This document shows positions 1 to 64,000 of a stretch of 64,000 bases of DNA, one piece after another. A program made the position numbers and the translations under genes. Within the stretch, counting starts at the first letter, position 1. The number at the start of each line of letters is the position of its first letter. The stretch spans positions 1,306 through 65,305 of the forward strand of contig JAQTMQ010000003.1 in assembly GCA_028714235.1 (NCBI GenBank), given 5' to 3'. The notes below the pieces were generated by a model. It made no database searches and was not told the origin of the DNA. It saw nothing but the letters and a program-made list of their open reading frames with translations. Origin of the DNA: Candidatus Iainarchaeum sp. (GTDB lineage: Archaea; Micrarchaeota; Micrarchaeia; Burarchaeales; Fermentimicrarchaeaceae).

Positions 1-1
1 T

Positions 2-1729
2 GGCGCTTGCCAGCGTGCCTTTCAGCTCATTCAGCTCTTCCCCATTCGCGGCGAGCCGCGCCGCCACTTCCCGGTCCTTCTCCGCCTCTTGCAAGAGCCT
101 GTTCGCCTTAAGCCGGTTGCTTTCAGCCCGGTTCTTCATAAGCCGGCTAACCGGGTCGCCGAGGTAATAATCGGCGTAAAACTCCCCGAGCATTTTCAGC
201 GACTGTCCGAGCGTGAATTGCGGGGGAGGCGACTCGACGCGCGCGTAGGCTGAAGCGAGTTGCCTCTCAAGCGACTCAAGACTCTTCGCTTCGCTGCCGA
301 GGTTGTTTCTCATGATGCTGATGACGGCCTTAAGCTCCTTCGCGTTCTTGTACGGGCTCTTCGCCCCGGTTTGGGGGTCAACCATGGACCCCGATTCCAG
401 CATGCGCTCAAGCTTGGCGATTTCGGCTTCCAGCGCGTCCTTCCTGCCCTTCTGCTCCGCCATCCTCTGCTCCAGCGCCGGCCTGGTACGCTCCAAATAC
501 TTCTTGTATTCCTCCGGGTTTTTCCGCCAGTCCTTCATCTGCCTGCCGATTGCGTGCGCGTTCACCACGGTGCGGCCGGTGGCGGCGGCCATCACGCCGG
601 CGTACTTGTACTGCTTCAGCATGCCGCCGAACACGGGTATCGTCGTGGTAATCAGCGAGGTCGTGGCCGCCCACTGGAGCTCTCCGTAGAAAAGCGAGCC
701 CTGCATTAGCGTCTGGTCGCGCTGCACCCCTTCGCGGAGCAACTTATGCTTGTTCAACTCGTTGGACTTTGTATCGTACGCATTCACCTTTGCCGCGCGC
801 GTTTTTTCGGTTAAAGCAAAAGTCTTGTACCTATAGTACCCGCGCGAGAGTATGCCTTTCCCCTCCCGCAGGTTGATGCGCTTCGCCAGAATCGCGTCCG
901 CCGGGAAACTGTAGATTTTTTCGAGCTTGGTGATGTCGCCCGCCGCCGCCCTCTGGTATTGGCCAAGGCGCCCCCCGCCAATGGCAGAGCGGGTCAAGAC
1001 CATGTTCGTCAGGTTCACCTTGCCGAGGTCCAGGGGCTTGGGAGTTATTTTGCCGGTATCCTCGCGGACTGCCACGCGCGCCTTGCCGAAAATTTCGGAA
1101 AGCCCGGCCTGCAGCTCCGCGTTCTTCACCCTGCCCAGCCCGGGCAAGGGCAGGAGCGCGCCGTCCTTCCCGGCCGTTTTCCCGTCCGCGTAAGCGCGGA
1201 TGACGAGCGCGTTCTGGAGCGCTTCCGTGCTGAGCGCCGAGCCGAGCTTCTGGTCGAGCTTGAGCACCTTCCCGTCCGCGTCCCTGAGCGTCTCCCACCG
1301 CGAGCCGCGCTTTATCTGGATTTCGCCCGCGTGCCTTCCCCGGTTGACGTGCCTCAGCTGTTGCCCGGCGAACTGGATGGAGTTGTATTTGGAGGTCTGC
1401 AGCCCCACCTTGTGCGCAAGACCGGAGATTACGCCGCCCTTGAGCAGGGCGAGGGCGTTCCGCTGGAGGGACGCGGCGCCGCTCATGAACTGGTAGGAGC
1501 GCACGCCCGGCTGGCGGGCAGTCTGCTTTTGCGGGCTCGTGATGTCGAAAAAGCCGAGCGGCGACTTGCCCTGCGCGTAAAGCGCGGCGAAAAGGAACGC
1601 GAGAAGCAGGAAGAACGGGAAGCACACCGTCATGTTCCCGATGTCCAGCATGGGCGCGCCTCCCGCAAAAGCCAAAGCAAAGCCTGACGTTAGGAAAACG
1701 GATGCGAGCATGCTCCCGCCCATCGTCAT
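2..1729 (-). CDS. hypothetical membrane-anchored protein; C-terminus lies beyond the window edge. N-terminal hydrophobic/signal segment followed by a Lys/Glu-rich, coiled-coil-like region
   Basis: Own translation of the reverse strand. ATG at 1727-1729 opens a frame with no stop down to position 2 (576 codons: MTMGGSMLASVFLTSGFALAFAGG ... EELNELKGTLASA). Absent from the ORF track because no stop lies inside the window. TATA-like TTTATTAAT at 1747-1755 about 20 nt upstream. Confidence 0.5.
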   Translation of the reverse strand, partial: MTMGGSMLASVFLTSGFALAFAGGAPMLDIGNMTVCFPFFLLLAFLFAALYAQGKSPLGFFDITSPQKQTARQPGVRSYQFMSGAASLQRNALALLKGGVISGLAHKVGLQTSKYNSIQFAGQQLRHVNRGRHAGEIQIKRGSRWETLRDADGKVLKLDQKLGSALSTEALQNALVIRAYADGKTAGKDGALLPLPGLGRVKNAELQAGLSEIFGKARVAVREDTGKITPKPLDLGKVNLTNMVLTRSAIGGGRLGQYQRAAAGDITKLEKIYSFPADAILAKRINLREGKGILSRGYYRYKTFALTEKTRAAKVNAYDTKSNELNKHKLLREGVQRDQTLMQGSLFYGELQWAATTSLITTTIPVFGGMLKQYKYAGVMAAATGRTVVNAHAIGRQMKDWRKNPEEYKKYLERTRPALEQRMAEQKGRKDALEAEIAKLERMLESGSMVDPQTGAKSPYKNAKELKAVISIMRNNLGSEAKSLESLERQLASAYARVESPPPQFTLGQSLKMLGEFYADYYLGDPVSRLMKNRAESNRLKANRLLQEAEKDREVAARLAANGEELNELKGTLASA

Positions 1730-1892
1730 AAACTGCTCAATCGCGGTTTATTAATCATGCGCCAAGCCGGGGGGTTTTGCGGCGCCTAATCCCTGCGACG
1801 GGAATTCGCGGCGCGCGCGAAACCCGCCTGTCGGGTCTCCGCCGGCGCAGGAAAAAAGCGCGGGCCGGCAGGCCGAAACGGGGTTTGCAGCC

Positions 1893-4553
1893 TCATTTCC
1901 GGCTCCCGGCGGTTTTTCCCCGGAGCGCGCCAGCCTGCCAGTCGAGCAAAAGCTTTCCGGCAAGCGCAAGCAGGATGAGGAGCAGCGGAAGGAGTACGGA
2001 AAGCGTGCCGAGGTCGAGGGGGAAGCCGCCGGACTGGTAGGTTTTCGCGTCCTGCGACCGCCCGTACCTCGCCTCAATCGGGTCGCTCATGTTCGGCTTG
2101 AAGGCCGCGACGGCGGTGTGCTTGCCCCACCCGCAGACGGTGTAGCAGAACGTTGCCTCGCCCACGGCGCAGCCGCCCGCCTCGCTGTCCTCCGAGCAGG
2201 TCTTGTTGTCCCCGACCCACCCGAAGTTGTTCAGGCACCTCCCGGAATCCTGGCACACGTTGGACGCGGTGCCGCAAAGCCCGCCAGAGCACTTGCCGCT
2301 TAAGCCGCAGGCCGAATCCGCGGCGCACTTCTTCGCGCACGTGTTCGTCTTCAGGTTGCACGCCTGCGTGCACGAATCGTCGCCCCCGGGCTCGCAGCCG
2401 CAGTCCACGTTTCCGTTGCAGGGCTTCCCGTAAAACTCCACGGCAACCACGCACTGCCCGTCTTCTCCGCAATCCGAATCGTCGAAGCACTTCCGCGTGT
2501 AGGAGCAATGCGGCTGCGCGTTGGTTATCCCGTTGACCGACTGGCGCACGCACTGGGACGAGCTCGTGCACGGAATCTGGCCGTCCGATGTCGAGCAGCC
2601 GGTGTCGGGGTCGCACGAGCAGCCGCCCGCGCCGTCGTTGTTCTCCTGGACGTAGATGGAGTCGTTAGTGTACTCGTTGTAGTCGACGGGATTGATGACC
2701 GCGCCCGCCTCGTAGAAGCGAATCGTCTTGTTCCCGAGCGGGTGCGTGGAGATGGAATCCGGCTCGTCGATGTACTTCGCGAGCAGCTTCGCCGTGAGGC
2801 AGACGAGCGTCTTGTTCCCGTCCGCCGCGTCCCGGACCGTGTCCGGCACCAGGGTCACGGTCGTCGGAAGCCTGAAGTCGAAGGACTGGTTCCAGATGAA
2901 CGTGTTGTTGAAGCGGTCGTAGAACGCGAACGACGCGTTGTGCTGCCCGAGCACCGCCTCGTCCATCACGAGCAGGCTCGCGGTGTCAAGGTTCGAGAAA
3001 AGGTAAATCCCGCTCGCGTTCTGGTACGTGGTCGGGTGGAATTTCAGCGGCTCGACGCGGATGACGCCAAGCTTCCCGCCCCCGCTCCCGCCGGAGGTCG
3101 TGACGCTTATCATCTCGTTGTCCCCGCCCTCGATTTCGACGCGGAAGACCTCCGCGAAGGCGACGCCCGTGGAGCCGCCGTCCGCGGAAACGCCGGACGC
3201 CGTGACTTTCTGCCCGTCCGCGCCAACCCCCATTATCGTGACCCTTGCCGTGCTGCCGCTCTTGTTCGTGTGCACCACGAGCTGGCTGCCCTGCGCGCCT
3301 GAAACCTTCCCGAGGGCGGACGAGGCGGTGTAGGTATTCTCGAGCACGTCCGCGAGCGTGGTCAGGAGCTGCTCGGGGCCGCCTCCGCCGGACCAGAACT
3401 CGATTGAATCGTTCGCAAAGCCGCCCTCGCCCTCGAAGCTGCCGACGCTTTCCAGGCGGATGTAGTAGATGGCGCGCCACTGGATGCCTGACGCGACGAA
3501 CGAGCCCTGGCTTCCGGGCAGGTACAATTCTTCCGAGTCAAGCTGGCCGTCCCCGTTCAGCCCGATAAGCGTCATCGTCCCCGAGCCGCCGTTCTGCGAG
3601 TACCAGCCCTGCGAGTCGCAGGGCGCCGCGGTGTGGCAGTCGAGCGAGGCGGATGGGCTGCCCAGGTCGCACCTCGCGCACTGCGCCATGCCCTCGCGGG
3701 GGTAGCGGTAGCGCGTCTCCTTCCTCGTCGTGTTGTATTCGCACAGGCAGGTTACCATGCCGTTTGTCTCGCATTTCGTCCACGGCGGGTTCAGGTCAAC
3801 CGAGCCCGCCACGCACTTGCCCTGCTTGTCCGGAGTGACGTCGGAAAGCGCCTTGCACGCGGCGTCCAGCGCGTCCCTGTTCTGCTGTTCGCTCCCGCTG
3901 ACTGCGAGGATGCAGAGGTCCTGGGAATGGAACACGTGGGTGCTCGCGTCCTGGCTGACGAACGTGTGGTTGCAGCAGACGTTCTCGTGCGACGAGACCT
4001 TGACGTTGCGCGCGCTGCCGGCCACCATGGGAACGAGTGAGCCCGAATCCGCGGAGAATGTGGACGGGCCCTGGAACCCGGCCCCGGGGATGAAGATTGT
4101 GCCGATGACGACTTTCGCCTGGCCGGGGTCGGTCCACAGCTCGTATTCGTCGCCGAACCCGCCTCCCTCTCCCCCGACCTCGGTTATGTCCTTGAAGCCC
4201 GTGTTCGTGGCGTCCGCGTACCTGAACGGGTACGCTTCCGCGTCCGGAACGAATTTGTGCGTGCCCGGCTCGAAGCTGCCCGTGATTGAGACGCTCGCGC
4301 TGATTGCGTTGTTGGTCGCATTCGCGCCGACAAAGCTCAGGGCGGTCACGTTGCTCACGCGGTTGGGCACCGGCTTCAGCATCAGCGTCGCGTCCGGCGG
4401 AATCGGGGACGTGTTGTACAGCTTGTAGTCTTTAGAGAAAACCCAGTCCAGGCTGGTGCGGTTGTAGCCTGCCCACCACGGGTCCTTGTTGAGGTCGAAA
4501 TACGAGATGGCGTTTACGTCGTAGCGCGGCGCGGCGGGGTCTTTCGGGGACAC
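1893..4553 (-). CDS. C-terminal segment of giant cell-surface protein: Cys-rich module, C-terminal hydrophobic anchor with basic tail (LPLLLILLALAGKLLLDW...GSRK), no signal peptide of its own. In frame with 4620..11189 across a single TAA
   Basis: ORF-track ORF of 886 aa with a GTG start. Same frame as the upstream 2189-aa ORF (coordinate arithmetic: 69 nt apart). The 22 intervening codons read as ordinary protein (TRYRNTLYGYQYLNSSPDAYEN). Many N-x-S/T sequons. Confidence 0.6.
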   Translation of the reverse strand: MSPKDPAAPRYDVNAISYFDLNKDPWWAGYNRTSLDWVFSKDYKLYNTSPIPPDATLMLKPVPNRVSNVTALSFVGANATNNAISASVSITGSFEPGTHKFVPDAEAYPFRYADATNTGFKDITEVGGEGGGFGDEYELWTDPGQAKVVIGTIFIPGAGFQGPSTFSADSGSLVPMVAGSARNVKVSSHENVCCNHTFVSQDASTHVFHSQDLCILAVSGSEQQNRDALDAACKALSDVTPDKQGKCVAGSVDLNPPWTKCETNGMVTCLCEYNTTRKETRYRYPREGMAQCARCDLGSPSASLDCHTAAPCDSQGWYSQNGGSGTMTLIGLNGDGQLDSEELYLPGSQGSFVASGIQWRAIYYIRLESVGSFEGEGGFANDSIEFWSGGGGPEQLLTTLADVLENTYTASSALGKVSGAQGSQLVVHTNKSGSTARVTIMGVGADGQKVTASGVSADGGSTGVAFAEVFRVEIEGGDNEMISVTTSGGSGGGKLGVIRVEPLKFHPTTYQNASGIYLFSNLDTASLLVMDEAVLGQHNASFAFYDRFNNTFIWNQSFDFRLPTTVTLVPDTVRDAADGNKTLVCLTAKLLAKYIDEPDSISTHPLGNKTIRFYEAGAVINPVDYNEYTNDSIYVQENNDGAGGCSCDPDTGCSTSDGQIPCTSSSQCVRQSVNGITNAQPHCSYTRKCFDDSDCGEDGQCVVAVEFYGKPCNGNVDCGCEPGGDDSCTQACNLKTNTCAKKCAADSACGLSGKCSGGLCGTASNVCQDSGRCLNNFGWVGDNKTCSEDSEAGGCAVGEATFCYTVCGWGKHTAVAAFKPNMSDPIEARYGRSQDAKTYQSGGFPLDLGTLSVLLPLLLILLALAGKLLLDWQAGALRGKTAGSRK

Positions 4554-4619
4554 GTTCTCGTAGGCGTCGGGCGAGCTGTTCAGGTATTGGTAGCCGTAAA
4601 GCGTGTTCCTGTAGCGGGT

Positions 4620-7600
4620 TTAGTTGTACCTGAAGCTCGAGTTCACCATCAGGGACTTGGACGAGCCGTTGACGTTGTCGAGCGCCACGAAATGCTTCGT
4701 GAAAAGCCTGGACGAATACGCGGCGTATTCGAGGGACGGGTACACCTCCGGCGCGCACGCGCCCCCTATGCAAACCGCGCCGCTCTGGCACTGGCTGTCC
4801 CGCACGCACGCCTCCTTCTCGCTCCTGTACGGGGTCTGGAACGCAAGCTTGAAAGTGCCTCCCTCGTAAAGGGCGTGCAGGACTGGCGCGACCCCGTGCG
4901 CAATGCCCCAAATCTTGCCTCCGTTGTAGCTGATGTTGACCGCCCCTTCCACGACGGTGTCAACGTAAAACTGGGCGAAATACTTTCGCGTTACGTTCGG
5001 GATGGTCGCGGAAAGGCCGGCTGAAGCCGACCTGCCTGCCGCGATGCTTGAGCCGGCCACCGCCTGCTGCCTCCGGCACACGCTCATCGGGATTCCCGCG
5101 CGGTCCGGGCAGCCCTCGCAGTAAACCCCGTACGGCAGGTTCTTCCTCAGGACGTCCTCGTAAACCAGGACGTCGGTCGGGCCCCTTAGGTCGGGGTCGG
5201 TAATCTTGCCGACGAGCTGCTTCGCGGCCGAAACGCTTCCCTGGACGTCCTTGAAGTCTTCGCTCACCTGCAAGCCCGTGACTTTGACCCTCCAGACCCC
5301 TTCCCAGTCCGGCTTCGTCTTCTCCGAGTCCCTGACGGGCAGGTAGATGTCGTAGTTGCCGCTGCCGCCGTAAACGTCAATGCCGTCAACGCGGGCGTTG
5401 TCGTCGTCCGTTATGTCAAGCTTCTCGACTATCCCGAAAGCGCCGCCGACGCTGAAATCCCAGCCCATGCCGCCTTTCTCCTCAAGGCCGGTTCCGGACG
5501 CGGTCATCCCGCCCCAAAGCGCATCCGTAACCGCGCTGAAGCCCTCGCCCGAGATGGTGGAATAATCGCCTGTGTAAACCGACTTCTTTATGACGAGGTG
5601 CATCGCGGGCTTCACGTTGCCGTACTCGTCCTCGTAATAGACGCGGACCCAGTTTTCGGTGCGCTTGTACTTGGTTTTGTCGTCCCCGCAATAGTTGCAG
5701 GAAGCCGAGCCCTGCGCGTCGCCCTCCCCGAATATCGCCTCGCCGTAGGACAGCTGCCTGAAAGTGAACGCGAAGAGGTCGACCGAGGTGCACCCAAGGC
5801 ACCCCCCTGTCTTGGCCCAGTCGCAGCGCTGCGTCAGCCCCGGCCTCCCGAAGCCCTCCCTGCGCTCGAAAGTGAAGCGGTCCACTACGAAGATGTAGCC
5901 GTCCTTGTACGCGACCGCCACGCCCTGGTGGTAGCGCCTGAACGAAACCAGGCCCGCCGTCTGGCCGATGATGTCGTCCGCGGTGTTCGGGCCGTCGCGC
6001 TCCGGCGTGAACAGGTACTTGTCGTCAACGCAGACCCCCTTCCCTTCGCCGAACGGCTTGACCGCCGGAGAGAAGAACGACACGAACCCTTCGCCTATCT
6101 CGACGTACGGGTTGAGGCAGATGCCCGAGCTGTCGCAGTTGTTGGCGCCGCATTCCAGGTTGCTGTCGAGGAAAAGCGGCTTGAGGCCGCCCACGGACTC
6201 GCTGAACGTGGGCTGGTTCGCGCCTGACATCCATGCGGGCGCGGCCCAGTAGCAGTAGCCTTCGCCGTAATTCAGCGGCGGGCTTCCGGCGATGTTTGAG
6301 TCCCAGCAGCCGGAGCCGAGCTGCCTGCAGGGCATGTACAGCGGGATGTTCTGGAAGCTCGAGATGACCTCGCCGTCAAAGCGCAGCATCATGAGCGAGT
6401 CCGTGCCGTAAACTATGTAAATCTCGCTCCCGTCGCCGGCCACGGCGATGTCCGCCCTGTCCCGGATGTAATGCGAGCCCTGCTCGGGGTTGAAGTTGGA
6501 GTACCCTATGATTGAAGGCGCGTTGCGCGCGTAGGAGGTGTTCACGCTCCAGTCCGGGTTCAGGATTTGGATTACCACTTTTCCGCACGTGAGCCCGAGC
6601 GGGTCGCAGTTCACGTTGTCCGGCTCCGTCAGCCCGACGACGAAAATGCGGTTGTAGGAGTCTATGGCGACCCCGAACGGGTGGTAAGGCCCGGTGTAAT
6701 CAACGGAGAACGGGTCCGCCAACTCCCCTGTCGAGGTTGTCCGCGTGTTCCTCTCCGCGTTGGCGTAAAGCGAGCCCTGCTCCGGGACGCGGCCGATGAG
6801 CTTTATGACGTTCCCGCTGTCCTGCCTCGCAAGCTTGAAATAGTAAAGCGAGCCGCCCTTGCTGTCGGCAACGTAAAAGTTTCCGCGCTTGTCCTCGGCC
6901 ATGCCCTGCGGGTTTTTCCTGAACACGTCGTCAATGCCGGGCTGCGGGTACGTCTCGAACCTCTTGCCCGGATACCCGGAAGCGGAGAAGTCGTACGGGT
7001 AGTCGTAGCGCGAGATGTAGCCTTCCTTGTCGAGGGTGAGCATCGCGCTCGGCCCCTTTATCTCGAACGGGTTCAGCGGCCCCGAGCCCGAGCCGGGCAT
7101 GACCGTGTCGTTCGTCATGTTGAATGACGAAAGCGAGATGTTCGCGTTCAGCTCGACCGAGAGGTTGAAGTAAACCGGCGTTATCGCGTACAGGCTGTCC
7201 AGCTCTGAGCCGAGGGGATTGCCGTTTTTGCCCATCGCGGAAACCCCCCAGCCCCAGACGATGCGGGGATAGCGGAAGGTCGCGCGCATGTAATCGTCCG
7301 AAACGTCCGAGCCGTTGAAGTTCAGGTGGTCGGAAATCTCGCCGTCAATCTGCGGCGTGTAGGTGAAGCCCTTGACGCACAGGATTCCCGCCTCGCCGTC
7401 GAACTGGCCCGTCCCCTGCAGCTCGCCCGCGGCCGGGTCGTCCACGACGCACCATTTCACCGGAATCTCGGAATACCCGACCGCGCAAACGTCGTCGTTG
7501 CCGTACATCCTCTGGCCGTCCCAGCCGATGAGCCTGTCCCCGGCCGCGTTATTCGCGGCGTCCACGGCGTTGACGTCGGGGTAGTACAGCACTTCGCTGC

Positions 7601-10600
7601 CGTCCGGGTTGGCCACCGTCACGTTCTCTTCCGTCTTGTTGGCCGGGGGGTTCACGGTGCCGTCATAGCAGTTCGTGTTCAGGACGAGGGTCGCGTTTTC
7701 GCCGGACGCGAGGTCGCAGCCGTCGCACGTCCCGTTGACGAGGAGTATGCCGTTCTGCGTGGCGTTCACGAGGAACTCGCAGTAGCCGAGCGCCGGGTCG
7801 ACCGGGCAGGAGATTGACGACGACCGCTCGCCCCCGGGAAGCCGCGCGTACGCGTAGCCCACCGTGTTGTGGTTCTCGTCCTCGAAGTGGATGCTGACCG
7901 TGTACGCGTAGCCCTTCAGCGCCTTGCCGGCTGCGTCCGACACGTATGCGCGGGCGGCGAACTCCACGTTCTTCAGCGTCTTGGGGGGCAGCGTCAGCGT
8001 GATGTTTTTCGGCTCGGCGGTGATGGTGATGGCCGCGTAGCCCGTCGCCGGCTGCACGCCCACTTGGCCGAAAGTCTGGTTCGTCGCGGTTACCTCGAAG
8101 TCCCCGGGCCGGCTGATGGACATGTTGAACGCCATCGTCCCGTTCTCGATGTTGCAGCAGTAGGTGTCCGGGAAGCCCGTCTGCTCCTGTATGCTCTTCA
8201 TTGCCTCGGTCTTCTGGTGGTCGCACGTGAAATCTGTCCTGAGCGGGTCAACCAGGTTGAATACCTCGCACCTGCTCTTGTTTTTCGCGTAGGTCACGTT
8301 GAACTGGTAAGGGGCGCCGCCGTCGGCAACCGGGTCGCTTGGCACCGCCCAGATGTACGCGTACTTCGTATAGTTTTCGTCGAGGTCGAAGTACTTGTTG
8401 AGCACGGTGACGTTGCCCGGGAAGTTCGTGGCGGTGGAGGCGACCGCAGCCGGCGGGATTATCACGCGCATTGTCATCTCGGTCGTGTTGTGGCGCACGG
8501 TGACGTTGACGCTGCTGTTGTACTCCTCGCGCCCGCTCACGTAGAAATAGTTGTAAATCTTGTTCACGCGCCGGATGCCCGGGAAAAGGTTTCCGGCCGC
8601 GTTGTCCTGCGCCGCCACCTGGTCCCCCACGTAAATGTCTTCGTACGCGACGAGCCGGAAGGTGTGGTTTCCCCGGTCGCAGTCGTTGAACGTCCAGGTG
8701 CAGAAGCACCGCGCCTCGTCAAGCATCGTTCCGGCCGGGTCCTCCTCGCAGCAGGGCCACGCGGAAAGCCTGTTCGGGGGCGGGCAAAGCCCGGGGGCCG
8801 GGGCCGTGCTGTTGTACCTCAGGCCCTCGACCGTGCACTCCTCCGGGGACAGGTACCGCAACGCCCCGCCCGGGCTGCCGTCCACCGTGATGTTGCGCAG
8901 GTCGCTTTCGTTTTTGCGGTTGTAAAAGTATTCTATGACCTGCTTTACCTTCACCTGCCCCCTGAAAAAGTTGTTGAGGCGCGGGTCGCGGTAATTGTTC
9001 TGCTCGACCGGGTTCGCGCCGCCCGGCGCAATATCGTAGGCCGGGCAGCTCGCGTTGTTGCCCATCTCCGTGCAAATCCTCGCGTCCGCGTAAGGCGGGT
9101 CCGGCACGCCCCCGAAAATCGCCTGGCTCCACGTGGCGAAGCCGGGAAGCAGCTCCAGCGGCACGCGCTCCACGTCGTACGGCCACTGGTGGTATATGTC
9201 CGACACGTTCACGGTGACGTTGTAAAGCTTTTCCGAGTCCACAATCCCGCTGTCGCGGTCGAAATCGTCAAGCGCGCGGTAAACGTAGGGCGTGCGCGCG
9301 TTTTTCGCGTAGCTCACGTAATAGTCGAGGAAAAGCGACGAGTTGGAGCCCTCCCCGAAATCCACGTCCGGGGTGCACACGTAGCCCGGCGCGCACGGCT
9401 CGTGCCCGCGTGGAATGCCGCCGTACGCGCACAGCTCCTGGAATTCCGGGTCGGCCGGAATCACGTTTTTCGGCGAATCCGGGAAGCCGATGGTGTAATG
9501 GCTGTAATACGTGGTCCCGTAGCAGCACGCCGTGTCGTAAGGCCCGGTGTAGTACGAGCAGATGTCGCCTTGCCCGGGGTCGCAGTCCGGGTCGGTCATG
9601 AAGCTGTCTATCTGGCCTTCGCAGTAGTCGCCGCTGCAATCGCAGACCGGGGCCTGGCTCTCCACGGCCCAGTAATCGACGTTGGTCGTGCTCCCGGCCA
9701 CTTTACCGCAAACGTAGGCCTTGGGCACCGGGCACTGGCAGCCCGGGCAGGTTTCCGGGTCGTCGCCGTCAAAGCAGGACGTCCCGCATTGCGCCGGGGT
9801 GACTTCCGGGTTGTTCGTTTCCGAATAGTCTATCGGCTGCGGCTCCCAGCGCGTCACGGTCAGGCGGAACGGCTTAGTAAGCTGGCCGCAGACGGTGACG
9901 TTCGCGCAGTAGGCGTCAGGCAGCCGGATGGGGTTGCCGAGTATGTCCGTATCGTCGCGGTACCGTATGAACGTGGGCCACACGCCCACCTTGCTGATGC
10001 CGCTGTCAACGTAAAAGAAGCTTGCCACGTCCGTGTCGTTTATTTCGGCGTCTATCGGCTTGTTCCAGCAGATGCCTTTGTCCACGTCGCTTCCCGGGTA
10101 GTCCCTGCCCTGGCCCTCGACGATGGGAAGCTCGTTGTTGGCGTAATTGACGGCCGGGGGGACGTAGCCGATGTTGCAGTCGAGGCAGGATTCGCCGCAG
10201 TCGCAGTGGCCGGGGCAGGCGCAGGAGTAATCCGGCGGCTGGCTGTAAGCCGGCGTGCAGTACGGTATTGGGGTGGTGTCGCCCTCAATCTTGTAGTCGC
10301 CGGCATTGTTGCATACCTCGAGCTGCGTGCATTCCTCGGAGGGAAGCTGCGGCACCGGAACAGGCTTTATTTCGTCGCCGCAGGCCGGAATCTCGAGCTC
10401 TCCGAGCGGGGGCGGCGGGGCGCCGGAACCCGTGCCGCCGTTGCACGTGTTCCCGTAATTCGCCATTTCGTCGTAGGAATGGCAGGTTTCGGCGGTTCCC
10501 TGGTACATGCACAGGTACGGGTTGGGCGGGTCGAAGAGCTCGGGCGGGCACCATTTGGGGAACCCGTTCACGTCGCACGGGTCCCGGACGGAGTAGCAGC

Positions 10601-11189
10601 TTGCCGCGGTGATGGTGTTGCCCGTGATTGTGGCCGTGTTCGACCCCGTGAAATCCACGTCGCACGAGTCCACGGGATACATGTTCCCGCACCACAGGGT
10701 GTCCTCGAAAACGTAGCCGTTGGAGCAGGTGCTCGAGCGCTCCACTATGATTCCCGTGTCCGACCCGCTTATCGTGTTGTCCCGGACGGTTATCGCCTGG
10801 CCTGCCACGACGACCGGCCGGCCGCCGTAGCCGTCGCAATAGCTGAAGCGCAGGTAAATTCCCGTGTCGAAGCCCTCGAAGCCGCAGTTCTGGATGGTGG
10901 CGCCGTTTGCCTGCCCCAGGATGACTCCCGTGCCCCCGCGGCTGCTTACGAGCTTGTAGCCGCGGCAGTCAAGCGTCACGCCGTTCAGGACGCCGGGGCT
11001 CCCGGTTATCGTCAGGCACGCGCCGCCGCTTGACGTGATGTCGTGGGTCAGGTAATGCTCCCCGGGCTGCGTTATCACCCCGCAGGATGTTATCTCCATG
11101 GCGGCCGCGGTCTGGGATGCGGCGAGGACGAGGAGGAAAAGCTTCGCGGCTGCGCAAAACCCACGCTGCGAAAACGCGCGACGGTTCAT
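4620..11189 (-). CDS. giant secreted surface protein (2189 aa) with N-terminal Sec signal peptide, right-handed beta-helix-like repeats, NHL/beta-propeller-like repeats, Cys-rich stretches and dense N-glycosylation sequons
   Basis: ORF track. N-terminus MNRRAFSQRGFCAAAKLFLLVLAASQTAAA is a signal peptide. Repeats such as NCGFEGFDTGIYL / VRDNTISGSDTGIIV (pectin-lyase-fold-like) and GNFYVADSKGGSLYYF / YHPFGVAIDSYNRIFVVG (NHL-like). No non-overlapping alternative frame. TATA-like CTTATTAATTT at 11213-11223 upstream. Confidence 0.7.
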   Translation of the reverse strand: MNRRAFSQRGFCAAAKLFLLVLAASQTAAAMEITSCGVITQPGEHYLTHDITSSGGACLTITGSPGVLNGVTLDCRGYKLVSSRGGTGVILGQANGATIQNCGFEGFDTGIYLRFSYCDGYGGRPVVVAGQAITVRDNTISGSDTGIIVERSSTCSNGYVFEDTLWCGNMYPVDSCDVDFTGSNTATITGNTITAASCYSVRDPCDVNGFPKWCPPELFDPPNPYLCMYQGTAETCHSYDEMANYGNTCNGGTGSGAPPPPLGELEIPACGDEIKPVPVPQLPSEECTQLEVCNNAGDYKIEGDTTPIPYCTPAYSQPPDYSCACPGHCDCGESCLDCNIGYVPPAVNYANNELPIVEGQGRDYPGSDVDKGICWNKPIDAEINDTDVASFFYVDSGISKVGVWPTFIRYRDDTDILGNPIRLPDAYCANVTVCGQLTKPFRLTVTRWEPQPIDYSETNNPEVTPAQCGTSCFDGDDPETCPGCQCPVPKAYVCGKVAGSTTNVDYWAVESQAPVCDCSGDYCEGQIDSFMTDPDCDPGQGDICSYYTGPYDTACCYGTTYYSHYTIGFPDSPKNVIPADPEFQELCAYGGIPRGHEPCAPGYVCTPDVDFGEGSNSSLFLDYYVSYAKNARTPYVYRALDDFDRDSGIVDSEKLYNVTVNVSDIYHQWPYDVERVPLELLPGFATWSQAIFGGVPDPPYADARICTEMGNNASCPAYDIAPGGANPVEQNNYRDPRLNNFFRGQVKVKQVIEYFYNRKNESDLRNITVDGSPGGALRYLSPEECTVEGLRYNSTAPAPGLCPPPNRLSAWPCCEEDPAGTMLDEARCFCTWTFNDCDRGNHTFRLVAYEDIYVGDQVAAQDNAAGNLFPGIRRVNKIYNYFYVSGREEYNSSVNVTVRHNTTEMTMRVIIPPAAVASTATNFPGNVTVLNKYFDLDENYTKYAYIWAVPSDPVADGGAPYQFNVTYAKNKSRCEVFNLVDPLRTDFTCDHQKTEAMKSIQEQTGFPDTYCCNIENGTMAFNMSISRPGDFEVTATNQTFGQVGVQPATGYAAITITAEPKNITLTLPPKTLKNVEFAARAYVSDAAGKALKGYAYTVSIHFEDENHNTVGYAYARLPGGERSSSISCPVDPALGYCEFLVNATQNGILLVNGTCDGCDLASGENATLVLNTNCYDGTVNPPANKTEENVTVANPDGSEVLYYPDVNAVDAANNAAGDRLIGWDGQRMYGNDDVCAVGYSEIPVKWCVVDDPAAGELQGTGQFDGEAGILCVKGFTYTPQIDGEISDHLNFNGSDVSDDYMRATFRYPRIVWGWGVSAMGKNGNPLGSELDSLYAITPVYFNLSVELNANISLSSFNMTNDTVMPGSGSGPLNPFEIKGPSAMLTLDKEGYISRYDYPYDFSASGYPGKRFETYPQPGIDDVFRKNPQGMAEDKRGNFYVADSKGGSLYYFKLARQDSGNVIKLIGRVPEQGSLYANAERNTRTTSTGELADPFSVDYTGPYHPFGVAIDSYNRIFVVGLTEPDNVNCDPLGLTCGKVVIQILNPDWSVNTSYARNAPSIIGYSNFNPEQGSHYIRDRADIAVAGDGSEIYIVYGTDSLMMLRFDGEVISSFQNIPLYMPCRQLGSGCWDSNIAGSPPLNYGEGYCYWAAPAWMSGANQPTFSESVGGLKPLFLDSNLECGANNCDSSGICLNPYVEIGEGFVSFFSPAVKPFGEGKGVCVDDKYLFTPERDGPNTADDIIGQTAGLVSFRRYHQGVAVAYKDGYIFVVDRFTFERREGFGRPGLTQRCDWAKTGGCLGCTSVDLFAFTFRQLSYGEAIFGEGDAQGSASCNYCGDDKTKYKRTENWVRVYYEDEYGNVKPAMHLVIKKSVYTGDYSTISGEGFSAVTDALWGGMTASGTGLEEKGGMGWDFSVGGAFGIVEKLDITDDDNARVDGIDVYGGSGNYDIYLPVRDSEKTKPDWEGVWRVKVTGLQVSEDFKDVQGSVSAAKQLVGKITDPDLRGPTDVLVYEDVLRKNLPYGVYCEGCPDRAGIPMSVCRRQQAVAGSSIAAGRSASAGLSATIPNVTRKYFAQFYVDTVVEGAVNISYNGGKIWGIAHGVAPVLHALYEGGTFKLAFQTPYRSEKEACVRDSQCQSGAVCIGGACAPEVYPSLEYAAYSSRLFTKHFVALDNVNGSSKSLMVNSSFRYN

Positions 11190-11212
11190 GCCACAACCTT
11201 TGCATTCCGCTG

Positions 11213-11223
11213 CTTATTAATTT
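11213..11223 (-). promoter_or_regulatory. TATA-box-like element about 25-30 nt upstream of the giant surface-protein start (leaderless-type spacing)
   Basis: AT-rich AAATTAATAAG (minus strand) in otherwise 65 % GC DNA; position relative to the ATG at 11187-11189. Confidence 0.35.
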
Positions 11224-11329
11224 GCCGTGGGAAATCCGGGGTTTCCGCGGCCCGGGAAGCCCGCGCCATTGAGCGCTGTTGCCGCTGCCGTGCTGCTCTT
11301 AGTAATAATATAGTGCGGCGCGGCCCGCC

Positions 11330-13702
11330 CTAGCTTGCGCGGCCGATTATGGCGTTGAGGGTTCCGAGCGTGATGAACTGGATGCGGCCGATGTCGGACT
11401 CCATCTTTATCGTGACCGCGAGGCTCGTCGCCGATGTGGCGAGCCTGCGCTCGAACTCGTCGAGCTCCTCGCGGCTTGCGAACACGACGTAGGTCATGCC
11501 CTTCGCCGCGGTCCTTGACGCGCGCGCGATTGACTCGTCGCCCTCGTATATGTGGACGAAGATGTTTTCGCCGCGGTAGTTGGCGAGCACGTCGGCGTCC
11601 TGCCTTTGGCCGACTTCGGTGAAGAGGATGGCGTTGTTTATGAAGAAGTTGCGCATTTCGCGGAACATGGCGAGGTAGCGCGGGGTTTTTCCCGACTGCT
11701 TGAGCCATGAGGCGAGCCCGTAGGCGCCGCCTTCCTTGAAGACCTGGCCGGTTTCCGCGAGCTTGGAGAGGAGCTTGTCCAGGTTGTAGTCGCTTATGAG
11801 CACGGGCTTGCCCTGGTACTTTATTTTCCGTTTCACGCCCGTCTTTATCTCGCCGATTGTCAGCGGCATGTACTTCCAGCGGTAGTCCGCGTTCATGGAG
11901 TCGAGGAGGTTGATGAGCGAGTACTTGGATATCATGACGCGCTCCTTTCTCTGCGGCGGAAAGTCGGGGACGTCGATGAAGTACCTTTCGGGCTCGGAGC
12001 GCTGGAGCGCGATGCCCAGGATGAAGATGATTAGCGTGGCGCCGATTATGACCTGGTTTTTCGTGTCGTCGAAGAACGTCGTGGGGCGCGAGCGCGCGTC
12101 GCTGAGCGTGAGCATCCTCCCGGTCGTGTTGAAGGCGAAGGTGTGGTTGCCCACGCCCGGGGACGAGGCGGGCGCGACAGCGAACGCCCCTGAGGCGTCG
12201 GTGGTCGCCGCCATCGGGGGGCCGCCGTCTATCGAGACCATGACCGGCGTGTCCGTGACCGGGACGCCGTCGGTGGCGAGCCTGAACGCGAACCTCGGCG
12301 TGTCGTAGTCCATGCTGATTTTTTCAACCGTGGCCACGGGCACGTGGAGGTATGACTGGGCGTACACCGTTCCCGACGGGTCGGCGAGGCGCAGGATGTA
12401 GTCTCCGTCAGTGAGGTTCACTACGTACTGTTTGGTGGATTCGAAGCCGTCCGAGTATTTCGCGGATATGAACGGCTGCTCCTGCACCTGCCGCCCGTCC
12501 TTGTGCGCCACCAGGTTGAAGTACAGCGTCTGCCCACCGCTGCTCCCGCTGATTTGCAGGGCGACGTTTATGCTCGAGCCGTTGACCCCGCGGAACGGGT
12601 TGAGCATGTGGCCGGACACCGTGCGGCGCACGCCGCTTATTTCCGTGAAGCTGTTCACCGTCCTGTTTTCGCCGGGGCCGCTCCACATGGTCGCCGACTC
12701 GTAAACCCGGATGTAGTTGCCGGCGCTTTGGGCGGGGACGCCGTTGATGAACAGGGAGTCTGTGGCCGAGCCGTCCGGCTGCGCGAGCGAAACCGTCTTG
12801 TTGGCGGTCGCGGTGGGCTGCTCCCATTCCACGCGGTAGAGCAGCTCGGCGACGTCCCCTGCCGCGAGCGCGGGGCCGGTGTGCCAGTCGCCCCAGCCGA
12901 CTTCAAGCGTGTTGGGGAATACGATTAGGTAGCCGCTGCCTATCTTCTGCCACGAAAGCGAGTTGTACTTGAACGAGCTGTTCAAGCCCGCGAGCATGAA
13001 CGTGCTCTGCCTGAGGCGGTACGGGGGAATCGCCGGCTGGCTGCTTCCGACCGGGGCGTAGCTTATGTTGAACTTGGCCGCGAGCGCCGCCGGGTCCTGG
13101 TTCGTTATCGTCTCGTCGCGGCCAATCGTTTGCCCGAAGTCGCTTCCCACGTATACGACTACGCACCCGAGGCCGAGGAGCCTGCCGATGCTCGCCATGC
13201 TGGAATCGTCGAAAAACTCGCTCGGCATCCTTCCGGTCGGCACGATTATTATCGCTTTCTGGGTGGAGTTGGTGAACCTCGCGAGCTGCGGGATTTGGAT
13301 TGTGTTGAGCAGCTGGTCCTCGCGGAGGAGGCCGCGCCCCCTGAGCGCCTGCTCGAGGTCCGCGTAGAAGCCGTCCCGGTCCACGTCGTTCTGGCCGGCC
13401 CACGGGTGCTCGAGCACGTAGATGTCGTTCGGGACCGGCTGGGGGTATTGCTTTGCCTGGAGGGTGATTTCCGAAACGTCGCTTGAATTCACCGCGAAAA
13501 GCAGGTAAACCGAGCTGTAGCCGGGCGTTGAGCCGTAGTCGAGTATCTGGGCGTCGGTGAAGTGCAGGCTGTAGCCGGGGTTGTATTCGTGCGGCGCCTG
13601 GGGCGCGCCCGCCTCCATCATTGACTGCCAGTAGTAGTAGGCGAGCGCGGACGCGAGCACTATCACCATCAGCGACGCGATGAGGATTTTCCGGAGGTTC
13701 AT
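11330..13702 (-). CDS. hypothetical two-domain membrane protein (790 aa): N-terminal signal-anchor, about 500-aa extracytoplasmic region, internal TM helix (VIIGATLIIFILGIAL), about 230-aa C-terminal cytoplasmic domain
   Basis: ORF track. Hydrophobicity pattern read from the sequence. Protein-like composition, in contrast to the Arg-rich overlapping frames. Confidence 0.55.
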   Translation of the reverse strand: MNLRKILIASLMVIVLASALAYYYWQSMMEAGAPQAPHEYNPGYSLHFTDAQILDYGSTPGYSSVYLLFAVNSSDVSEITLQAKQYPQPVPNDIYVLEHPWAGQNDVDRDGFYADLEQALRGRGLLREDQLLNTIQIPQLARFTNSTQKAIIIVPTGRMPSEFFDDSSMASIGRLLGLGCVVVYVGSDFGQTIGRDETITNQDPAALAAKFNISYAPVGSSQPAIPPYRLRQSTFMLAGLNSSFKYNSLSWQKIGSGYLIVFPNTLEVGWGDWHTGPALAAGDVAELLYRVEWEQPTATANKTVSLAQPDGSATDSLFINGVPAQSAGNYIRVYESATMWSGPGENRTVNSFTEISGVRRTVSGHMLNPFRGVNGSSINVALQISGSSGGQTLYFNLVAHKDGRQVQEQPFISAKYSDGFESTKQYVVNLTDGDYILRLADPSGTVYAQSYLHVPVATVEKISMDYDTPRFAFRLATDGVPVTDTPVMVSIDGGPPMAATTDASGAFAVAPASSPGVGNHTFAFNTTGRMLTLSDARSRPTTFFDDTKNQVIIGATLIIFILGIALQRSEPERYFIDVPDFPPQRKERVMISKYSLINLLDSMNADYRWKYMPLTIGEIKTGVKRKIKYQGKPVLISDYNLDKLLSKLAETGQVFKEGGAYGLASWLKQSGKTPRYLAMFREMRNFFINNAILFTEVGQRQDADVLANYRGENIFVHIYEGDESIARASRTAAKGMTYVVFASREELDEFERRLATSATSLAVTIKMESDIGRIQFITLGTLNAIIGRAS

Positions 13703-13707
13703 TCAAA

Positions 13708-13965
13708 TCATTGCCCTCTTTTGCCGGTGAGGCGGGAGATGAGCGGCGAAAGGATTTTGAGGACCGGGTTCGGGACGGGCTCTGCGACGCGCTTTTTTAT
13801 CGCGTACTGCCGCGTGTGCTCGAACCGTTTCTTCACGCGTAGCAGGAGCACGTTTTTCTCGGCCGTGTACTTGAGCGCGGCTGCCCCGATTTTGGCTATT
13901 TCCCGCTGCACGTCGGCCGCGCCGCTTCCCCCCTTCCCGGATTCCGCCCCGCTTTCGCCCATCAT
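13708..13965 (-). CDS. small hypothetical protein (85 aa), Lys-rich
   Basis: ORF track. Overlaps the upstream 260-aa gene by 4 nt (13962-13965), suggesting translational coupling. Confidence 0.3.
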   Translation of the reverse strand: MMGESGAESGKGGSGAADVQREIAKIGAAALKYTAEKNVLLLRVKKRFEHTRQYAIKKRVAEPVPNPVLKILSPLISRLTGKRGQ

Positions 13966-14744
13966 CTCAACTCGAGGTAGCCGCCCAAAACCATTTTGTT
14001 GAGTATGGCTTCCACGCGCGACTCAACCACGTTGTACTGCTTCGAGAACTCGGGGATGCTTATCTCGTTCCTGTGCACGTCAAGCCAGTCCTGCAGCTTC
14101 ACCATCAGGGTTTCGTCGCTGTAGGCCTCGAGCTCCTTCACGCGCAGGGTTAGCTCGTCGTTCTCGGAGCGCGCCTCGATGAGGTCCTTGCTCATCTTCG
14201 AGTGCTGGGCCTCGAGGAGCTCCGTCTTCTTCTTGAGCTCCGAGAACCCGCGGAGCGCTTCGTCGTATTTCGCGAAGATGGTGTTGTAGTCCGAGGAAGC
14301 GAACTCTGCTATGTCCTTGAGCACGGACTGGAGGAGCTGGTACAGCTGCTTCTGGTCGGCCTCGCATGCGCCGTCGAGCTGCGTGAGGAGGTTGAGGAGG
14401 TGGCGGCACACCTCGATTTTCCGCTTCCTCGCGCTCGCGCCCGGGATGACCGAGTAGGCGACCTCAATCGAGGAGGGCCGCAGGTAGGTGATTGAGAAAA
14501 GGTATGGGCTCCGCTTTATGTCCCTGCTTTCGACGTTGAGCACCGCTACGGTGTCGCCGTCGACCGAAACCTTCAGGAACGAGCTTGCCGAAAGGATGCG
14601 CGAGATTTCGGCCGGCTCCTTCGACCGCGTTGCCGAAAGCGCGAAGCCGTCAACTGCCGGCTCCGCTTTCGCTTCCTCCTGCGGCTTCTGCTGCGCGGCC
14701 TCCTGCCCGGAGGGCTGTGCTGGCGTGGCGGGTATCTGCATCAC
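13962..14744 (-). CDS. coiled-coil protein with C-terminal helix-turn-helix-like segment (ISIPEFSKQYNVVESRVEAILNKMVLGGYLE); candidate regulator or accessory protein of the island
   Basis: ORF track. Heptad-like Glu/Lys/Leu-rich central region. C-terminal wHTH-like pattern. TATA-like TATTTAATTT at 14775-14784 upstream. Confidence 0.5.
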   Translation of the reverse strand: MMQIPATPAQPSGQEAAQQKPQEEAKAEPAVDGFALSATRSKEPAEISRILSASSFLKVSVDGDTVAVLNVESRDIKRSPYLFSITYLRPSSIEVAYSVIPGASARKRKIEVCRHLLNLLTQLDGACEADQKQLYQLLQSVLKDIAEFASSDYNTIFAKYDEALRGFSELKKKTELLEAQHSKMSKDLIEARSENDELTLRVKELEAYSDETLMVKLQDWLDVHRNEISIPEFSKQYNVVESRVEAILNKMVLGGYLELR

Positions 14745-14795
14745 CTCAAACGTTTCCGGTCCCTGCTGCGGTAGTATTTAATTTCCCGCCGCTTT

Positions 14796-15179
14796 TTATG
14801 CCTTCGTTCCGGCGGCCTTCCCGCTCTCTTCCCCCCTCTTCTCCGGCAGCTCCGCCTTCGGGTAGTAGTTGACGAGGGACAGCGCGAGGAGGAACGCTGC
14901 CGCGAGCGCCCCCGCGAGGATTGACGCCAGCGAACGCGACGAGTAGAGCACGAGGAAGAACATTGCGGCGGCGAGAAGCCCGTACCACATCAGGTATTTC
15001 TCGAACCGCGCGCGCTTCCCGCGCGCCGCCTCGACGTCGTCCTCGCAGACGACGAGCGAGTTTCCCGTGGCCCTGCCGAGGCGCTCCTTTGCCGCGCGAA
15101 TCGTGGAAAGCACGGGGTCCTCCTGGACTGGGTGGCCCGCCTTTTCCTTCCCGCACACGATGCAAACCGTTTTCGGCAT
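14796..15179 (-). CDS. small membrane protein with N-terminal CxxC zinc-ribbon-like motif (CIVCGK) and two C-terminal TM helices
   Basis: ORF track; hydrophobic segments LLAAAMFFLVLY and ILAGALAAAFLLALSLV. Confidence 0.4.
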   Translation of the reverse strand: MPKTVCIVCGKEKAGHPVQEDPVLSTIRAAKERLGRATGNSLVVCEDDVEAARGKRARFEKYLMWYGLLAAAMFFLVLYSSRSLASILAGALAAAFLLALSLVNYYPKAELPEKRGEESGKAAGTKA

Positions 15180-15188
15180 TGTAACAAC

Positions 15189-15488
15189 TCAATCGTAAAA
15201 CGCTATGTCCTGAACCCTTTCCTCGTCCATGCCCGCCTTCTTGAGGTCGGCGCGCGAGAAGACGGTGATGAGGACGGAGTCGTCGACGCCGCCCTCGCGG
15301 AGCATGGCGTAAACCCTGCCGCGCGGGACTCCGAGCCGCTCGACCGCCGCGACGAAGCTCACGATGTCCATGTGCCTGCTCCGCTTGTCGAACGCCGAGC
15401 AGACCTCCTCCGTCTGGTTGTCGGTGAGGCCGATGTCCCTCAGGCGCGACCGCAGCCCCACCTTCTCCATCGAAATCGCGTAGACCAC
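15189..15488 (-). CDS. hypothetical protein (99 aa)
   Basis: ORF track. Non-Arg-biased composition. Sits between the ATPase and the Zn-ribbon gene in the same orientation. Confidence 0.35.
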   Translation of the reverse strand: MVYAISMEKVGLRSRLRDIGLTDNQTEEVCSAFDKRSRHMDIVSFVAAVERLGVPRGRVYAMLREGGVDDSVLITVFSRADLKKAGMDEERVQDIAFYD

Positions 15489-15501
15489 GGCCGTGCCACC
15501 T

Positions 15502-17046
15502 TTAGGCGGTTCCCCCGCCCCTCATGAAGTCTATGCGCGAGAACAGGTCGATTATTATCGCGTCCTCTATGCCGATGCTCTTCAGGAACGACGTCGTGCT
15601 CGGCCGCGGCACGTTGTTTTCCTCGAGGTGGTTCACGAACGTGATGACGTCCATCGCCTTCTCGCCTTTCTCGAACTCGTTGAGCATCATGGTGACGGAC
15701 GTGTCCTCCACGCCGAATTCCACGAGCCGGTTCCGGAGCTCGCCGCGCTCGAAGGCGTACGACTTCGGGATGTCCGGGTTCTCGCGCGCCTCTGCGGACA
15801 GCACGGACTCTATCGACATGCGGTATTCCTGGAGCGGCTCCTCGCCGTGGACGCGCTCGAGCAGGAACGTTTCCGGGAACTCGGTCGTGGTCTGGAACGC
15901 CATGTTGACCGCGCACTGGCCCACCCCGAACTTGCCTATCTCGCCGCGCATGAACGGGCTGAAGTTGAGCGAGCCCTGGATGTAGTCGAGGAACTTCTCG
16001 AACTTCACGCGCAGGATGAAGGTCGTCCCGACGTTGGAGAAGATGGCCTCGTTTATGTCCGTCGGGTTCTGCGACGCGACGATGAGGCCGAACTGGTACT
16101 TCCTCCCTTCCCGCACAATCATGATTGCGTCCGAGCGGTCGTCCGAGGCGATTTTCCACGCCTCGTCGAGGACGACGAACACCTTCACGCCCTTCTGGGC
16201 CGACCAGCCCACCGCGCGCATGCGCTCCTTCAGGAACTGCAGGAAGAAGAGGCCTGCAAGGCCCCTTAGGACCTCGTCCGGCAGGCCGGAGAGGTCTATG
16301 TCCACGAGGCCCGCGGTCGTGAGCTCCCCGAGCTTCACGGTCGAAGGCTGCGCGAAGAAGTCGTTCCCCTTCCGCGTGAACTGCTTGACCCGGTAGATGG
16401 CGTTTTCGAGCTCGGCCGGGAACTCGTACGTGCCGGCCCGGAGGCGCTCCTCGAGGATGTTCACGACGTCCTTGAGCGTCGGGGGCCGGACCGCGTCCGG
16501 GGAGTTCTCGTCCGCCGGAGGCTCGTCGGGCCTGAAGCCGGCGCGCACGTACGCCTCCTCGATTGACTGCTCGGTGAGGCGCCTCTGCTCCGGGTACGAG
16601 CCGATGTCCGTGAGTATCTCGAGGGCGCGGATGATTTGCTTGACGCGGTCAATCGGCCGCATCCCGCCGAGGTCGAGCAGGTTGACGAAGTCGCCCTTGC
16701 CGAGCGAAATGATTCTTCCGCCGGTCTGCTTCACCCACGCCTTATATTCCCCCGCCCAGTCGATGATGATGGCGTTGCTGCCCCAGACGAAGGCGGCGCG
16801 GGAAAGGAACGTCTTCACGAAATACGATTTTCCCGCGCCCGTGATTCCGACGATGCAGATGTGCGGGTTCGTGAGCTGCATGAAGCTCCAGTTGAACGGA
16901 ATCTGGAACATCTTGGTGCGCCCCACGTAAATGGAGTTCGCGGGGTCGAGCATCAGGAATTCGGGCGGGGGCTCGGGCGGCCTCATGAACAGGGGCCTCC
17001 TCGACAGCTCCTTGCTCGTTATGCTCTGCGCTTTTATTCCCCCCAT
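15502..17046 (-). CDS. FtsK/HerA-superfamily ATPase of the VirB4/TraC/CedB/HerA type (DUF87-like), 514 aa
   Basis: Walker A GITGAGKS, Walker B VFVVLDEAW, followed by the IVASQNPTD (SQ) motif typical of VirB4/HerA-clade ATPases. ORF track. Confidence 0.75.
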   Translation of the reverse strand: MGGIKAQSITSKELSRRPLFMRPPEPPPEFLMLDPANSIYVGRTKMFQIPFNWSFMQLTNPHICIVGITGAGKSYFVKTFLSRAAFVWGSNAIIIDWAGEYKAWVKQTGGRIISLGKGDFVNLLDLGGMRPIDRVKQIIRALEILTDIGSYPEQRRLTEQSIEEAYVRAGFRPDEPPADENSPDAVRPPTLKDVVNILEERLRAGTYEFPAELENAIYRVKQFTRKGNDFFAQPSTVKLGELTTAGLVDIDLSGLPDEVLRGLAGLFFLQFLKERMRAVGWSAQKGVKVFVVLDEAWKIASDDRSDAIMIVREGRKYQFGLIVASQNPTDINEAIFSNVGTTFILRVKFEKFLDYIQGSLNFSPFMRGEIGKFGVGQCAVNMAFQTTTEFPETFLLERVHGEEPLQEYRMSIESVLSAEARENPDIPKSYAFERGELRNRLVEFGVEDTSVTMMLNEFEKGEKAMDVITFVNHLEENNVPRPSTTSFLKSIGIEDAIIIDLFSRIDFMRGGGTA

Positions 17047-17061
17047 CGGCTCACCAAAAAC

Positions 17062-17889
17062 TCAAAGGCTTGAGACGAAATCCGCCCGCTCCGGCGGGAT
17101 GTAGTGCTCCCATGTGAAGCAGCGCTTCATGTCCTCGCCGCGAAGCGGCTTGATTTCCACGTTGAGCGCGTTCGCGGCGGTGGAGCGGATTTCGCCGACC
17201 TGCCTGCGCGCGGCGGCGATTGCCGCTCCCTCGTTCGCGCCGATTCCCGTCGTCACCGCGTACTGCACGACGCCCATAGGCTTCTCGCCCTCGGCGAGGC
17301 GCTCGAGCATCGCGTTCGCGCGCTGGATTTCGCGCTCCCACTTGTCGAGCGTGAGCGCGTCCGGCTTCCCGCTTTCCCTTTCCTTGCCCAGCTTGTACGT
17401 GGCGGAATACCGCTTGTCCTCTATGCGCTCCCTGTACTTCGCGATGTCCTCGAGGTAGGCTATCAGGCAGAACTTGAACGGGAACTTTATCTGCGAAAGC
17501 GAGCGCTCCCAGAGGTCGACGTACGTCGAGGTCAGCGGCGCCTCCGCGTCGGCCGTGCTGGACTCGTAGAATTTCACCGCCATGTACATCGTCGCGTGGC
17601 AGGTCCCGCCGACGTCCTTGACGACCGCGTCCTGCGACGGCGGAATCCGGTAGCCGCCCCCTATTTCCTCGCTCACCTTGAGGAAGCCGGTGACGAGCGG
17701 CATCGCCATGTAGCCCATCATGAACGAGACGTAGACCGCGCCCACCCCGAGCGCGCCGAGCACCGAAAGCGCGATTGCCATCACGCCCCCGAAAAGGCTG
17801 AGGTTCAGGTAGACCACGCCGACCCCGAAGACCGTGCACGCTATCGCTGCGTACGCGGCGTTCTTTTCGTTCATCCTCAGGTCAACCAA
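17062..17889 (-). CDS. bitopic membrane protein P1 (two N-terminal TM helices plus about 190-aa soluble domain); paralogue of 17900..18691
   Basis: ORF track. Shared motifs with the neighbour (DAVVKDVGGTCHATMYMAVKFYESS vs DVVVKRVGDGYYATMFAAVRIFKSA; C-terminal ...LRGEDMKRCFTWEHY vs ...LTGDDLRRCVDWSYC). Confidence 0.5.
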   Translation of the reverse strand: MVDLRMNEKNAAYAAIACTVFGVGVVYLNLSLFGGVMAIALSVLGALGVGAVYVSFMMGYMAMPLVTGFLKVSEEIGGGYRIPPSQDAVVKDVGGTCHATMYMAVKFYESSTADAEAPLTSTYVDLWERSLSQIKFPFKFCLIAYLEDIAKYRERIEDKRYSATYKLGKERESGKPDALTLDKWEREIQRANAMLERLAEGEKPMGVVQYAVTTGIGANEGAAIAAARRQVGEIRSTAANALNVEIKPLRGEDMKRCFTWEHYIPPERADFVSSL

Positions 17890-17899
17890 GCGGAGTCAC

Positions 17900-18691
17900 C
17901 TACAATTCCTTCACCGAGGCCGGCACGCAGTAGGACCAGTCGACGCACCGGCGCAGGTCGTCGCCAGTAAGCGCGGCGACTTCCGCGTTGAGCGTGGTCC
18001 CTACGGTGCCCCTTATCTCGTTGACGGTCTGCCTCACCGCGGCGATTGCCGTGTCCTTGGTGGCGCCTTTCGCGCTCACCTGGACGTAGGTCAGCATGGC
18101 GCGCGGCCTGTCGCCTGAGGACACCTTGGATATGACGTTGTCCCACATGGATATCTCGCGCTCGAGCGTCAGGATTCTTGCCGGGTCCACCTTCTCCTTC
18201 TCGTTTTCCTTCGCGATTTCCATCTGCGTCCTCGCCTTCCTCTCCTCGATGCTGTCCTTGTAGCGCGAGAGGTCCTTGATGTACACGAGCACGCTGTATT
18301 TCGTCACCGTCTTGAGGCTGGAAACCGCGCGCTCCCAGAGCTCCATGAACGAGAACTTCTCCTTCTCGCTCATCGTGGTCGCGGACTTGAAGATGCGCAC
18401 CGCGGCGAACATGGTCGCGTAGTACCCGTCGCCGACGCGCTTCACGACCACGTCGTCTGTGAGCGGTATCTCGTAGTCCGCCTCCTTGCTCTCTATCACG
18501 CGCTTGCGCTGCGTGAAGTAGGGTATCATCCAGTAGCCCCACTTGTAAAGGACGAACGATACGGGCGCCGCGATTATGGAGACCAGCATCAGGAGTATCG
18601 CGAGCGGGCCGAAATAGTAGCCGCCCGCGAAAACGAGCAGCGAGCAGGCTACCGAGATTCCAATAAGCGCGATGGCGAAAGGGTTTTCCAA
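17900..18691 (-). CDS. bitopic membrane protein P2, paralogue of P1. Probable TTG start at 18689-18691; the ORF-track N-terminus out to 18988 overlaps the upstream gene and is Arg-rich, so probably spurious
   Basis: The upstream gene M1 stops at 18718-18720, so translation must start after that. TTG with AGGGA 5 nt upstream gives an N-terminus (ENPFAIALIGISVACSLLVFAGG) matching P1 architecture. An alternative ATG (MLVSII) lies further in. Confidence 0.45.
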   Translation of the reverse strand: MENPFAIALIGISVACSLLVFAGGYYFGPLAILLMLVSIIAAPVSFVLYKWGYWMIPYFTQRKRVIESKEADYEIPLTDDVVVKRVGDGYYATMFAAVRIFKSATTMSEKEKFSFMELWERAVSSLKTVTKYSVLVYIKDLSRYKDSIEERKARTQMEIAKENEKEKVDPARILTLEREISMWDNVISKVSSGDRPRAMLTYVQVSAKGATKDTAIAAVRQTVNEIRGTVGTTLNAEVAALTGDDLRRCVDWSYCVPASVKEL

Positions 18692-18717
18692 TTCAATCCC
18701 TGCAAAAGCCGCTTCGC

Positions 18718-19806
18718 CTATATCAGGCGGACCAGCCCCCGCCCGATTTCGGTGATGTCGGCGCCTAATAGTGGCGCCAGCACCTTTATAAAGGTGATAG
18801 TGGCCGCCATGACGATAATCGGGTAGAAAAGCACCTTCAAAAGCACGCCCGGAAGGTACGAGTTCGCGCTGTTGATTCCGGCGGTGATGGACGGGTCGGA
18901 CTGGTCTTCCGCGGTGCGCATCGCGTACTCGGCGTCGTTGTTGCAGCAGGTGAGCGCCGAAACGTCGACGAACGTGAGCCCGGAGCACACGTCCTCTATG
19001 ATGCCTACCTGGTTGGCGAGCGCGCTCTCGTCCTGGCTGATGAGGGAGAGGAATGCAATCATGGTCGGGAACACGAGGAACAGCCCTATGGCTATCGCTA
19101 TCAGCAGGCCGCCTGCCCCGCGCGTCGGGGGGAAGATGCGGAGGAAGACGCCGAGCGGAAGGAAGGTTGCGAACGCGGACGTCTTGAAGAACTCAAGCAG
19201 CCCCTTCCATATGGATACCAGCATGAGGGACTGGGTGATGTACGAGCCCGCTATGTGCGCCGGCTCCACGCGCAGGGGCCGGAGGAACGCGGCCACCGGG
19301 ACGTCTATCCCGACCGCGTTTATGTAGATGGAGAAGGTTGAAAGCGCTTCCACCGGGAAGTTGCAGAAGTAGTACGTGCGGTAATAGTATTGCAGCGCGT
19401 TCTGCAGGTCGTTCAGGTACGCGTCGGAAATCGCGAACGGGTTCACGCCGTGGCCGAGGATGGTCCCGAACAGCTGGTCGCTCATCATCAGTTGCGTCAT
19501 GGATATGAGGCCGAGCACGAGTATGAGGCTCGCGAGCGACTGGTAGAACTCGGCCTTCGCCCAGTTCCGGAGGCTGTGCATGTCGAACGCGATTGCAATC
19601 ATGTACGCGAGCGCGACCACGGAGAACGAGATTGTCACCGCGAGGAGCGCCGACGGGCCCCATATCGCCCATGTGGCCGAAATCGCGTCAACCTCCGCCT
19701 GGAACCATTGCGGCCGCGGCGTCGGGCTTTCCTGGGCGAAGGCGGCCGCTGCGAAGAAGGCGAGGACGAGCGCCGAAAATGCAATCCGCTTCAGGCCAGG
19801 CATCAT
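18718..19806 (-). CDS. polytopic membrane protein, paralogue M1 of a six-member family (signal peptide plus at least 6 TM; candidate VirB6/TrbL/CedA-like channel component)
   Basis: ORF track. Signal peptide ...AAAFA/QE. Family motifs WAKAEFYQ and LPLGVFLRIFPPTRGAGGLLIAIAIGLFLVFP. C-terminus GADITEIGRGLVRLI. Confidence 0.6.
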   Translation of the reverse strand: MMPGLKRIAFSALVLAFFAAAAFAQESPTPRPQWFQAEVDAISATWAIWGPSALLAVTISFSVVALAYMIAIAFDMHSLRNWAKAEFYQSLASLILVLGLISMTQLMMSDQLFGTILGHGVNPFAISDAYLNDLQNALQYYYRTYYFCNFPVEALSTFSIYINAVGIDVPVAAFLRPLRVEPAHIAGSYITQSLMLVSIWKGLLEFFKTSAFATFLPLGVFLRIFPPTRGAGGLLIAIAIGLFLVFPTMIAFLSLISQDESALANQVGIIEDVCSGLTFVDVSALTCCNNDAEYAMRTAEDQSDPSITAGINSANSYLPGVLLKVLFYPIIVMAATITFIKVLAPLLGADITEIGRGLVRLI

Positions 19807-20972
19807 ATCAGCCTCGTGATGTTGCTCACGTCCACCTCTTCCCCGAGCATCGCCGAAAGCCCGCGTATGAACGAGACCATGACCAGGAACACCGCGAACG
19901 GCACGAACACCGCGCCGAGAACCAGGAGCGAAAGGAAGCCGCAGACCGGCTGCATCACCGAATCAAAAATGCCTTTCATCCAGTTGGACAGGTCAAACGA
20001 CCCGCCCGGCGTGCCGGTCGGCAGTGCGGACATGGCGTCCTCGTCGTACAGGGCTGCCACGCTCGCGTCGATGTTGTCCTGCAGTATCCCGTAGAACAGT
20101 ACGACCGACATCGGGTAGATGAAGTAGAACCCGAGCGCGAGCGCGATGAGCGCGCCCCCGAAGCCGCGCGTGATGCCGAACGAGCGCAGCAGGACCCCTG
20201 CAACCAGCAGCGGGCCGAAAAGCCGCGAAAACATCTTGAGGAGGATTATTTGCGCGATGATGATTATTTGCGAGCTCGAGATGGTTATCATCGCGATGTT
20301 GAACATCTGCCCGAGGTTCGCGAACCCCTGGCCGAAGCTCACCATGAAGCCGAGCCCGTTCGGGTTGAGCGCGAGCGTGGTCGAGCTTGCGGCCGAGATT
20401 GCCATGTTGATGACTATCACCGCCCAGAAGCCGGCGCTCACGAGGCTGAGGAAGTGCTCGAGGTTGTAGAGCGCGACGCTGTACGGGTTGCAGCTGCCCC
20501 ATTGTATTTCCGAGTCGTAGTACCCCACGCTCAATACCGCGAGGCTCGGCGCGCTTCCGGGCGTGCACGCCGCGCCGATGACGTCCGCCTGGAGGCCGCA
20601 CCCGAAGCCGACAATCCAGACGAGCAGCCCGGCGAGGACGAGCATGGCGATGCTTTCGTAAACCTGGTTTTTCGCCCATATCCTGAGCCCCGCGTGGTTC
20701 ATGAGGCCCGAAAGCGCGTAAACCACCCCGGCGGAAGCGATGACGACGAGCAGGGTGAGCACGAGAACTCCCTGCCACGAGGTCCACATGGACTGGAGGC
20801 CGCCGGACATCGCGTCGCTTTCGCATGCGGGCGGGAACGGGTTTGACCCGCTCACCGCCCTCCCGCCCGAGGTGCAGCCGGCGAGCATCGCCGCCGCTAG
20901 CGCCGCGAGCAGGAAGGGCGCGAACCGCGCCAGCCTCGGCTTTTTGCGTGGAGGGGACGGCATTGCAATCAC
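19803..20972 (-). CDS. polytopic membrane protein, paralogue M2; N-terminus has lipobox-like LAGC
   Basis: ORF track. Motifs WAKNQVYE and LRSFGITRGFGGALIALALGFYFIYPM. C-terminus VDVSNITRLI. 4-nt overlap (ATGA type) with M1 and with M3. Confidence 0.6.
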   Translation of the reverse strand: MIAMPSPPRKKPRLARFAPFLLAALAAAMLAGCTSGGRAVSGSNPFPPACESDAMSGGLQSMWTSWQGVLVLTLLVVIASAGVVYALSGLMNHAGLRIWAKNQVYESIAMLVLAGLLVWIVGFGCGLQADVIGAACTPGSAPSLAVLSVGYYDSEIQWGSCNPYSVALYNLEHFLSLVSAGFWAVIVINMAISAASSTTLALNPNGLGFMVSFGQGFANLGQMFNIAMITISSSQIIIIAQIILLKMFSRLFGPLLVAGVLLRSFGITRGFGGALIALALGFYFIYPMSVVLFYGILQDNIDASVAALYDEDAMSALPTGTPGGSFDLSNWMKGIFDSVMQPVCGFLSLLVLGAVFVPFAVFLVMVSFIRGLSAMLGEEVDVSNITRLI

Positions 20973-21985
20973 AGGAGCTTGGAAAGCGCGCTCACGTCTA
21001 TCTCTCCGCCGAACACGGTGGCCATTTCCTTCATGAACGTGAACGTGAGCGTGAAGTTCAGCACCGGGAGCAGTATGGAAACGATGACTATCAGGTAAAC
21101 CGGCGCCAGCATCCAGCTGATTACGTACGTCATCAAGCTGGACCAGGTCACCGTCAGGTCAAGCGACAGGATTGGCGGCGGCGTGTCGGCAAGGCCCGCC
21201 TGGTCCTGCTGGACGAGCGGTATCTCGAATAGCACGAGCATGGGGTAGACCACGTAAAGCCCGAGCATCAGCGCGAGCATCGCCGCCCCGGCCGCGCGCG
21301 TGAAGGAGAACGCGCGCAGGGCGAGCCCGATGGGAAGCAGGAGTATGAGTTTTGTGCGGATGAACGTGAGGATTATTATCTGCCCCCACAGCGAGCCGAG
21401 CCCCATGCCCGCGAACAGCGTCATCATGTTCGTGAACTCGTTTATCGGGAAGAGCCCGGCGAGCGGGGCGAGCGCGAAGCCGGTCTGGTAGGGCATGAGG
21501 TAGAGCTGGTAGCTCGTCAGCACGCCGGTCGTGAAGTTCAGTATGGTCAGGAACGATTCCCAGAGCCACATGGCGTCCCGCTTTGCGATGAGGAAGCAGG
21601 ACACGTAGTCGAACGCGGTCGAGAAAGGCGGCTTCTCGTCCGTAGAGCAGGCGTAGGAAAGGCCGGTCAGGGACACGTCAACCCAGCCGCCCCCGCCCGA
21701 GCCGATGCAGGAGGTGCATGGCGCGTCCGGCGTCGTGCCCATGGCCCCGACCTGCGCCGCGACCCCGTCGACTATCGCGAGCCCGATGAATATGAGCACT
21801 ATGAGGGCGACGCTTGCGAAGCCCTGGTAATACTCTTCCTTCGCCCAGAGCGTCACGCGGGGAATCCTGAGCCCGGCTCCCACCATGTACGCGAGCCCGG
21901 CTATCGCGAACACCGCGGAAACCGCGGCGAGAGTCACCGAATACCAGTCCGAACCCAACGCCATAATCGCACCGGAACCAATCAT
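20969..21985 (-). CDS. polytopic membrane protein, paralogue M3 (no cleavable signal peptide apparent)
   Basis: ORF track. Motifs WAKEEYYQ and LRAFSFTRAAGAAMLALMLGLYVVYPM. C-terminus IDVSALSKLL. Confidence 0.6.
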   Translation of the reverse strand: MIGSGAIMALGSDWYSVTLAAVSAVFAIAGLAYMVGAGLRIPRVTLWAKEEYYQGFASVALIVLIFIGLAIVDGVAAQVGAMGTTPDAPCTSCIGSGGGGWVDVSLTGLSYACSTDEKPPFSTAFDYVSCFLIAKRDAMWLWESFLTILNFTTGVLTSYQLYLMPYQTGFALAPLAGLFPINEFTNMMTLFAGMGLGSLWGQIIILTFIRTKLILLLPIGLALRAFSFTRAAGAAMLALMLGLYVVYPMLVLFEIPLVQQDQAGLADTPPPILSLDLTVTWSSLMTYVISWMLAPVYLIVIVSILLPVLNFTLTFTFMKEMATVFGGEIDVSALSKLL

Positions 21986-23457
21986 AACAGATGCGTCAGC
22001 CCGGCTATTTCAATGTCGCCTCCGAGCAGCGGCGAAAGCGTCTTGATGAACGAAACCGTCACCAGTCCTATTATTATCGGAATCATGAAGCCGGGCACGA
22101 TGAGCTGCCCGACGACCGAGATGACCTTGTAGAGCCACGCGAACTCGAGCTCGATGTTCAGCGGGTCCCGGTCGAAAATCCCCATCAGCTCGGGCCCGAC
22201 GCCAATCGTGAGTATCGTGGCCACCTGGGGCGTGCAGAAACGGACCGGGCAAACCTCCTTCCTGTACTGCTCGGCCGCCTCCGGGGTTTTCAGCCAGTCC
22301 GAAGCCGACGCCCACCACGGCCGCGTCGTGTCGCAGGTGCAGCTTTGGACGTCCCACTTGTCAAGCCAGAGCTGCGACTCGTCGAACATGTAGTTGTCCA
22401 TGAGGAGGATGTACATGAGCGGGTAAACCGTGTACAGCCCTATCGCTACCGCCATCAGGAGCCCGCCGAGCCGCCTCGTGAAGAAAAGCGTGCGCAGGAT
22501 TATGCCGAGGGCGAGCAGCACCGGGAAAACGGATTCCTGGATCATGCGGAGCATGAATTCCTGCGCGATGAAGCTCGCAATCCACGAGAAAAGGAACGGC
22601 ATTATGCCCGCAACCGCCTCGGAAAGCATCGTGACCCCGGCGTAAGGGCTGACGCTGAAGCCGAAGGCGAGGTGGCACGGAATCGGGCACGGGAACACCG
22701 GCATCTGCCCTGTTTCCTGGTTCGGGGAGATGTCAATGAACTTGCTGAACCCGGAAAGCGCCCTCATGCGGATGTTCAGGTTGAGCAGGTTGTCCGCCTG
22801 GATGACCATCGCGCCCTGCGAGAAGTTGAGGATTTTCCTCGCGCACGTTATGTGGTAATTCGGGTCGGACGGGGCGGTCGGCATCGCGCCGAAAGGCGAG
22901 ATGCCTCCGGCCTGCATGCTCGCGGGAAGCTCGCCGATGAGGTTCGCGCAGCTGAGCGTGCACCGGTTGTTGACGCACGTGAAGCCGTTGCTGCACGCCG
23001 CCGCGCCCCCGCCGGACGGAGTGATGCACAGCTGGCCGAGCGGGCAGTCCAGGTCCTGCGCGCATCTCGCGGGCTCTCCGGGCGGGCGGCAGTCCGCGTC
23101 GCCGCCGCAGGCTTCCGGGAACGGCGAAACCGCGGTTTTTGACGCGGCAAGCTGGCCGGAGAGGTTGCCGAGGCCGTACACGAAACCGATTACGAGCGTG
23201 AGTATGAGCAGGCTCGCGATTCCCTGGTAAAGCTCGTCCTTCGCCCACACGGTCAGCCTGCGCAGCCCGAAGCCCATCCCTATCATGTACGGGATTGCGG
23301 GAAAGAAGAGCGCTATCACCGCGGCGGTGAGCGCGACCGCGCCCCAGTTCTCCCCGTTTGCGCCCCAGATGTCGGAAAAGGTCGTGGGCGACGCTGCGCA
23401 AGCGGCGCATGCGAACAATGAGAGCGCGAGCAACGCGGTTCGCGGCGAAATCCCCAT
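21982..23457 (-). CDS. polytopic membrane protein, paralogue M4, with Cys-rich extracytoplasmic insertion (CGGDADCRPPGEPARCAQDLDCPLGQLCITPSGGGAAACSNGFTCVNNRCTLSC). Start trimmed to ATG at 23455-23457
   Basis: The ORF-track N-terminal 239 residues are Arg-rich and overlap M5 in another frame. The internal Met gives a signal peptide MGISPRTALLALSLFACAACAAS. Motifs WAKDELYQ and LRTLFFTRRLGGLLMAVAIGLYTVYPL. Confidence 0.55.
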   Translation of the reverse strand: MGISPRTALLALSLFACAACAASPTTFSDIWGANGENWGAVALTAAVIALFFPAIPYMIGMGFGLRRLTVWAKDELYQGIASLLILTLVIGFVYGLGNLSGQLAASKTAVSPFPEACGGDADCRPPGEPARCAQDLDCPLGQLCITPSGGGAAACSNGFTCVNNRCTLSCANLIGELPASMQAGGISPFGAMPTAPSDPNYHITCARKILNFSQGAMVIQADNLLNLNIRMRALSGFSKFIDISPNQETGQMPVFPCPIPCHLAFGFSVSPYAGVTMLSEAVAGIMPFLFSWIASFIAQEFMLRMIQESVFPVLLALGIILRTLFFTRRLGGLLMAVAIGLYTVYPLMYILLMDNYMFDESQLWLDKWDVQSCTCDTTRPWWASASDWLKTPEAAEQYRKEVCPVRFCTPQVATILTIGVGPELMGIFDRDPLNIELEFAWLYKVISVVGQLIVPGFMIPIIIGLVTVSFIKTLSPLLGGDIEIAGLTHLL

Positions 23458-23462
23458 CCAAA

Positions 23463-24473
23463 TCAACCGAACGGCGACGGAAAGTTTTGCGAGAAGACTT
23501 TCGTCATGCTCTTGATGAACGCGTAAAGTATGGCGAGGTCGAGCAGGGGCAGGAACACCGCCTGCGGCACGAGGATGGCGACTTTCTGCACCTGCTCCAT
23601 GGGCGCGAACATCTGGATGACCGAGCGCAAGGCGTTGAATGCTGCGAACGGGCCGACGAACACCGATGCCGAGCCGCCCGCCTGCCCCCAGTCGCTCGCG
23701 CTCTCGTACGCGAAGCCGACGTCCCCGATGCTTGCGACCACGGCGCCGTTGAACACGTAGAGCATGGGCCACACGATGTACGCGCCGAGCCCTATCGCGA
23801 TGAACGCCGCCCCCGCCGTCCTGAGGAACGGGAACACGCGGAAGAACACGCCCATCGGGAGCACTATCTTGAACGCCACCGCCTGCGCAAGGTTGAGGAG
23901 AATCTCCTGCAGGAGGAGCGACGAGAAAAGGGTCGAGGCCAGCAGGAAAAGGAAGTTCAGGAGCGCGTTTATCGCGCTCAGCCCCGCAAGCGGCTGGAAG
24001 CCGCTGGGCGGCGCGCCGACCGGGACGAAGAACGCGCCTGCGACGGAAGCGTAGATGGCGAGCAGGAAAAGCTCCATTGCCACGTTCAGGGTTTTCTGCC
24101 ATATCAGGTCGTTCAGGTAGCTCCTCGCCGCGGAGAACGGGTCGCCGCCCGCAAGCGAGAACGTGGCCGTGCACGCGATTACCCCGAGCGAGGACACGAG
24201 GTAGATTATGAAGAAGGATATGAGCGCCTGGTAGAATTCGTCCTTGACCCAGAGAATCCAGTCAAGCCTCGAGAGGAGCACCGCGGACATGTAGACGATG
24301 GAAAGGAAGAGCATTATCGCCATGATGCCGGACAGCGCGAGCGAAATCCACGTGCCCCCGCCCTGCGTCCACTCCGAATCAAGCGTGCAGAGCTCCGCCG
24401 CATGGCACGTGCCGCACAGCGCAAGCAGTAGGAAAACCGCGGCTGCAAACGTTTTCATGCGGCGCGGATTCAT
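23463..24473 (-). CDS. polytopic membrane protein, paralogue M5 (start at MNPRRMKTF...; ORF-track start at 24536 would overlap M6)
   Basis: Signal peptide MNPRRMKTFAAAVFLLLALCGTCHA. Motifs WVKDEFYQ and FRVFPFLRTAGAAFIAIGLGAYIVWPM. M6 stop at 24478-24480. Confidence 0.55.
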   Translation of the reverse strand: MNPRRMKTFAAAVFLLLALCGTCHAAELCTLDSEWTQGGGTWISLALSGIMAIMLFLSIVYMSAVLLSRLDWILWVKDEFYQALISFFIIYLVSSLGVIACTATFSLAGGDPFSAARSYLNDLIWQKTLNVAMELFLLAIYASVAGAFFVPVGAPPSGFQPLAGLSAINALLNFLFLLASTLFSSLLLQEILLNLAQAVAFKIVLPMGVFFRVFPFLRTAGAAFIAIGLGAYIVWPMLYVFNGAVVASIGDVGFAYESASDWGQAGGSASVFVGPFAAFNALRSVIQMFAPMEQVQKVAILVPQAVFLPLLDLAILYAFIKSMTKVFSQNFPSPFG

Positions 24474-24477
24474 CCAA

Positions 24478-25566
24478 TCACAGCCCGAGCTTTGACATGC
24501 CGAACACCTGCGGGTCCCCGCCGAGCGCAACCGCAAGCGACCTGAACGCGGTCACGGTGATTATGAAGTCCAGGATGAAGAGCAGCATTATGGAAACGAA
24601 CAGCTGCACCGCCGGGCGGAGGACGTTGACCACCGCGTGCACGTTCTGGCCGCTGAGTATCGCGAACGGCGTGAGGATGCTGCCCAGCAGGAATCCCGTG
24701 ATGCCGCCGAGGAGCGACCCCGGGCTGACGACCTGGAGGAGCACGGGGTCGAACGCGTAAAGCATGAATATCTCGTTTGAAAGCGCGAGGGCCAGCGGGT
24801 AGACGAAATACAGGGTGAGCGCCATCGCGATTACGGTGCTCCCGAGCCTCCTCGTGAAGGTGAAGGAGCGCATCACGAGCCCAAGGGGAAGGAAGAACGA
24901 GAGCATGTGGTTTTCCGCAAACGTCAGCAGGATGAACTGCGCGGCCACCGCGAAATACGCGCTGAAAAGCACGGAAAAGAAGGGCCGGAGCCCTGAAAGT
25001 ATGTCGCTGAGTCCCGAAAGCAGTGCGACGCGCGTGCCGTCGCGAACGTAAACGACGACCGCTCCGGGGGCGAGCAACGGAAGCGGGATGGGGATGAACA
25101 TGCTCACCGAAAACGAGCTCAGCATCGCGTACTCCTGTATCGTGCCGACAGAGTTCGTGAGCACCGTCGCGACGCTGCCTTGCGCGCGGTCAAGGTACGC
25201 CCTCCCGGCCTGGATGTGGTCGCCGCCCGTCAGCGCAATCGAGATGTCGCCGACGGCAATGACGAGCGTGAAGACCACCGCGAGAAGGAACAGGTTGAGC
25301 ACGGCCTCGAAGAACTCGTTTTTCGCCCATTCCGTAATCTTGCCGAGCCCGAACGCCGCGCCCATCATGTAGGCGAGCCCTGCGAACATGAAGCCGAGCG
25401 ACGCGGCGAGAAGCGCGGTCGGCACCCAGTCGCCGAAAATTGCGGCGCTCGGGGGCAGCGCCTGCGGGGTCGCGGACGCCTGGGGCGTCGCCGGGCACGC
25501 GGCCGGGGGGAGGATGGCGAGCAACGCTAGCAAGGCGGCTAACGCGCGAAAACGTGCTGGCGGCAT
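24478..25566 (-). CDS. polytopic membrane protein, paralogue M6 (first gene of the six-gene block)
   Basis: ORF track. Motifs WAKNEFFE and MRSFTFTRRLGSTVIAMALTLYFVYPL. TATA-like element 25589-25600 upstream. Confidence 0.6.
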   Translation of the reverse strand: MPPARFRALAALLALLAILPPAACPATPQASATPQALPPSAAIFGDWVPTALLAASLGFMFAGLAYMMGAAFGLGKITEWAKNEFFEAVLNLFLLAVVFTLVIAVGDISIALTGGDHIQAGRAYLDRAQGSVATVLTNSVGTIQEYAMLSSFSVSMFIPIPLPLLAPGAVVVYVRDGTRVALLSGLSDILSGLRPFFSVLFSAYFAVAAQFILLTFAENHMLSFFLPLGLVMRSFTFTRRLGSTVIAMALTLYFVYPLALALSNEIFMLYAFDPVLLQVVSPGSLLGGITGFLLGSILTPFAILSGQNVHAVVNVLRPAVQLFVSIMLLFILDFIITVTAFRSLAVALGGDPQVFGMSKLGL

Positions 25567-25588
25567 CGGTGGGAATTAGGCGCGCATC

Positions 25589-25600
25589 TTTTATTATAAT
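25589..25600 (-). promoter_or_regulatory. TATA-box-like element (ATTATAATAAAA on minus strand) about 25-30 nt upstream of the M6 start codon; candidate promoter of the six-gene membrane-protein operon
   Basis: Isolated AT-rich dodecamer in a GC-rich 161-bp intergenic spacer; spacing to the ATG at 25564-25566. Confidence 0.4.
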
Positions 25601-25727
25601 GTTTGCAGGGCCGGCGGCCGCGCCCCTGCCGCCCGATGGAAACGGAAACCGGAAAACTAGGGATTTGGAAAAGAAACGGAAAAAAAGATGGGACGGGCCA
25701 AACCGCGTCTGGCCCCTGGCTCGGCGT

Positions 25728-26042
25728 TCAGGAACCGCTCATTCCCACGAGGAAGTCAACAAGGAACGGGGCTATGATGACTATCAGGATTCCGACTACC
25801 CCCCCGACAATCATCGCCATCGCCCAGTTCTGTGCCTTCTGCCTAGTCGCCGCGTCGAATACCTGCCCTACCGCGTACACGAGCCCCGCGAGGATGAAGA
25901 GTGCGAGCACGACTATGGGAACGATGTCCTTAATCAGCTGCACCAAATCCAGGAGCGACGTGTTGATGTTGCTCGCCAGACGCGAAGTGGCAAAAACTGC
26001 GCCGCTTGCAAGAAGCGGCGCCAGTGCGCGAAACGACCTCAT
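25728..26042 (-). CDS. pilin-like small membrane protein, copy C (about 105 aa): signal peptide plus two hydrophobic helices separated by a basic loop (VirB2/TrbC/CedA1-like layout)
   Basis: Internal Met (MRSFRALAPLLASGAVFATS...) of ORF 25728..26309. The longer N-terminus overlaps copy B out of frame. Conserved core LAGLVYAVGQVFDAATRQKAQNWAMAMIVGGVVGI. Confidence 0.5.
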   Translation of the reverse strand: MRSFRALAPLLASGAVFATSRLASNINTSLLDLVQLIKDIVPIVVLALFILAGLVYAVGQVFDAATRQKAQNWAMAMIVGGVVGILIVIIAPFLVDFLVGMSGS

Positions 26043-26065
26043 ACCAGTCACCGGTACCTGCCCGC

Positions 26066-26413
26066 TTAGCAGATTGGAACCGAGGCTCCCGAAAGCGCGG
26101 GCACGAACGCACCGATTATGATTGGCGCGATCACCGCGAGTATGATGCCGATTATGCCGCCGAGTATGAGCGACATCGCCCAGCCCTGTGCCTTCGCCTT
26201 CGTCTCGGCGCCGAACGCCTGGCCTGCGGCGTACGCGAGCCCAGCAAGGAAGAAGAGCACGAGCGCCAGCGTCGGAAGCACGGCAACCACGATCTGCTTG
26301 ACAGAGCACAGCGCCGAGTTGATTGGGCCGACGCTGATGGTGCTCGTCGCGAACGCGAGTCCGCTGAACGCAGCCAACACTAATGCCAACATTGCATATC
26401 TTTGCAGTTTCAT
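26066..26413 (-). CDS. pilin-like small membrane protein, copy B (115 aa)
   Basis: ORF track. Sec-type signal peptide ...GLAFA/TSTISV, then two hydrophobic helices with loop QAFGAETKAKAQGW. Perfect TTTAAATA about 80 nt upstream. Confidence 0.65.
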   Translation of the reverse strand: MKLQRYAMLALVLAAFSGLAFATSTISVGPINSALCSVKQIVVAVLPTLALVLFFLAGLAYAAGQAFGAETKAKAQGWAMSLILGGIIGIILAVIAPIIIGAFVPALSGASVPIC

Positions 26414-26493
26414 CCCTTACCCCCCCATAGCGGCCAACCGCGGCTTCCGTGCCGCGACGGCGCTAATCCTGAACCAGAATTGTGCATTCCGTA

Positions 26494-26501
26494 CTATTTA
26501 A
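26494..26501 (-). promoter_or_regulatory. consensus archaeal TATA box TTTAAATA (minus strand) between pilin copies A and B, upstream of copy B
   Basis: Exact TTTAWATA match on the minus strand in the 117-bp intergenic region. Confidence 0.4.
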
Positions 26502-26530
26502 ACCTTTCCATGAGTGTATTAATGTACGCC

Positions 26531-26881
26531 TCATGCGCAGGTTGGAACCGAGGCTCCCGAGAGCGCGGGCACGAACGCACCGACCATTATCGGCGCCATC
26601 ACGGCAAGCATTATGCCGACTATCCCGCCCACGATGAGGGACATCGCCCAGTTTTGCGCGCGCGCCTTTGTCTCGGCGCCGAAGACCTGCCCGGCGGCGT
26701 ACGCGAGCCCGGCAAGGAAGAAGAGCACGAGCGCGAGCGTCGGCAGGACCTGCACCACGATCATCCGGACGGAGCATAGGGCCGCCGTTATCGGGCCCGT
26801 GCTGATTGAGCTGGACGCAAAGGCAACTGCGCTGAATGAAACCAGCATTGACAGCAGCAGAACGGACCTTTTTGGTTTCAT
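26531..26881 (-). CDS. pilin-like small membrane protein, copy A (about 116 aa from MKPKR...; the ORF-track start at 26911 is also possible)
   Basis: ORF track. Signal peptide ...AVAFA/SSSIST. Core about 85 % identical to copy B at the nucleotide level. Confidence 0.65.
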   Translation of the reverse strand: MKPKRSVLLLSMLVSFSAVAFASSSISTGPITAALCSVRMIVVQVLPTLALVLFFLAGLAYAAGQVFGAETKARAQNWAMSLIVGGIVGIMLAVMAPIMVGAFVPALSGASVPTCA

Positions 26882-26942
26882 GAACATCCCCTTTCGCGGC
26901 GGAGCATTCACTTTCCCGCCGCTGCCTGCTTATGGGTAAAGG

Positions 26943-26998
26943 ATTATTTAAGCCTATCCCAGATTCGGGCGGTTTTGGGCGCGAAAGGCGTTTATAGG
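26943..26998. promoter_or_regulatory. divergent promoter region: ATTATTTAAG (26943-26954, for pilin copy A on the minus strand) and TTTATAGG (26991-26998, about 24 nt upstream of the plus-strand ATG at 27019, leaderless spacing)
   Basis: Two isolated AT-rich TATA-like elements in a 107-bp GC-rich spacer between divergently oriented genes. Confidence 0.35.
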
Positions 26999-27018
26999 AC
27001 AAAATTGAAATTGTTTCC

Positions 27019-27630
27019 ATGCATGGGAAGGGCTCGTCGCGCAAGCGCTCGGTTGACGCTTTCCTCAAGTCGCACGGCAGGACGGCCAAGGAGATTGACG
27101 AGAGCGAGCTCCGCGCGCTCGCCGGCCCGGAAAGCCGCCCGCGGAAGGGGAAGGCGGCGCCGGGCCCGGCTTCCGGCGGGGGCGCGGCGGACGGGCCGGG
27201 AAGCCCGCGCGACGCGGTTGACGGCCTTGACTGGCGGATAAGCCCGGAAAAGGACGTGGAAAAGGGCGCCGGCACGCCGTTCGTGGCTTTCTCCTTCATT
27301 TTGTTCGCCGCGGCGGCTGCGGCCGGGGCTTGCGTCATGCTCCTGCTTTTGCCTGGGCGCGTCGGGTCCTCGCTTGCGAGGGCCGCGCCGTTCATTGACG
27401 TCAGGAGCGGGATGACGCTCGCGGGATTCGTTTCGGCCAACCCGCTCTGCTTTATCGGCGGGGTGCTTGCGCTCGTCGGCTTCCAGGCGCTGTATTACGC
27501 GTTCAACCTGCTTGCGAAGAAGAGGAAGGGCGGCGGCTACGAGCGGAAGGGAGTGACGCTGTCCATCCTGCTTTCCGTCGCAACGCTTGCCGCTGCGCTG
27601 GCGTTCGCATGGTATTTCAACCTTGTCTAG
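27019..27630 (+). CDS. hypothetical membrane protein (203 aa): Gly/Pro-rich cytoplasmic N-terminus plus about 4 TM helices
   Basis: ORF track; hydrophobic segments FVAFSFILFAAAAAAGACVMLLLL, LCFIGGVLALVGFQALYYAF, LSILLSVATLAAALAFAWYF. Confidence 0.45.
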   Translation: MHGKGSSRKRSVDAFLKSHGRTAKEIDESELRALAGPESRPRKGKAAPGPASGGGAADGPGSPRDAVDGLDWRISPEKDVEKGAGTPFVAFSFILFAAAAAAGACVMLLLLPGRVGSSLARAAPFIDVRSGMTLAGFVSANPLCFIGGVLALVGFQALYYAFNLLAKKRKGGGYERKGVTLSILLSVATLAAALAFAWYFNLV

Positions 27631-27684
27631 GGGGCGGCATGAACCGGCCTGCGCCGCATCCCCCCCTTGCCCTGGACCGCGTTC

Positions 27685-28446
27685 TCATCTAAGGATGGTG
27701 TACTTCGTCAGGTAGATTTGGGTCTGGTACATTACCAGGAACGGCATTATGAACAGCGAGTTTGCGACGAGGACCAGGACCTGGGTGAAAGGGATGACCG
27801 CGCGGAGGTTCATGAACAGGAGGTCGATTGCCGAGATTGACGCGATTGCGAGCAGGAGCCAGAGCAGCACGAGCTTGGGCTGCTTCCCGATGACCGCGAC
27901 GCTTGTCTTGAGCGCCTGGAACGGGGCCTGCTCGTCTATGACGATTGCGGCGGGCGCGAAGAACAGTGGCGCCGAGACGATTATGCCGGCAACCGGGAGG
28001 AACCAGTTGTTGAGGGCGAACTCGTACCCCACGAGGTCCACGATGAGCAGGAGCGCCCACGCGGTGAGGTAAAGCCAGAACACGTTGAGCACGTATTTGC
28101 CTATGCTGTTGATCACTTCCTTCTTCACGCTCGTGAAGGTGCGCTGGGACTTGATTACCAGGTTTATCGCGACGATGGCGAACGACACGAGGAACAGCGA
28201 CAGGAGGAACGCTGCGACGATGACCGCCGCGTCGAGCATGGTGAGGTCCACGTACATGCTGCCCGTGCGGAGGAACGTCGCCCCGAGGGCGAGGTAGGTC
28301 GGCATCGGCGACAGGAGGGGTATCGCGAATGCGAGCAGGAAGGGTATCGAGAAGAACGATACTATTTGGACGTTGTCAAAATACGCGTCCGCAGTGAGTT
28401 TCAGCGTGTCTGCCATCTTGAACCGTAGTTTATTTTTTGGCCGCAA
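27685..28446 (-). CDS. polytopic integral membrane protein (at least 6 TM), unknown family; start could be the internal MADTL at 28416
   Basis: ORF track. Uniformly hydrophobic with protein-like composition. TATA-like TTTATATA at 28447-28454 in the divergent spacer. Confidence 0.5.
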   Translation of the reverse strand: MRPKNKLRFKMADTLKLTADAYFDNVQIVSFFSIPFLLAFAIPLLSPMPTYLALGATFLRTGSMYVDLTMLDAAVIVAAFLLSLFLVSFAIVAINLVIKSQRTFTSVKKEVINSIGKYVLNVFWLYLTAWALLLIVDLVGYEFALNNWFLPVAGIIVSAPLFFAPAAIVIDEQAPFQALKTSVAVIGKQPKLVLLWLLLAIASISAIDLLFMNLRAVIPFTQVLVLVANSLFIMPFLVMYQTQIYLTKYTILR

Positions 28447-28572
28447 TTTATATAGCTTTTCAGCGCGTGCCGCTGAAGCGCGCGTTTCAGGCGGGCGCGG
28501 GAGCGCGCGGCCGATTCCGGTTTGGCGCGCGATTTATTAAACTTGGAACCGGCTTAACTGTCCGGGTTTTCC

Positions 28573-30081
28573 TTGGGCGAACGACTTGCGGCGGGGGGGA
28601 GGGCGCTTCCCGTCCTGCTGGCGGTTTTGCTTGCCGTCCAGGCGGCAATGCACGTGGCGCTAATCGGCGCAATGCAGTTTTCGGACGAGGGCACGTACCT
28701 CGCCATGGGGAAATTCGTTTCCCAAGGCGAGATAATCTACAGGGATTTTTTCGACTACCACTCGCCGGGCACGACGCTCGCCGCCGCCGCCGCGTTCTCG
28801 GCTTTCGGCCCGTCCTACGGGCTCGCGAGGGTGCTCGCCCTCGCGGCGCAGCTCGGCGTAACCCTGCTGCTGTTTTTCGTCGGGAGGGAATGGTTCGGGG
28901 AAGAGGTCGCGCTTCTCGGGGCCGCGGTTTACGCGCTGACCGAGCCCACGCTGGGCGGAATCTGGTTCGTCGCGGAGCCGTTCCTCGCGTTTTTCACGCT
29001 CGCCTCCTTCGCGCTCTTCTATTTCAGGTATTACGCGAAGGGGCCGGCGTGGCTTGACGCGCGCCTGCTGCTGCCGGCCTCCGGAATCGCGGCCGGGTTG
29101 GCGGCGGCTTTCAAGCAGCCCGGCGCCGCGTTCGCGTTGTTCGTTTTTCTCGCGATCGCGGCGACCGGCCTGCTGCGCGGCGAGCGGAAGGAAAGGGTTG
29201 CCCGGGACCTGGCGTCGTTTTCCCTCGGCGCGGCGCTCCCGTGGCTCCTGCTGGCGGCGTATTTCGCGCTCGCGGGCGGGCTTTGGGACGCCGCGTACTG
29301 GCTCGTGTATTTCCCGGTAGTCGTGAAGAATTCGCGGGACGCGGGTTTTTTCGTGGAGACGCCGGGAAGCCCCATGTTCTTGGTGGCGGCCGCGGCCCTG
29401 GTGGCCTGCCTGCTCGCGAGGGGGAAGGTGTATGCGGACGGGCGCGGGCTTTCGCGCGACGCGCTTGCGCTCGGCTTCATCGCGTTCGCGTGCGTTACCG
29501 GGGTGCCGCGCTTCAACGCGTTCCACGTGATGGCCGCGTTTCCCGTGCTCAGCCTGCTTTCCGCCGAGGTGCTGCTCTCCAGGATTCCGCCGAAGGTAGG
29601 CAGCCTCGGGAAGCTCGTGCCCGCGATGGAAACGCTTGCCGCCGGTTTCGCGGCCTACTTTGTCGCATTCTCGGTTTTGGCCGCGGCGCTGCTTGCGCTT
29701 TATCCCGGCGAAAGCGCGTACGGGATGCACCGGGAGCTGCGGTGCCTCGGCGGGCCGCTGCTTGCGGTGCCGTTTGACAATTTCGCGTATTTTTTTTCGG
29801 ACTGCGGCCATGCCTCCTATTATATAATGCTGGACCCGGTGTGGGCCACGCCCGAAATGGACGCGCGCGCCTGGGAGGACGTGCGGGCGAAAAACGCGAC
29901 GGTCGAGTATGCGGCCGAGAGGGTGAACGGGAAATGCCTCGAGGACTTCGCGCCCGTGCTGTTCCGGGGCCTGAAGGCGGATTACGAGGTTTACTCCCAG
30001 CCGGGCGAGAACATGTTCGTTTTGAAGCCGAAAAGCGGCGAGACGCGTCCCGACGCCGGGGTTTGGGGCGCGTGCAAGTGA
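28573..30081 (+). CDS. GT-C-fold integral membrane glycosyltransferase (ArnT/PMT, GT39/GT83-like), paralogue 1
   Basis: Multi-TM protein with an acidic DE motif in the first extracytoplasmic loop (QFSDEGTYLAMGKFVSQGEIIYRDFFDYHSPG), matched in the neighbour (FGDEGYYANEADFVSRGMVIYRDFFDNHSPG). TTG start in the track; an ATG at 28648 is an alternative. Confidence 0.55.
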   Translation: MGERLAAGGRALPVLLAVLLAVQAAMHVALIGAMQFSDEGTYLAMGKFVSQGEIIYRDFFDYHSPGTTLAAAAAFSAFGPSYGLARVLALAAQLGVTLLLFFVGREWFGEEVALLGAAVYALTEPTLGGIWFVAEPFLAFFTLASFALFYFRYYAKGPAWLDARLLLPASGIAAGLAAAFKQPGAAFALFVFLAIAATGLLRGERKERVARDLASFSLGAALPWLLLAAYFALAGGLWDAAYWLVYFPVVVKNSRDAGFFVETPGSPMFLVAAAALVACLLARGKVYADGRGLSRDALALGFIAFACVTGVPRFNAFHVMAAFPVLSLLSAEVLLSRIPPKVGSLGKLVPAMETLAAGFAAYFVAFSVLAAALLALYPGESAYGMHRELRCLGGPLLAVPFDNFAYFFSDCGHASYYIMLDPVWATPEMDARAWEDVRAKNATVEYAAERVNGKCLEDFAPVLFRGLKADYEVYSQPGENMFVLKPKSGETRPDAGVWGACK

Positions 30082-30097
30082 CGGGGCGTGGTGCGCG

Positions 30098-31519
30098 ATG
30101 GACTCAAAGCCCGCTTTTGCCGCGTTGGCCCTGATTCTTGCCGCACAGCTCGCATGCCACGCCGCGTTTTCCAAGGCGCTGGTCTTTGGCGATGAGGGGT
30201 ATTACGCGAACGAGGCGGACTTCGTTTCCAGGGGAATGGTCATCTACAGGGATTTTTTTGACAACCATTCGCCCGGCATCGCCTACGCCGGGGCCGCAGG
30301 ATTCGCGGTTTTTGGCAGGTCGTTTGAAAGCGGGCGGCTCGTCGTCGCGCTCGTCCAGGCCGCGGCAACGGTCGCCGTGTTCTATTTCGCTTCAAGGCTT
30401 TACGGTAATTTCGCGGGCACTGTTGCCGCCGGGTATTACGCGGCAGCCGAGGTCCTGATGGGCGGGTTCTGGTTCATCACCGAGCAGTTCCTCGCCTTCT
30501 TCATCCTCCTCTCCGCGTTCTGCGCGTGGCAATACTTTTCCGCGCGCGAAAAGCCGCGCGGCAGGGACATTTTTCTGGCGGGCTTTTTTGCGGGCGTCGC
30601 GCTCCTCTTCAAGCAGCCCGCCGCCTGCTTCGCAGCCGCCTTGGCGGCGTTCGCGGCGTCCGACAAGGCGTCGGCGCGCGGCGTGCCGCTCCTGCTCGCC
30701 GGGATTATGCTGCCCGTCGCGCTCGCCTCCGCGTATTTCCTCGCGTCCGGCGCGCTCCCGCAGGCGGCTTACGGCGTCCTCCTCTTCAATTTCGGCGTGA
30801 AGGGAATGCGGGACGCGGACTTCTCCCTGCTCTTCACCCCGTTCAGCCTGCTCCAGATGGCGCCGCTCCTCGTGGGCGCTGCGCCGCTCGCCTGGAAGGC
30901 CGCGAAAGGCGGGTGGAGCCGCCTTGACGCCTTCCTTTTCGCGTGGATTGCGTGCGCCGCCATGGCCGCGTTCCCCAGGTTCACGACGTACCACCTGATG
31001 GCGGCGCTGGCTCCGGCGGCCATCATTTTTTCCGGGGCCGCGGAAGGCGCGCTTTCGGCGGACGGGCGCGAAGCGGGCTGGCGCGGCGCCGCGCTGCGCG
31101 GCGCAATCGCGTTTTTTGCGCTGGACGCGCTCGCGGTTGCGGCGGTCGCGGCGCTCTCCGGCCAGATGGGCGACGAGATAAGCGCCTACTCCCAAGTCGA
31201 ATCCTACGTGCACGCGCATTGCGGCCTTTCGGAAGGCGTCTTCGGGTTCCCGGGCGGCGCCTACTTCTTCATGAACGCGACGCCGGCGACCTACTACCTT
31301 GAATTCTCGCCCTGGCTCGTGAGCCCGGAAATCGAGGCGGACACGATTGCCGAGCTCGAGGAAAAACGGCCGGATTGCGCGGTCGTGTGGAACCGGTGGC
31401 TCGAGCTGTCCGAGTCGAGGACGGCCACGCCGCGCCTGTACGCGTACGTTGAGGACAACTACGGCGGCGCGTGGCCCGCTCCGGGCGGCGAGTTCACCGT
31501 CCTCAAGAGGAACGGCTAG
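30098..31519 (+). CDS. GT-C-fold integral membrane glycosyltransferase, paralogue 2
   Basis: ORF track. Paralogous to 28573..30081 throughout (shared motifs YRDFFD.HSPG, LFKQP.A.F). Confidence 0.55.
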   Translation: MDSKPAFAALALILAAQLACHAAFSKALVFGDEGYYANEADFVSRGMVIYRDFFDNHSPGIAYAGAAGFAVFGRSFESGRLVVALVQAAATVAVFYFASRLYGNFAGTVAAGYYAAAEVLMGGFWFITEQFLAFFILLSAFCAWQYFSAREKPRGRDIFLAGFFAGVALLFKQPAACFAAALAAFAASDKASARGVPLLLAGIMLPVALASAYFLASGALPQAAYGVLLFNFGVKGMRDADFSLLFTPFSLLQMAPLLVGAAPLAWKAAKGGWSRLDAFLFAWIACAAMAAFPRFTTYHLMAALAPAAIIFSGAAEGALSADGREAGWRGAALRGAIAFFALDALAVAAVAALSGQMGDEISAYSQVESYVHAHCGLSEGVFGFPGGAYFFMNATPATYYLEFSPWLVSPEIEADTIAELEEKRPDCAVVWNRWLELSESRTATPRLYAYVEDNYGGAWPAPGGEFTVLKRNG

Positions 31520-32798
31520 CTTTTTTCGCTGGCCTGCACAGCAGGCAGGACTGCGTCGCGCCGGTTACGACCGCCTCCACCCGCTCCCCGGGCCTTGAAG
31601 CCGGGAGGGCGGCCGGCAGGTAGGAGTCGGTCCTCCCGCTCGCGCCCCCATCCCGCTTTTCCGTGACGAGCACGCTCGCTTTCCTCCCGACCTGCAGGAG
31701 GAGCACGCGTTTCGTCACCGCCTTGCAGAGGCGCGACGCCTCGCCGCTGCGCCGCTTCACCTCTGCGGCGGGAAGGGGCCGCATTCTCGCGGCGGGCGTG
31801 AACGGGCGCGGCGCGAACCTCGAAACGTTGACGATGACGGGCCTCGCTTTCCCGAGCAGGCGCAGGGTCTTGCCGAAATCCTCCCGCGTTTCTGAAGGGT
31901 AGCCGACGATGACGTCGGTCGCGAGGGTGATTTCCGGAAATTTTTTCCTGAACGCGGCCGCCACGGAAAAAAAATCTTTTGCCGAGTAGTTCCTGCGCAT
32001 CGAGTTCAGGACGCGGTCGCTCCCGCTTTGCACGGGCAGGTGGACGAACTTGTAGATTCTCTCGGATCCGTAGGCGCGCAAAAGCTTCGGCAGGATGCGC
32101 TTCGCGTGCCCGGGGTTCATCATCCCAACGCGCACGCGGAAGTCGCCGGGGATTGCGGTTATCCCGTCGAGAAGGTCGGCGAGGTCTCTTTTCGGCTTCA
32201 GCTCCATCCCGTACGCCCCGGTGTCCTGCGCGGTGAGCTGGATTTCCTTCGCGCCGTTTTCCACGCAGCGCGCGATTTCGCAAAGTATCTGCCGCATCGG
32301 GTAGCTGCGGAGGCGGCCGCGCGCCAGCTTCGTCTGGCAGTACGAGCACGCGCCGAGGCATCCTTCCGCAACCGGGATTCTGGCTATCGCGCCGGCATGC
32401 GCGCGCGGCAGCTCGAGCTTCTCCTCCTTCCTCGCGGTGATGGTGACGCGCCTCCCGCCCGCCGCCGCCTCGACCGCCTCGACGATTCTCGAGATTGCGC
32501 GCGTGCCGAGGATTACCGCGCCCGGCGCGCGCCTCCCCGCGATTCCAGGGTTCGCCTCAGGGAGGCAGCCCGCCAAGACCAGCCTCTTCCCGGCGTCGTG
32601 CAGCTTTTTCGCCTTGTCGAGGATTTTTTGCTCGGTAACGCCCTTGACCGTGCACGTGTTCAGGACGATTACGCCCGCGCCGCTTTCGCTTTCCGCCACC
32701 GCGTAGCCGTTCGCCTCCAGGATTGCGAGCATCGCGTCCGAGTCGGACCGGTTGTACGCGCAGCCGTAGGTCTTGAGGAAAATCCGGGGCTTTTGCAT
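31503..32798 (-). CDS. radical-SAM methylthiotransferase of the MiaB/RimO/MtaB family (archaeal MtaB/CDKAL1-like, ms2t6A tRNA modification); start trimmed to MQKPRIFLKTYGCAYN
   Basis: N-terminal MTTase domain with conserved Cys (TYGCAYN, LNTCTV, LAGCLP), radical-SAM CLGACSYC, C-terminal TRAM-like region. The first 56 track residues are Arg/Ala-rich with no upstream signal. Confidence 0.75.
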   Translation of the reverse strand: MQKPRIFLKTYGCAYNRSDSDAMLAILEANGYAVAESESGAGVIVLNTCTVKGVTEQKILDKAKKLHDAGKRLVLAGCLPEANPGIAGRRAPGAVILGTRAISRIVEAVEAAAGGRRVTITARKEEKLELPRAHAGAIARIPVAEGCLGACSYCQTKLARGRLRSYPMRQILCEIARCVENGAKEIQLTAQDTGAYGMELKPKRDLADLLDGITAIPGDFRVRVGMMNPGHAKRILPKLLRAYGSERIYKFVHLPVQSGSDRVLNSMRRNYSAKDFFSVAAAFRKKFPEITLATDVIVGYPSETREDFGKTLRLLGKARPVIVNVSRFAPRPFTPAARMRPLPAAEVKRRSGEASRLCKAVTKRVLLLQVGRKASVLVTEKRDGGASGRTDSYLPAALPASRPGERVEAVVTGATQSCLLCRPAKKASRSS

Positions 32799-32846
32799 CC
32801 GGTTTAAATTGTTGACGGCGGAAATATAAACCGATTCACAGGGTGC

Positions 32847-33044
32847 ATGTTGATGGCCGTATTGATTTGCGAAAAATGCGGGGGCGAAACCATCGCCTTC
32901 GAGAAATGCTCCGGCTGCGGGAAAAAAATCTGCAGGAAGTGCGTGAAGTCGCAGAAGAAGCTGCACAAGCTTGACCGCGTGGCGATTTGCAGGGAGTGCT
33001 GGGGCAGGATGGGCAAGCGCGGGAAATTCAAGTCCGCCCGCTAG
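32847..33044 (+). CDS. small zinc-ribbon protein (four CxxC pairs)
   Basis: ORF track; CEKCGG...CSGCGKKICRKCV...CRECWG. Confidence 0.4.
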   Translation: MLMAVLICEKCGGETIAFEKCSGCGKKICRKCVKSQKKLHKLDRVAICRECWGRMGKRGKFKSAR

Positions 33045-36000
33045 CGGGCTCTCGCTTCCCCAGCGCTATCTCCACGTCCTCGTCCTCAATCCTCCACTTC
33101 TTCGCGGTCCCGGGCAGGCCGCCTTTCTGCGAGAGGTGGAGTTTGGAGGCGTGCACCTCGCGCGCGAGCTCGTCCTTCTGTGTCTTCAATATCGCGAGGA
33201 ATTCCTTGGGCGCGCAAACCGTCGCCTCGATTTCGTCTTTTTCCACGAGGCCCATCTCCTTCCTCATCAGCTGGATGCGGCGCGCCACTTCCCTGCGGAG
33301 GCCCTCCGCGTAAAGCTCGCCCGCGACCTCGGTTTTCACGAGGACCTTTGACTCCGGGCCGGGCGCGAGCGCGTACCCCGGCGGCGGCGTCTCCACGAAC
33401 TCGACCATGTCCGGGACGATGGGGAACTTGTAGTTTTCCACCGCGAGCTCGAACCTCCCGTCCGCAAGCGCGTCCCGCAGCTCCTCTGGCCTCATCGCCT
33501 CGAGCCGCTCCCTGACTTTTTGCGCCTTCTGCTTGAACGCGGCGCCAAGCCGGTTCGCGCTCACCTTGAACGACACGGTCGTGGGCGGCTTGTCCTCTAT
33601 GCGCAGCCTTTTCACGTTCGCGAGCATCTCGATTATGAACGGGAGCCTTTCAACCGCGCCGCGCACCTCGGTCGACTGCGTGGCGACGACCGCCTCCGCG
33701 ACAGGCCAGCGCAGGTTGACGCCCGCTGACTGGCGCGCGTTCGCCGCGGCGCTTGCGAGGTCGACCGCTATCTCCATCTGCCTCTCGAGCGCCGGGTTGA
33801 CCGCGCCGGGGTCGTGCTCCGGCCACGCGAGCATGGAAACGCTTTCCGCCCCCTCGTGCTTCCTGAACGCGTTCTGGTATATTTCCTCGGCGATGAACGG
33901 CACCAGTGGCGCCGCCATCCTGGTTGCTGAGAGAAGCGAGTCGTAAAGCGCCCTGAGGAGCGCCTTCTTGTTCCTTTCGTCGCCGAGCCGCTTTTTCGCG
34001 AGCTTCAGGTAGAGGCGGCTCAGGTCCGCGACGATGAACCTGCGGAGCGCGCGGCTCGCCTCGTGGACGGCGTAGGATTCCATCGCCTTCGTCGCCTGGA
34101 GGATGGTCGAGTTCATTCGCGAGACGAGCCACTGGTCCTCGAGGTCGTAGTCGGGCTTCTCCTTTGCGGCGGCCTTCGGGTCGAAACCTTCCGCCTCCAT
34201 CGCGCGCAAGAGGTAGACGTGGAGGTTCCAGAAGATTCCGAGCGCGCGGCTCGCGTCCTTCAGCTCGTCCTCGTTCGAGCGGAGGTCGTCCCAGACCACC
34301 GAGTTGAGGGCCCAGAGCCGGAACCCGTCCCCGCCGTATTTCGCAATCGTCTCGCGGAACGGGACGAAGTTGCCTTTCGACTTGCTCATCTTTTCCCCGT
34401 TCTCCGCGACCATGTGGCCGTGCATCAGGAGCGCGCGGTACGGTACCTCGCCGTTCCTCACCATTCCGCAGGCGAGCAGGGAATAAAACCATGACTTGAT
34501 TTGCTCCTTTCCCTCGCAGACGAGGTCCGCGGGATACCATTCCGCCATCCCTTCCTCTCCGAGCGTGCACCACATCATGTTGCCGGAGTCGAACCACACG
34601 TCAAGGATGTCCGGGATTCGCTTCATCTCCCCCTTGCATTTCCTGCAGGCGAAGGTTACCGCGTCAAGCTGGGGCTTGTGCAGCTCGGAAAGCTTTTTTC
34701 CCGACCTCTCCTCAATCTCCGCCCTTGACGCGAACAGCTCGGACTCGCCGCATTTGCCGCACGACCACAGCGGGAACGGGATGCCCCAGTACCGCTGGCG
34801 CGAGATGCACCAGTCCGGCGCATTGGAAACCGTGTTCTTGAACCAGACGCCCGCGTGCGGCGGCTGCCACTTCACGCGCCCGGCCTCGGCAATCATTTTT
34901 TCCCGGAGCGATGACATCGCGATGTACCACTGCTCCGAGGCGATGTAGATGAGGGGCGACTTGCACCGCCAGCACACCGGATAGCTGTGCGTCACCCTCC
35001 CGACCGAGAGAAGCAGGCCTTTTTCCCTCAAGTCCCCAAGCACCTTTTCGTTCGCGTCGAAAACGCCCATTCCCGCGTACTTGCCCGCGTCCCGCGTGTA
35101 GATTCCCGCGATGCTCACAGGGCTGAAGGCGGGCGCGCCCTCGCGCTTCCCTATCTCGAAGTCCTCCGGCCCGTGGCCCGGCGCCGTGTGGACGATGCCC
35201 GTGCCCTCCTCGAGCGTGACGTGCTCCTTGCTCAGCGTGACGTAATGGAATTTCTTCAACTCTTTTGACGAGTGGGCGGGGACCTCGCTTGCGAGCGGCT
35301 GCTCGTACCTCATCCCCTCAAGCTTTTTCCCGGAGAACTCTTCGACCACCTTCGGCGCGAGGCCGAACGGGTCCGCAATAGCCGCAACCGCGCCGAGCCG
35401 CTCCTTCGCGAGAATCCACGTCTCGCCGTTGACGTTCACCTTAACGTACGTGAACTCCGGGTGCGCCATGAGCAGCAGGTTCGCGGGAAGGGTCCACGGC
35501 GTCGTGGTCCACACGAGGAGGTAGGTCGAGTCCTCGCCCGAAACCCTGAATTTCAGGTAAACCGACGGGTCCGCCTGCTCGGCGTGCTCGATTTCGTTGT
35601 TCGCGAGCGCGGTTTCGCACCTCGGGCAGACCGGCCCGACCCTGAAGCCCTTCGCGAGAAGTTTTTTTTCCTGCGCGCGCCTGAGGGTGAGCCAGGAGCG
35701 CTCGATGAACGCGTCCCGGAACGTTATGTCCGCCCCGTCCCAGTCCATCCAGACGCCGAGCGACTTGAAGTCGCCGGACATCGTCCCGATGTACTTGGTC
35801 GAATACTCCTTGCACTTTTCTATGAACCGCTCCACCCCGTAATCCTCGATGTCCTTCTTGGACTTGAACTTGAGGGACCTCTCCACCTTCTCCTCTATCG
35901 GGAGCCCGTGCGAGTCGAAGCACGGGATGGTGTTGACCTTGAAGCCGCGCATCCTCTTGTAGCGGTATACCGCGTCCTTCAGCGCCTTGTTCCACGCGGT

Positions 36001-36150
36001 TCCCGGATGGATGTCCCCGGTCGCGTAAGGCGGGCCGTCGGGAAAATAGAATTTTTGCCTGCCCTTGTCCGCGGCCTTCACCTTCTCGAAAATCCCTTCC
36101 CGCTCCCAGAAGCCCGAGACGCGGCCCTCAACCTCGCTCGGCCGATACAT
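33028..36150 (-). CDS. ileS: isoleucyl-tRNA synthetase
   Basis: 1040 aa. Class I HIGH-type motif region (PPYATGDIHPGTAWN), KMSKS (GEKMSKSKGN), Zn-binding CPRC...CGKC. Length and editing-domain layout typical of archaeal IleRS. Confidence 0.9.
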   Translation of the reverse strand: MYRPSEVEGRVSGFWEREGIFEKVKAADKGRQKFYFPDGPPYATGDIHPGTAWNKALKDAVYRYKRMRGFKVNTIPCFDSHGLPIEEKVERSLKFKSKKDIEDYGVERFIEKCKEYSTKYIGTMSGDFKSLGVWMDWDGADITFRDAFIERSWLTLRRAQEKKLLAKGFRVGPVCPRCETALANNEIEHAEQADPSVYLKFRVSGEDSTYLLVWTTTPWTLPANLLLMAHPEFTYVKVNVNGETWILAKERLGAVAAIADPFGLAPKVVEEFSGKKLEGMRYEQPLASEVPAHSSKELKKFHYVTLSKEHVTLEEGTGIVHTAPGHGPEDFEIGKREGAPAFSPVSIAGIYTRDAGKYAGMGVFDANEKVLGDLREKGLLLSVGRVTHSYPVCWRCKSPLIYIASEQWYIAMSSLREKMIAEAGRVKWQPPHAGVWFKNTVSNAPDWCISRQRYWGIPFPLWSCGKCGESELFASRAEIEERSGKKLSELHKPQLDAVTFACRKCKGEMKRIPDILDVWFDSGNMMWCTLGEEGMAEWYPADLVCEGKEQIKSWFYSLLACGMVRNGEVPYRALLMHGHMVAENGEKMSKSKGNFVPFRETIAKYGGDGFRLWALNSVVWDDLRSNEDELKDASRALGIFWNLHVYLLRAMEAEGFDPKAAAKEKPDYDLEDQWLVSRMNSTILQATKAMESYAVHEASRALRRFIVADLSRLYLKLAKKRLGDERNKKALLRALYDSLLSATRMAAPLVPFIAEEIYQNAFRKHEGAESVSMLAWPEHDPGAVNPALERQMEIAVDLASAAANARQSAGVNLRWPVAEAVVATQSTEVRGAVERLPFIIEMLANVKRLRIEDKPPTTVSFKVSANRLGAAFKQKAQKVRERLEAMRPEELRDALADGRFELAVENYKFPIVPDMVEFVETPPPGYALAPGPESKVLVKTEVAGELYAEGLRREVARRIQLMRKEMGLVEKDEIEATVCAPKEFLAILKTQKDELAREVHASKLHLSQKGGLPGTAKKWRIEDEDVEIALGKREPASGRT

Positions 36151-36523
36151 TCTTCACCAACTCCATTCCTGCAAGGAAAACCGCGGGCAGCGCGAAGCAC
36201 GCCGCGACCGGAAACGCGATGGAGGAAAAAAAGTATTCCGGCCGCGCCCTGACGAACCCGGTCCCGGCGAGCGCGCCCGCGGCCGCCGCGGCGGCGAAAA
36301 CCGCGTAAAACGCCCGGTCGCGCCGCAGCCCGAGCGACGACTCGCCGTAGGCGAGCACCGCGTAGCCGGAAACGTACGCCGCCGCGAAAGCGAGCAGCGC
36401 GAACGGCGAGGCCTGCGCGCCGCCCAGCCCCGAAAACCAGAACGCCCCGGCTATGACCGCGGCAGGAATTGCCACGCGGGCAATGAACGCCAGGACTTTT
36501 TTCTCATCCATGCTGACCATCAC
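36128..36523 (-). CDS. small hypothetical membrane protein (131 aa, about 4 TM)
   Basis: ORF track; hydrophobic throughout. 23-nt overlap with the ileS start. Confidence 0.4.
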   Translation of the reverse strand: MMVSMDEKKVLAFIARVAIPAAVIAGAFWFSGLGGAQASPFALLAFAAAYVSGYAVLAYGESSLGLRRDRAFYAVFAAAAAAGALAGTGFVRARPEYFFSSIAFPVAACFALPAVFLAGMELVKNVSAERG

Positions 36524-36577
36524 GCTGAACGGCGATAAATAAGGCGCTGTAAGGCGCTAAATTTGGCCCGCTCGCCT

Positions 36578-37261
36578 TTAAATCTGTTGGGTTGGCGACG
36601 CGGCCTCCGCCTTCCGAAACGAGATTTTCGCGCCCTTCAGGCTCGAGTAGATGTCCCGCTTTTTCAGCATGTCCTTCGGGACGTCGACCAGGAACTCGAG
36701 GCCGGTGAAGGACAGGTACCACGCCGCCGGCGCGGCGATTGACGAGAGCGCGGCGACCGCGACGAACGAGCCCGCGAGCGCGAGAAGCACCGCCTCAAGC
36801 CCAAGGAGAAGCGAGCCTGCGGCGAGGCGAAGCGCGCCCGCGCGCCTGCGCCGCGAAATCTCGGCCCGGGCTGAAGCGAGCCTGTCCGCAAAAAAGCGCT
36901 TCAGCCGCTTCGCCACCATCTCCTCGACGCGCGCGTCCCGCAGCGCGGCCGGCACGGAAAACGCGAGCTCCGCCCTCCCGCAGACCGGGCCCCTGAGCCG
37001 GCCCTCAATCTCGTCGACGAGGTCCCCGGAAAGCCTCCGCGTCTCAAGCGGGCCGTAGTCGAAGTCGGAGAAAATGTCGTCGTAGGTATCAAGCGCGATT
37101 GCCTCCACGCAAAGGCCTTTCTGCTGCGCGAGCGGAAAACTGGGCACGGGGCCAAACGCCCCCGCGACCGTTTCGGCGACGCCCGGGCCCCGCTTCTCGG
37201 GCGCCTGCGGGGGCGCGGGCTGCTTGCCTGAATCGGGTTCCGGCATGGCTTCACCTTTCAC
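36578..37261 (-). CDS. hypothetical protein (227 aa) with C-terminal TM helices
   Basis: ORF track. Acidic central part, then LRLAAGSLLLGLEAVLLALAGSFVAVAALSSIAAPAAWYLSF. Confidence 0.35.
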   Translation of the reverse strand: MKGEAMPEPDSGKQPAPPQAPEKRGPGVAETVAGAFGPVPSFPLAQQKGLCVEAIALDTYDDIFSDFDYGPLETRRLSGDLVDEIEGRLRGPVCGRAELAFSVPAALRDARVEEMVAKRLKRFFADRLASARAEISRRRRAGALRLAAGSLLLGLEAVLLALAGSFVAVAALSSIAAPAAWYLSFTGLEFLVDVPKDMLKKRDIYSSLKGAKISFRKAEAASPTQQI

Positions 37262-37313
37262 CGCTAACGGTTGCGAACCGGAAAGTTAAAAGGGGAAAGG
37301 GCGCGGCACGCGC

Positions 37314-37326
37314 CATTTTTAACTTT
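37314..37326 (+). promoter_or_regulatory. TATA-box-like ATTTTTAACTTTT about 25 nt upstream of the rfcS ATG (leaderless spacing)
   Basis: Only AT-rich element in the 85-bp spacer. Confidence 0.35.
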
Positions 37327-37345
37327 TGTCGTGCAACATGTAGCC

Positions 37346-38323
37346 ATGGCAGAAGACCCGCCTTCTAGCGACATCCCCTGGACGGAGAAGTACAGGCCGC
37401 GCAGCCTGCCCGAAGTCTGCGGCCAGAATGAAATCGTGGAAAGGATGAGGGCGTACGCGAGGCACAGGAACGTTCCCCACATGCTTTTTTCCGGGCCGCC
37501 CGGAATCGGGAAGACGACGATTGCGCTCGCCCTCGCGCGCGAGCTCTTCGGGGAAGGGTATTCCTCCTCGTTTTTGGAACTCAATGCGAGCGACGAGCGC
37601 GGGATAGACGTGGTCCGCGGCAAAATCAAGGATTTCGCGCGCACGCTCCCGCTCAGCGCGGTGCCCTTCAAGCTCGTGTTCCTCGACGAAAGCGACGCGC
37701 TCACGCCCGAGGCGCAGAACGCGCTGCGGCGCACGATGGAGATGTTCGCGGGGAACACGCGGTTCATCCTCTCCTGCAACTACTCGTCAAAAATCATCGA
37801 GCCCATCCAGAGCAGGTGCGCGGTCTTCCGCTTCAGGCCGCTCGGCGAAGAGGAAGTGAAGGGGATGGTCTGCCTCATCGCCGAAAAGGAGGGAATCGCG
37901 CTCGACGCGGGCGCTGCCAAGGCCATCTGCTACGTTTCCGAGGGCGACATGCGGAAGGCGATTAACGCGCTCCAGGGCGCGGCAGCGGTTTCAAGGCACG
38001 TCACCGAAGAGCTCGTGCACAAGGTGAGCTCGCGCGCGAGGCCCGAAGAGGTGCGCAGGATGCTCGAGGCCGCTCTCAAGGGGGATTTCGCGGGCGCGCG
38101 GGAAAAGCTCGACTTCCTCATGCTCAACTACGGGATGAGCGGCGAGGACGTGCTCCTCCAGATGTACAAGGAGGTGACGGCGCTCGGGATTTCGGACAGG
38201 GAGAAGGTCGCCCTCGTTGACCGTATTGGCGAATACAACTTCAGGCTCGTCGAGGGGGCGAACGAGCGCATCCAGCTCGAGGCGCTTCTCGCGCAGGTAA
38301 TGCTTCTCTCGGAAAAAGGCTGA
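37346..38323 (+). CDS. rfcS: replication factor C small subunit (clamp loader)
   Basis: PWTEKYRP, Walker A GPPGIGKTT, DEAD-like FLDESDAL, SRC motif (IQSRCAVFRF). Start trimmed to MAEDPP... (ORF-track start 37271). No intein. Confidence 0.85.
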   Translation: MAEDPPSSDIPWTEKYRPRSLPEVCGQNEIVERMRAYARHRNVPHMLFSGPPGIGKTTIALALARELFGEGYSSSFLELNASDERGIDVVRGKIKDFARTLPLSAVPFKLVFLDESDALTPEAQNALRRTMEMFAGNTRFILSCNYSSKIIEPIQSRCAVFRFRPLGEEEVKGMVCLIAEKEGIALDAGAAKAICYVSEGDMRKAINALQGAAAVSRHVTEELVHKVSSRARPEEVRRMLEAALKGDFAGAREKLDFLMLNYGMSGEDVLLQMYKEVTALGISDREKVALVDRIGEYNFRLVEGANERIQLEALLAQVMLLSEKG

Positions 38324-38328
38324 ACAAG

Positions 38329-38511
38329 ATGGACGCGCCGGTCTGGCTTCTCCTCGCGCTTTTCGGTGCGGCGAGCCCGCTGTTCGTCTACGCCCTCATC
38401 GCGAGCCTCTTCATCCCGCGCATCCTGAAGGAGGAGGTTGACGCGCGCACAGCGCTCTTTAAGGTTGCCGGCGCAATCCTGATAATGGCCGGAGTGTTCC
38501 TGGTGAGCTGA
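38329..38511 (+). CDS. small two-TM protein (60 aa); could be independent or a fragment
   Basis: ORF track only. Different frame from the downstream EamA gene. Confidence 0.25.
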   Translation: MDAPVWLLLALFGAASPLFVYALIASLFIPRILKEEVDARTALFKVAGAILIMAGVFLVS

Positions 38512-38512
38512 T

Positions 38513-39385
38513 TTGGCGTTTGCGATTGGGATTGCTGCGGGGGTTGCGGCGGCGCTCTGCTGGGGCGTTTCGGACTTCGTAGCCAAGATTGCGATTGGCA
38601 GGCTTGGAAAGCACGGCGACGTCAAGGCGCTTTTCTGGGCGCGGCTTGCGGGCATGCTGTTAATGCTCGCCGGCCTGCTTTGCGCGGGGTTTGACGCGCA
38701 GGCAGCAATCGCCTGGTTGCCCGCGCTCGCGCTCATCGGCCTCCTCGACTTCGCGGGCGCTTACTCGTTTTACCGCGGCCTGTCGAAAGGCGGGGTTTCG
38801 GTCGTCGGGCCCGTCGCCTCGTCGTATGCTGCGCTCGCCGCGGCAATCGGCGTGGCTTTGCTCGGCGAGCCGTTCAGCGGGATGCGCGCCTCCGGAATCG
38901 GCTTGACGCTCCTGGGGGTTGCGCTCGCGTCTTCCAGCCCGCTTGCCTCAAGGAAGAAAACGGGTGGGCTCGCCGGGGGAGTCCCGGAAGCGCTTTTCAC
39001 CATTCTTTGCTGGGGAGTTGTGTGGACGCTCGTCGCCGCTTGGAGCCCGTCGGCCGGCTGGATGCTCCCCGTGCTCGCGGTGAGGGTGGTGTCGGTTGCG
39101 GGATGCGCCGCCGCGGGAAGGCTGGGCGGGTTCAAGGTGGCGCTCGCCGCCGCGCCCCTCGCCGCCATCGCGGCGCTCGCGGGAATCCTTGACGCGGCGG
39201 CGGCCTCGATTGCGATGTGGGCGCTTTCCCAGAAGGAGCTCGTGAGCATAGTCGTGCCCATCACTTCCGCGTTCCCCGCGGTAGCCGTCGTGCTCGGGGT
39301 GTTCGTCCTCAAGGAGAAGATGGGCTGGCGCCAGGCGCTCGGAGTCCTCGCGATAATCGTGGGCGTAATGGCGATTTCGGCTTGA
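38513..39385 (+). CDS. EamA/DMT-superfamily transporter (10 TM)
   Basis: 290 aa. Two repeated halves with the typical EamA pattern (CWGVSDFVAKIAIGRLG ...). Confidence 0.7.
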   Translation: MAFAIGIAAGVAAALCWGVSDFVAKIAIGRLGKHGDVKALFWARLAGMLLMLAGLLCAGFDAQAAIAWLPALALIGLLDFAGAYSFYRGLSKGGVSVVGPVASSYAALAAAIGVALLGEPFSGMRASGIGLTLLGVALASSSPLASRKKTGGLAGGVPEALFTILCWGVVWTLVAAWSPSAGWMLPVLAVRVVSVAGCAAAGRLGGFKVALAAAPLAAIAALAGILDAAAASIAMWALSQKELVSIVVPITSAFPAVAVVLGVFVLKEKMGWRQALGVLAIIVGVMAISA

Positions 39386-39397
39386 GCGCGCGGCGGG

Positions 39398-40444
39398 TCA
39401 GCCTGTCCTGTACCGCAGCATCGCCGCGATTCCGCCCAGGCCCGCGAGCTGCTTACCAGCCGGGTTTTCGGACGAGAAGACGTGGACCTCGCACTTCAGC
39501 TTTTCCGCTTCCTGCATCAGCTGGTCGAGCTGCCTGTTCTTGCGGAGCAGCTCGTCGGTCACGAAAAGCCTGCCTGCCGCGCCGAGGCCGATTGCGCCGC
39601 GCACCTCGCTTTCGCCGTAGGCGGCAAGGCCGCTGCCCTTGGAGATTTCGAGCATGAGCCCTTCCATTAAGCCCATCTCCTTCGCAATCCTCTCCTCGCC
39701 GGCCACTTTCTCTATCACGCCCCTTTTCAGCAACTCGTATACCCCGCTCGGCTCGGCGTTCGAGGCGGTTTCGAAAACCAGTTTCTTGGAAAGCCCGGGG
39801 TTCCTGTCCTGCACGAATTTCCTTAGGTTGTCTTTCGAGAAGCCGGGGCCCGCGACGATGATTTTTCCCGCCTTCGAGTCCGCGAGGCATTTTGCGACGT
39901 CGCCGTAGAACTGGAGCTGCTTTTGCGAGTAGTCGGCCTCGCGCTTCGAGGCGTGGCTCTCAACCGTGAAATCGAACGAGACGCCGTAGTCGCGCACCGT
40001 CGAGAAGAGCGCGGCCTTGTCGTCCATCACGACGATTGCGAGGAGAATCTTCTTTTTGCCCGCTTTCTGCGCGTCGTAGAGGCGGTCGAGCTGGTATCCG
40101 CGCCAGCCTCCCTTCTTTTTTATTTCGACCGCGGTCTGCGGCTCCACGTCAATCGTATGGTACTGGCCGAGCTGTATGTACTCCTCCGGCCCGCCAGCCA
40201 CGATTTTTCCCGTGACGCGCACGCGGTTCGCGTGCTCGGAGAACTCGATTTTTTCGGCTTCAACCTGCACGAACACCTCGCGCTTGTCCCCGCTTTCGCC
40301 TTCCCCGATTTTGACGCGCCTGAAGCTCTTGCCCGCCACGAGGTCGCCGGGCTCGAGCACGCGCTCGACGTGCCACAGGTCCTCGACGGTTTCCGGGACC
40401 GCTTTCACGGTCCCGGTTTCCCTGTCGTGCTTGATGACGCGCAT
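39398..40444 (-). CDS. pelA: Pelota (Dom34 homologue), mRNA surveillance / ribosome rescue factor
   Basis: 348 aa; MRVIKHDRETG...EDLWHV N-terminal domain, central domain and eRF1-like domain 3 (PGFSKDNLRKF... GGIAAMLRYRTG). Confidence 0.85.
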   Translation of the reverse strand: MRVIKHDRETGTVKAVPETVEDLWHVERVLEPGDLVAGKSFRRVKIGEGESGDKREVFVQVEAEKIEFSEHANRVRVTGKIVAGGPEEYIQLGQYHTIDVEPQTAVEIKKKGGWRGYQLDRLYDAQKAGKKKILLAIVVMDDKAALFSTVRDYGVSFDFTVESHASKREADYSQKQLQFYGDVAKCLADSKAGKIIVAGPGFSKDNLRKFVQDRNPGLSKKLVFETASNAEPSGVYELLKRGVIEKVAGEERIAKEMGLMEGLMLEISKGSGLAAYGESEVRGAIGLGAAGRLFVTDELLRKNRQLDQLMQEAEKLKCEVHVFSSENPAGKQLAGLGGIAAMLRYRTG

Positions 40445-40522
40445 GGCAGGATTTCGCCGCCCGGATTAAATAAGATAGTCACCGAAAGATTAGCCGCGCG
40501 AGTGGCAGGGGGTAAAGCCGGC

Positions 40523-41371
40523 ATGCTGAAGCAAAAGGGGAAAGCCGCACAAGGGGAGACCGAGGTGGTTCCGCACCTGGACGGTGAAAACGTTTTCGGC
40601 CTCGGCCTCACGCCGCGGCGGCTTTTCGAGGCGCTTGGCGTGAAGGGAAAGCGAGTGCTTGAGGTCGGGCACCAGGAGAATTACGAGCCGTCGCTTGGCG
40701 CGGCGCTCGCCGGAGCGAAAGAGGTTGCCGGCATGACTTTTTTTGACCCGGCGAGCAGCTGGAAGATGCCTGGACTATTCCGGGGGCCGCGAATCCAGGA
40801 GCTTTACGGCAAGATAATCAGAATCCCGAAAAACGGGAAGAACTGCCACATGCGCGAGTATTTCGGGGATTTCCTGCGCGTGGGCGCGCCGGATTCGCCC
40901 CTGAAGGGCGAAAGGTTTGACGCCGTGCTTTTCTGGGGCTCCCTGAAAAAAACCGGGGAGGGAAACAAGAAGGACGCCGGGCACGTGATGGCCCTTTCCC
41001 GCGGCGCGGATGGACGCGACGCGCGGCCCCCACTGCCGGACAGGCTAGTCCAGCAAGGCATGCTGGAATGCGCGAAGGGAATCCTGGCCCCGGGCGGAAG
41101 GGTAATCGTGGTGAGCGGAAACTTCGCCGGGTCGAACGCGGACGCGACCGAGCCCGCCGTGGAAAAGCCGTACGTGGCCGAGGCGGCGCTCCACTCCGAA
41201 ATCCTGGAAGGGCTCGGCGCAAAGAGAATCCGGGTTTACGGGGAAAGCAGGCCGGGGTTCAGGGGGGACGGGAGGGCGCTTGCGCTTTCGGAACTCGGCT
41301 GCCCGGAGAGCGGGGTTTGCGGCACCATGCGCGTTTTCTCCCGCGTTGACGCGGTAATCGCCGAATTTTGA
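40523..41371 (+). CDS. hypothetical protein, possibly Rossmann/methyltransferase-like (282 aa from MLKQKGK...)
   Basis: Downstream part of ORF 39923..41371. The 5' 600 nt are antisense to pelA and Arg-rich, so trimmed. Motifs VLEVGHQ, PGGRVIVVSGNF. Confidence 0.35.
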   Translation: MLKQKGKAAQGETEVVPHLDGENVFGLGLTPRRLFEALGVKGKRVLEVGHQENYEPSLGAALAGAKEVAGMTFFDPASSWKMPGLFRGPRIQELYGKIIRIPKNGKNCHMREYFGDFLRVGAPDSPLKGERFDAVLFWGSLKKTGEGNKKDAGHVMALSRGADGRDARPPLPDRLVQQGMLECAKGILAPGGRVIVVSGNFAGSNADATEPAVEKPYVAEAALHSEILEGLGAKRIRVYGESRPGFRGDGRALALSELGCPESGVCGTMRVFSRVDAVIAEF

Positions 41372-41456
41372 TTTGCGGGAGCGCGCGGTTTAATAATCTC
41401 TCCTGTGCTTTCTTCGGGAGGGAAAGCGCGATTGCGCTCCCGCAAAGGTTATCCAA

Positions 41457-42419
41457 GTGTCCCGCTCGTTCGCACACAAAAGGAACCCGCGCCTTAACGC
41501 GTGCGGTGAAAGCGAGGTTCTCCACGGCAGCCCCGGGAAGCCGTTTTTTGACGGGCAGAACCGCATGGTTGACGGAATCTGCGGAATGGGCCGCGATTTG
41601 GGGAGGTTTGAGGAGAAGGCGAAAGCAATCGCCGCCATCAACGGGGCGACGAGGGTTGCTTACCGTTTTGTTGCGGATTCATCTGCGCCGAGGTTCCGGG
41701 GCGAGGAGGCGCGCATGCACCTTTCCGGAAAGCGCGCCGGGGAGTGCATTGTCTGCGTCGGCTTGAACTCGCCGGAAAGGAGGCTTTCGCGGGAGGAGGG
41801 ACGCAAGGAAGACGCGCTGCTTGAGAAGGCAAGGAAGGCTTCGGAAAGGAACGGGGGAAAGGCGGCGTTCCTGAAGGCCGGGCTTGAATCCAAGTATTCG
41901 TTTGAGGTCCCTGCAACGGTTTCGCCTGGGGACGTGCGCGCGCTCGCCGGGCTCTACGCCGAGGCGTTCAACGGAGGGTACTGGTTCCAGATCAGCGAGG
42001 CGTCAATCCGCAGGATTTTGTGCGGGAAGGGGAGCGTGGTTGCGGCGGCGCGCGACAGGAAGACGGGCGAGATTGCCTCGTGCTATGTCGGGCAGGTCAC
42101 CGATTTCGGGGGCGGCATCCTGATGGCGGAGATTGGCGAGGCGGCAACGTCCCCGCAGCACAGGATGGCGGGGCTCGGGAGCGTCCTTGCGCACCTGCTT
42201 GCCGGCGAGCTGTTCAGGCGCGGTGTCGACCTGGCTTTCGCGGAAACCCGCGCGACGACCCCAACTTCCTCGATAACCATTTTTCGGCTTGGGGCGAAGT
42301 ACGCGGGGCGCCTGGTGAAGGCGGTGCGCATGCCCAGGGAGGGCAGGCATGCCGAAAAGGAGGGCGCGTTTGAGAGCCTGAACCTGCTTTGCTTGAACCG
42401 CGGCGAGTTCTCGCCTTGA
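41457..42419 (+). CDS. hypothetical protein with C-terminal GNAT-acetyltransferase-like domain
   Basis: ORF track. GNAT motif-A-like QHRMAGLGSVLAHLLAGELFRRGVDLAFAETRA. True start uncertain (an internal Met is possible). Confidence 0.4.
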   Translation: MSRSFAHKRNPRLNACGESEVLHGSPGKPFFDGQNRMVDGICGMGRDLGRFEEKAKAIAAINGATRVAYRFVADSSAPRFRGEEARMHLSGKRAGECIVCVGLNSPERRLSREEGRKEDALLEKARKASERNGGKAAFLKAGLESKYSFEVPATVSPGDVRALAGLYAEAFNGGYWFQISEASIRRILCGKGSVVAAARDRKTGEIASCYVGQVTDFGGGILMAEIGEAATSPQHRMAGLGSVLAHLLAGELFRRGVDLAFAETRATTPTSSITIFRLGAKYAGRLVKAVRMPREGRHAEKEGAFESLNLLCLNRGEFSP

Positions 42420-42461
42420 TGATAGCTTCTTTTAAGCGTGTTGTTTGCCATCCATTAAGGA

Positions 42462-45020
42462 TTGGGGATGGAAGAAAAGCGGCTGGTTTCAGAGATTGTT
42501 TCAGAGCTCGGTTCCGATGCGGGCAGGGGATTGACCGAGCTTGAGGCCGCGCGACGGCTGCTGTCAAAGGGGCCCAACTCGCCCGGAGGCGGGAAGAGGC
42601 GCGCATGGTTTTCCGTCTTCTCGTTCCTCGGGGAGCCGATGATTTGGCTGCTTCTGGGCGCGGCCGCGATCTACTTCATTCTGGGCGAGGCGCTTGACGC
42701 CTACATCATGCTTGCCGCAATCGTGCCCATCGCCGCGATCGACGTGTACATGGAGTACAGGACGGAGAGCGCGATAGAGAGGCTGCGGAGCAGGATTACG
42801 CCGCACGTGCGCGTCCTCAGGAACGGGGTTGAGCGGGAGGTTGACGCGACCGAAATGGTTCCCGGCGACGTTTATTTCGTGAGCGAGGGCGACGTGGTTC
42901 CCGCGGACTCCGCGGTGCTGGAGGCGGCGGACCTGAAGGCGGACGAGTCCGCGCTCAGCGGCGAGTCGAAAGCGGTCGACAAGGCACCGGGGGAGCATTA
43001 TTCCTCCGCGGTTTTCGAGAATCCGGGCGCGCTTTTCGCGGGAAGCACGGTTGTCGGGGGAAGGGGGACGCTTCTCGCGGTCAGGACTGGAAGGGAGACC
43101 GAGTACGGGAAGATTGGGGGAATGATTTCCGCGATTGAGACGGTGCGCACGCCGCTGCAGAAAAACATCGACGACATCGTGCGCGTGCTCGGCTTCGCGG
43201 CCATCGGCTTGTCCATGGCGCTTTTCCTCCTCCAGTACTTTTTTGCCGGGAACCCGTGGCAGGTCGCGCTCCTTGACGCGGTGAGCCTCGCAATCGCCGC
43301 GATTCCCGAGGAGTTCCCGATAACTTTCGCCTTGTTTTTGAGCTTGGGGGCGTGGTCGCTTGCGAAAAGGAACGCGCTCGTGAAGAAAGTGGTCGCGGTC
43401 GAGACGCTCGGGAGCGTGAACGTGATTTGCACGGACAAGACGGGAACGCTCACCCTTGGCAGGATGTCGCTCACGAGCGTGTTTTACGGGGGCGAGCTTT
43501 TTGACGCGGACGAGTTTCTCTCCGAGCCGGACGCGGCGGGGGTTTTGGAGGCCGCGGCGCTCGCGTGCGAAAAGAAGCCTTTCGACCAGATGGAGAAATC
43601 CATTTTCGCGTTTGTCGGCAAGCGAAAGGACCCCGAGAAAATCCAGTCCGGGTGGGAGCTCGTGCGCGAGCATTCGTTTGACGAGAGGACGAAGCACATG
43701 TCCCACGTGTGGAGGAGGGACGGGAAGCTCCGCGTTTTCGCGAAAGGGGCGATAGAGGGCATTCTTTCTTCCGTGAAGGCATCCGATTCCGTGAAAAAGG
43801 ACGCGCTTGACGCGAACGCGCAGATGGCGGGGCAGGGGACGCGCGTGCTCGCCCTTGCCGCGGGGCCGCTTGGCCACTCCGGGGACAGGAAGAGCGACGA
43901 GGGCCACGCGGAATTCCTCGCGCTTCTCGGCTTTTCCGACCCGATTCGGCCCGGAGTCGCCGAAGCCGTGAAAAGCTGCCATGGCGCGGGAATCAAGGTG
44001 CTGATGATTACCGGGGACCACCATGCGACTGCGGAAGCCGTTGCGCGCGACATCGGGATGCCCGGGCCGGTCGTGATGGAGGGCTCGGAGCTCGCCCGGC
44101 TTTCGGGGAAGGACCTGACGCGCGCGGTGCACAAGGCGAACGTTTTCGCGCGCGTTCTTCCCGAGCACAAGCTTGCCATCGTGCGCGCCGAGCAAAGCCA
44201 CGGCGACGTCGTGGCCGTGACCGGCGACGGAATCAACGACGCGCCCGCGCTCAAGAGCGCGGACATCGGCGTCGCAATGGGCATGCGGGGGACAGAGGTC
44301 GCGCGCGACTCCGCGGCGATGGTGCTGCTTGACGACAACTTCGTGACGATAGTCGAGGCGATAAGGAACGGGAGGGTGATTTACGACAACTTGAGGAAGG
44401 CGTTCGCCTACCTCGTGGCCTTCCACGTGCCAATCTTCCTTTGCGCCCTCGTGATTCCGGCCATCGGGCTGCCGCTCCTCCTCATGCCCGTGCACATAAT
44501 ACTGCTCGAGCTCGTCCTCCACCCCACCGTTTCAATCGTTTTCCAGCAGGAATTGCCGGAAGAGGGCGTGATGAGGAGGAAGCCGAGGAAGAGGGACGCG
44601 GCGCTCGTTTCGGGAACGGATTTCGCGCGCCTGACGCTCCAGGGCTTCATGCTGTTCGCGCTCTGCCTTGCGGCGTATTCGCTCGCCCTGAAAAACGGCG
44701 AGCTTGAGGCGCGCGCCATCGCGTTCTCGCTCCTCATGTTCGGCCAGGTGTTCATGGTGGCCGAAGAGCTTGCCGGCGAGAAGCCGATGTCGCTTGCGCG
44801 CATAATCGGCAACCGGACTTATCTTGCGATAGGCGCGCTCACGATTGCCGCGTGGGTTGCGCTCGCGGCGATTCCGGCCACGCAGGCCGTGCTCAAGGTG
44901 AGCGGGCCGGCTCCAGCGCTCGTCGTTCTCCTGCTTGCGGTTTCAACTGCGCCCGTCGTCGTGATGGAGTTCGCCAAGCTCGCCGGCCTCGCTTCCCGGC
45001 CGGCAAATGGCGGCGGCTAG
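42462..45020 (+). CDS. P-type cation-transporting ATPase (P2-type, Ca2+/Mg2+-like)
   Basis: 852 aa. Cation_ATPase_N-like start, phosphorylation motif ICTDKTGTLT, TGDN-like MITGDHHATA, hinge VTGDGINDAPALKSADIGVAMG, about 10 TM. Confidence 0.85.
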   Translation: MGMEEKRLVSEIVSELGSDAGRGLTELEAARRLLSKGPNSPGGGKRRAWFSVFSFLGEPMIWLLLGAAAIYFILGEALDAYIMLAAIVPIAAIDVYMEYRTESAIERLRSRITPHVRVLRNGVEREVDATEMVPGDVYFVSEGDVVPADSAVLEAADLKADESALSGESKAVDKAPGEHYSSAVFENPGALFAGSTVVGGRGTLLAVRTGRETEYGKIGGMISAIETVRTPLQKNIDDIVRVLGFAAIGLSMALFLLQYFFAGNPWQVALLDAVSLAIAAIPEEFPITFALFLSLGAWSLAKRNALVKKVVAVETLGSVNVICTDKTGTLTLGRMSLTSVFYGGELFDADEFLSEPDAAGVLEAAALACEKKPFDQMEKSIFAFVGKRKDPEKIQSGWELVREHSFDERTKHMSHVWRRDGKLRVFAKGAIEGILSSVKASDSVKKDALDANAQMAGQGTRVLALAAGPLGHSGDRKSDEGHAEFLALLGFSDPIRPGVAEAVKSCHGAGIKVLMITGDHHATAEAVARDIGMPGPVVMEGSELARLSGKDLTRAVHKANVFARVLPEHKLAIVRAEQSHGDVVAVTGDGINDAPALKSADIGVAMGMRGTEVARDSAAMVLLDDNFVTIVEAIRNGRVIYDNLRKAFAYLVAFHVPIFLCALVIPAIGLPLLLMPVHIILLELVLHPTVSIVFQQELPEEGVMRRKPRKRDAALVSGTDFARLTLQGFMLFALCLAAYSLALKNGELEARAIAFSLLMFGQVFMVAEELAGEKPMSLARIIGNRTYLAIGALTIAAWVALAAIPATQAVLKVSGPAPALVVLLLAVSTAPVVVMEFAKLAGLASRPANGGG

Positions 45021-45044
45021 CGCCCGCCTTGCCTTTTTATATGC

Positions 45045-46868
45045 TTGCGCCGAGCATTTTTACGCCCGTTGCTCGGGGCCAGGTGGAACGGTTTGGCGAA
45101 GCGCATTGCGGTGATTGACAGGACGAGGTGCACTAAGGCCAGCTGCGGCTACCAGTGCATCAGGGTGTGCCCTGTCAACCGGATGGGGAAGGAGTGCATC
45201 AAGCAGGACGACGAGGGATTCCCCGTCATTTCTGAGGCGCTTTGCACGGGCTGCGGAATCTGCCCGAAGAAGTGCCCGGTGAAATGCCTGACGATAATCA
45301 ACCTGCTCGAGGAGGCCGGAAAACTGGTGCACCAGTACGGGCCGAACTCTTTCCGGCTTTACAACATCCCGCTCCCCAAAACGGGCGCGGTCGTGGGGCT
45401 GATCGGGGCGAACGGGGTGGGAAAGACCACCGCCATGCAGATTCTCGCGGGGCGCATCAAGCCCAACCTCGGGGATTACGGGCATGCCGCGGGATGGGAG
45501 AAGATAGCCGGCGAATTCAAGGGGCAGGAGGTGCGCAACTATTTCCAGGCGCTTGCGGAGAAGAAGGCGCGGATTTCGCTCAAGCCGCAGAACGTGGACC
45601 AGATTCCCGACGTTTTCAGGGGGAAGGTCGGGGCGCTCCTGAAGAAGGCGGACGAGCGGAAAAGGCTTTCCGAGGCCGCGGAAGCGTTCGGCATCACCGG
45701 AATCCTTTCGCGGGACGTCGCGAAACTGAGCGGCGGGGAGCTGCAGAGGGTCGCGATTTGCGCCGCGTACCTGCGGGACGCGGACGTGTACTGTTTCGAC
45801 GAGCCGAGCTCCTACCTTGACGTGAAGCAGCGCATGAGGATTGCGGGGAAGCTGAAAAGCCTTGCGTCCGAAGAGCGGAAATCGGTCATGGTCGTGGAGC
45901 ACGACCTTGCCGTCCTCGACTACCTGAGCGACTACGTGAACGTTTTCTTCGGGGTGAAGGGGGCTTACGGGGTTGTTTCGGGCCTGAAGGGCGCGAGGAA
46001 CGGCGTGAACGAGTATTTGGACGGCTTCCTGAAGGACGAGAACCTGCGCATCCGCGATTACCCGATTAAGTTCGGGGTTTCCGCGGAGGCTGAGAGGAGG
46101 ACGCTTCCGTTCTTCTCTTATCCCGCGCTAGGGAAGGATTACGCGGACTTCTCGCTTGAATGCGCCGCCGGGGAGGTCAGGAAGGGCGAGATTATCGGCG
46201 TCCTCGGCGAGAACGCGATCGGGAAGACGACGTTCGTCAAGCTGCTCGCCGGGATTGAGAAGCCCGATTCCGGGGAGGCGCCGCAAAAGCTGAGCGTTTC
46301 GTACAAGCCGCAGTACGTGAAAAGCGGTTTCAAGGGCACGGTTGCCGAGCTCGTTGACGGGGCGGGAATCCGGAGGGACGTGTTCGACTCGGAAGTCAGG
46401 GCGAAGCTCGAGGTGGACGAGCTCATGGAGAAGGACGTCAGGCACCTGAGCGGCGGGGAGCTGCAGCGGACCGCGATAGCAATCGCGCTTTCAAAGGACG
46501 CGGACCTCTACCTCCTCGACGAGCCGTCCGCCTTCCTTGACGTGGAGCAGCGGCTCAATTTCGCGGGCGCGCTCAAGCAAATCGTGGAGGGAAGCGGGAG
46601 GACCGCTTTCGTCGTGGACCACGACGTCGTCCTCGTGGACGCGGTGAGCTCGCGCGTGTGCGTGTTCGGGGGCGAGCCGGCTGTGCGCGGCCTCGCGGGG
46701 GCGCCGGAGGACAAGCGGGGCGGGATGAACCGGTTCCTGAAGGGCATTGACGTCACGCTGAGGCGGGACAAGGACTCGAAGAGGCCGCGCGTCAACAAGC
46801 CGGGCTCGCAGATGGACCGCGAGCAGAAGGAGTCCGGCGAATACTACTATTCGAGGGCGGAGGGATAG
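45045..46868 (+). CDS. ABCE1 / RNase L inhibitor homologue (ribosome recycling factor); probable true start is the in-frame TTG at 45093 (MAKRIAVID...)
   Basis: N-terminal twin 4Fe-4S cluster domain (CGYQCIRVCP... CTGCGICPKKCP) followed by two ABC domains (GANGVGKTT, LSGGELQR twice). Confidence 0.85.
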   Translation: MRRAFLRPLLGARWNGLAKRIAVIDRTRCTKASCGYQCIRVCPVNRMGKECIKQDDEGFPVISEALCTGCGICPKKCPVKCLTIINLLEEAGKLVHQYGPNSFRLYNIPLPKTGAVVGLIGANGVGKTTAMQILAGRIKPNLGDYGHAAGWEKIAGEFKGQEVRNYFQALAEKKARISLKPQNVDQIPDVFRGKVGALLKKADERKRLSEAAEAFGITGILSRDVAKLSGGELQRVAICAAYLRDADVYCFDEPSSYLDVKQRMRIAGKLKSLASEERKSVMVVEHDLAVLDYLSDYVNVFFGVKGAYGVVSGLKGARNGVNEYLDGFLKDENLRIRDYPIKFGVSAEAERRTLPFFSYPALGKDYADFSLECAAGEVRKGEIIGVLGENAIGKTTFVKLLAGIEKPDSGEAPQKLSVSYKPQYVKSGFKGTVAELVDGAGIRRDVFDSEVRAKLEVDELMEKDVRHLSGGELQRTAIAIALSKDADLYLLDEPSAFLDVEQRLNFAGALKQIVEGSGRTAFVVDHDVVLVDAVSSRVCVFGGEPAVRGLAGAPEDKRGGMNRFLKGIDVTLRRDKDSKRPRVNKPGSQMDREQKESGEYYYSRAEG

Positions 46869-46869
46869 C

Positions 46870-47427
46870 GTGATTGAAGGGGTTGCGGCGTCGTTCGCCC
46901 TCGCGTTCTTCGCTGAGCTCGGGGACAAGACGCAGCTTGCGGTGCTCGCGCTCTCGACCAGGCACCGGAACAGGGGGATGGTTTTCGCGGGCGCGTTCTG
47001 CGGGCTTTCGCTCGCAGTCGCGGTTTCCGTGGCTTTCGGCGGCATCGCTTCGCAGGTCGTCCCGCTCGGCGCGCTCAAGGTCGCGGCCGGGCTCGGGTTG
47101 GTGGCGTTCGGGCTTCACGCGTTTTTTTCGCGCGAGAAGGGGGAAGGGGAGCGGGCTGAAGCCGCGCCCGGCAGCATTTTCTTCGCGTCGCTTGCGTCCC
47201 TTTTCGTGATGGAGATGGGGGACAAGACGCAGGCCGCGAATTTTCTTCTTGCCACGAGGTATCCCGCGGCCTGGGTTTTCGCGGGCGCGGCGCTTGCGAT
47301 GGGGCTCGTGGCGCTCGCGACGGTCTTCGCTGGCGAGCAGGCGTGCCGGCTGGCGAGCCGCGGCGTCTTGAATAAGGTGAGCGGGTCGCTTCTCGTGCTC
47401 GCGGGCCTCGCCATGCTGGTTTCCTAG
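46870..47427 (+). CDS. UPF0016 (GDT1/TMEM165) family putative Ca2+/H+ or Mn2+ transporter
   Basis: Two repeats of the E-x-G-D-K-T motif (ELGDKTQLA, MEMGDKTQAA), 6 TM, 185 aa. Confidence 0.75.
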   Translation: MIEGVAASFALAFFAELGDKTQLAVLALSTRHRNRGMVFAGAFCGLSLAVAVSVAFGGIASQVVPLGALKVAAGLGLVAFGLHAFFSREKGEGERAEAAPGSIFFASLASLFVMEMGDKTQAANFLLATRYPAAWVFAGAALAMGLVALATVFAGEQACRLASRGVLNKVSGSLLVLAGLAMLVS

Positions 47428-47437
47428 GGGGCGCGGC

Positions 47438-48076
47438 CTAGTTCTTGCGGTAATACGACTCTATCGCCGTGCCGCCGGTCCTGTTGAGGACGACTTCGAA
47501 GCTTTGCGCGGCGTTCGGGTAGGAGTAGTCCACGACCCACACGTCGAAATAGGTGTTGTTCGTAGGCGTGTAGAGGGTGTCGGCATGCCTGGCCTGGGCT
47601 TCCGGCGCCGTGCCTTCCGGAATTCCGGAGGTGTAGCCGGTGACCGCCGTCCTCGTCGAGGGGTTTCGCTCGGGGTCAAGCGGCATCAGGATGGCTTCTT
47701 CGGGGTAGGCGATTATGCAGTATTGTATGCCCCTGCACCCGAGCACGCTGCAGTTCTCGGTGATGAGGCGCTCGCGGGGCACGAAATTGAATTTCTGGTC
47801 CATTTCGACTATGGTGAGGTTGGGGCAGAGGGTGGCCGGGCCCTGGACGACTTTCGACTTCAGCAGCCAGTTCGACTCGCCCGGAGTCGTGCTCGTGTTC
47901 TTCACGTCGTAAATGGCGATGGATGCGCCGGGGTAGCGGTAGTTCAGCTCGCTCGTCGCGAACTCCACGGCCTGCGCTTCGGTCGTGTTTTTCTTCAGGA
48001 GTAGGCCTTGCCCGACAAGGATGTAGACCGCTATGATTGCGAGTACCAAAAGTGCCCCGAGTACCCACTTGGACAT
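47438..48076 (-). CDS. hypothetical secreted/membrane-anchored protein with many N-x-S/T sequons
   Basis: ORF track. Signal-anchor MSKWVLGALLVLAIIAVYILV. Sequons NTT, NTS, NLT, NCS, NNT, NRT. Confidence 0.45.
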   Translation of the reverse strand: MSKWVLGALLVLAIIAVYILVGQGLLLKKNTTEAQAVEFATSELNYRYPGASIAIYDVKNTSTTPGESNWLLKSKVVQGPATLCPNLTIVEMDQKFNFVPRERLITENCSVLGCRGIQYCIIAYPEEAILMPLDPERNPSTRTAVTGYTSGIPEGTAPEAQARHADTLYTPTNNTYFDVWVVDYSYPNAAQSFEVVLNRTGGTAIESYYRKN

Positions 48077-48146
48077 AAAGTGGGTTATATCCGTCCGATG
48101 CTATAAATATTTAACTTATGGGGGCGGAAAAGGGGTTGGTGGACTG

Positions 48147-48947
48147 ATGGCGCTTGACCGCGCAAGCCTGGACGCGCGCTTGAAAAAAGAGGTTTCCGGC
48201 AACCCGGCCGCGCTCAGGATTTTTGAAAGGCTTGCTGAAAACGAGGCTTTCAACGCCGGTTGCGACATGGCGAACGCGGTCGCGGTAAGCCGGCTCGGCT
48301 ACAACGACCACGGGAGGGTGCACGTCCGCATAACCGCGCTCAACGCGCTTGCCATCCTCAACATTCTCGGCAGGAGCGGGGTTTCCCCCAACTTCGTGAA
48401 GGAAAAGCACGGGACGTTCGGGGACGCGCAGGTCGTCGTGATGCTTGGCGCGCTGCTGCACGACCTCGGGAACGCGATTCACAGGAAGGACCACGAGAAG
48501 AACGGGGTGTACCTCGCGGGCGGGCTGCTTGACGAGGTCTTGCCGGAGTTTTATTCCGGCCCGAAGCTCCACAAAATCAGGCTTTTCGTGCTCGGCTGCG
48601 TTTTCGAGACCGGGGACGGGGCGGATGCGAGCTCGGTCGAATCCGGGGCCGTGAAGATTGCGGACGGGGCGGACTGCGAGAAGGGGAGGGCGCGCATGCC
48701 TTACCGGCTTTTCGGCAAGCCCGACATCCATTCGGTTTCCGCGCTCGCGATAAAGCGCGTGGAGATAGGGCCCGGGAAGGAGGTGCCGGTGAGAATCACG
48801 GTGGACATGACGAATCCCGCCGGCCTGTTCCAGGTGAGCGAGGTCCTCGGGAAAAAGATTGCGGGCTCCGGGCTCAAAAGCTACGTGGAAGTGGACACGC
48901 GCATCAACGGCAGGAGGCTGCGGGAAACCGACGTTTCGCTGCTTTGA
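48147..48947 (+). CDS. HD-domain phosphohydrolase family protein (start trimmed to MALDRASL...)
   Basis: H...HD motif (GRVHVRITALNA ... LLHDLGNAIHRKDHEKNG). The first 38 track residues overlap the convergent gene end. Confidence 0.6.
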   Translation: MALDRASLDARLKKEVSGNPAALRIFERLAENEAFNAGCDMANAVAVSRLGYNDHGRVHVRITALNALAILNILGRSGVSPNFVKEKHGTFGDAQVVVMLGALLHDLGNAIHRKDHEKNGVYLAGGLLDEVLPEFYSGPKLHKIRLFVLGCVFETGDGADASSVESGAVKIADGADCEKGRARMPYRLFGKPDIHSVSALAIKRVEIGPGKEVPVRITVDMTNPAGLFQVSEVLGKKIAGSGLKSYVEVDTRINGRRLRETDVSLL

Positions 48948-48960
48948 GCGGCGCGCCTGC

Positions 48961-49854
48961 TCAGAATTCCTTCGCCCTTTCCAGCACCTTTTCCAGCGTC
49001 ATGCCGCTCGCGTGGCCGCCCACGTGCTCCTTGATGAGGGATGCGGCGGCGGAGCCGGTTTTAGCGCACTCTTCCACGGGCATGCCCTTCGCGTACGCGG
49101 CAAGGAAGCCGGCGCGGTAGGCGTCGCCCGCCCCTATCGGGTCGCGCATCGCCGACTTCGTGTAGGAGCCGATTTTGAACGAGGCGCCTTCCGTGTGCGC
49201 CTCCGAGCCGCGCTCTCCGTGCGTAATCACGATTACGCGGATGCCGTAGGAAAAAAGCGACTTCCACGAGCCGTTGCCCGTCGTCTTCAGGACTGAATCG
49301 AGCTCGGTCTCGTTCATGGAGAGGATGAGGGTGCGCCGGAAAATGGATTCGAGGTCGTCCTTCGAGTAGCGGGGGGCGTCGTAGCCAGGGTCAAAGGATA
49401 TTCGCGCGCCCGGGGTGGAGGCGGCGAGGCGCCGGTTGAACGCTGGGTTGCCGGTCGCGATGTGGATGAAGTCCCCGCTTGAAAGGCCGAGGCGGGGGAG
49501 GGGGAGGTCGCTGAAGCCGGGCATTGGCTCGAAGTAGAAGACGAGTTCCCCCGTGGACTCGACCACGGGCGCGTATGCGCGCGACGTGTGCGCGCCCTTC
49601 CTGATAGAGACGTGGGCGGTTTCCACTCCGAGGGACTTGAGGTGGCGGTCGTAGTCCGAGCCCGGGAAGTCTTCCCCTGCAAGCGAGATTACGGATGCGC
49701 GCTCTCCGAGCGCGGAAAGCACGGCAGCCACGTTTCCGGCGGTCCCGCCGAACACGCGGTGCATTGAGGACACCTGGACGGCGGTGTTCTTGAGGGGCAT
49801 GCGCGGGCAGTATATGATTGTGTCCAGCGCCAGCGTGCCTACGACGTAAATCAT
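48961..49854 (-). CDS. PfkB/ribokinase-family carbohydrate or nucleoside kinase, paralogue 1 (start trimmed to MIYVVGTLALD)
   Basis: GG dipeptide region (VFGGTAGNVAA), anion hole DPIGAGDAYRAGF. The track N-terminal 87 residues are Arg-rich. Confidence 0.75.
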   Translation of the reverse strand: MIYVVGTLALDTIIYCPRMPLKNTAVQVSSMHRVFGGTAGNVAAVLSALGERASVISLAGEDFPGSDYDRHLKSLGVETAHVSIRKGAHTSRAYAPVVESTGELVFYFEPMPGFSDLPLPRLGLSSGDFIHIATGNPAFNRRLAASTPGARISFDPGYDAPRYSKDDLESIFRRTLILSMNETELDSVLKTTGNGSWKSLFSYGIRVIVITHGERGSEAHTEGASFKIGSYTKSAMRDPIGAGDAYRAGFLAAYAKGMPVEECAKTGSAAASLIKEHVGGHASGMTLEKVLERAKEF

Positions 49855-49871
49855 GTAACCCACCTTTTCCC

Positions 49872-50774
49872 TCACAGCTCGCTTGCGCGCTCGCGCGCCT
49901 CCTCCCAGGACGGGAACCCCTCCTGGCTTCCTATGCGCTCGATGACGAAGGACGCGGTTGCCGAGCCGAATTTCGCGCATTTGTCGAGCGGCATCCCTTT
50001 CGCGCGCGCCGCGAGGAAGCCCGCGCGGTAAGCGTCGCCCGCGCCGGTCGTGTCCACGATTCTCGCCTTCGCGTACGCCTTCACCTCGAAATGCCTGCCG
50101 CCGGAGTAGACGCACGAGCCCAGCCTGCCGTGCGTTATTATGAGCGTTTCGGTTCCGTAGCCGAGGAGCTCTGTGGCCGCGTTTTTTCCGAGCGTGTGAA
50201 GCGCGGTTTCGAGCTCGCGCGTGTTCATGGACGCGGTTTTCACGCGCTGGAGGATGGATTCCAGGTCCTCCTTGGAGTAAAGCGGGGAGTCGTAGCCCGG
50301 GTCAAAGGAGATGCCCGCTCCGGGGTATGCCGCGGCGAGGCGGCGGTTGAACGAGGGCTCGCCCGTCGCGATGTGGATGATGTCGCCCTCTTCCAGGGCG
50401 AGCTTGGGGACTGGAAGGCTTTCGAAGGCGCCCGTCGCGCCGCGATAAAAGAACGACTGGAGGTCCCCGCTTGAGTCCACCGGCATCACCGCGCACGAGG
50501 TCCGCATTCCCCTGACGACCGAGACGTGCGAGGTATCCACCCCGAGCGAGAGCAGCTTTTTTTCGTAGGGAGAGCCCGGGAAGTCCTCGCCGACCGCGGA
50601 AATGACGGACGAGCTTGCGCCGAGGGATGCGAGGCATGCCGCGACGTTTCCTGCCGAGCCGCCGAAGAGCTCGTGCACGCCCGTGACCTGGACCGCGGAA
50701 TTCGGGTGCGGGAAATGGGCGCAGTGGAGAATCGTGTCGAACGCGATTGGGCCTGAAACGTAAATCATCGCCAC
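49872..50774 (-). CDS. PfkB/ribokinase-family kinase, paralogue 2
   Basis: MAMIYVSGPIAFDTI, LFGGSAGNVAA, DTTGAGDAYRAGF; 300 aa. Confidence 0.8.
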   Translation of the reverse strand: MAMIYVSGPIAFDTILHCAHFPHPNSAVQVTGVHELFGGSAGNVAACLASLGASSSVISAVGEDFPGSPYEKKLLSLGVDTSHVSVVRGMRTSCAVMPVDSSGDLQSFFYRGATGAFESLPVPKLALEEGDIIHIATGEPSFNRRLAAAYPGAGISFDPGYDSPLYSKEDLESILQRVKTASMNTRELETALHTLGKNAATELLGYGTETLIITHGRLGSCVYSGGRHFEVKAYAKARIVDTTGAGDAYRAGFLAARAKGMPLDKCAKFGSATASFVIERIGSQEGFPSWEEARERASEL

Positions 50775-50796
50775 ACCGGAAAAAGTTGCGCTCCAT

Positions 50797-51216
50797 TCAC
50801 ACGATTTTGATTAATAACGGTTTGCCCGTCGCGTCGTATGCGCGGATTGAATCAGGGGTGAACGGGTATGCGAGGATAAGGTGGGTTTCGCCCGTGGCCC
50901 TGAAGAACTCGAGGTCCGCCTTCGAGGGCCTCGCGCTCCTCGTCGGGTGCGAGTGCACCGAGCCCGAGTGCCCGCTCGTGTAGGGGACGTTGTAAAGGTT
51001 TATCGAGGAGTAGTCTTCGCCGTAAACGCTTTGGGGGATTACGAGGACTTCCGCGATTTCGCCCCTCGCGTTTTTCCTTATGAGCCCGGCGAACTCGGAG
51101 GGATACGTGCTGGCCGCGGCGCGAAGCATGAATTCCGCGGCGTCCCGCGTTATCGGCACGGCAGCCCTGCCCGCATCGCCCGCGTTTTTTTGCATCGCCT
51201 CCTTTTGGCGAGGCAA
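50797..51216 (-). CDS. JAB1/MPN/Mov34 (JAMM) metalloprotease, candidate SAMP/ubiquitin-like deconjugase
   Basis: JAMM motif E...HSHP-x7-S-x2-D (EVLVIP ... VHSHPTRSARPSKAD), 139 aa. Confidence 0.7.
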   Translation of the reverse strand: MPRQKEAMQKNAGDAGRAAVPITRDAAEFMLRAAASTYPSEFAGLIRKNARGEIAEVLVIPQSVYGEDYSSINLYNVPYTSGHSGSVHSHPTRSARPSKADLEFFRATGETHLILAYPFTPDSIRAYDATGKPLLIKIV

Positions 51217-51219
51217 GCG

Positions 51220-52416
51220 TTAAATGGGGATGGATGCGAGGAGCGCGGGGATGAGGACGAAGCCCATGAGCCCCACCCTCCGCGCGCCGGAAACGAGGGG
51301 CAGCGCGCCAATGAGCGACGCCGCCGCAGTGAGGGCGAGGCCCGGCCACCCCCCGGCGAGAAAGGACGCTGCGGGAAGCAAAACGAGCACGCAGACCGAA
51401 AGCGCCTTCTGGTCAAGGACCGCCGAAATGGAGACGAATTTTTTTGAGAGGAGGAAGACGGCCGCCGACGAGACCGCGACCGAGGCCAGGGCCGCGCCGA
51501 TTATGACCGGGAGGTCGCCTGCGCCGGTTCCCCCGAGGATGGAGCTTATTTGGGCTGCGGCCCCGGTGCGCGCCTTCCCTATCGCTGCAGAGTAGGCGAA
51601 GGAGGAGACGAGGTGCGCGGACGAGACCGAGGCCGCGAGGCACAGGAACCTCTCGGAATCGAGGGCGACGAATATTGACGCGAACAGCGCGACTTGCGCG
51701 GCGCTCCCCATTCCCGGGAAGGCGTCCGCGACGCAGCCAAGCGCGAAGCCGAGGATGATTGCCGGGAAAAAGCCGGACACCGCGATGGGTCCCGTTTCCC
51801 GGGGCGCGGCCGGGGCCGCGTGAGCGCCCTTGAGCGACGCCGCGGCAGCGGGGATTGCGAAGAGGCCGGAAAACGCGGGAAGGAACGGGTCCGCCATCCC
51901 CGAGCCGAACGCGGCCAGGCCGAGGGCGCCCGCGGAGAGCATCGCCGCGCCGCACGCGAGCCTCCTCTCGGAGGTTCTCTCGGTGCAGACCATCGCGAGG
52001 ACCGCCGCCGCTAGGGCGAAGGGCGTGAGCGGCTTGATTAATGGGAACGCCTGCGGGAGAATGAAAAGCAGGAGCGGAACCGACGCGCAGGCGAGGGCGG
52101 CGGACGCGAGCGTGGAAAACGAGTAGAGGCGGAGCGCGCGCTCCGCGAGCCCGGCTTTCGCGAGCCTGTGGCCGGGAAGAACGGAAGCCGCGGAGTCCGC
52201 GCCGGGGATGAAGAAAAGGATTGCAGGGACCGCCTCGAACGCGAGCCGCGCGCACGCGAGCGCGGCAAGGAAAGCGGCCCAAGCCTCGCCGTCGAAAGGC
52301 GCGCCCGCGGAAACGGCGAGGGCTTGCAGCGTGTTCGAGTGCAGGCCCGGAAGCGCGGAAAGCGCGCCGACGAGCGTCCCGGACGCGAGGGCGAGCGCGC
52401 ACGACTCCGGGCTCAT
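51220..52416 (-). CDS. polytopic membrane protein, TctA/DUF112-like
   Basis: 398 aa, highly hydrophobic; repeated G-x-x-PG-x-G motifs (GALSALPGLH, CVADAFPGMGS) as in TctA-family permeases. Family assignment by memory only. Confidence 0.45.
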   Translation of the reverse strand: MSPESCALALASGTLVGALSALPGLHSNTLQALAVSAGAPFDGEAWAAFLAALACARLAFEAVPAILFFIPGADSAASVLPGHRLAKAGLAERALRLYSFSTLASAALACASVPLLLFILPQAFPLIKPLTPFALAAAVLAMVCTERTSERRLACGAAMLSAGALGLAAFGSGMADPFLPAFSGLFAIPAAAASLKGAHAAPAAPRETGPIAVSGFFPAIILGFALGCVADAFPGMGSAAQVALFASIFVALDSERFLCLAASVSSAHLVSSFAYSAAIGKARTGAAAQISSILGGTGAGDLPVIIGAALASVAVSSAAVFLLSKKFVSISAVLDQKALSVCVLVLLPAASFLAGGWPGLALTAAASLIGALPLVSGARRVGLMGFVLIPALLASIPI

Positions 52417-52790
52417 TCGAGCACCTCAAGCGATTCCACCACGAGCCCGCTCTCGCCATCGTGGCGCGACACGGTCCCTTTCACGCGCACGTGCGCGCCC
52501 TTCCGGAGCAGCGCGATTTCCGGGCCGGCTGAAGCCATCGCCGCCGCTGCGCCCCTGAAGATTACGGCGCGCGCGCACTCGCCGTCGCAGACGGTGAAAA
52601 AGACGTTCCCGTTCCGCTGGTAAACGGATTGCGCGACCCCGCTCACCGTGACCGCGCTCCCGGGCTGCAGGCCGGAAAGGCCTCCCACGCTTTCCGCGGC
52701 GTACGCCGGCCCTCCCGTCCCTAGGGAGAAAAGCAGCAGGCCCGCCGCTGCAAGCATGGCGCACGAAAGGAAGAGGTGCTCGTCCCGCAT
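52413..52790 (-). CDS. small secreted OB-fold-like protein (start trimmed to MRDEHLFLSCAMLAAAG...)
   Basis: Signal peptide plus beta-rich core (VTVSGVAQSVYQRNGNVFFTVCDGECARAVIFRG ... VRVKGTVSRHDGESGLVVESLEVLE). 4-nt overlap with the upstream membrane protein. Confidence 0.4.
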   Translation of the reverse strand: MRDEHLFLSCAMLAAAGLLLFSLGTGGPAYAAESVGGLSGLQPGSAVTVSGVAQSVYQRNGNVFFTVCDGECARAVIFRGAAAAMASAGPEIALLRKGAHVRVKGTVSRHDGESGLVVESLEVLE

Positions 52791-52896
52791 TTCGCTCACG
52801 GAAGAAGAAGCTGATTGTTTTCGCGCGAGGGGCTTAATTACCCTTTCGCGGCCCGCCCAGCGCCGCTTATAAATTCGGAACGCAAAAGATTGCGGC

Positions 52897-53808
52897 ATGG
52901 AAACGCCTGGGCTGGTCGTGGTGGGCTCCATGGCCCTGGACGACATCCGGACCCCGTTCGGCGAGGTGAAGAAGACCCTGGGCGGGGCGGCGACTTACGC
53001 CGGGATTGCGGCAAGCATTTTCACGAAGGTGGGGGTCATCGCGGTGGTGGGGAAGGATTTCCCCGAGGAGCACATCCGGTTCCTGAACGGGAAGGGCATT
53101 GACACGCGCGGGGTGAAGTTTGCGGAAGGGCGCACGTTCAGGTGGAGCGCGTATTACGAGTACGACATGGCGCAGGCGCACACGCTTAAGACCGAGCTCA
53201 ACGTTTTCTCCGGGTTCAGCCCGGAGGTGCCGGACGGGTTTTCCGGGGCCGGGCACGTTTTCCTCGCAAACATCGACCCGAAGCTCCAGATGCACGTGCT
53301 CGGGCAGATGAGGGACGCGCGGTTTACCGCGCTGGACACCATGAACTTCTGGATTGGGAGGTCGCGGCAACGCCTGACCGAGGCGATAGGGAAGGTTGAC
53401 GCCGTCTTCATAAACGACGCCGAGCTCCGCCAGCTTTGCGGGACGCACAGCCTGGTCAAGGCCGCGAAGCATGTTTTGCGCATGGGCCCGGAATTCGTCG
53501 TCGTGAAGAAAGGCGAGCACGGCGCGCTCCTTTTCAGCGCCGAAGGAGCGTTTTCGGCCCCCGCCTTCCCGCTCGAGGACGTCATCGACCCGACGGGCGC
53601 CGGCGACTCGTTCGCGGGCGCGGCGATGGGCTGGCTTGCGAAGTCGGGGGGCGCGGACGAAAAGCAGGTCCGCAAGGCCGTGATTTACGGGACCGCGGTC
53701 GCAAGCTTCAACGCGGAGCATTTCGGCGCGGGAAAGCTCAGGGGCCTGACGATTGAGGAGGTCGAGGAGCGCGTCCGCAGGCTCGCCGAGCTTTCGCGCT
53801 TCGAGTGA
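52897..53808 (+). CDS. PfkB/ribokinase-family kinase, paralogue 3
   Basis: LGGAATYAG, DPTGAGDSFAGA; 303 aa. TATA-like CTTATAAATT at 52866-52875, about 27 nt upstream. Confidence 0.8.
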   Translation: METPGLVVVGSMALDDIRTPFGEVKKTLGGAATYAGIAASIFTKVGVIAVVGKDFPEEHIRFLNGKGIDTRGVKFAEGRTFRWSAYYEYDMAQAHTLKTELNVFSGFSPEVPDGFSGAGHVFLANIDPKLQMHVLGQMRDARFTALDTMNFWIGRSRQRLTEAIGKVDAVFINDAELRQLCGTHSLVKAAKHVLRMGPEFVVVKKGEHGALLFSAEGAFSAPAFPLEDVIDPTGAGDSFAGAAMGWLAKSGGADEKQVRKAVIYGTAVASFNAEHFGAGKLRGLTIEEVEERVRRLAELSRFE

Positions 53809-55103
53809 GGGTTCTTTCGGGCTTGATGGGAATGGGTTTGGTCGTGCGGAACGCGGTCGTCCTCACGCAGGACGCCGGGCGCCGCGTGCTCAAGGACTGC
53901 GACGTGCTCGTAGAGGGGGAAAGTATCTCCCGCGTGGGAAAAGGCCTGCAGGGAAAAGCGGAGTTTGAGATTGACGGGAAGGGGAAGCTCCTGCTGCCCG
54001 GCCTCGTGAACTGCCACACGCACGCGGCGATGACGGTTTTCCGCGGCCTTGCGGACGACTGCGAGTTTTTCGAGGGGTGGGAGGGAAGGGTGTGGCCCGC
54101 GGAGAAAAGGCTCAAGCCGCGCCACGTTTACGCGGGCGCGCGGCTCGCGCTCCTCGAAATGGTGAGGAGCGGGACGACCTCCTTCCTTGACATGTACTTT
54201 TTCCCGGACGAAACCGCGCGCGCGTGCAGGGAGCTCGGCGTGCGCGGGGTCTTGGGCGCGCCGATTTTTGACGCGCCCGTCGTTGACGGCGGAACGGAGG
54301 ACACGTTCAGGAAGAGCGGGGGCGAGGGGCTCGTCAGGTTCGGCACCATGCCCCACGCGCCCTACACCGTGGGGGAGGAGGGCTACAGGAAGGCGGCGGC
54401 TTTCGCCGAGCGCGAGGGATGCGTCCTCCACACGCACGTGGCGGAAACGAGGAGGGAGGTTCACGACGTGAAGAAGGCGACCGGGAAACGGCCCGTAGAG
54501 TGGCTGGAGTCCATCGGCGCGCTTTCCCCGAGGACTGTGGCGGCGCACTGCGTCTGGGTCACGAGGCAGGAGGCGGGCATCCTCGGAAGGAACGGCGTGA
54601 CGGTTGCGCACTGCCCGGTGAGCGGCATGAAGCTTGCCGGGGGAGGGGTTACGCCGATCCCGGAGCTGTCGGAAGCGGGCGCGAACGTCACGCTCGGGAC
54701 GGACGGGGCGGCCTCCAACAACTCGCTTGACATGATTGAAACGATGAAGGTTTGCTCGCTTCTCCAGAAGCACTCGCGGTGGAACGCGGCCGCGGCGGAT
54801 GCCGGCCAGGTCCTCGATTTTGCGACGAGGAACGGGGCGAGGGCGCTCGGGATTGACGGGGGGAGCATTGAGGAGGGAAGGCTTGCGGACTTCATACTCC
54901 TCGATTTGCGGCACCCGAACATGCTCCCGGTTTCCTCTGTCGGCTTCGCGCCGCTCGTGGTCTATTCCGCGAACCCGTCAAACGTTTGCGACGTCGTGGT
55001 GAACGGGAAGCCGGTGCTGCTCGGGGGCAGGTTCGCTTCCGCTCCGGCTGAAATGATTGCGAGGGATGCCGAGAAGGCGGTCGCGGAATTGCACTGGGCC
55101 TAG
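53805..55103 (+). CDS. amidohydrolase-superfamily deaminase of the MtaD/DadD type (5'-methylthioadenosine / S-adenosylhomocysteine / 5'-deoxyadenosine deaminase)
   Basis: LPGLVNCHTHAAMTVFRGLADD metal-binding HxH, internal HTHVAE, C-terminal TDGAASNNSLD. 432 aa. 4-nt overlap with the upstream pfkB. Confidence 0.8.
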   Translation: MRVLSGLMGMGLVVRNAVVLTQDAGRRVLKDCDVLVEGESISRVGKGLQGKAEFEIDGKGKLLLPGLVNCHTHAAMTVFRGLADDCEFFEGWEGRVWPAEKRLKPRHVYAGARLALLEMVRSGTTSFLDMYFFPDETARACRELGVRGVLGAPIFDAPVVDGGTEDTFRKSGGEGLVRFGTMPHAPYTVGEEGYRKAAAFAEREGCVLHTHVAETRREVHDVKKATGKRPVEWLESIGALSPRTVAAHCVWVTRQEAGILGRNGVTVAHCPVSGMKLAGGGVTPIPELSEAGANVTLGTDGAASNNSLDMIETMKVCSLLQKHSRWNAAAADAGQVLDFATRNGARALGIDGGSIEEGRLADFILLDLRHPNMLPVSSVGFAPLVVYSANPSNVCDVVVNGKPVLLGGRFASAPAEMIARDAEKAVAELHWA

Positions 55104-55693
55104 GGGGCGCGCCTTCGCAGCGTGACCAGGCTTTCCGTGCATTCCCCGATGCTCTTGCCGGCGACCACGATGCCGTGGCCTTTCGCGACGGCCGCGTTGC
55201 CTTTCGCGAGCAGGCCGGCGACGGCTTGCGCAAGCTCCTTGGTCCCGTAAGCGTTCTCTGCCTCGGTCACCGGGAGCTTCAGCTTCCTGATTGCATCCTC
55301 GGAGACGAGGAGCCTGTCGTGGACGTGGATTATCGCGTTCACGTCCTTCCGGGTCTTGTAGACGAGGTCGTGCATGGGCGTCTCGGACGAGGGCTCCTTG
55401 AGCCCCGCGGCCTTCGTGAGCGTGTTCGACTCCGCGTCGAACCCTTCCACCACCACGAAGTCCTCGTCCGAAAGCCTGGAGAGGTCGGACGCGGTGGCCG
55501 TGATGATGAACTTGCTTCCCGTCCGCACGCTCAGGTTCCCCGTCGTGCCCTGGGCGAGGCCGCGTTCGGAAAGCTCCTTGCCCGCCTTCTTCATCGCCCG
55601 GATTTGCGCCTTGTTTTCAACCGTAAAAACAGTCTTCCTCTCAAGCGCGCCATCGGGAATTGAGTATTTGACTCCGGTGTAATGCTCAGCCAT
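55100..55693 (-). CDS. class II aldolase/adducin-family protein (fuculose-phosphate aldolase / MtnB-like)
   Basis: GTTGNLSVR, HVHD metal ligands; 197 aa. Confidence 0.75.
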   Translation of the reverse strand: MAEHYTGVKYSIPDGALERKTVFTVENKAQIRAMKKAGKELSERGLAQGTTGNLSVRTGSKFIITATASDLSRLSDEDFVVVEGFDAESNTLTKAAGLKEPSSETPMHDLVYKTRKDVNAIIHVHDRLLVSEDAIRKLKLPVTEAENAYGTKELAQAVAGLLAKGNAAVAKGHGIVVAGKSIGECTESLVTLRRRAP

Positions 55694-55727
55694 CAGGTTT
55701 TACCAAAGGCAGGTTTCGGGCTTGACG

Positions 55728-55788
55728 CATATAAATTTAACGCAGGGGAAGGCGCGGGCGAATCCCGCGCACGACATGGTTTATAACT
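55728..55788. promoter_or_regulatory. divergent promoter region: CATATAAATTTA (55728-55739, about 35 nt from the aldolase start on the minus strand) and GTTTATAACT (55779-55788, about 36 nt upstream of the ahcY ATG)
   Basis: Two isolated TATA-like elements in a 130-bp GC-rich spacer between divergent genes. Confidence 0.35.
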
Positions 55789-55823
55789 CTGGCCCGACCC
55801 AAAAAATCGTGCGGTGATTTTTC

Positions 55824-57056
55824 ATGGACTGCAAAATCAGGGATGCCTCGCTTTCGGCGCAGGGGAAACTGAACGTTGACTGGGCGGAAAAGCGCATGCC
55901 AGTGCTTTCGGTGGTCGCGGAAGAGTTTTCCGGGACGAAGCCGTTTTCCGGGCTCAGGATTGGCGCCTGCCTTCACGTCACGAAGGAGACCGCGGTCCTC
56001 ATGCGCGCGCTCAAGGCCGGGGGCGCGCAGCTCTGGCTTTGCGGCAGCAACCCGCTTTCCACGCAGGACGACGTCGCGGCCGAGCTCGTTTCTGAAGGCG
56101 TGGGGGTTTTCGCGTGGCGCGGCCAGTCGGCGGAAGAGTACGCATGGTGCATCGGGAAGGTGCTTGACGCGAAGCCCGACATCGTGCTTGACGACGGCGC
56201 GGACCTGACGGTCGAGGCCCACGCGCGGGGGCTGAAGCCGCTTGGCGGGACCGAGGAGACGACCACGGGCGTGCTCCGGCTCGCCGCGCTCGAGCGCGAG
56301 GGGAAGCTCGGGTTCCCGCTGATTGCGGTCAACGACGCGAAGACGAAGATGATGTTCGACAACAGGTACGGGACCGGGCAGAGCACGATTGAGGGCATAA
56401 TCCGGGCGACGTCCGTGCTCCTCGCGGGCAAAAAGTTCGTCGTGGCCGGCTACGGGTGGTGCGGGAAGGGCGCGGCGATGCGCGCGAAAGGGCTTGGCGC
56501 GAGCGTGGTCGTCACGGAAGTGGACCCGGTGAAGGCGCTTGAGGCGGCGATGGACGGCTTCGAGGTGATGCGGATGGACGACGCGGCGAAAACCGGGGAC
56601 GTCTTCGTCACCGTCACGGGCGACAGGGACGTCATAGTGGGAAGGCATTTCGAGGCTATGAAGGACGGCGCGATTCTCGCGAACTCGGGCCACTTTGACG
56701 TCGAGGTGGACGTGAAGGGCCTGAAGGCGCTCGCGAAGTCCGTCAGGCGGGTGAGGCCGTGCGTGGACGAGTACGAGATGATGGACGGACGCCGGCTCTG
56801 CCTCCTCGGCGAAGGCAGGCTCGTCAACCTCGCGTGCGCGGAAGGCCACCCGAGCGAGGTGATGCAGATGAGCTTTGCGAACCAGGCGCTTTGCGCCGAG
56901 TTCATAGCGAAGGCCAGGGGAAGGCTTCCGGCCAGGCTTTCCAAGGTGCCCGAAGAGATTGACGCGAGGGTCGCCGCGCTCGCGCTCAGGGCGATGGGCA
57001 GGCAGATTGACGCGCTGACCCCGGAGCAGGAGGCGTACCTGAAAAGCTGGGCTTGA
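55824..57056 (+). CDS. ahcY: S-adenosyl-L-homocysteine hydrolase (adenosylhomocysteinase)
   Basis: 410 aa. Substrate-domain motifs ([22 protein letters not shown]), NAD-binding GYGWCGKG; typical archaeal-length AhcY. Confidence 0.9.
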
Positions 57057-57062
57057 GCCGCG

Positions 57063-57914
57063 CTAAGGGCGGGCAATCCCCACCACTTTCACCGCGAAGT
57101 TGAGCGCGTGCCCGGCAAGCGGGTGGTTCGTGTCCAGCACGAAGTAGTCGTCCTGTATGTCCACGACCTTTGCGACCTGCGGGTAGCCGTCCGCGCCCTT
57201 CACGTAATACTGGTTCCCGAGAATCGGCTGCCTCCGCAGCGTTATCGCCGTGTCGTTGATGGCCACCACCTGCTCCACCCAGCTTTGCGTTTGTATTGAC
57301 TGGTTGATTTCAGGGTTGTGCCGGAGCATCACGTCCGAAGACGTGACCGCGATGATGTCCGCCTCCCACGCGCCGAGGCTCACGCTCGTGTCCCCCGAAA
57401 AGTTGAAATCCGGGAATACGGCGAGGAAATCGGAGATGTTGACCGTCTCTATCCTCGGGGTCGGGTAATCGCGGGGCATGACCGCGATTTTCCCTGCGTC
57501 GTATTCGCCGTACCCATCGCCGGGCTGGACGGTGAACGCCTTTTCCTCGCCCTCGTGCATGCCGGTCAGCGCCGCCTCGAAGCCGGAAATCACCTGGCCG
57601 GCGCCGATTGTGACGTTCAACGGCTCGTAGGCCACGCCCTCCTTGTAAAGCCCGGCCGCCCTGGCCACGCTTTCTATTGACGTGTCGTAAACCGTGCCGT
57701 TGTCCAGCGTGAGCGTGTAGTCCGCGAAAACAGTGTCGCCGCTCCGCGCCTCCAGGCTCGGGTCGGGCGTCGCGGCGGGAAGCGGGGTGGGGGTGGAATT
57801 CGGCCCTCCCGCGCCGTGGCCGGCGCCCCACATCTGGGTCGCGGCGGCCGCCACCAGGATTATTGCCGCCGTTGCGAGCGCGGCGTAAGCCATGTTGATT
57901 TTCAACCGTTTCAC
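57063..57914 (-). CDS. FKBP-type peptidyl-prolyl cis-trans isomerase with N-terminal signal-anchor (secreted/membrane-tethered, SlyD/FkpA-like with IF insertion)
   Basis: GDTVFADYTLTLDNGTVYDTS ... GAGQVISGFEAALTGMHEGEEKAFTVQPGDGYG ... NHPLAGHALNFAVKVVGI. GTG start in the track (an ATG at 57893 is an alternative). Confidence 0.75.
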   Translation of the reverse strand: MKRLKINMAYAALATAAIILVAAAATQMWGAGHGAGGPNSTPTPLPAATPDPSLEARSGDTVFADYTLTLDNGTVYDTSIESVARAAGLYKEGVAYEPLNVTIGAGQVISGFEAALTGMHEGEEKAFTVQPGDGYGEYDAGKIAVMPRDYPTPRIETVNISDFLAVFPDFNFSGDTSVSLGAWEADIIAVTSSDVMLRHNPEINQSIQTQSWVEQVVAINDTAITLRRQPILGNQYYVKGADGYPQVAKVVDIQDDYFVLDTNHPLAGHALNFAVKVVGIARP

Positions 57915-58079
57915 CTTCCGAAAAGCCCGCCGAGAAAGGACTTGAGCCGCGAAAGAACGCCTTCCCTTTTCCGCCTGAAGTCCTTTGACGAGTGAAGCGA
58001 GCCGTACTTCGCCTGCTGGGCTGAAAATGCCTTCCAGGAGCGCTCAGCCATCGCTAATTGTTTTGGCTCCGCTGGCTTT

Positions 58080-58760
58080 TTAACGTGTGGGCGAAAGTTC
58101 GGCGCCGGCGGCCTCCATCGTGCCGGAAGAGCCGCGCCAGACCGTCTTCGTTTCGCGAAGCCGCAGGCGCTTGCTGAAGAACGGCGCGTTGAGCACGAGG
58201 GTTTCGAATTCGCCGCCCTCGCCGCAGACCGAGATTCCGGTTTTTTCGCGGAGCCGGATTAGGTCGCGCACGCATTTTTCGTCGTAGGGCCTGCCGAGCC
58301 ATCCTTCCCCGAGGCCTTCGGCCGAAACCGAGACGATTACCGCCTCGAGGCTTTCCGCCTCCTCGAGCGCGAGCCGCTCCTGCGGCTTGCGCCAAAGCGG
58401 GGCGAACGACTTGAGGCCGAGCTCCTCGCAGGTGAGGTCCACGCGCTCCTTCTGGTATTCGCTTTCGATCGCGCCGGAAACGACGCCGTCGATTCCGAGC
58501 CCGGAGAGGGCGCGCTTCAGGTCCGCGACCTCCTTTTCCTTTTCGCCTTTTGATTCGACGAACCTGTGCGGGATGCCTGCGGCTTCCGCCTGCAGCTTCG
58601 TGAGTTCAACGTTCGGGTGGTGGAACATGAAGGAGTCCGGGTTCGCGGTCTGGATTGTGACGAGGCGCGCGACCTCCCAGCCGTGCTGCATGGCGAGCCA
58701 CGCCGCGTAGGCGGAGTCCTTGCCTCCGGAGAAGAGAGCGGCAACCTTCAAGCTCGCCAC
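58080..58760 (-). CDS. PP-loop ATPase of the MJ0570/Dph6 family (diphthine-ammonia ligase-like)
   Basis: SGGKDS PP-loop at the N-terminus (KVAALFSGGKDSAYAA), E-G-G-E-x-E-T motif (CGEGGEFETLVLNAPFF). 226 aa. Confidence 0.7.
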   Translation of the reverse strand: MASLKVAALFSGGKDSAYAAWLAMQHGWEVARLVTIQTANPDSFMFHHPNVELTKLQAEAAGIPHRFVESKGEKEKEVADLKRALSGLGIDGVVSGAIESEYQKERVDLTCEELGLKSFAPLWRKPQERLALEEAESLEAVIVSVSAEGLGEGWLGRPYDEKCVRDLIRLREKTGISVCGEGGEFETLVLNAPFFSKRLRLRETKTVWRGSSGTMEAAGAELSPTR

Positions 58761-58770
58761 CGCCTGAATC

Positions 58771-59115
58771 CTAGTATTCGGATTGCCATTGTTCCGGGAG
58801 GCCGGAGATGGACCAGTAGCGGCCGCCCTCGCGCTTCCGCGAAGGGGCCTGCTCGGAAAGCGTTTTTTCTATCAGCCCGGAGAGCTCCTCCTCGCTCGGG
58901 ACGCGGTCCCCGAATATGCGCTCGCCGTTCAGCACGAGCCCGGGCGCGGAGAAGATTTGGAACTGGGCGGCCGCGTCCCGGTTCGCCTTCTGCTCGATGT
59001 CGAGGATGCTCGCGTGCAGCCTTCCGCGGAATTTCCTTGCGACCGCCTTCACGGCGGCCTCTATCGCGGCGCATTCGTCTGCCTTTTTCGATGATGTGAA
59101 CAGTGCGAGGTCCAT
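58771..59115 (-). CDS. hypothetical protein (114 aa), possibly thioredoxin-fold-like without a CxxC
   Basis: ORF track. beta-alpha pattern; a single Cys. Confidence 0.3.
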   Translation of the reverse strand: MDLALFTSSKKADECAAIEAAVKAVARKFRGRLHASILDIEQKANRDAAAQFQIFSAPGLVLNGERIFGDRVPSEEELSGLIEKTLSEQAPSRKREGGRYWSISGLPEQWQSEY

Positions 59116-59127
59116 GCGGATACCACC

Positions 59128-59787
59128 TTATGCTGGCGATTGCTGTTTTCTGGCGAGCTTCTTTTTTATTGTTTTCAGCGTGAAGAAGGTTTCGCGCTCC
59201 ATCTCGTCGAGGCGCATGGAGATGTATTTCGACTGCCGCCTGAGCCGGGGCATCACCACGTACTCGAGCGCGTTCACCCTGCGCTTCGTCTTCTCTATTT
59301 CGCGCAGGAGCTTTATGAGCGCGTTCTCTGTCTTCGCGAGCGCAATCACTGTCGCCAGGGTTTCCTCGAATGAGCCCGCGGCCTCGTCAATCTTGGCTGA
59401 CGTGCCGGTTATGCCGTAGCCGCGCTCGAACGCGGCCCGGGAGGAGTAGCCGCCCTTTATGTCCGGGACCTTCACGCCCATTATGTTCTTCACCGAGATT
59501 TCCACGTTGCTTGCCCTGCTGACCGCCATCGCCGCGTTCTCGACCTCGAGCACGCCGTGGTAGGCCTCCGCGACCGCGAGGTCCTGGTACGCGCGGGCCG
59601 CCTTCTGGTCCAGCTCGCCGCGGAGGTCGCGCGCCTTCTCGAGGATTTGGAAGAATTCGAGCACGAGGACGTCGCGCTTCTGCTTTAGGAGGCGGTGCCC
59701 CTGCACGGCTAGCTTCATCTTGTTCTTTGTGGTCATGAGCTCCATTCGGGTGGGCTTGACGGTTTCCTCCATCGCCATCCGCTTCAC
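59128..59787 (-). CDS. atpD: A-type (A1AO) ATP synthase subunit D
   Basis: [29 protein letters not shown] is the canonical subunit D N-terminus. 219 aa; operon position after atpB. Confidence 0.85.
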
Positions 59788-61220
59788 TCCCCGGCTGCTC
59801 CCGCGGCCTCGGGCTTTTCCGCGCCCTTGACTGCCGCCGTCCGGAAGCGCTTCCCGTATTTTTCGATGTATTCGCGCTTCACACGCTTCAGCTCGGATTC
59901 CGGAAGCATCGCGAAAAGCTCCCAGCCGAGGTCCAGCGTCCCCTCTATGTCGCGGTTCTCGTGCCTGCTCTGCGTGACCACGCGCTTCTCGAACTCGTCG
60001 GCGAACTTCAGGTACTGCTTGTCCACGTCGGTGAGCGCCTCCTCGCCGACCACCGCCGAAAGCGAGCGGAGGTCGCGGCCTTCCGCGTAAGCCGCGTACA
60101 TCTGGTCCGCGGCGCCGCGGTGGTCCTCGCGCGTCCTCCCCTTCCCGATGCCCGCGTTCATCAGCCTTGAAAGCGAGGGGAGCACGTCGATCGGGGGGTA
60201 GATGCCTTTCCTGTGGAGGTCCCTGCTCACCACTATCTGGCCCTCCGTTATGTAGCCCGTGAGGTCCGGAATCGGGTGCGTGATGTCGTCGCCGGGCATG
60301 GAAAGGATTGAGAACTGGGTGACCGTCCCCTTCTTGCCCTTAATGACGCCCGCGCGCTCGTAGATGGTGGAAAGGTCGGTGTACATGTAGCCGGGGTAGC
60401 CCCGCCTCCCGGGAACTTCTTCGCGCGCGCTCGCAATCTCGCGCAGGGCCTCGCAGTAGTTCGTCATGTCCGTGATGATTACGAGCACCTGCATGTCCTT
60501 CTCGTAAGCCAAAAACTCGGCGGTCGTGAGGGCGAGCCTTGGGGTGATGATGCGCTCGACGCTCGGGTCGTCGGCAAGGTTGAGGAAGAGGACGGCCCGC
60601 TCGAGCGCGCCCGTCTTCTCGAAGTCGCGCATGAAGAAGCCCGACTCCTCGTGCGTTATGCCGATTGCCGCGAAAACGACCGCGAACGACTCCTCCTTGC
60701 CGAGCACTTTCGCCTGCCTCGCAATCTGCACCGCGATTTCGTTGTGCGGCAGGCCGGAGCCTGAGAAGATGGGAAGCTTCTGCCCCCTGACGAGCGTGTT
60801 CATGCCGTCAATCGTTGAAATGCCGGTCTGGATGAACTCGCGCGGCGGCTCGCGCGCGTAGGGGTTGATTGCGCTTCCCGAGATGTCGGACCGCTTCTCG
60901 GGAACGATTTTGGGCCCGCCGTCCCTCGGCTCGCCCAGGCCGTCGAAAACCCTGCCCAGCATGTCCGTGGAGACGCCCAGCTTCATTGTCTCGCCGAGGA
61001 AGCGCACGCTCGTCCTGTCCGTGTCCAGGCCGGTCGTGGGGCCGAAAATCTGGACGACCGCGCGGCCCCTGCTCGTCTCAAGCACCTGCCCCTTGCGGCG
61101 CTCGCCGTCCGGAAGCGTGACCTCCACGAGCTCGTTGTAGCCCACGTTTCCCACGTTTTCCACGAAAACGAGCGGGCCGGCGACCGCCGAGACTGTCCTG
61201 AATTCCTTTATCAACTTCAC
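59784..61220 (-). CDS. atpB: A-type ATP synthase subunit B (regulatory)
   Basis: 478 aa; [17 protein letters not shown]..., degenerate P-loop region [18 protein letters not shown]. 4-nt overlaps with atpA and atpD. Confidence 0.9.
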
Positions 61221-63007
61221 GAAACCACCCCTGCCTTGTGGGCGTCTGAAAGAAGCTTGCCGAACTCGGCTTCCGTCTGCTTCGCGACCGCGCCAATCTT
61301 CTTTTCAAACTCCGCTTCGGGCACCTCCTTGAGGCGCGAAATCTCCGCGCCGACCGGAAGCTCCTGAATCCTCTTGAGCTGGACGCCTTCGTCAATCGCC
61401 TCTATTGACTTGCCGTAAAACGAAAGGATTGCCTTGAGCATCCCGAACTGCTTCTTCATCGAGCTGTACGTGTCCACCTCGTGGAACGCGGACTGCTGCA
61501 GGTAGTCCTCGCGAATCATGCGCGTTGCGCGGAGCACCGCGCGCTCCTTTTCCGGGAGGGCGTCGGGCCCGACGAGCTGCACGATTTCCTGCAGCTCGGC
61601 CTCCTTCTGGAGCAGGGCCATCGCCTTGAGCCGGAGCTCGGGCCAGTCCTTTGAAACGTTTTCCCGGTACCACTCGTCAAGCGAGTCCGCGTAAAGCGAA
61701 TAGCTTTTCAGCCAGTGGATTGCCGGGAAGTGGCGCCTGTGCGCGAGGCTCGCGTCAAGCGCCCAGAAGACCTTCGTGACGCGCAGCGTGTTCTGCGAGA
61801 CCGGCTCGGAGATGTCGCCGCCTGGGGGCGAAACCGCGCCGATTACCGAAATCGAGCCGACCCTGTCCTCGCCGCCGGGCAGGCACTCCACCCTTCCGGC
61901 GCGCTCGTAGAACTCGGCAAGCCTGCGCGCGAGGTACGCGGGGTATCCCTCCTCGCCGGGCATCTCCTCGAGCCTGCCCGAGATTTCCCTCATCGCCTCG
62001 GCCCAGCGAGAGGTCGAGTCTGCCATGAGCGACACGTCGTACCCCATGTCGCGGTAGTACTCGGCAATCGTGATTCCCGTGTAGATGCTCGCCTCCCTCG
62101 CGGCGACCGGCATGTTCGACGTGTTCGCAATCAGGACGGTCCTCTGCATCAACGGCTTCTTCGTCTTCGGGTCCTCGAGGCGCGGGAATTCGGTGAGCAC
62201 TTCCGTCATCTCGTTTCCCCTTTCCCCGCACCCGATGTAGACCACGATTTGCGCGTCGCTCCACTTGGCGAGCGCCTGCTGGGTCACCGTCTTTCCCGAC
62301 CCGAAAGGCCCGGGAATCGCGGCCGTCCCGCCCTTCGCGATGGGGAAGAAGGTGTCGAGCACGCGCTGCCCGGTGACGAGCGGCGTGTCGGGCGGGAACC
62401 TTTTCGCGTAGGGCCTTCCCTTCCTCACGCGCCACCGCTGCATGAGCTTCACCTCGCAGGGCTTGCTTCCCGCGCTCTTGATGGTGCAGACCGTTTCCTC
62501 GACCGTGAACGAGCCCGCCTTTATGTCCGAAACCTCGCCGGAAACCCCGGGGGGAACCATCACCTTGTGGGTTATGACGTCTGTTTCCTTCACAGTCCCT
62601 ACGATTGCGCCCGGGACGACCCTGTCGCCCTTCCTCACTTTCGGGACGAACGCCCACTTCTTCCCGCGCTCAAGCGCGTTCGTGACTATTCCCCTCCGGA
62701 TGAACGCGCCCGACTCGTTCATGACCACGACGAGCGGCCTCTGGATGCCGTCGTAAATGGACGTGAGGAGCCCTGGCCCGAGCTCCACCGAAAGCGGCTC
62801 GCCCGTGTTCTCGACCGGCTCGCCGGGCCGTATTCCGCCCGTGTCCTCGTAAACCTGTATGAACGCGCGGTCGCCCTCGAGGCGGATGATTTCGCCGATG
62901 AGCTTCTCCGTGCCCACCTTGACGACGTCGTACATCTTTGCGCCACGCATGCCCGACGCGACCACGACGGGCCCGGAAATCTTTTCGAGTACTCCCATGA
63001 AAAACAC
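61217..63007 (-). CDS. atpA: A-type ATP synthase subunit A (catalytic); no intein
   Basis: 596 aa; P-loop [18 protein letters not shown], non-homologous region typical of A/V-type catalytic subunits. Confidence 0.9.
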
Positions 63008-63008
63008 C

Positions 63009-63392
63009 CTATTTTTTTCCGCCCAGATCGAATCCCAGCGCGCGCTTTATCATTTCGCCAAGGCGCTCCGACTTCTCCGACCTGCCCGCCTTGTCCGGGA
63101 TGCCGATTACGACGGGCTTCGCGATGGACTCGATTTTTTTCTTGAGCCGCCAGTCGATTAACGAGAGGAGCGACTCGCTCACGATTATTATCCCCGCGTT
63201 CTCCCTGTCCACGAGCTCGGAAAGCTTTTTTTCCGCGGCCGCCCCCTCTGCGACGTAAGCCTCCGTGACCCCCGCGAGCCTGAAGCCCATCACCATGACG
63301 GGGTCGCCTATGACTATTATCTTGTCGGGAAGAACCGGGAGGGGAGGCGCCGCCTCTCCCTTCACCCTTATGAGCGTTATGTCCTCCTTCAT
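63009..63392 (-). CDS. atpF: A-type ATP synthase subunit F (start approximate; ORF track extends to a TTG at 63491, which would overlap atpC)
   Basis: [19 protein letters not shown]... matches the subunit F N-terminal consensus. Operon position between atpC and atpA. Confidence 0.65.
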
Positions 63393-63423
63393 TCCGGGCG
63401 CGTTTCCAGCCAATTGCAAAACC

Positions 63424-64000
63424 TCAGTCCGCGAAGACGAGCGTGCCGCGGATTTTCGCGGGCGGCAGGTTGAACTCCTTGCCGCGCACAATCTTCCTGA
63501 CGTTGTTCACCTCGTTCTCCTTGAGCAGGAGGTAGCCGACGAGCACGCCTGGCGAGAGCACGCTCATGCGAAGCGTCCTGAAGCCTAGCCTGAGGACCCT
63601 GCGCTCAAGCTCGGTCTCCATGTTCACGAGCGACGCCTTCCGCCCGCCCGGCTCGAGCGGGGTGAGCCCGAACCGCTCCATCACCGCCTTGAACGCCTCA
63701 TCCGTGGTCGGGGCCTGGATGAAGCGGTTGAGCTCGTGCGCCGTCAGCGTGCCGCCTCCGATGACGTACGACCTTATCTTCGCCTCGCTTGCGCCCTCGC
63801 GCTTGCCGCGCAGTATGTTCACCGCGTTCCGGTTGTCGATGCTCGCCCTCACCACGGCGAGAATCCTTTCGCCGTCGGGAATGCGCGGCGAGACCGCGCC
63901 CGAGAGCTTTGCGTAAAAATGCTTTTCAACCGCGTTGAGGAGCGGCTGGATGTTCTTGGACTTCTTGTACTCCGCGAGCAGCGGCTCGAGCGCCTCGCCG
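63424..64000 (-). CDS. atpC: A-type ATP synthase subunit C, C-terminal part (N-terminus beyond the window)
   Basis: Own translation shows the frame stays open from 63855 up to the window edge (...GEALEPLLAEYKKSKNIQPLLNAVEKHFYAKLSGAVSPRIPDGERILAVVRASIDNRNAV...). The ORF-track start at 63855 is just the first in-window GTG. Confidence 0.65.
   Translation of the reverse strand, partial: GEALEPLLAEYKKSKNIQPLLNAVEKHFYAKLSGAVSPRIPDGERILAVVRASIDNRNAVNILRGKREGASEAKIRSYVIGGGTLTAHELNRFIQAPTTDEAFKAVMERFGLTPLEPGGRKASLVNMETELERRVLRLGFRTLRMSVLSPGVLVGYLLLKENEVNNVRKIVRGKEFNLPPAKIRGTLVFAD

Follow-up and report, generated by a model that had tools for sequence, protein, structure and literature searches.

Giant membrane-anchored extracellular proteins associated with VirB4/TraG-like ATPases, termed SPEARE, have been described in Nanohaloarchaeota (PMC10266531). 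The locus analyzed here, from the tiny, symbiotic-type archaeon Candidatus Iainarchaeum, encodes a surface protein that can be likened to these by its described features, not by sequence: both are DPANN proteins, both are very large, extracellular and membrane-anchored, both are linked genomically to an ATPase of the VirB4/HerA superfamily and a role in host contact is plausible for both. Whereas SPEARE proteins carry a fused ATPase and Ig-like repeats, the ATPase at this locus is a separate 514-aa gene located six genes upstream, and Pfam searches detected neither an Ig-repeat array nor an ATPase domain in the two open reading frames considered below. A search for literature specific to this cluster in Iainarchaeota found nothing, and the analogy is with the nanohaloarchaeal proteins alone.

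Ced/Ted DNA-import and conjugation-type (type IV secretion) systems provide a second comparison, as these share with the locus a CedD/CedB/VirB4-like ATPase, matched at sub-threshold level, and adjoining polytopic and bitopic membrane proteins. Pilin or VirB2/VirB6 homology is not among the features established for the cluster, and to our knowledge giant surface proteins are not part of described Ced systems. The third comparison is with nonsense-disrupted (split) genes and young pseudogenes, in which a single stop divides two ORFs of the same frame, orthologues read on through a sense codon at that position and the downstream part lacks expression signals of its own, all of which apply here. 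This example differs from a typical disrupted gene in its unusual size (approximately 9.3 kb) and in that NCBI annotates the two parts as hypothetical proteins (PHF51_01000 and PHF51_00995) with no pseudogene flag, and from a typical young pseudogene in showing zero further decay, implying that the change is either very young or not real.

A conserved cluster containing a giant surface protein gene

Within the window (the whole 64,000-nt stretch of DNA analyzed), the giant gene makes up the distal part, and a fast-evolving one, of a conserved cluster of Iainarchaeota that comprises a HerA/VirB4-like ATPase together with membrane proteins and a pair of giant surface proteins. Upstream of the giant gene the cluster consists of the following.

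11330 to 25566, minus strand: upstream part of the cluster, encoding a 790-aa protein, small proteins of 85, 260, 130 and 110 aa, two paralogous bitopic proteins of approximately 270 aa and several paralogous polytopic membrane proteins of 338–389 aa
15502 to 17046, minus strand: HerA/VirB4/CedB-like ATPase, 514 aa

In NCBIfam searches the best matches of the ATPase were to CedD, CedB and VirB4-like conjugation ATPases, all sub-threshold and well short of the scores required for the families (67 bits where 600 are needed, for example), and in the PDB it matched the VirB4-like protein 4ag5. The predicted role of the cluster is probably to mediate contact or exchange with a host cell.

Organization of the interrupted reading frame

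The features of the giant gene are, in the direction of transcription:

11214 to 11221, minus strand: TATA-like box ATTAATAA, centered approximately 30 nt 5' of the ORF1 ATG
4620 to 11189, minus strand: ORF1 (PHF51_01000, "hypothetical protein"), ATG start, 2189 aa, stop TAA at 4622 to 4620; N-terminal 71% of the giant surface protein, with 36 N-x-S/T sequons and 3.9% Cys
11100 to 11189, minus strand: signal-peptide-like N-terminus MNRRAFSQRGFCAAAKLFLLVLAASQTAAA, with equivalent hydrophobic N-termini in the orthologues P0003 and P0005
4404 to 4772, minus strand: conserved block, residues approximately 2140–2262 of the fused protein, with the pattern SRLFTKHFVxLDNV...NSSxxxN[Y/F]TRxxNSxYGY...YENVSPKDP...WAGYxNTSLxW
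4620 to 4622, minus strand: in-frame TAA at the central position of a conserved N-x-T sequon; the aligned codon is TAT (Tyr) in locus L001, that of the closest orthologue, the aligned residue is Phe in P0005 and in P0015, and the inferred ancestral codon is TAC
4554 to 4619 (66 nt), minus strand: 22 linker codons TRYRNTLYGYQYLNSSPDAYEN, coding sequence of the ancestral gene
1893 to 4553, minus strand: ORF2 (PHF51_00995), 886 aa read from a GTG start to a TGA stop; C-terminal region of the ancestral giant protein
1938 to 2027, minus strand: C-terminal membrane anchor GFPLDLGTLSVLLPLLLILLALAGKLLLDW, then a basic tail; motif and transmembrane segment kept in P0003 and P0005
1852 to 1857, minus strand: T6 run approximately 35 nt past the ORF2 stop, a plausible archaeal terminator

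ORF1, the TAA, the 22 sense codons and ORF2 share one frame on the minus strand, and the TAA is the sole stop from 11189 down to 1896; when it is read as sense the fused frame encodes 3098 residues. The fused protein has just two hydrophobic segments, the signal-like N-terminus of ORF1 and a C-terminal segment (fused residues 3055–3084). The original prediction had described exactly this arrangement of two same-frame ORFs, 22 sense codons and a single TAA, and had recognized in it the logic of a surface protein that carries a signal peptide at its N-terminus and is anchored at its C-terminus; coordinates and frame were confirmed, and the surface-protein reading is borne out. As predicted from its composition and ends, the ancestral product is a giant (approximately 3,098-aa) surface protein of this DPANN archaeon, N-glycosylated, rich in Cys and anchored at its C-terminus. 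Pfam and NCBIfam searches with the giant protein returned next to nothing beyond a weak, sub-threshold NosD-like beta-helix match (Pfam; ORF1 residues 82–195) and a faint NHL match, and no paralogy was found among the large ORFs of the window. No T run comparable to that at 1852 to 1857 follows the internal TAA. The octamer ATTAATAA recurs at 1748 to 1755, 5' of the next gene downstream.

Taken by itself the same-frame layout could arise by chance, and it is homology that decides. Adjacent genes share a frame one third of the time and the construction of the ORF list makes the 22 codons stop-free, so that the layout alone is statistically unremarkable. A second same-frame pair in the window, a P-type ATPase gene (42462 to 45020) and ABCE1 (45045 to 46868), is a coincidence: the two genes are unrelated, and the gap between them contains a TATA-like box. 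GC3 of the 22 codons is 19/22 (0.86), close to that of ORF1 (0.87) and ORF2 (0.89); if third positions had the intergenic GC of 0.63, a count of 19/22 or higher would have a probability of 0.017. The layout is therefore more than chance because of the GC3 of the linker, the conservation of the protein that it encodes (10/22 and 9/22 residues identical to homologues) and homologues that run unbroken across the site.

Relatives encode a single continuous protein

Similarity searches with the fused protein, a 411-aa junction region and ORF2 returned either the NCBI proteins themselves or nothing, the junction query missing even identical proteins; relatives were obtained by exhaustive HMMER (phmmer) searching with a junction-spanning query in which the stop is position 571. 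Matches were found to P0003 (2631 aa; query 176–652), P0005 (2662 aa; query 135–638) and P0015 (a fragment of at least 1486 aa; query 317–598), and all three aligned across the stop position. A single BLASTP HSP with P0003 spans fused residues 731–2320. P0003 is carried on seven contigs, of which four places are shown (ENA, two JGI samples and Logan). No closer relatives, above 42–49% identity, were found in these searches. A scan of genome contigs yielded nothing, and a scan of metagenome contigs yielded one locus, L005, with a junction-region translation identical to P0003; a close relative of the organism turned up in neither.

Gene order at the P0003 and P0005 loci, given as protein lengths, is 265, 273, 514 (the ATPase), 99, 136–142, 260–265, 67–77, 779–782, the giant gene and a further gene, the P0005 contig being shorter so that just the last 226 aa of the first (265-aa) gene are present. 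The window matches this order gene by gene at 45–81% identity, with the exception of the small 85-aa protein (40% over 50 residues), and P0003 and P0005 are regarded as orthologous because of this synteny. In both loci the two window ORFs correspond to one giant gene. The comparison with orthologues suggested in the original prediction thus revealed no two-gene split, the syntenic loci being single genes encoding 2631 and 2662 aa, and at the position of the stop these relatives have the sense codon that it had proposed to look for, specifying Tyr or Phe. These data establish the single-gene ancestry of ORF1 and ORF2.

The separate NCBI annotation of PHF51_01000 and PHF51_00995 would fit a functional split into a secreted 2189-aa protein and a separately translated 886-aa anchored protein, and a natural two-gene form of the family occurs at L007, the locus of a distant homologue. 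The second L007 gene has its own signal peptide MRNKKNKLKIELCSFRILPAFILLFLLLVGTVTASC, however, which the window ORF2 lacks, and the L007 break falls approximately 80 residues past the conserved block whereas that in the window falls inside the block, at the conserved Tyr/Phe. With both syntenic orthologues being single genes, the 22 "intergenic" codons being conserved protein sequence and ORF2 lacking a Shine–Dalgarno (SD) motif, TATA box and signal peptide, two genuine genes are very improbable. The C-terminus of the second L007 gene product has a related, diverged motif (YGGG...) followed by a hydrophobic segment.

The stop replaces a conserved aromatic codon

The block around the TAA is among the best-conserved stretches of the alignments, in which the stop is seen to cut within the block rather than at a domain boundary. 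In a tblastn comparison with L001, ORF1 ends at nt 14695 and the 22-codon stretch begins at nt 14699; the codon between (nt 14696–14698) is TAT, within TTC AAT TAT ACG encoding F N Y T. A four-way alignment at the site reads N-X-T for the window and N-Y-T, N-F-T and N-F-T for the relatives, identifying the codon hit as that of a conserved aromatic residue. AlphaFold2 modeling of the junction region from the four-sequence alignment gave a mean pLDDT of 34, too low for the model to be used.

The relatives' sense codon is one mutational step from a stop (TAC to TAA being a single step). Within the giant gene TAC is used 146 times and TAT 18 times, and TAC accounts for 59% of the gene's sense codons that are one step away from TAA. 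The change would most probably have been TAC (Tyr) to TAA, that is G to T on the plus strand at 4620. We conclude with considerable confidence that ORF1, the 22 codons and ORF2 were one ancestral gene in which, in the sequence as assembled, a recent single third-position substitution has turned a conserved aromatic codon into TAA.

ORF2 lacks start and export signals and has not decayed

No SD motif or TATA box was found upstream of the ORF2 GTG. Candidate starts over the first 290 codons were in no case followed by a hydrophobic segment or signal peptide, and GGTG was near just one of them, an internal GTG at codon 2278. Most other gene starts in the window have a TATA-like box at approximately -30 to -40 or a GGTG SD motif; at a few, such as those of the radical-SAM and RFC genes, neither signal is clear. 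ORF2 therefore has no start or export signals of its own, though on sequence alone it might still be translated by reinitiation.

ORF2 contains 20.9 sequons per 1000 aa and 4.2% Cys, compared with 0–6 sequons per 1000 aa and 0.4–2.5% Cys in cytoplasmic proteins of the window, a composition that, on predicted sequence, is extracellular. Identity to P0003 is 40.8% for the ORF1 part and 38.1% for the ORF2 part, and the corresponding values between P0003 and P0005 are 33.9% and 31.8%, consistent with evolution past the TAA without relaxation and with no extra decay in ORF2. Because the downstream 2.7 kb is perfectly open, with unchanged codon bias and normal conservation, the event is taken to be very recent.

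TAA functions as an ordinary stop codon elsewhere in the window

A fully kept and conserved downstream frame and a stop at a Tyr position are also what would be expected if TAA were subject to programmed readthrough or suppression, or were recoded locally, for example as Tyr, which would give a full-length anchored protein and possibly a truncated secreted form in addition. Against this, the stop is not conserved, the corresponding codon in relatives being an ordinary sense codon, and TAA truly terminates the ATPase gene of the cluster and other genes of the window. A 141-nt segment around the stop does not fold better than its shuffled versions (minimum free energy -33.5 kcal/mol compared with a shuffle mean of -30.2; z = -1.0), and a search of the window for tRNA genes found none, which also counts against readthrough; no Rfam families were found in it. 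At +4 the TAA is followed by A, a context in which release systems of the eukaryotic type terminate efficiently. TAA-A is not a leaky context known to us, nor do we know of UAA readthrough as an established mechanism in archaea. Readthrough is accordingly considered very unlikely.

Genome-wide reassignment of TAA was rejected, as TAA terminates conserved genes in the window: the HerA/VirB4-like ATPase gene ends with TAA at 514 aa, a length equal to that of both orthologues, and TctA (51220 to 52416) also has a TAA stop. TAA is thus a normal stop elsewhere in the window, and the original prediction's statement that there is no global reassignment holds. Its suggestion of phase variation was unsupported. 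Large surface proteins are typical targets of reversible on/off switching, here of the anchor-bearing form, and the second family member at L007 is likewise in two pieces, but no homopolymer or short tandem repeat is present at or near the TAA (4600 to 4640; local sequence AGGTACAACTAAACCCGCTACAGG), a nonsense change of a single base does not act as a reversible switch by slippage, and at L007 the two genes are cleanly separate, the second having a signal peptide of its own. Phase variation is consequently regarded as extremely unlikely. The order in which the original prediction placed its candidates, with a nonsense mutation or an error first and readthrough last, is borne out. What interrupts the gene is no novel coding mechanism but a commonplace nonsense change of recent date, or else an error in the consensus.

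Real allele or consensus error

The difference from an intact gene is a single base, and the source is a metagenome-assembled genome represented by one contig and by one member sequence in the protein collection. An intact gene of approximately 3,098 aa with TAC at this site, the TAA being a sequencing, assembly or polishing error or a minority strain variant, would show the same signs as a recent mutation (ORF2 intact, codon bias unchanged, no extra divergence). The rest of the window, however, has no signs of poor consensus, and no in-frame stop or frameshift was found in the other conserved genes checked, the majority of which match an orthologue or Pfam profile from end to end. The other eight cluster genes have no in-frame stop or frameshift relative to their orthologues, six of the eight aligning essentially end to end, and the IleRS, RFC, ABCE1 and P-type ATPase genes are intact. 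Substitution errors in short-read consensus sequences are, as a matter of general knowledge, rare. Exact look-ups of four window proteins found no independent assembly of the organism, so that the TAA may exist in the consensus alone. An artefact is judged rather unlikely, and the general accuracy of short-read MAG consensus sequences makes it probable that the allele is present in cells. The locus is thus likely to represent a very recent nonsense substitution in one gene, as a real allele or, less likely, as an assembly error.

Consequences of the interruption

If the TAA is real, translation would end there and the cell would be predicted to export a 2189-aa fragment without a membrane anchor; the last 908 codons would then not be made in useful form because they have no promoter, SD motif or signal peptide. 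The strain or sub-population would have lost membrane anchoring of a giant surface component, which would bear on the dispensability and variability of such host-interaction proteins. Annotation of PHF51_01000 and PHF51_00995 should handle the pair as a single gene, disrupted or mis-called, without counting either of them as a protein family member in its own right.

Since the L007 relative has a two-polypeptide form, an anchor-less N-terminal part is not necessarily non-functional. A real TAA could be tolerated or exploited in two ways. Low-level readthrough or suppression of UAA, for example by a near-cognate Tyr-tRNA, would yield a released 2189-aa form together with the full-length anchored form; alternatively the lineage would be turning its adhesin into an anchor-less secreted protein, by analogy with the natural two-gene form at L007. 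We consider such tolerance or exploitation quite improbable; if true, the locus would offer a snapshot of the remodeling of DPANN giant surface proteins. Under the preferred reading of a recent nonsense substitution the interruption is an ordinary event, a 9.3-kb gene being a large mutational target.

Organization of the interrupted reading frame

ORF1 and ORF2 represent an ordinary nonsense-interrupted gene: a single ancestral ORF that was either disrupted very recently or mis-called. The gene is a member of a family of giant surface proteins from DPANN archaea that is so far uncharacterised. The two frames are arranged as follows:

11189 to 4620, minus strand: ORF1, ATG start, 2189 aa, TAA at 4622-4620
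4553 to 1893, minus strand: ORF2, GTG start, 886 aa, TGA stop

ORF1 and ORF2 share a frame, with 66 nt between them that translate as TRYRNTLYGYQYLNSSPDAYEN. Hydrophobic segments were present in the combined frame only at the N-terminus (signal-like) and at fused aa 3055-3084 near the C-terminus, numbering ORF1, the 22 intervening codons and ORF2 as one chain. The original prediction of one frame with a single TAA, an N-terminal signal and a C-terminal anchor was therefore accurate as to coordinates, frame and the two hydrophobic segments. This arrangement is not significant by itself: a third of neighbouring ORFs share a frame, and the way in which the ORF list is built guarantees that the 22 codons contain no stop. 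A further same-frame pair was observed in the window:

42462-45020 and 45045-46868, plus strand: P-type ATPase and ABCE1 (RLI), with one stop (TAG) and 8 codons between them and a TATA-like box, TTTTTATAT, in the gap

As the two genes are unrelated, this pair was rejected as a second split gene and is a coincidence providing a useful negative control. GC3 was 0.87 for ORF1, 0.89 for ORF2 and 0.86 (19/22) for the 22 codons (P = 0.017 for at least 19/22 given the 63% GC of sampled intergenic DNA).

Relatives are continuous through the stop codon

A word-indexed protein search returned only the two NCBI proteins themselves, annotated as separate hypothetical proteins PHF51_01000 (ORF1) and PHF51_00995 (ORF2) on a 68,014-nt contig of a Candidatus Iainarchaeum sp. 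MAG, the source organism being a DPANN archaeon. Exhaustive phmmer analysis of 1.84 billion representatives, using a query of 1161 aa that had the stop, entered as X (position 571), at its centre, identified relatives P0003 (2631 aa, aligned to query 176-652), P0005 (2662 aa, 135-638) and P0015 (incomplete, at least 1486 aa, 317-598), all three continuous through the stop. A single BLASTP HSP aligned fused aa 731-2320 with P0003 155-1697, and fused aa 2265-3085 were collinear with P0003 1850-2623. The stop region is among the best-conserved stretches in the alignments, the window reading NSSFRYN*TRYRNTLYGYQYLNSSPDAYENVSPKDP and the relatives NSSYHFNYTRWNNSYYGYEFITTNVDIYENVSPKDP (P0003), NSTYRFNFTRWSNSFYGYEYATTNINMFENIS (P0005) and NSTYRLNFTILNNSFFGYQF (P0015), and the stop lies in the middle of a conserved N-x-T glycosylation sequon. 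An AlphaFold2 model of the junction region was of unusably low confidence (pLDDT 34).

Seven contigs carry the P0003 protein, with four places shown (ENA, two JGI samples and Logan). A common gene order was observed in these loci and that of P0005, encoding proteins of 265 and 273 aa, a 514-aa DUF87/HerA ATPase and proteins of 99, 136-142, 260-265, 67-77 and 779-782 aa, and ending with one giant gene and a further gene (a second giant of 3819 aa in the P0003 loci); the shorter P0005 contig retains just the C-terminal 226 aa of the first (265-aa) protein. The minus strand of the window matches this order exactly, which establishes orthology through synteny, with identities to orthologues of 81% (ATPase), 62% (275-aa protein), 61% (260 aa), 64% (130 aa), 52% (110 aa) and 45% (790 aa), and 40% over 50 residues for a small 85-aa protein. 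When L001, the locus of the closest orthologue, was searched by tblastn, the end of ORF1 mapped to nt 14695 and the start of the 22 codons to nt 14699. The codon between them is TAT (TTC AAT TAT ACG), so that the orthologue comparison proposed in the original prediction did reveal a sense codon. The L001 organism has 46% GC. Since TAC greatly outnumbers TAT in the window gene (146 to 18) and accounts for 59% of its sense codons one step from TAA, TAC to TAA is the likeliest event.

The N-terminal ~730 residues of ORF1 (fused aa 1-730, window 9000-11189) have no counterpart in P0003 or P0005, for which the alignments begin at fused aa 731 and fused aa 813, respectively. This lineage-specific distal 'tip' contains Cys-rich stretches and a weak match to a NosD-like beta-helix, and is of the sort that one might expect if it served in host-specific binding. 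An ORF2 module at fused aa ~2611-2780 (window ~2850-3360; …IRVEPLKFHPTTYQNASGIYLF…FYDRFNNTFIWNQ…) is common to at least 11 other proteins at 30-39% identity, seven of them giants (2081-3022 aa; P0006, P0008-P0012) and four of them shorter (228-1044 aa), and could represent a C-terminal stalk or anchor shared across a wider family of giant proteins.

Recoding and two-gene alternatives

TAA ends the cluster ATPase gene at 514 aa, the length seen in both orthologues, and terminates other genes in the window, confirming the earlier view that TAA is not globally reassigned. RNA around the stop showed no folding advantage over shuffled sequence (z = -1.0), no repeat tract was found at the stop site, and the window contained no tRNA genes or Rfam elements. 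A recoding event was rejected because TAA is a working terminator here, relatives carry sense codons at the site and RNA folding is ordinary. A 348-aa protein (39398-40444, minus strand) with eRF1 domains 1-3, more likely Pelota than aRF1 judged by size, showed nothing unusual regarding the stop-codon question.

Most gene starts in the window are preceded by one of two signals, a TATA-like box (approximately -30 to -40) or a GGTG SD motif (~6-10 nt upstream); at a few, those of the radical-SAM and RFC genes among them, neither is clear. ATTAATAA, of the TATA-like class, precedes ORF1 and the next downstream gene, and WTTAATAA matched 5 times versus 0.4 expected. Neither signal was found upstream of the ORF2 GTG; of the possible starts within the first 290 codons, GGTG lies near just one, an internal GTG (codon 2278), and none of those starts is followed by a hydrophobic segment. 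The composition of ORF2 is extracellular (20.9 sequons per 1000 aa and 4.2% Cys, with 0-6 and 0.4-2.5% in cytoplasmic proteins of the window), and its C-terminus is the conserved anchor of the family. ORF2 needs the ORF1 signal peptide and is not an independent gene. An oligo-T run follows the ORF2 stop and none follows the internal TAA. Two genuine genes were rejected as an explanation, since the TAA lies inside a conserved block and ORF2 lacks start and export signals.

At L007, the locus of a distant relative, the family naturally takes a two-gene form:

L007 58-8317: two-gene form, second gene from ATG 4520

Here the conserved junction block is intact in P0015, whose chain ends ~80 residues later, and the second gene (1266 aa from the ATG at nt 4520) encodes a signal peptide of its own together with the conserved, anchor-bearing C-terminal module. 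An A-rich tract, AAAAAAAA, is present at its start. Because L007 encodes it naturally in this form, a two-chain version of the giant protein can, on this comparison, work. L007 is split between modules and has an export signal, whereas in the window the TAA is inside a conserved block and the downstream part has none.

Recency and consensus quality

No extra stops, frameshifts, codon-bias loss or excess divergence were seen in ORF2. Identity to P0003 is 40.8% upstream and 38.1% downstream of the stop, with 33.9% and 31.8% for the corresponding parts of P0003 and P0005. The window is chromosomal and contains intact housekeeping genes, including those for IleRS, RFC small subunit, ABCE1 and a Pelota/eRF1-fold protein. 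None of the conserved genes checked has an in-frame stop or frameshift, which argues for a generally good consensus, and most match an orthologue or Pfam profile end to end. Look-ups of window proteins found no independent assembly of the organism, and protein, genome-contig and metagenome-contig searches found no relatives closer than 42-49% identity. The TAA may be a real allele or, less probably, a consensus error. The start of a 362-aa ORF (17900-18988, minus strand) was probably called too far upstream: the match to a 265-aa orthologue is confined to aa 102-362, and the first ~100 codons, rich in Arg and His, run across the 3' end of the upstream gene in a different frame.

The surrounding gene cluster

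The interrupted gene belongs to a conserved cluster:

11330-25566 (minus strand) and 2-1747: cluster shared with at least two other organisms (L001-L004)

It encodes several polytopic membrane proteins of 338-389 aa, paralogues of one another with 5-8 hydrophobic segments and ~33 highly conserved residues at the C-terminus, followed by two paralogous bitopic proteins of ~270 aa each and the 514-aa ATPase, which is HerA/VirB4/CedB-like (all matches sub-threshold) and 81% identical between organisms. Proteins of 110, 130, 260, 85 and 790 aa, the giant surface protein and the second giant, which has a Metallophos match in L001 (3819 aa), are encoded 3' of the ATPase. The cluster has the look of an uncharacterised apparatus that would span the envelope of Iainarchaeota, similar in type to type IV secretion or Ced systems. 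It resembles in kind the Nanohaloarchaeota loci with a giant protein plus a VirB4-like ATPase (PMC10266531). The fused ATPase and Ig array that define the Nanohaloarchaeota giants are both absent from the giant protein of the window.

Follow-up and report, generated by a model that had tools for sequence, protein, structure and literature searches.

The window, that is the whole stretch of 64,000 nucleotides analysed, comes from a tiny DPANN archaeon and contains a giant gene on the minus strand at the end of a conjugation-like gene cluster. An open reading frame of 2,189 codons from ATG to TAA (ORF1) is a genuine ORF with coding-type GC at the three codon positions (0.56/0.47/0.87). It had been annotated initially as the giant protein itself, with a separate protein downstream, but it covers only the first 2,189 of 3,098 codons: ORF1 and the downstream ORF lie in a common frame with a single TAA between them.

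1893..11189, minus strand: giant gene, complete frame of 3,098 codons with one TAA inside; terminal TGA at 1893-1895
4620..11189, minus strand: ORF1, NCBI hypothetical protein PHF51_01000
4620..4622, minus strand: in-frame TAA, codon 2190, inside a conserved block
1893..4619, minus strand: C-terminal third of the giant frame, 908 codons plus stop

The C-terminal third is annotated by NCBI as PHF51_00995, with 886 aa from GTG 4553. An AT-rich TATA-like element (AAATTAATAA; 11214..11223, minus strand), read from the sequence ca. 25-34 nt upstream of the ATG, is possibly the gene's own promoter.

The in-frame stop codon

In the MAFFT alignment of eight full-length members, the column of codon 2190 holds Phe (6) or Tyr (1). 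In BLASTP the homologue P0123 aligned to the giant frame over aa 731-2271, spanning the stop, and over aa 2265-3085, and the downstream segment matched P0123 aa 1850-2623 with an E-value of 2e-100 and 31% identity, equal to the identity to homologues in the upstream part. In loci L085 and L087-L089 the homologous gene is one uninterrupted ORF (2,633-2,961 codons), five further loci (L001, L003, L005, L006 and L026) are stop-free at the homologous position, and representative full-length homologues have 2,631-3,334 aa. Also no stop interrupts the downstream 908 codons, and their GC3 of 0.89 is of the coding type. ORF1 is the N-terminal part of one TAA-interrupted gene.

TAA terminates four other genes within the window, and codon 2190 is therefore a genuine stop here. 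It is one base change away from TAC or TAT. The stop is a nonsense mutation of very recent origin or a variant of the strain, unless the assembly is in error at this point.

Modules and predicted topology of the giant protein

The modules of the complete frame are, from the N-terminus:

11100..11189, minus strand: signal peptide MNRRAFSQRGFCAAAKLFLLVLAASQTAAA, aa 1-30, read from the sequence; hydrophobic segment aa 11-29; homologues laid out alike
10590..11087, minus strand: short NosD-like right-handed beta-helix, ca. aa 35-200 (Pfam NosD, Beta_helix)
9330..10592, minus strand: variable Cys-/Pro-rich region, aa 200-620, 34 Cys; low occupancy in the family alignment
7605..9332, minus strand: sequon-rich, mostly beta region, aa 620-1195, common to the closest homologues only
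6930..7607, minus strand: family signature domain, aa 1195-1420, the most conserved block
5310..6932, minus strand: NHL-type beta-propeller region with long insertions, aa 1420-1960 (family profile against PDB)
4110..5309, minus strand: conserved region, aa 1960-2360, holding the interrupting stop (family alignment)
2640..3242, minus strand: membrane-proximal conserved domain, aa 2650-2850 (...FYDRFNNTF...; family alignment)
2115..2624, minus strand: aa 2856-3025, Cys-rich module with 25 Cys over 170 aa; present in some family members and not in others
1896..2072, minus strand: C-terminal motif Y-x-[SA]-G-G, then transmembrane helix and basic tail; conserved; membrane anchor

All three peptides quoted in the initial annotation are present (VRDNTISGSDTGIIV aa 135-149, GNFYVADSKGGSLYYF aa 1436-1451 and YHPFGVAIDSYNRIFVVG aa 1502-1519), and its N-terminal pectin-lyase-fold-like repeats were recovered when aa 31-230 were scanned alone, with 29.4 bits for NosD (gathering cut-off 23.6) and 26.3 bits for Beta_helix (cut-off 25.9). 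In the whole-protein scan NosD scored 22.5-23.6 bits. The beta-helix is short, with approximately five coils, and unique to this family member, aligning with no homologue. Single-sequence AF2 models had pLDDT values of 30-33, reaching 50-69 in the beta-helix part only.

The Cys-/Pro-rich region of aa 200-620 gave no Pfam match. The sequon-rich region ends in a possible Ig-like module (aa ~1060-1160), and Big_1, Filamin and Invasin_D3 were matched weakly in one family member apiece. The invariant positions of the signature domain include C1235, C1247, C1271, P1279, D1282 and W1312-x-W1314-G1315, the last within the local sequence P1308-R-I-V-W-G-W-G; the domain had no match in Pfam or PDB.

The NHL-like blades proposed earlier are significant with the family profile, but stayed below the threshold in the protein alone (13-18 bits, 18.2 in one scan; cut-off 20). 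The profile matched PDB NHL propellers at E 6.5e-15 to 6e-4 over approximately two blades, among them Pizza designs (E 6.5e-15) and the PknD sensor (E 4.8e-10), and also the propellers of Thin, TRIM71 and Brat were matched. Pfam SBBP and Pfam NHL were each found in three of the 11 family members. Two blades are statistically supported and about three more occur as recurring motifs only, the putative blades being separated by long Cys-containing insertions.

Column identity in the membrane-proximal domain is 39-47% across the family; Pfam gave no match for this domain, and the C-terminal motif and anchor matched none of the known sorting-signal families. The downstream Cys-rich module is poorer in cysteine than the approximately 40 Cys in 200 aa first estimated: 25 were counted in 170-200 aa, and 38 in the whole downstream segment. 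Neither did its supposed EGF/laminin-like disulfide knots find a counterpart, since no EGF or laminin match appeared even at E ≤ 1. Weak matches were limited to Dickkopf_N and EB module, near ORF1 aa 2120-2146.

The dozens of N-x-S/T sequons reported initially were borne out: the 3,098-codon frame contains 56, while shuffled sequences gave 22.9 ± 4.3 (z 7.7). Their density, 16-19 per 1,000 aa, exceeds that of most other window proteins (0-6) 3- to 10-fold, and enrichment was found in 10 of the 11 family members. Two small ORFs (47438..48076 and 57063..57914) have 25-28 sequons per 1,000 aa. The only hydrophobic segments of the giant protein are the signal peptide and the C-terminal transmembrane helix. 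The same pattern was present in three (P0124, P0125, P0129) of the five full-length relatives starting with a signal peptide, while P0123 and P0132 each had one further internal hydrophobic segment above the threshold. No internal tandem repeats were found in the protein. Judged from these sequence features, the giant protein would be a Sec-exported surface protein anchored in the cytoplasmic membrane, with heavy N-glycosylation and surface display predicted.

The protein family and the neighbouring cluster

The family is tiny, with 11 homologues in a set of 1.84 billion representative proteins, is unnamed, and is confined to one Micrarchaeota-type subclade. Identity between relatives is 25-32%, with ATPases 75-81% identical. 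The membrane-proximal two-thirds of the protein (signature domain, NHL-type propeller, proximal domain and anchor) are conserved within the family, whereas the distal N-terminal third varies between relatives, and the N-terminal Cys-rich part is, like the beta-helix, not conserved. In the search for adhesin-family homology, modules of PrgB, VirB5, cadherin or repeat-in-toxin type did not turn up, and the giant protein had no S-layer or PGF-CTERM family matches. The genes around it include the following.

2..1747, minus strand: next gene, N-terminal 582 codons, cut by the window edge; membrane helices and coiled coil
11330..13702, minus strand: 790-aa bitopic protein (p790), 3' end of the core cluster, kept in almost all Micrarchaeota loci
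15502..17046, minus strand: HerA/VirB4-superfamily ATPase; best NCBIfam CedD, CedB, VirB4-like, each well short of its cut-off
17062..18709, minus strand: two paralogous two-helix proteins of the cluster
18718..25566, minus strand: six polytopic membrane protein paralogues
25728..26911, minus strand: three small VirB2/TrbC pilin-type paralogues, with signal peptide and two hydrophobic helices

As the initial annotation had it, the giant gene lies directly downstream of the pilus-type locus and is co-oriented with it, and it directly follows the same cluster in all nine recovered contexts, the order being ...ATPase, p99, p127, p260, (p85), p790, giant gene. The gaps were 0-64 nt in the five metagenome loci, as measured between stop-to-stop frames with unrefined starts. 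In relatives, too, the giant gene is followed by homologues of the next gene, the one in L085 having at least 3,309 codons. The suggested co-occurrence with the ATPase and pilin genes holds throughout the family contexts, but not beyond them: approximately 50 more distant related clusters were without the giant gene, which is therefore an accessory rather than a core component.

The cluster ATPase scored 62-67 bits against CedB/CedD, with cut-offs of 600-700. T4SS_pilin matched eight of the 11 pilin members, one above the cut-off (window copy 26.0 vs 26.6), and TrwL was the sole match in the PDB search of the pilins (E 0.0084). Neither the six membrane paralogues nor the two-helix proteins had Pfam or PDB relatives, and no similarity to VirB6 was detected in the membrane paralogues. 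By its sequence relationships, the cluster is chromosomal, conjugation-like (T4SS/Ced/Ted-like) and conserved across Micrarchaeota-type DPANN archaea. Identity as a type IV pilus was rejected on the basis of the VirB2-type pilins and the VirB4/CedB-like ATPase. In archaea, Ced/Ted systems derive from T4SSs (PMC9905601), and surface adhesins such as PrgB are needed by monoderm T4SSs (PMC12102498).

Proposed role and likeness to known systems

The constant position of the giant gene at the end of the pilus cluster makes its product a candidate cell-contact protein. The preferred reading, to which we give about even credence, is a lineage-specific anchored contact glycoprotein whose distal tip varies, beside a conjugation-like apparatus; we infer adhesion and functional coupling to that apparatus. 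The protein would be exported via Sec, N-glycosylated and held in the cytoplasmic membrane by its C-terminal helix. The variable tip, here a short NosD-like beta-helix plus the Cys-rich region, would face outward and bind the surface of another cell, and this binding would bring about or strengthen the contact over which the pilus apparatus acts. The gene would be a lineage-specific add-on to the end of the cluster, and because about 50 related clusters work without it, the coupling may be loose. Of the initially proposed tip or contact adhesin, the cell-anchored contact role fits better; a role at the pilus tip is unlikely, since a transmembrane anchor forms the C-terminus of full-length relatives. 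Counted against the contact role were, besides the related clusters without the gene, its interruption here and the negative search for adhesin-family homology, the possible own promoter indicated by the TATA-like element and the absence of the tandem repeats typical of many giant adhesins.

With the TAA at codon 2190, the product as written would be without the membrane anchor, and the interrupted gene may be non-functional in this genome. That it is here a pseudogene, dead or in decay, or encodes two separately expressed products, without a current surface function, seems rather doubtful. The genuine stop at a conserved position and the two proteins annotated by NCBI agree with it, as do the missing signal peptide of the downstream part and the lack of any obvious promoter or ribosome-binding site ahead of GTG 4553, but the open, coding-type downstream part, as similar to homologues as the upstream part, speaks against a pseudogene. 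Its intactness means that inactivation, if any, is very recent, or that the stop is artefactual and stems from the assembly or the strain.

It is unlikely that the protein is the main S-layer-type envelope glycoprotein of the Micrarchaeota subclade, with the cluster merely adjacent. Although signal peptide, sequon excess and C-terminal anchor form the classic layout of archaeal S-layer glycoproteins, and the rapid divergence relative to the ATPases is also typical of envelope proteins, the family searches gave no S-layer match, the adjacency in nine of nine cases speaks against a chance neighbour, and a recognisable counterpart is absent at this position in other Micrarchaeota. Known S-layer proteins are much smaller than the 2,600-3,300 aa of the giant protein. 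An extracellular enzyme with the beta-helix as its scaffold, for instance a polysaccharide lyase or a hydrolase, is highly improbable: besides NosD and Beta_helix, the N-terminal region weakly matched the pectate-lyase-like Pect-lyase_RHGA_epim (E 0.005), and insignificant fold matches included pectate lyases, alginate lyases and tailspikes, but the fold matches had E > 0.2, the beta-helix is short, and no catalytic family reached the threshold. Nothing in the domain searches points to the enzymatic function that the initial annotation had set against an adhesive one, and the beta-helix cannot be the function of the family because it is absent from every homologue.

The anchored contact glycoprotein preferred here shares its signal peptide, dense sequons and C-terminal anchor with archaeal S-layer glycoproteins, and differs from them in size, family matches and strict cluster association. 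NHL sensor or ligand-binding propellers (PknD, TRIM-NHL, Brat) correspond to it over the roughly two blades matched by the family profile; unlike in these, only two blades are recognisable, and the propeller sits inside a 3,000-aa surface protein. SPEARE proteins of Nanohaloarchaeota, an example from other ultra-small symbionts and proposed to mediate host contact, are likewise very large secreted or surface proteins of a DPANN genome. They belong to a different phylum and are unrelated in sequence, their domains (protease, restriction-endonuclease and others) were not detected in the giant protein, and the giant gene differs by its fixed site beside a T4SS-like cluster.

The likeness of the crenarchaeal Ced and Ted systems (CedA/A1/B; TedA/B/C) concerns the context only. 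They share with the cluster a chromosomal location, a VirB4/HerA-like ATPase, VirB2-like two-helix pilins and polytopic membrane proteins (PMC9905601), but have one CedA or TedA instead of six membrane paralogues, and no giant surface protein is described for them in PMC9905601. PrgB/aggregation-substance adhesins (Enterococcus pCF10) are also large, cell-anchored and encoded in or next to a conjugation-type cluster. They have no sequence homology with the giant protein, which is archaeal, 2-3 times larger, and anchored by a C-terminal transmembrane helix instead of LPXTG-sortase; also VirB2-type pilins are present in the cluster here, while monoderm bacterial systems are without them. The likeness to PrgB, as a comparison of layout and setting, is thus analogous and not homologous, the role proposed for PrgB-type adhesins being to serve the transfer apparatus by making or stabilising contact between cells (PMC12102498).

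Reading frame of the giant gene

The window is of archaeal origin, encoding RFC, ABCE1, a Pelota/eRF1-like protein, A-type ATPase subunits and IleRS. Its G+C content is uniform (~63%), and the minus strand is coding throughout from position 1 to ~27000. The giant gene was found as two consecutive open frames:

4620..11189 (-), ORF1, running from ATG to TAA with 2,189 codons; GC by codon position 0.56/0.47/0.87, of coding type
1893..4619 (-), downstream frame, stop-to-stop, in the frame of ORF1 and beginning right after the TAA at 4620-4622

All the peptides quoted in the initial annotation were present in ORF1, the product of which is identical to NCBI PHF51_01000, a 'hypothetical protein' from a MAG labelled 'Candidatus ainarchaeum sp.'. 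The downstream frame is annotated apart by NCBI as PHF51_00995, starting from the GTG at 4553. Once fused, the two frames make up 3,098 codons (1893..11189, minus strand), and the encoded protein has a signal peptide at the N-terminus and, at the C-terminus, a transmembrane helix followed by a basic tail, with no hydrophobic segments in between. A BLASTP comparison of the fused frame with the full-length homologue P0123 produced one alignment spanning the stop (aa 731-2271, in the numbering of the fused frame) and a second covering aa 2265-3085 (E 2e-100). When eight full-length members were aligned with MAFFT, the column of the stop held Tyr in one member and Phe in six, and the stop is located within one of the best-conserved blocks of the family ('...NSSFRYN*TRYRNTLYGYQYL...'); one base separates TAA from TAC or TAT. 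In four of the relatives' loci (L085 and L087-L089) the homologues are single ORFs of 2,633-2,961 codons, and in five others (L001, L003, L005, L006 and L026) the homologous position is read through with no stop. Judged from these comparisons of sequence, the two NCBI 'hypothetical proteins' are one interrupted gene, which corrects the public annotation.

The internal stop could also mean that the giant gene is a pseudogene in the window genome. The downstream frame is fully open, with a GC3 of 0.89, and its similarity to the homologues equals that of the upstream part; an interruption would therefore be either a very recent event, or an assembly or strain artefact. A search of JGI metagenome contigs with the junction pattern carrying N at the third base of the stop, allowing for TAC/TAA polymorphism, gave 0 matches, and there was no encoding contig on record for the exact ORF1 product. 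TAA is the stop codon of five of the 39 window genes, among them the ATPase gene of the upstream cluster, the end of which matches that of its homologues. Stop-codon reassignment or readthrough was rejected because TAA terminates the ATPase and three other genes where their homologues end too, and because the housekeeping genes are intact.

Family and architecture of the giant protein

Word-indexed searches, whether ORF1 or the downstream segment was the query, found only the query itself. Exhaustive HMMER analysis with aa 1190-2189 as the query identified 11 homologues among 1.84 billion representative proteins, and together with synteny it recovered the family that the word-indexed search had missed. 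The full-length homologues have 2,631-3,334 aa, and the length of the fused frame lies within this range. Conservation is mostly restricted to the C-terminal two-thirds of the protein, from ~aa 1200 to the anchor, while the N-terminal 700-1,000 residues could not be aligned between members. As the anchor is C-terminal, the variable N-terminal part would be the end farthest from the cell. Giant surface proteins of ultra-small symbionts are as such a known kind; this family is unnamed, lacks a Pfam model and has a distinctive conserved core. The core segments aa 1195-1420, 1960-2360 and 2650-2850 had no Pfam or PDB relatives, apart from weak Ig-like matches (Big_1, Filamin, Invasin_D3), each in a single family member. 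Internal repeats are present in many giant adhesins; self-BLAST detected neither such repeats nor window paralogues of the giant protein.

The beta-helix proposed for the N-terminus was recovered when aa 31-230 were scanned alone, with NosD (PF05048) scoring 29.4 bits (cut-off 23.6) and Beta_helix (PF13229) 26.3 bits (cut-off 25.9); in the whole protein the NosD score was borderline (22.5-23.6 bits against the cut-off of 23.6). Only the copy of the window genome has the beta-helix and, at the N-terminus, the Cys-rich region; the other members begin with Ig-like repeats or different Cys-rich stretches in their place. Two single-sequence AlphaFold models had a pLDDT of 30 and 33, and the beta-helix was the only part modelled with moderate confidence, its strand ladder covering only ~120 residues (AF2, pLDDT 50-69). 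Foldseek with the better model gave no match at E < 0.2, and a phmmer search of the PDB sequences with both segments found nothing useful, the sole match being an antifreeze protein (E 0.02).

The suggested NHL blades remained below the cut-off when the protein was scanned alone (13.4-18.2 bits, cut-off 20; PF01436), but the family profile did match solved NHL propellers in the PDB: Pizza designs (E 6.5e-15), the PknD sensor (E 4.8e-10), and Thin, TRIM71 and Brat (E 1e-7 to 6e-4). NHL and SBBP were each detected in three of the 11 family members (E 1e-6). Two blades are significant, and about three more were recognized by motif only (aa 1577-1600, 1754-1775 and 1934-1952).

The high N-glycosylation potential was well beyond chance, with 56 sequons present against 22.9 +/- 4.3 in shuffled sequences. 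Sequon density was 16-19 per 1,000 aa, compared to 0-6 in most other window proteins and 25-28 in two small ORFs, and the enrichment was shared by 10 of the 11 family members (z 4-11). Just beyond the upstream cluster, two tandem PMT / PMT_2 glycosyltransferases of the GT-C type are encoded (28573..31519, plus strand), which may be relevant to the glycosylation of surface proteins; AglB/STT3 was not seen in the window.

A Cys-rich module is also real, including 25 Cys in 170 aa, although its Cys content had been overstated. Its supposed resemblance to EGF or laminin domains was not supported: no EGF, Laminin_EGF or related Pfam model matched aa 2850-3040 (E <= 1 to 10), and the sole weak matches, Dickkopf_N and EB, were located outside the module at aa 2120-2146. 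Similar Cys-rich stretches were observed in two other proteins. The third membrane paralogue of the upstream cluster (21982..23451, minus strand) has an extracellular Cys-rich insert, 'CGGDADCRPPGEPARCAQDLDCPLGQLC...', resembling the 'C-x-x-D-S-x-C-x-x-G-x-C' of the giant protein at aa 2128-2146 and 2890-2970. In the related locus L022 (21311-19960, on the minus strand of that locus), one protein combines a pilin-like domain with a Cys-rich tail, ~330 aa long, the C-x-x-G-x-C motifs of which are in the style of the Cys-rich modules of the giant protein.

The upstream cluster and its association with the giant gene

The giant gene is flanked by the following features:

11330..26911 (-), cluster of genes upstream of the giant gene, all co-oriented; conserved across Micrarchaeota-type genomes
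2..1747 (-), next gene after the giant gene, of which only the first 582 codons are in the window; N-terminal membrane helices followed by a coiled coil

Three sets of paralogues are encoded in the cluster: three small proteins, in each of which a signal peptide is combined with two hydrophobic helices, six polytopic membrane proteins, and two two-helix proteins. The other products are an ATPase of 514 aa, four further small proteins and a bitopic protein of 790 aa. The ATPase matched DUF87, AAA_10 and P-loop_TraG above the cut-offs, placing it in the VirB4/HerA superfamily, and its best NCBIfam matches were to CedD, CedB and VirB4-like ATPases of conjugation, although each of these scores fell far short of the equivalog cut-off. 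The profile of the paralogous small proteins had a single PDB match, TrwL, the VirB2 pilin of plasmid R388 (E 0.0084). Pfam T4SS_pilin was detected in eight and TrbC/VirB2 in four of the 11 members; with a T4SS_pilin cut-off of 26.6, one orthologue scored 28.9 and the window copy 25728..26042 (minus strand) 26.0, that is 0.6 bits below. The six polytopic paralogues, situated at the place expected for VirB6/CedA, matched neither VirB6 nor anything else with the PDB profile or with Pfam run for each member. The pilus-like locus is not a type IV pilus; because of the matches of its ATPase to VirB4-like proteins and of its small proteins to VirB2-type pilins, the cluster is, by its predicted products, conjugation-like (T4SS/Ced/Ted-like; cf. 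PMC9905601).

More than 1,000 close homologues of the ATPase were found, 57-90% identical and nearly all carrying the label Micrarchaeota, and the GTDB species representatives contain 418 relatives. The core gene order up to the 790-aa protein was common to most of the 80 loci kept, and the 790-aa protein itself was present in 71 of them. The secretion system linked to arCOG01314 (Makarova 2015) is a different system. There was no sign of the cluster being a plasmid or mobile element, as tblastn of the ATPase against plasmids found only distant DUF87/TraC sequences (24-30% identity) and GC content is uniform. No mention of the cluster was found in the limited set of Micrarchaeota and DPANN literature searched, and it seems to be the equivalent, undescribed so far, of the Ced/Ted systems in DPANN. 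The close relatives of the cluster were all labelled Micrarchaeota, which makes the taxonomic label of the MAG ('Candidatus ainarchaeum sp.' in NCBI, the nearest taxonomy name being Iainarchaeum) doubtful.

Some further features were observed in the cluster genes. Residues 426-511 of the ATPase (window 15502..15790, minus strand) are homologous to a stand-alone 99-aa protein encoded directly downstream (15189..15488, minus strand), with 29-40% identity between the two in relatives. Several ATPase orthologues have an in-frame insertion after residue 74, adjoining the P-loop (L089:830-3976 and L026:8159-11311, and also many GTDB-representative ATPase loci with matches > 1,545 nt). The insertion, which looks like an intein and is absent from the window copy, measures ~1.6 kb in L089 (an ORF of 1,067 codons). 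The pilin-like proteins (25728..26911, minus strand) and their orthologues (group A4) have a C-terminal Cys in 10 of the 11 sequences, after a short Gly/Ser/Thr-rich tail; Cys is the last residue in nine and followed by Ala in one, and the 11th sequence is incomplete at 'GCAGC'. Possible roles of this Cys include attachment through a lipid or a disulfide, and cyclisation of the kind seen in TrbC/VirB2.

The proposed co-occurrence of the giant gene and the pilus-like locus was complete when viewed from the giant gene, which directly follows the 790-aa gene in all nine contexts recovered: the window, L001/L085, L003/L086, L005, L006 (Ca. Fermentimicrarchaeum limneticum), L026, L087, L088 and L089. 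The gap between the two genes was 0-64 nt in five metagenome loci, measured between stop-to-stop frames with start codons unrefined, and 140 nt in the window. Viewed from the cluster, the association was only partial: in all clusters with the giant gene the ATPase shares 70% identity or more with that of the window, and of ~50 more distant clusters for which the downstream sequence was long enough, none had the giant gene or another large secreted protein at this place. By this distribution the giant gene is a clade-specific accessory of the cluster. It may be transcribed on its own as well, as suggested by an AT-rich, TATA-like element located 25-34 nt before its ATG.

The next gene after the giant gene has a homologue at the same place in L085 (L085:17480-27407, at least 3,309 codons) and a weaker one in L088 (L088:16836-21200, 1,454 codons; 57% identity over ~55 residues, E 6e-7). 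The large ORFs following the giant gene in L087 and L089 had no detectable similarity to it. A weak match of the next gene to an archaea-specific SMC-related protein was also seen (E 1e-3).

Proposed function and comparison with known systems

The giant protein combines an export signal, a C-terminal anchor, an excess of sequons and a conserved base with a variable tip, and its gene always occupies the same place next to a pilus cluster that encodes VirB2-type pilins and a VirB4-like ATPase. With these properties it is a candidate for the DPANN cell-contact machinery. In the most likely mechanism, the protein would be exported by Sec and N-glycosylated, and, standing on the membrane, would reach outward with its lineage-specific tip. 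It would then bind the surface of another cell, and the binding would help to form or stabilise the contact over which the conjugation-like apparatus works.

The initial annotation had suggested a tip or contact adhesin. A VirB5-like role at the pilus tip is unlikely because of the C-terminal transmembrane anchor, which is conserved in the family on a protein of ~3,100 aa; there was no VirB5-family Pfam match either. An alternative reading is that of an S-layer-type envelope protein, which would have the same layout of signal peptide, N-glycosylation sequons and C-terminal anchor; no NCBIfam or Pfam match to known S-layer or PGF-CTERM models was found. The giant protein had none of the known C-terminal sorting signals in NCBIfam, and its tail motif was not found in other window proteins. 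Least likely is an enzyme built on the beta-helix, a domain that is not conserved in the family.

Host recognition, attachment and exchange in DPANN are largely unknown at the gene level. The present family of anchored, predicted glycoproteins, ~3,000 aa long and variable at the tip, is a concrete and testable candidate for host contact; its genes were always located where the conjugation-like pilus cluster ends, and the cluster is itself conserved across Micrarchaeota. A bolder scenario, which we consider rather improbable, is that the two giant partners of the clade, the anchored glycoprotein and the coiled-coil protein, joined a phylum-wide, vertically inherited, conjugation-derived pilus machine of Micrarchaeota-type DPANN. 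Together they would form a host-contact or docking structure, with the symbiont taking DNA or other macromolecules from the host and the hypervariable N-terminal tip determining host specificity.

Among known systems, the closest functional analogy to the giant protein is PrgB, a surface adhesin of monoderm conjugation (PMC12102498). None of the PrgB adhesin domains had a Pfam match in the giant protein; there is no sequence homology, and the resemblance is functional and positional only. As in PrgB-type systems, a surface-anchored protein, here with a signal peptide and an anchor, is encoded together with putative transfer genes, adjacent to them in nine of nine contexts.

What the first reader, a model, noticed from the sequence alone, without database searches (positions are those of the whole stretch)
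18718..25566. Six translationally coupled paralogues of one polytopic membrane-protein family with conserved WAK-x-E-[FY]-[YF]-[QE] and LR-x-F-x-[FP]-TR-x-x-G motifs
M6-M5-M4-M3-M2-M1 are arranged head to tail. Junctions M4/M3, M3/M2 and M2/M1 overlap by 4 nt (ATGA-type), M6/M5 is separated by 4 nt, and M5/M4 has a 5-nt gap (23458-23462). A single TATA-like element lies upstream of M6. All six share the same topology and two strongly conserved motifs (for example LRNWAKAEFYQ, LRIWAKNQVYE, LTVWAKDELYQ; FLRIFPPTRGAGG, LLRSFGITRGFGG, ILRTLFFTRRLGG) and a C-terminal [DE]-[IV]-x-[VI]-[SA]-x-[LI]-[ST]-[KR]-L-[IL] tail in five of six. M4 carries an extra Cys-rich extracytoplasmic module and M2 a lipobox-like LAGC. 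Six-fold amplification of one membrane component inside a pilus or secretion locus is unusual. It might form a hetero-oligomeric channel or provide variable surface-exposed loops.
Basis: seen in the sequence. Interest (0 to 1): 0.7.

Follow-up and report, generated by a model that had tools for sequence, protein, structure and literature searches.

The report
Six fixed paralogues in archaeal pilus machine
Six neighbouring genes in a tiny symbiotic archaeon (Micrarchaeota) encode six ancient, non-interchangeable versions of one unnamed membrane protein. They sit at the centre of a conjugation-like pilus machine and probably form its membrane platform, a layout not found described for archaea in the literature searched.

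Summary
Six minus-strand genes (18718-25566) encode paralogous polytopic membrane proteins (22-32% identity) with the reported motifs and tight coupling.

They are not a recent amplification. In every complete related Micrarchaeota locus fetched there are exactly six copies, in the same order. Each position forms its own clade across 10 genomes.

The family has about 3,100 cluster representatives. It matches no Pfam or NCBIfam model and no PDB sequence, and its named members are all "hypothetical protein".

The conserved operon is: 2-3 VirB2-type pilins, the six M genes, two bitopic proteins, a VirB4/CedB/HerA-class ATPase, accessory genes and giant surface proteins. It is chromosomal, with no relaxase or coupling protein detected.

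The N-terminal transmembrane hairpin of the M family is significantly similar to the locus's own pilins. The same relation is published for VirB6/VirB2 and CedA/CedA1.

A confident AlphaFold model matches solved VirB6 (TrwI) only weakly. A VirB6 sequence profile gives no match.

Best reading: the six are the VirB6/CedA-equivalent platform of a domesticated type-IV-secretion-like machine, probably a hetero-oligomer. Membership in VirB6/TrbL is not established.

It is a new variant of a known kind, and of high interest for DPANN-host biology.

The parts
26531..26911 (-). pil3, VirB2-type pilin paralogue (signal peptide plus two hydrophobic helices). The true start is probably an internal ATG.
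   Evidence: Pfam T4SS_pilin PF18895 weak hit. It aligns with the pilins of L001 and L002 and scores 8e-51 against the pilin HMM. A TATA-like TTAAATAA lies upstream.
26066..26413 (-). pil2, VirB2-type pilin paralogue
   Evidence: A TATA-like TTTAAATA lies upstream.
25728..26042 (-). pil1, VirB2-type pilin paralogue. It is the only one lacking both conserved Cys, and it is followed by T-runs resembling an archaeal terminator.
   Evidence: PF18895 at 26.0 bits, against a cutoff of 26.6. TIGR03745 ICE membrane protein at E 0.009. Sequence read.
25588..25600 (-). TATA-like promoter element about 29 nt upstream of the M6 start codon. A leaderless or short-leader operon start is inferred.
   Evidence: Read directly.
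24478..25566 (-). M6 (362 aa), position 1 of the six-gene array
   Evidence: Orthologous to position 1 in all related loci.
23463..24473 (-). M5 (336 aa; NCBI aa, PHF51_01065), position 2. It lacks the C-terminal tail motif.
   Evidence: (P0002).
21982..23457 (-). M4 (491 aa), position 3, with a Cys-rich extracellular insert (18 Cys)
20969..21985 (-). M3 (338 aa), position 4, the minimal core without a signal peptide. This is the protein that was modelled.
   Evidence: AF2 pLDDT 87.9, pTM 0.83. Also.
19803..20972 (-). M2 (389 aa from GTG 20972, or 386 aa from ATG 20963), position 5, with a lipobox-like LAGC
18718..19806 (-). M1 (362 aa), position 6, the best conserved of the six (40-60% identity to orthologues)
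17900..18691 (-). B1 (263 aa, TTG start; identical to NCBI PHF51_01040). Two N-terminal TM helices plus an alpha/beta cytoplasmic domain. Identity unknown.
   Evidence: (P0307, 100% identity).
17062..17889 (-). B2 (275 aa), paralogue of B1
15502..17046 (-). VirB4/CedB/HerA-class P-loop ATPase (514 aa)
   Evidence: Pfam DUF87 5e-13, AAA_10 6e-12, TraG P-loop 2e-6. NCBIfam CedD 1e-18, CedB 3e-17 and VirB4-like models, all far below their cutoffs. PDB HerA chains and VirB4 4ag5.
13962..15488 (-). Three conserved accessory genes: s99 (15189-15488, similar to the ATPase C-terminus), s127 (14796-15179, CxxC plus 2 TM) and p260 (13962-14744, coiled-coil)
   Evidence: Present in the same order in 9 related loci. 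Sequences.
1893..13702 (-). Downstream surface proteins: p790 (11330-13702, membrane-anchored), a giant 2189-aa Cys-rich beta-helix protein (4620-11189) and p886 (1893-4553, C-terminal TM anchor)
   Evidence: p790 is conserved in related loci. A giant ORF follows it in the one complete locus whose downstream gene list was read, L002, and giant ORFs also follow the M array in the divergent loci L004 and L015.

Best explanation
M6-M1 are six ancient, non-redundant paralogues of an uncharacterised membrane-protein family, found so far only in Micrarchaeota (DPANN archaea).

They are the membrane-platform component, the functional counterpart of VirB6/CedA/TedA, of a chromosomal type-IV-secretion-like pilus machine. 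That machine also comprises 2-3 VirB2-type pilins, two bitopic B proteins, one VirB4/CedB/HerA-class ATPase, small accessory proteins and giant surface proteins.

Each M protein is a pilin-like N-terminal transmembrane hairpin followed by four further long helices. The conserved WAK.E.YQ and LR.F..TR..GG motifs lie in Arg/Lys-rich loops. By the positive-inside rule these loops face the cytoplasm.

The six genes are transcribed from one promoter and are translationally coupled, which should give fixed stoichiometry. They most likely assemble into one hetero-oligomeric platform or ring. There, pilins would be extracted from the membrane and polymerised, and the substrate would pass through. Lineage-variable Cys-rich or Ig-like ectodomains inserted in the outside loops would provide surface or host contacts.

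Shown: paralogy; six positional orthologous groups; conserved operon; absence from curated families; pilin-like N-terminus; a confident helical-bundle fold.

Inferred: equivalence to VirB6; hetero-oligomer formation; motif orientation; direction and nature of the cargo; a role in host interaction.
For: (1) Context. Three pilin genes with PF18895 T4SS_pilin hits (one at 26.0 bits against a 26.6 cutoff) and a DUF87/AAA_10/TraG-P-loop ATPase flank the array. The ATPase's best NCBIfam hits are CedD, CedB and VirB4-like models. Its PDB matches are HerA chains and VirB4 4ag5.

(2) Conservation of the operon. The order pilins, M6..M1, B1, B2, ATPase, s99, s127, p260, p790 recurs across the related Micrarchaeota loci. 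In 9 of them the post-M genes B1-p790 were checked and found in order.

(3) Copy number. Every complete locus has exactly six M genes. Best hits follow the order M6-M5-M4-M3-M2-M1 in 10 of the 11 complete loci; in the divergent L004, positions 4 and 5 are ambiguous. In an NJ tree of 60 proteins, each position is a clean clade with the same internal branching, including the divergent L004 and L015. All five duplications therefore predate the common ancestor of these lineages, and none has been lost.

(4) Coupling. Junctions are overlaps or gaps of 4-5 nt, behind a single TATA-like element.

(5) Pilin similarity. hhalign of the pilin profile against the M profile gives probability 94.2%, E 1e-7 and score 48.9 over 60 columns covering the N-terminal hairpin and the LAYM...WAK region. 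Controls are low: reversed pilins score 12.9; 20 column shuffles score at most 21.5; M hairpins 2 and 3 give probability 0.2%. The same region-to-region relation is published for VirB2 56-119 against VirB6 24-90 and for CedA1 against CedA (PMC9905601).

(7) Not mobile. There is no match in plasmids or viral contigs. The flanks are housekeeping genes.

(8) Precedent. Five conserved VirB6 paralogues occur in the reduced-genome symbiont Rickettsia (PMC2653234).
Against: No sequence-level link to VirB6/TrbL was found. There were 0 of 107 family members with a PF04610 hit. hhalign against an Agrobacterium-type VirB6 profile gave probability 2%. There was no PDB sequence hit.

CedA and TedA were not testable.

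Solved VirB6 is a homo-pentamer, so six distinct subunits would be a different architecture.

The hetero-oligomer claim has no direct evidence, because no multimer prediction was possible. B1 and B2 remain unidentified. The NJ tree has no bootstrap support values.
Confidence: 0.55

Rival explanations
1. The M proteins are not a channel or platform. They are membrane-anchored minor pilins or pilus-base/tip adaptors. The pilin-like N-terminal hairpin would insert each into the first layer (or the tip) of the pilus, and the variable ectodomains would act as adhesins, a role comparable to VirB5 or to the minor pilins of type IV pili.
For: Only the N-terminal hairpin resembles the pilins. Ectodomain inserts are highly variable between paralogues and lineages: Cys-rich in M4; 552- to 1504-aa versions with faint Big_3_3/Big_13 (Ig-like) hits in L004; 902 aa in L008. 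T4SS pili are built in about 5-start layers (established knowledge), so a set of distinct priming subunits is conceivable.
Against: Four further conserved TM helices carry the strongest family-wide motifs, including an invariant Arg and Pro in the LR.F..TR..GG/VYP region. These would be unnecessary for a minor pilin. Such large polytopic proteins could not leave the membrane with the pilus. This rival overlaps the best explanation, because VirB6 itself is thought to seat the pilus base.
Confidence: 0.2
2. The six are functionally interchangeable specificity variants, for example one per host or substrate, with only one or a few used at a time.
For: The extracellular regions differ strongly between paralogues. 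DPANN symbionts may need host-range flexibility (inference).
Against: Interchangeable cassettes normally show copy-number variation, gene conversion and lineage-specific duplication. Here the copy number is exactly six in every complete locus, each position is a separate deep clade with species-tree-like branching, and the order never changes. The genes are translationally coupled in one operon.
Confidence: 0.1
3. The M family is an unrelated membrane transporter or permease complex that merely sits next to the pilus genes.
For: No family assignment exists at all, so an unrelated function cannot be formally excluded.
Against: The array lies between the pilins and the ATPase in every locus, including the most divergent complete ones, and shares their operon. 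The N-terminus is significantly similar to the pilins of the same locus. No transporter profile or fold scores above noise.
Confidence: 0.05

Closest known systems
VirB6/TrbL (PF04610), the polytopic inner-membrane platform of bacterial type IV secretion systems (e.g. TrwI of R388, PDB 7o3v/8rt9)
   Same: Polytopic helical membrane protein encoded between VirB2-type pilin and VirB4-type ATPase genes. The N-terminal hairpin resembles the cognate pilin, as published for VirB2/VirB6. It is the best-ranked biologically sensible fold match.
   Different: There is no detectable sequence-profile similarity, and the fold match is not significant. Here there are six distinct paralogues rather than one protein forming a homo-pentamer. 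No VirB5, B7, B8, B9, B10 or B11, coupling protein or relaxase was detected nearby.
CedA/TedA of the archaeal Ced and Ted DNA-import systems (PMC9905601)
   Same: Both belong to archaeal, chromosomal, relaxase-less, minimal T4SS derivatives: a VirB2-like pilin, a 6-7-TM membrane protein whose N-terminus resembles the pilin, and a VirB4/HerA-like ATPase. The ATPase here hits the CedD and CedB models best.
   Different: Ced and Ted have a single CedA/TedA, whereas this locus has six fixed paralogues plus two B proteins. The host lineage is DPANN Micrarchaeota, not Thermoproteota. Homology to CedA/TedA could not be tested. The ATPase scores (62-67 bits) are far below the CedB/CedD cutoffs (600-700 bits).
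Rickettsiales Rvh T4SS with five tandem VirB6 paralogues RvhB6a-e (PMC2653234; Anaplasma VirB6-1..4, PMC7648143)
   Same: Several divergent paralogues of the polytopic platform protein are conserved as separate orthologues across a clade of obligate, genome-reduced symbionts. Some carry very large extra domains. Large insertions likewise occur here in L004, L008 and L016.
   Different: The Rickettsial proteins are bona fide PF04610 members in a diderm T4SS with VirB8-B11 and VirD4. Here the family is unassigned, the organism is an archaeon with a single membrane, and there are six copies.
Patescibacteria (CPR) T4SS related to the monoderm MPF-FATA class (PMC12102498)
   Same: A relaxase-less T4SS-like system with PF18895-type pilins and VirB4 in ultrasmall episymbionts. 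It is thought to serve host interaction rather than plasmid conjugation.
   Different: It is bacterial, with a single VirB6/PrgH-like protein where one is detectable. A multi-paralogue platform is not mentioned in the passages of that paper that were read.

Membership tests
VirB6/TrbL (PF04610) | Sequence or profile match to the TrbL/VirB6 domain | tested here: not met
   There is no PF04610 hit for the six proteins at E<=10, nor for any of 107 family members at E<=1. hhalign of the 150-sequence M profile against a profile of Agrobacterium-type VirB6 (~100 sequences) gave probability 2%. The VirB6 profile was narrow (>=40% identity), so sensitivity was limited.
VirB6/TrbL (PF04610) | Polytopic cytoplasmic-membrane protein with at least 5 transmembrane helices | tested here: met
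   The AF2 model of M3 has six long helices (35-44 residues) plus short ones, at pLDDT 87.9. Hydropathy segments were found in all six proteins.
VirB6/TrbL (PF04610) | Encoded together with a VirB4-class ATPase and a VirB2-class pilin | tested here: met
   The arrangement is conserved in the related loci.
VirB6/TrbL (PF04610) | Three-dimensional similarity to solved VirB6 (TrwI) | tested here: inconclusive
VirB6/TrbL (PF04610) | N-terminal segment related to the cognate pilin (reported for VirB2/VirB6 and CedA1/CedA) | tested here: met
   hhalign probability 94.2%, E 1e-7, 60 columns. Reversed, shuffled and internal-hairpin controls were negative.
VirB6/TrbL (PF04610) | Homo-pentamer at the base of the stalk, carrying VirB5 | not testable with these tools
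   No multimer prediction was available. No VirB5-like gene was recognised.
CedA/TedA (archaeal Ced/Ted systems) | Profile-profile similarity to CedA or TedA | not tested
   No CedA or TedA sequences could be obtained, because the supplement text was garbled by machine reading. NCBIfam gave no hit for any M protein at E<=10.
CedA/TedA (archaeal Ced/Ted systems) | One membrane-pore gene per system | tested here: not met
   There are six paralogues in every complete locus.
CedA/TedA (archaeal Ced/Ted systems) | Partner ATPase is CedB/TedB-like | tested here: inconclusive
   The best NCBIfam hits are CedD (67 bits) and CedB (62 bits), but the curated cutoffs are 600 and 700 bits. HerA and VirB4-like models score similarly.
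T4SS pilin (PF18895), tested for the three upstream small genes | Score at or above the Pfam gathering threshold; signal peptide plus two hydrophobic helices | tested here: inconclusive
   pil1 scores 26.0 bits against a cutoff of 26.6, and pil3 scores 14.3 bits. An orthologue in L002 is listed as a weak PF18895 hit. The architecture fits. hhalign against a single A. tumefaciens VirB2 was negative.

The most novel reading that the evidence does not exclude
The six M proteins form an obligate hetero-hexameric (pseudo-six-fold) membrane ring matched to the hexameric ATPase. This would be the first T4SS-type platform built from six dedicated paralogues. This machine would be the so far unidentified envelope structure through which Micrarchaeota connect to their hosts. 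It may be related to the 21-nm docking barrel and intercellular tubes seen by cryo-tomography in the Micrarchaeon ARM-1 (PMC11329633), and it would move host macromolecules or metabolites rather than conjugative DNA.
Probability: 0.2. Interest if true: 0.88.

Novelty: new variant of a known kind. Interest (0 to 1): 0.72.

Why it matters
DPANN archaea make up a large share of archaeal diversity and live attached to hosts. The proteins that build their cell-cell connections are unknown; two cryo-tomography studies say so explicitly (PMC11329633, PMC11420986).

This locus is a concrete candidate. It is chromosomal and conserved in order across all 12 distinct related Micrarchaeota loci fetched, wherever the contig covers it. 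It encodes pilins, an ATPase and giant surface proteins.

Its centre is a protein family absent from all curated libraries, fixed at six copies. A six-paralogue platform would be a new architectural solution within the type IV secretion superfamily. It would also give a natural system for asking how symmetry and subunit specialisation evolve in secretion machines, as the paralogous MCM2-7 or proteasome rings do for their own complexes.

The significant pilin/platform similarity also adds independent support for the proposal that VirB2-type pilins and VirB6-type platforms share an origin.

Tried and rejected
- Pfam on the six proteins and on 107 family members: only noise.
- NCBIfam on the six proteins: nothing.
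- PDB sequence-profile search at E<=10: zero hits.
- AlphaFold-database fold search: library unavailable.
- hhalign of the M, B and pilin profiles against single A. tumefaciens VirB1-11 sequences: all negative. This includes pilins against VirB2, so the test is insensitive.
- hhalign of the M profile against a VirB6 family profile: negative.
- Test for internal repeats, asking whether M is three pilin-like hairpins: rejected, since only hairpin 1 resembles the pilin.
- The search for related loci with the broad alignment failed because it had no conserved stretch. The M1-orthologue alignment worked.
- Recovering CedA/TedA sequences from the Beltran supplement failed because the text was garbled by machine reading.
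- Mobile-element origin: no match in plasmids or viral contigs.
- Seven literature searches: no description of this array found.
- tRNA and Rfam scans of the window: empty.


Full report
THE OBSERVATION

The minus strand of 18718-25566 carries six consecutive ORFs:
- M6: 24478-25566
- M5: 23463-24473
- M4: 21982-23457
- M3: 20969-21985
- M2: 19803-20972 (GTG start) or 19803-20963 (ATG start)
- M1: 18718-19806

The junctions were read directly. M6/M5 has a 4-nt gap and M5/M4 a 5-nt gap. M4/M3 and M2/M1 are ATGA overlaps. M3/M2 is either a GTGA overlap or a 5-nt gap before an ATG. Orthologous loci overlap by 4 nt at this junction, which favours the GTG start.

A TATA-like ATTATAATAAAAG lies at 25588-25600, about 29 nt before the M6 ATG. 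T-runs follow the last pilin gene.

The six proteins are 22-32% identical. Pairwise BLASTP E-values run from 1e-5 to 1e-15. Across 150 family members, one Arg and one Pro in the LR.F..TR..GG/VYP region are invariant. The Trp of the WAK.E.YQ motif and the Glu four residues after it are present in at least 90% of members.

WHAT SURROUNDS THE SIX GENES

Upstream are three small paralogous genes. Each encodes a signal peptide and two hydrophobic helices. They hit Pfam T4SS_pilin (PF18895): pil1 at 26.0 bits against a 26.6 cutoff.

Downstream are, in order:
- two paralogous bitopic proteins, B1 and B2;
- a 514-aa P-loop ATPase;
- three small conserved genes;
- a membrane-anchored 790-aa protein;
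- a 2189-aa Cys-rich beta-helix surface protein;
- an 886-aa protein with a C-terminal anchor.

The ATPase hits DUF87 (the HerA central domain), AAA_10 and TraG P-loop. Its best NCBIfam hits are CedD, CedB and VirB4-like models, all far below their cutoffs. Its PDB relatives are HerA chains and VirB4 4ag5.

No relaxase, coupling protein or integrase was recognised. The flanks are housekeeping genes: IleRS, a MiaB-like radical-SAM enzyme and PMT-family glycosyltransferases.

The window is identical to a GenBank MAG labelled Candidatus ainarchaeum sp., locus tags PHF51_01040 to PHF51_01065. All relatives that carry names are Micrarchaeota.

THE KEY RESULT: SIX COPIES, FIXED IN ORDER AND ANCIENT

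The related loci came from twelve further contigs. One is the complete genome of Ca. Fermentimicrarchaeum limneticum.

- An HMM of the family finds exactly six tandem M genes in every complete locus. Two MAGs have one copy split.
- The best BLAST hit of each gene follows the order M6-M5-M4-M3-M2-M1 in all complete loci except L004. There, positions 4 and 5 best-hit M2 and M1 by narrow margins.
- I built a neighbour-joining tree of 60 proteins (10 loci by 6 positions, 289 profile columns). Each position is a clean clade of ten with the same internal branching. This includes the very divergent L004 and L015. The tree has no bootstrap support.

All five duplications therefore predate the common ancestor of the sampled Micrarchaeota. 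No copy has been lost or reordered since.

The rest of the operon is also collinear: pilins, B1, B2, ATPase, s99, s127, p260, p790.

The family is large, with 3,104 representatives of 50%-identity clusters at E<=1e-3. It is entirely unannotated:
- no Pfam hit for 107 members;
- no NCBIfam hit;
- no PDB sequence relative;
- source names are only 'hypothetical protein'.

It is absent from the plasmid and viral collections.

WHAT THE PROTEINS ARE

AlphaFold2 on M3, with a 150-sequence alignment, gives a confident model (pLDDT 87.9, pTM 0.83). The model has:
- an N-terminal hairpin of two very long helices (residues 4-39 and 42-83);
- a small beta-containing insert, on the outer face by the inferred topology, which is where M2, M3 and M4 carry Cys-rich inserts;
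- four further helices of 35-44 residues.

The two conserved motifs lie in Arg/Lys-rich loops. By the positive-inside rule these loops face the cytoplasm; this is an inference.

Profile-profile comparison shows that the N-terminal hairpin is significantly similar to the locus's own pilins: probability 94.2%, E 1e-7, score 48.9 over 60 columns. Controls were negative:
- reversed pilins score 12.9, and 20 column shuffles score at most 21.5;
- the second and third hairpins of M give probability 0.2%;
- M against the polytopic A. tumefaciens VirB6 also gives 0.2%.

The HMMs also cross-hit weakly. The M HMM hits pilin ORFs at about 1e-5 to 1e-6, and the pilin HMM hits an M protein at 3e-4.

Beltran et al. 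reported the same relation, over about the same length. CedA1 matches the N-terminus of CedA, and VirB2 56-119 matches VirB6 24-90 at 66.6% probability over 63 columns (PMC9905601).

Fold searches give no significant match:
- Foldseek: TrwI chains rank 3, 5, 10 and 26 of 350,542 chains, at E 0.6-2.2.

A direct profile comparison with an Agrobacterium-type VirB6 family was negative.

INTERPRETATION

The locus is a chromosomal, relaxase-less, minimal relative of type IV secretion systems. It is of the same general kind as the archaeal Ced and Ted DNA-import systems and the Patescibacteria T4SS (PMC9905601, PMC12102498).

Within it, the M proteins occupy the genomic and architectural place of VirB6/CedA/TedA. 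They are polytopic proteins with a pilin-like N-terminus, encoded between pilin and ATPase genes.

I therefore think they form the membrane platform on which pilins are assembled and through which cargo passes (confidence about 0.55). Membership in the VirB6/TrbL family is not established, because one defining test (the profile match) failed.

Three things point to a hetero-oligomer in which each paralogue has its own place. The count is fixed at six, the orthology is one-to-one, and the genes are translationally coupled. This is the pattern seen in other complexes built from paralogues, but it was not tested directly.

The closest precedent for several conserved platform paralogues is the Rickettsiales Rvh system. 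It has five VirB6 copies, again in genome-reduced obligate symbionts (PMC2653234).

Cargo and direction are unknown.

Micrarchaeota depend on hosts. The proteins of their intercellular tubes and of the 21-nm docking barrel are unidentified (PMC11329633). Giant surface proteins are encoded in the same locus. A role in host contact or exchange is therefore plausible but speculative.

WHAT REMAINS OPEN

- CedA and TedA could not be compared.
- No multimer modelling was possible.
- Seven literature searches found no description of this array. That is not proof that none exists.

Noticed in passing
window 25728-26911 (pil1-pil3); L001 3712-4470; L002 3879-4732: The pilins carry two Cys that occur together or not at all. 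One lies near the mature N-terminus (..SLC..) and one is at or next to the C-terminus (..PIC, ..PTCA, ..AAC). Six of seven pilins have both, and pil1 has neither. Both ends of a VirB2-type pilin lie outside the cell, so a disulfide joining the termini could mimic the head-to-tail cyclisation of VirB2/TrbC/TrhA pilins.
   Followed up: partly
window 15189-15488 and the C-terminus of 15502-17046: The 99-aa gene just downstream of the ATPase is homologous to the last ~86 residues of the ATPase itself. The ATPase matches L002 14202-14501 at 37% identity, E 2e-18. s99 matches the L002 ATPase at E 7e-12. This looks like a duplicated small domain, with a weak AbiEi/wHTH-like Pfam hit.
   Followed up: no
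L016 12621-15764: In this Micrarchaeia MAG the ATPase orthologue is a 1047-aa ORF, against about 510 aa elsewhere, and is still 72% identical over the matched part. An intein or another large insertion is likely.
   Followed up: no
L004 2804-9970; L008 4077-6785; L016 4908-6803; L015 3746-5518: Individual positions of the six-gene array carry very large insertions in some lineages: 552 and 1504 aa in L004 (the 1504-aa ORF, called as a 1494-aa gene, has faint Big_3_3/Big_13 hits), 902 aa in L008, 631 aa in L016 and 590 aa in L015. This recalls the giant extensions of Rickettsiales VirB6 paralogues. In L004 and L015 no B, ATPase or pilin genes were found next to the array by my HMMs. A protein of about 220 aa and a giant ORF of more than 2300 aa follow it instead.
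   Followed up: partly
window 19803-25566, N-termini of M2, M4, M5 and M6: Four of the six proteins, not only M2, have a Cys at the end of the signal-peptide hydrophobic region (LAGC, FACAAC, ALCGTC, PAAC). Archaeal lipoprotein-type processing of polytopic proteins would be unusual.
   Followed up: no
window 27685-31519; L001/L002 871-3339: A 6-TM protein (253 aa) and PMT/PMT_2-family glycosyltransferases lie immediately upstream of the pilins, two of them in the window. A ~240-aa gene and one PMT_2 gene occupy the same place in L001 and L002. They may glycosylate the pilins or surface proteins.
   Followed up: no
window 1-64000: No tRNA gene and no Rfam family at gathering threshold was found in the whole 64 kb. 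G+C is 60-66% throughout.
   Followed up: no
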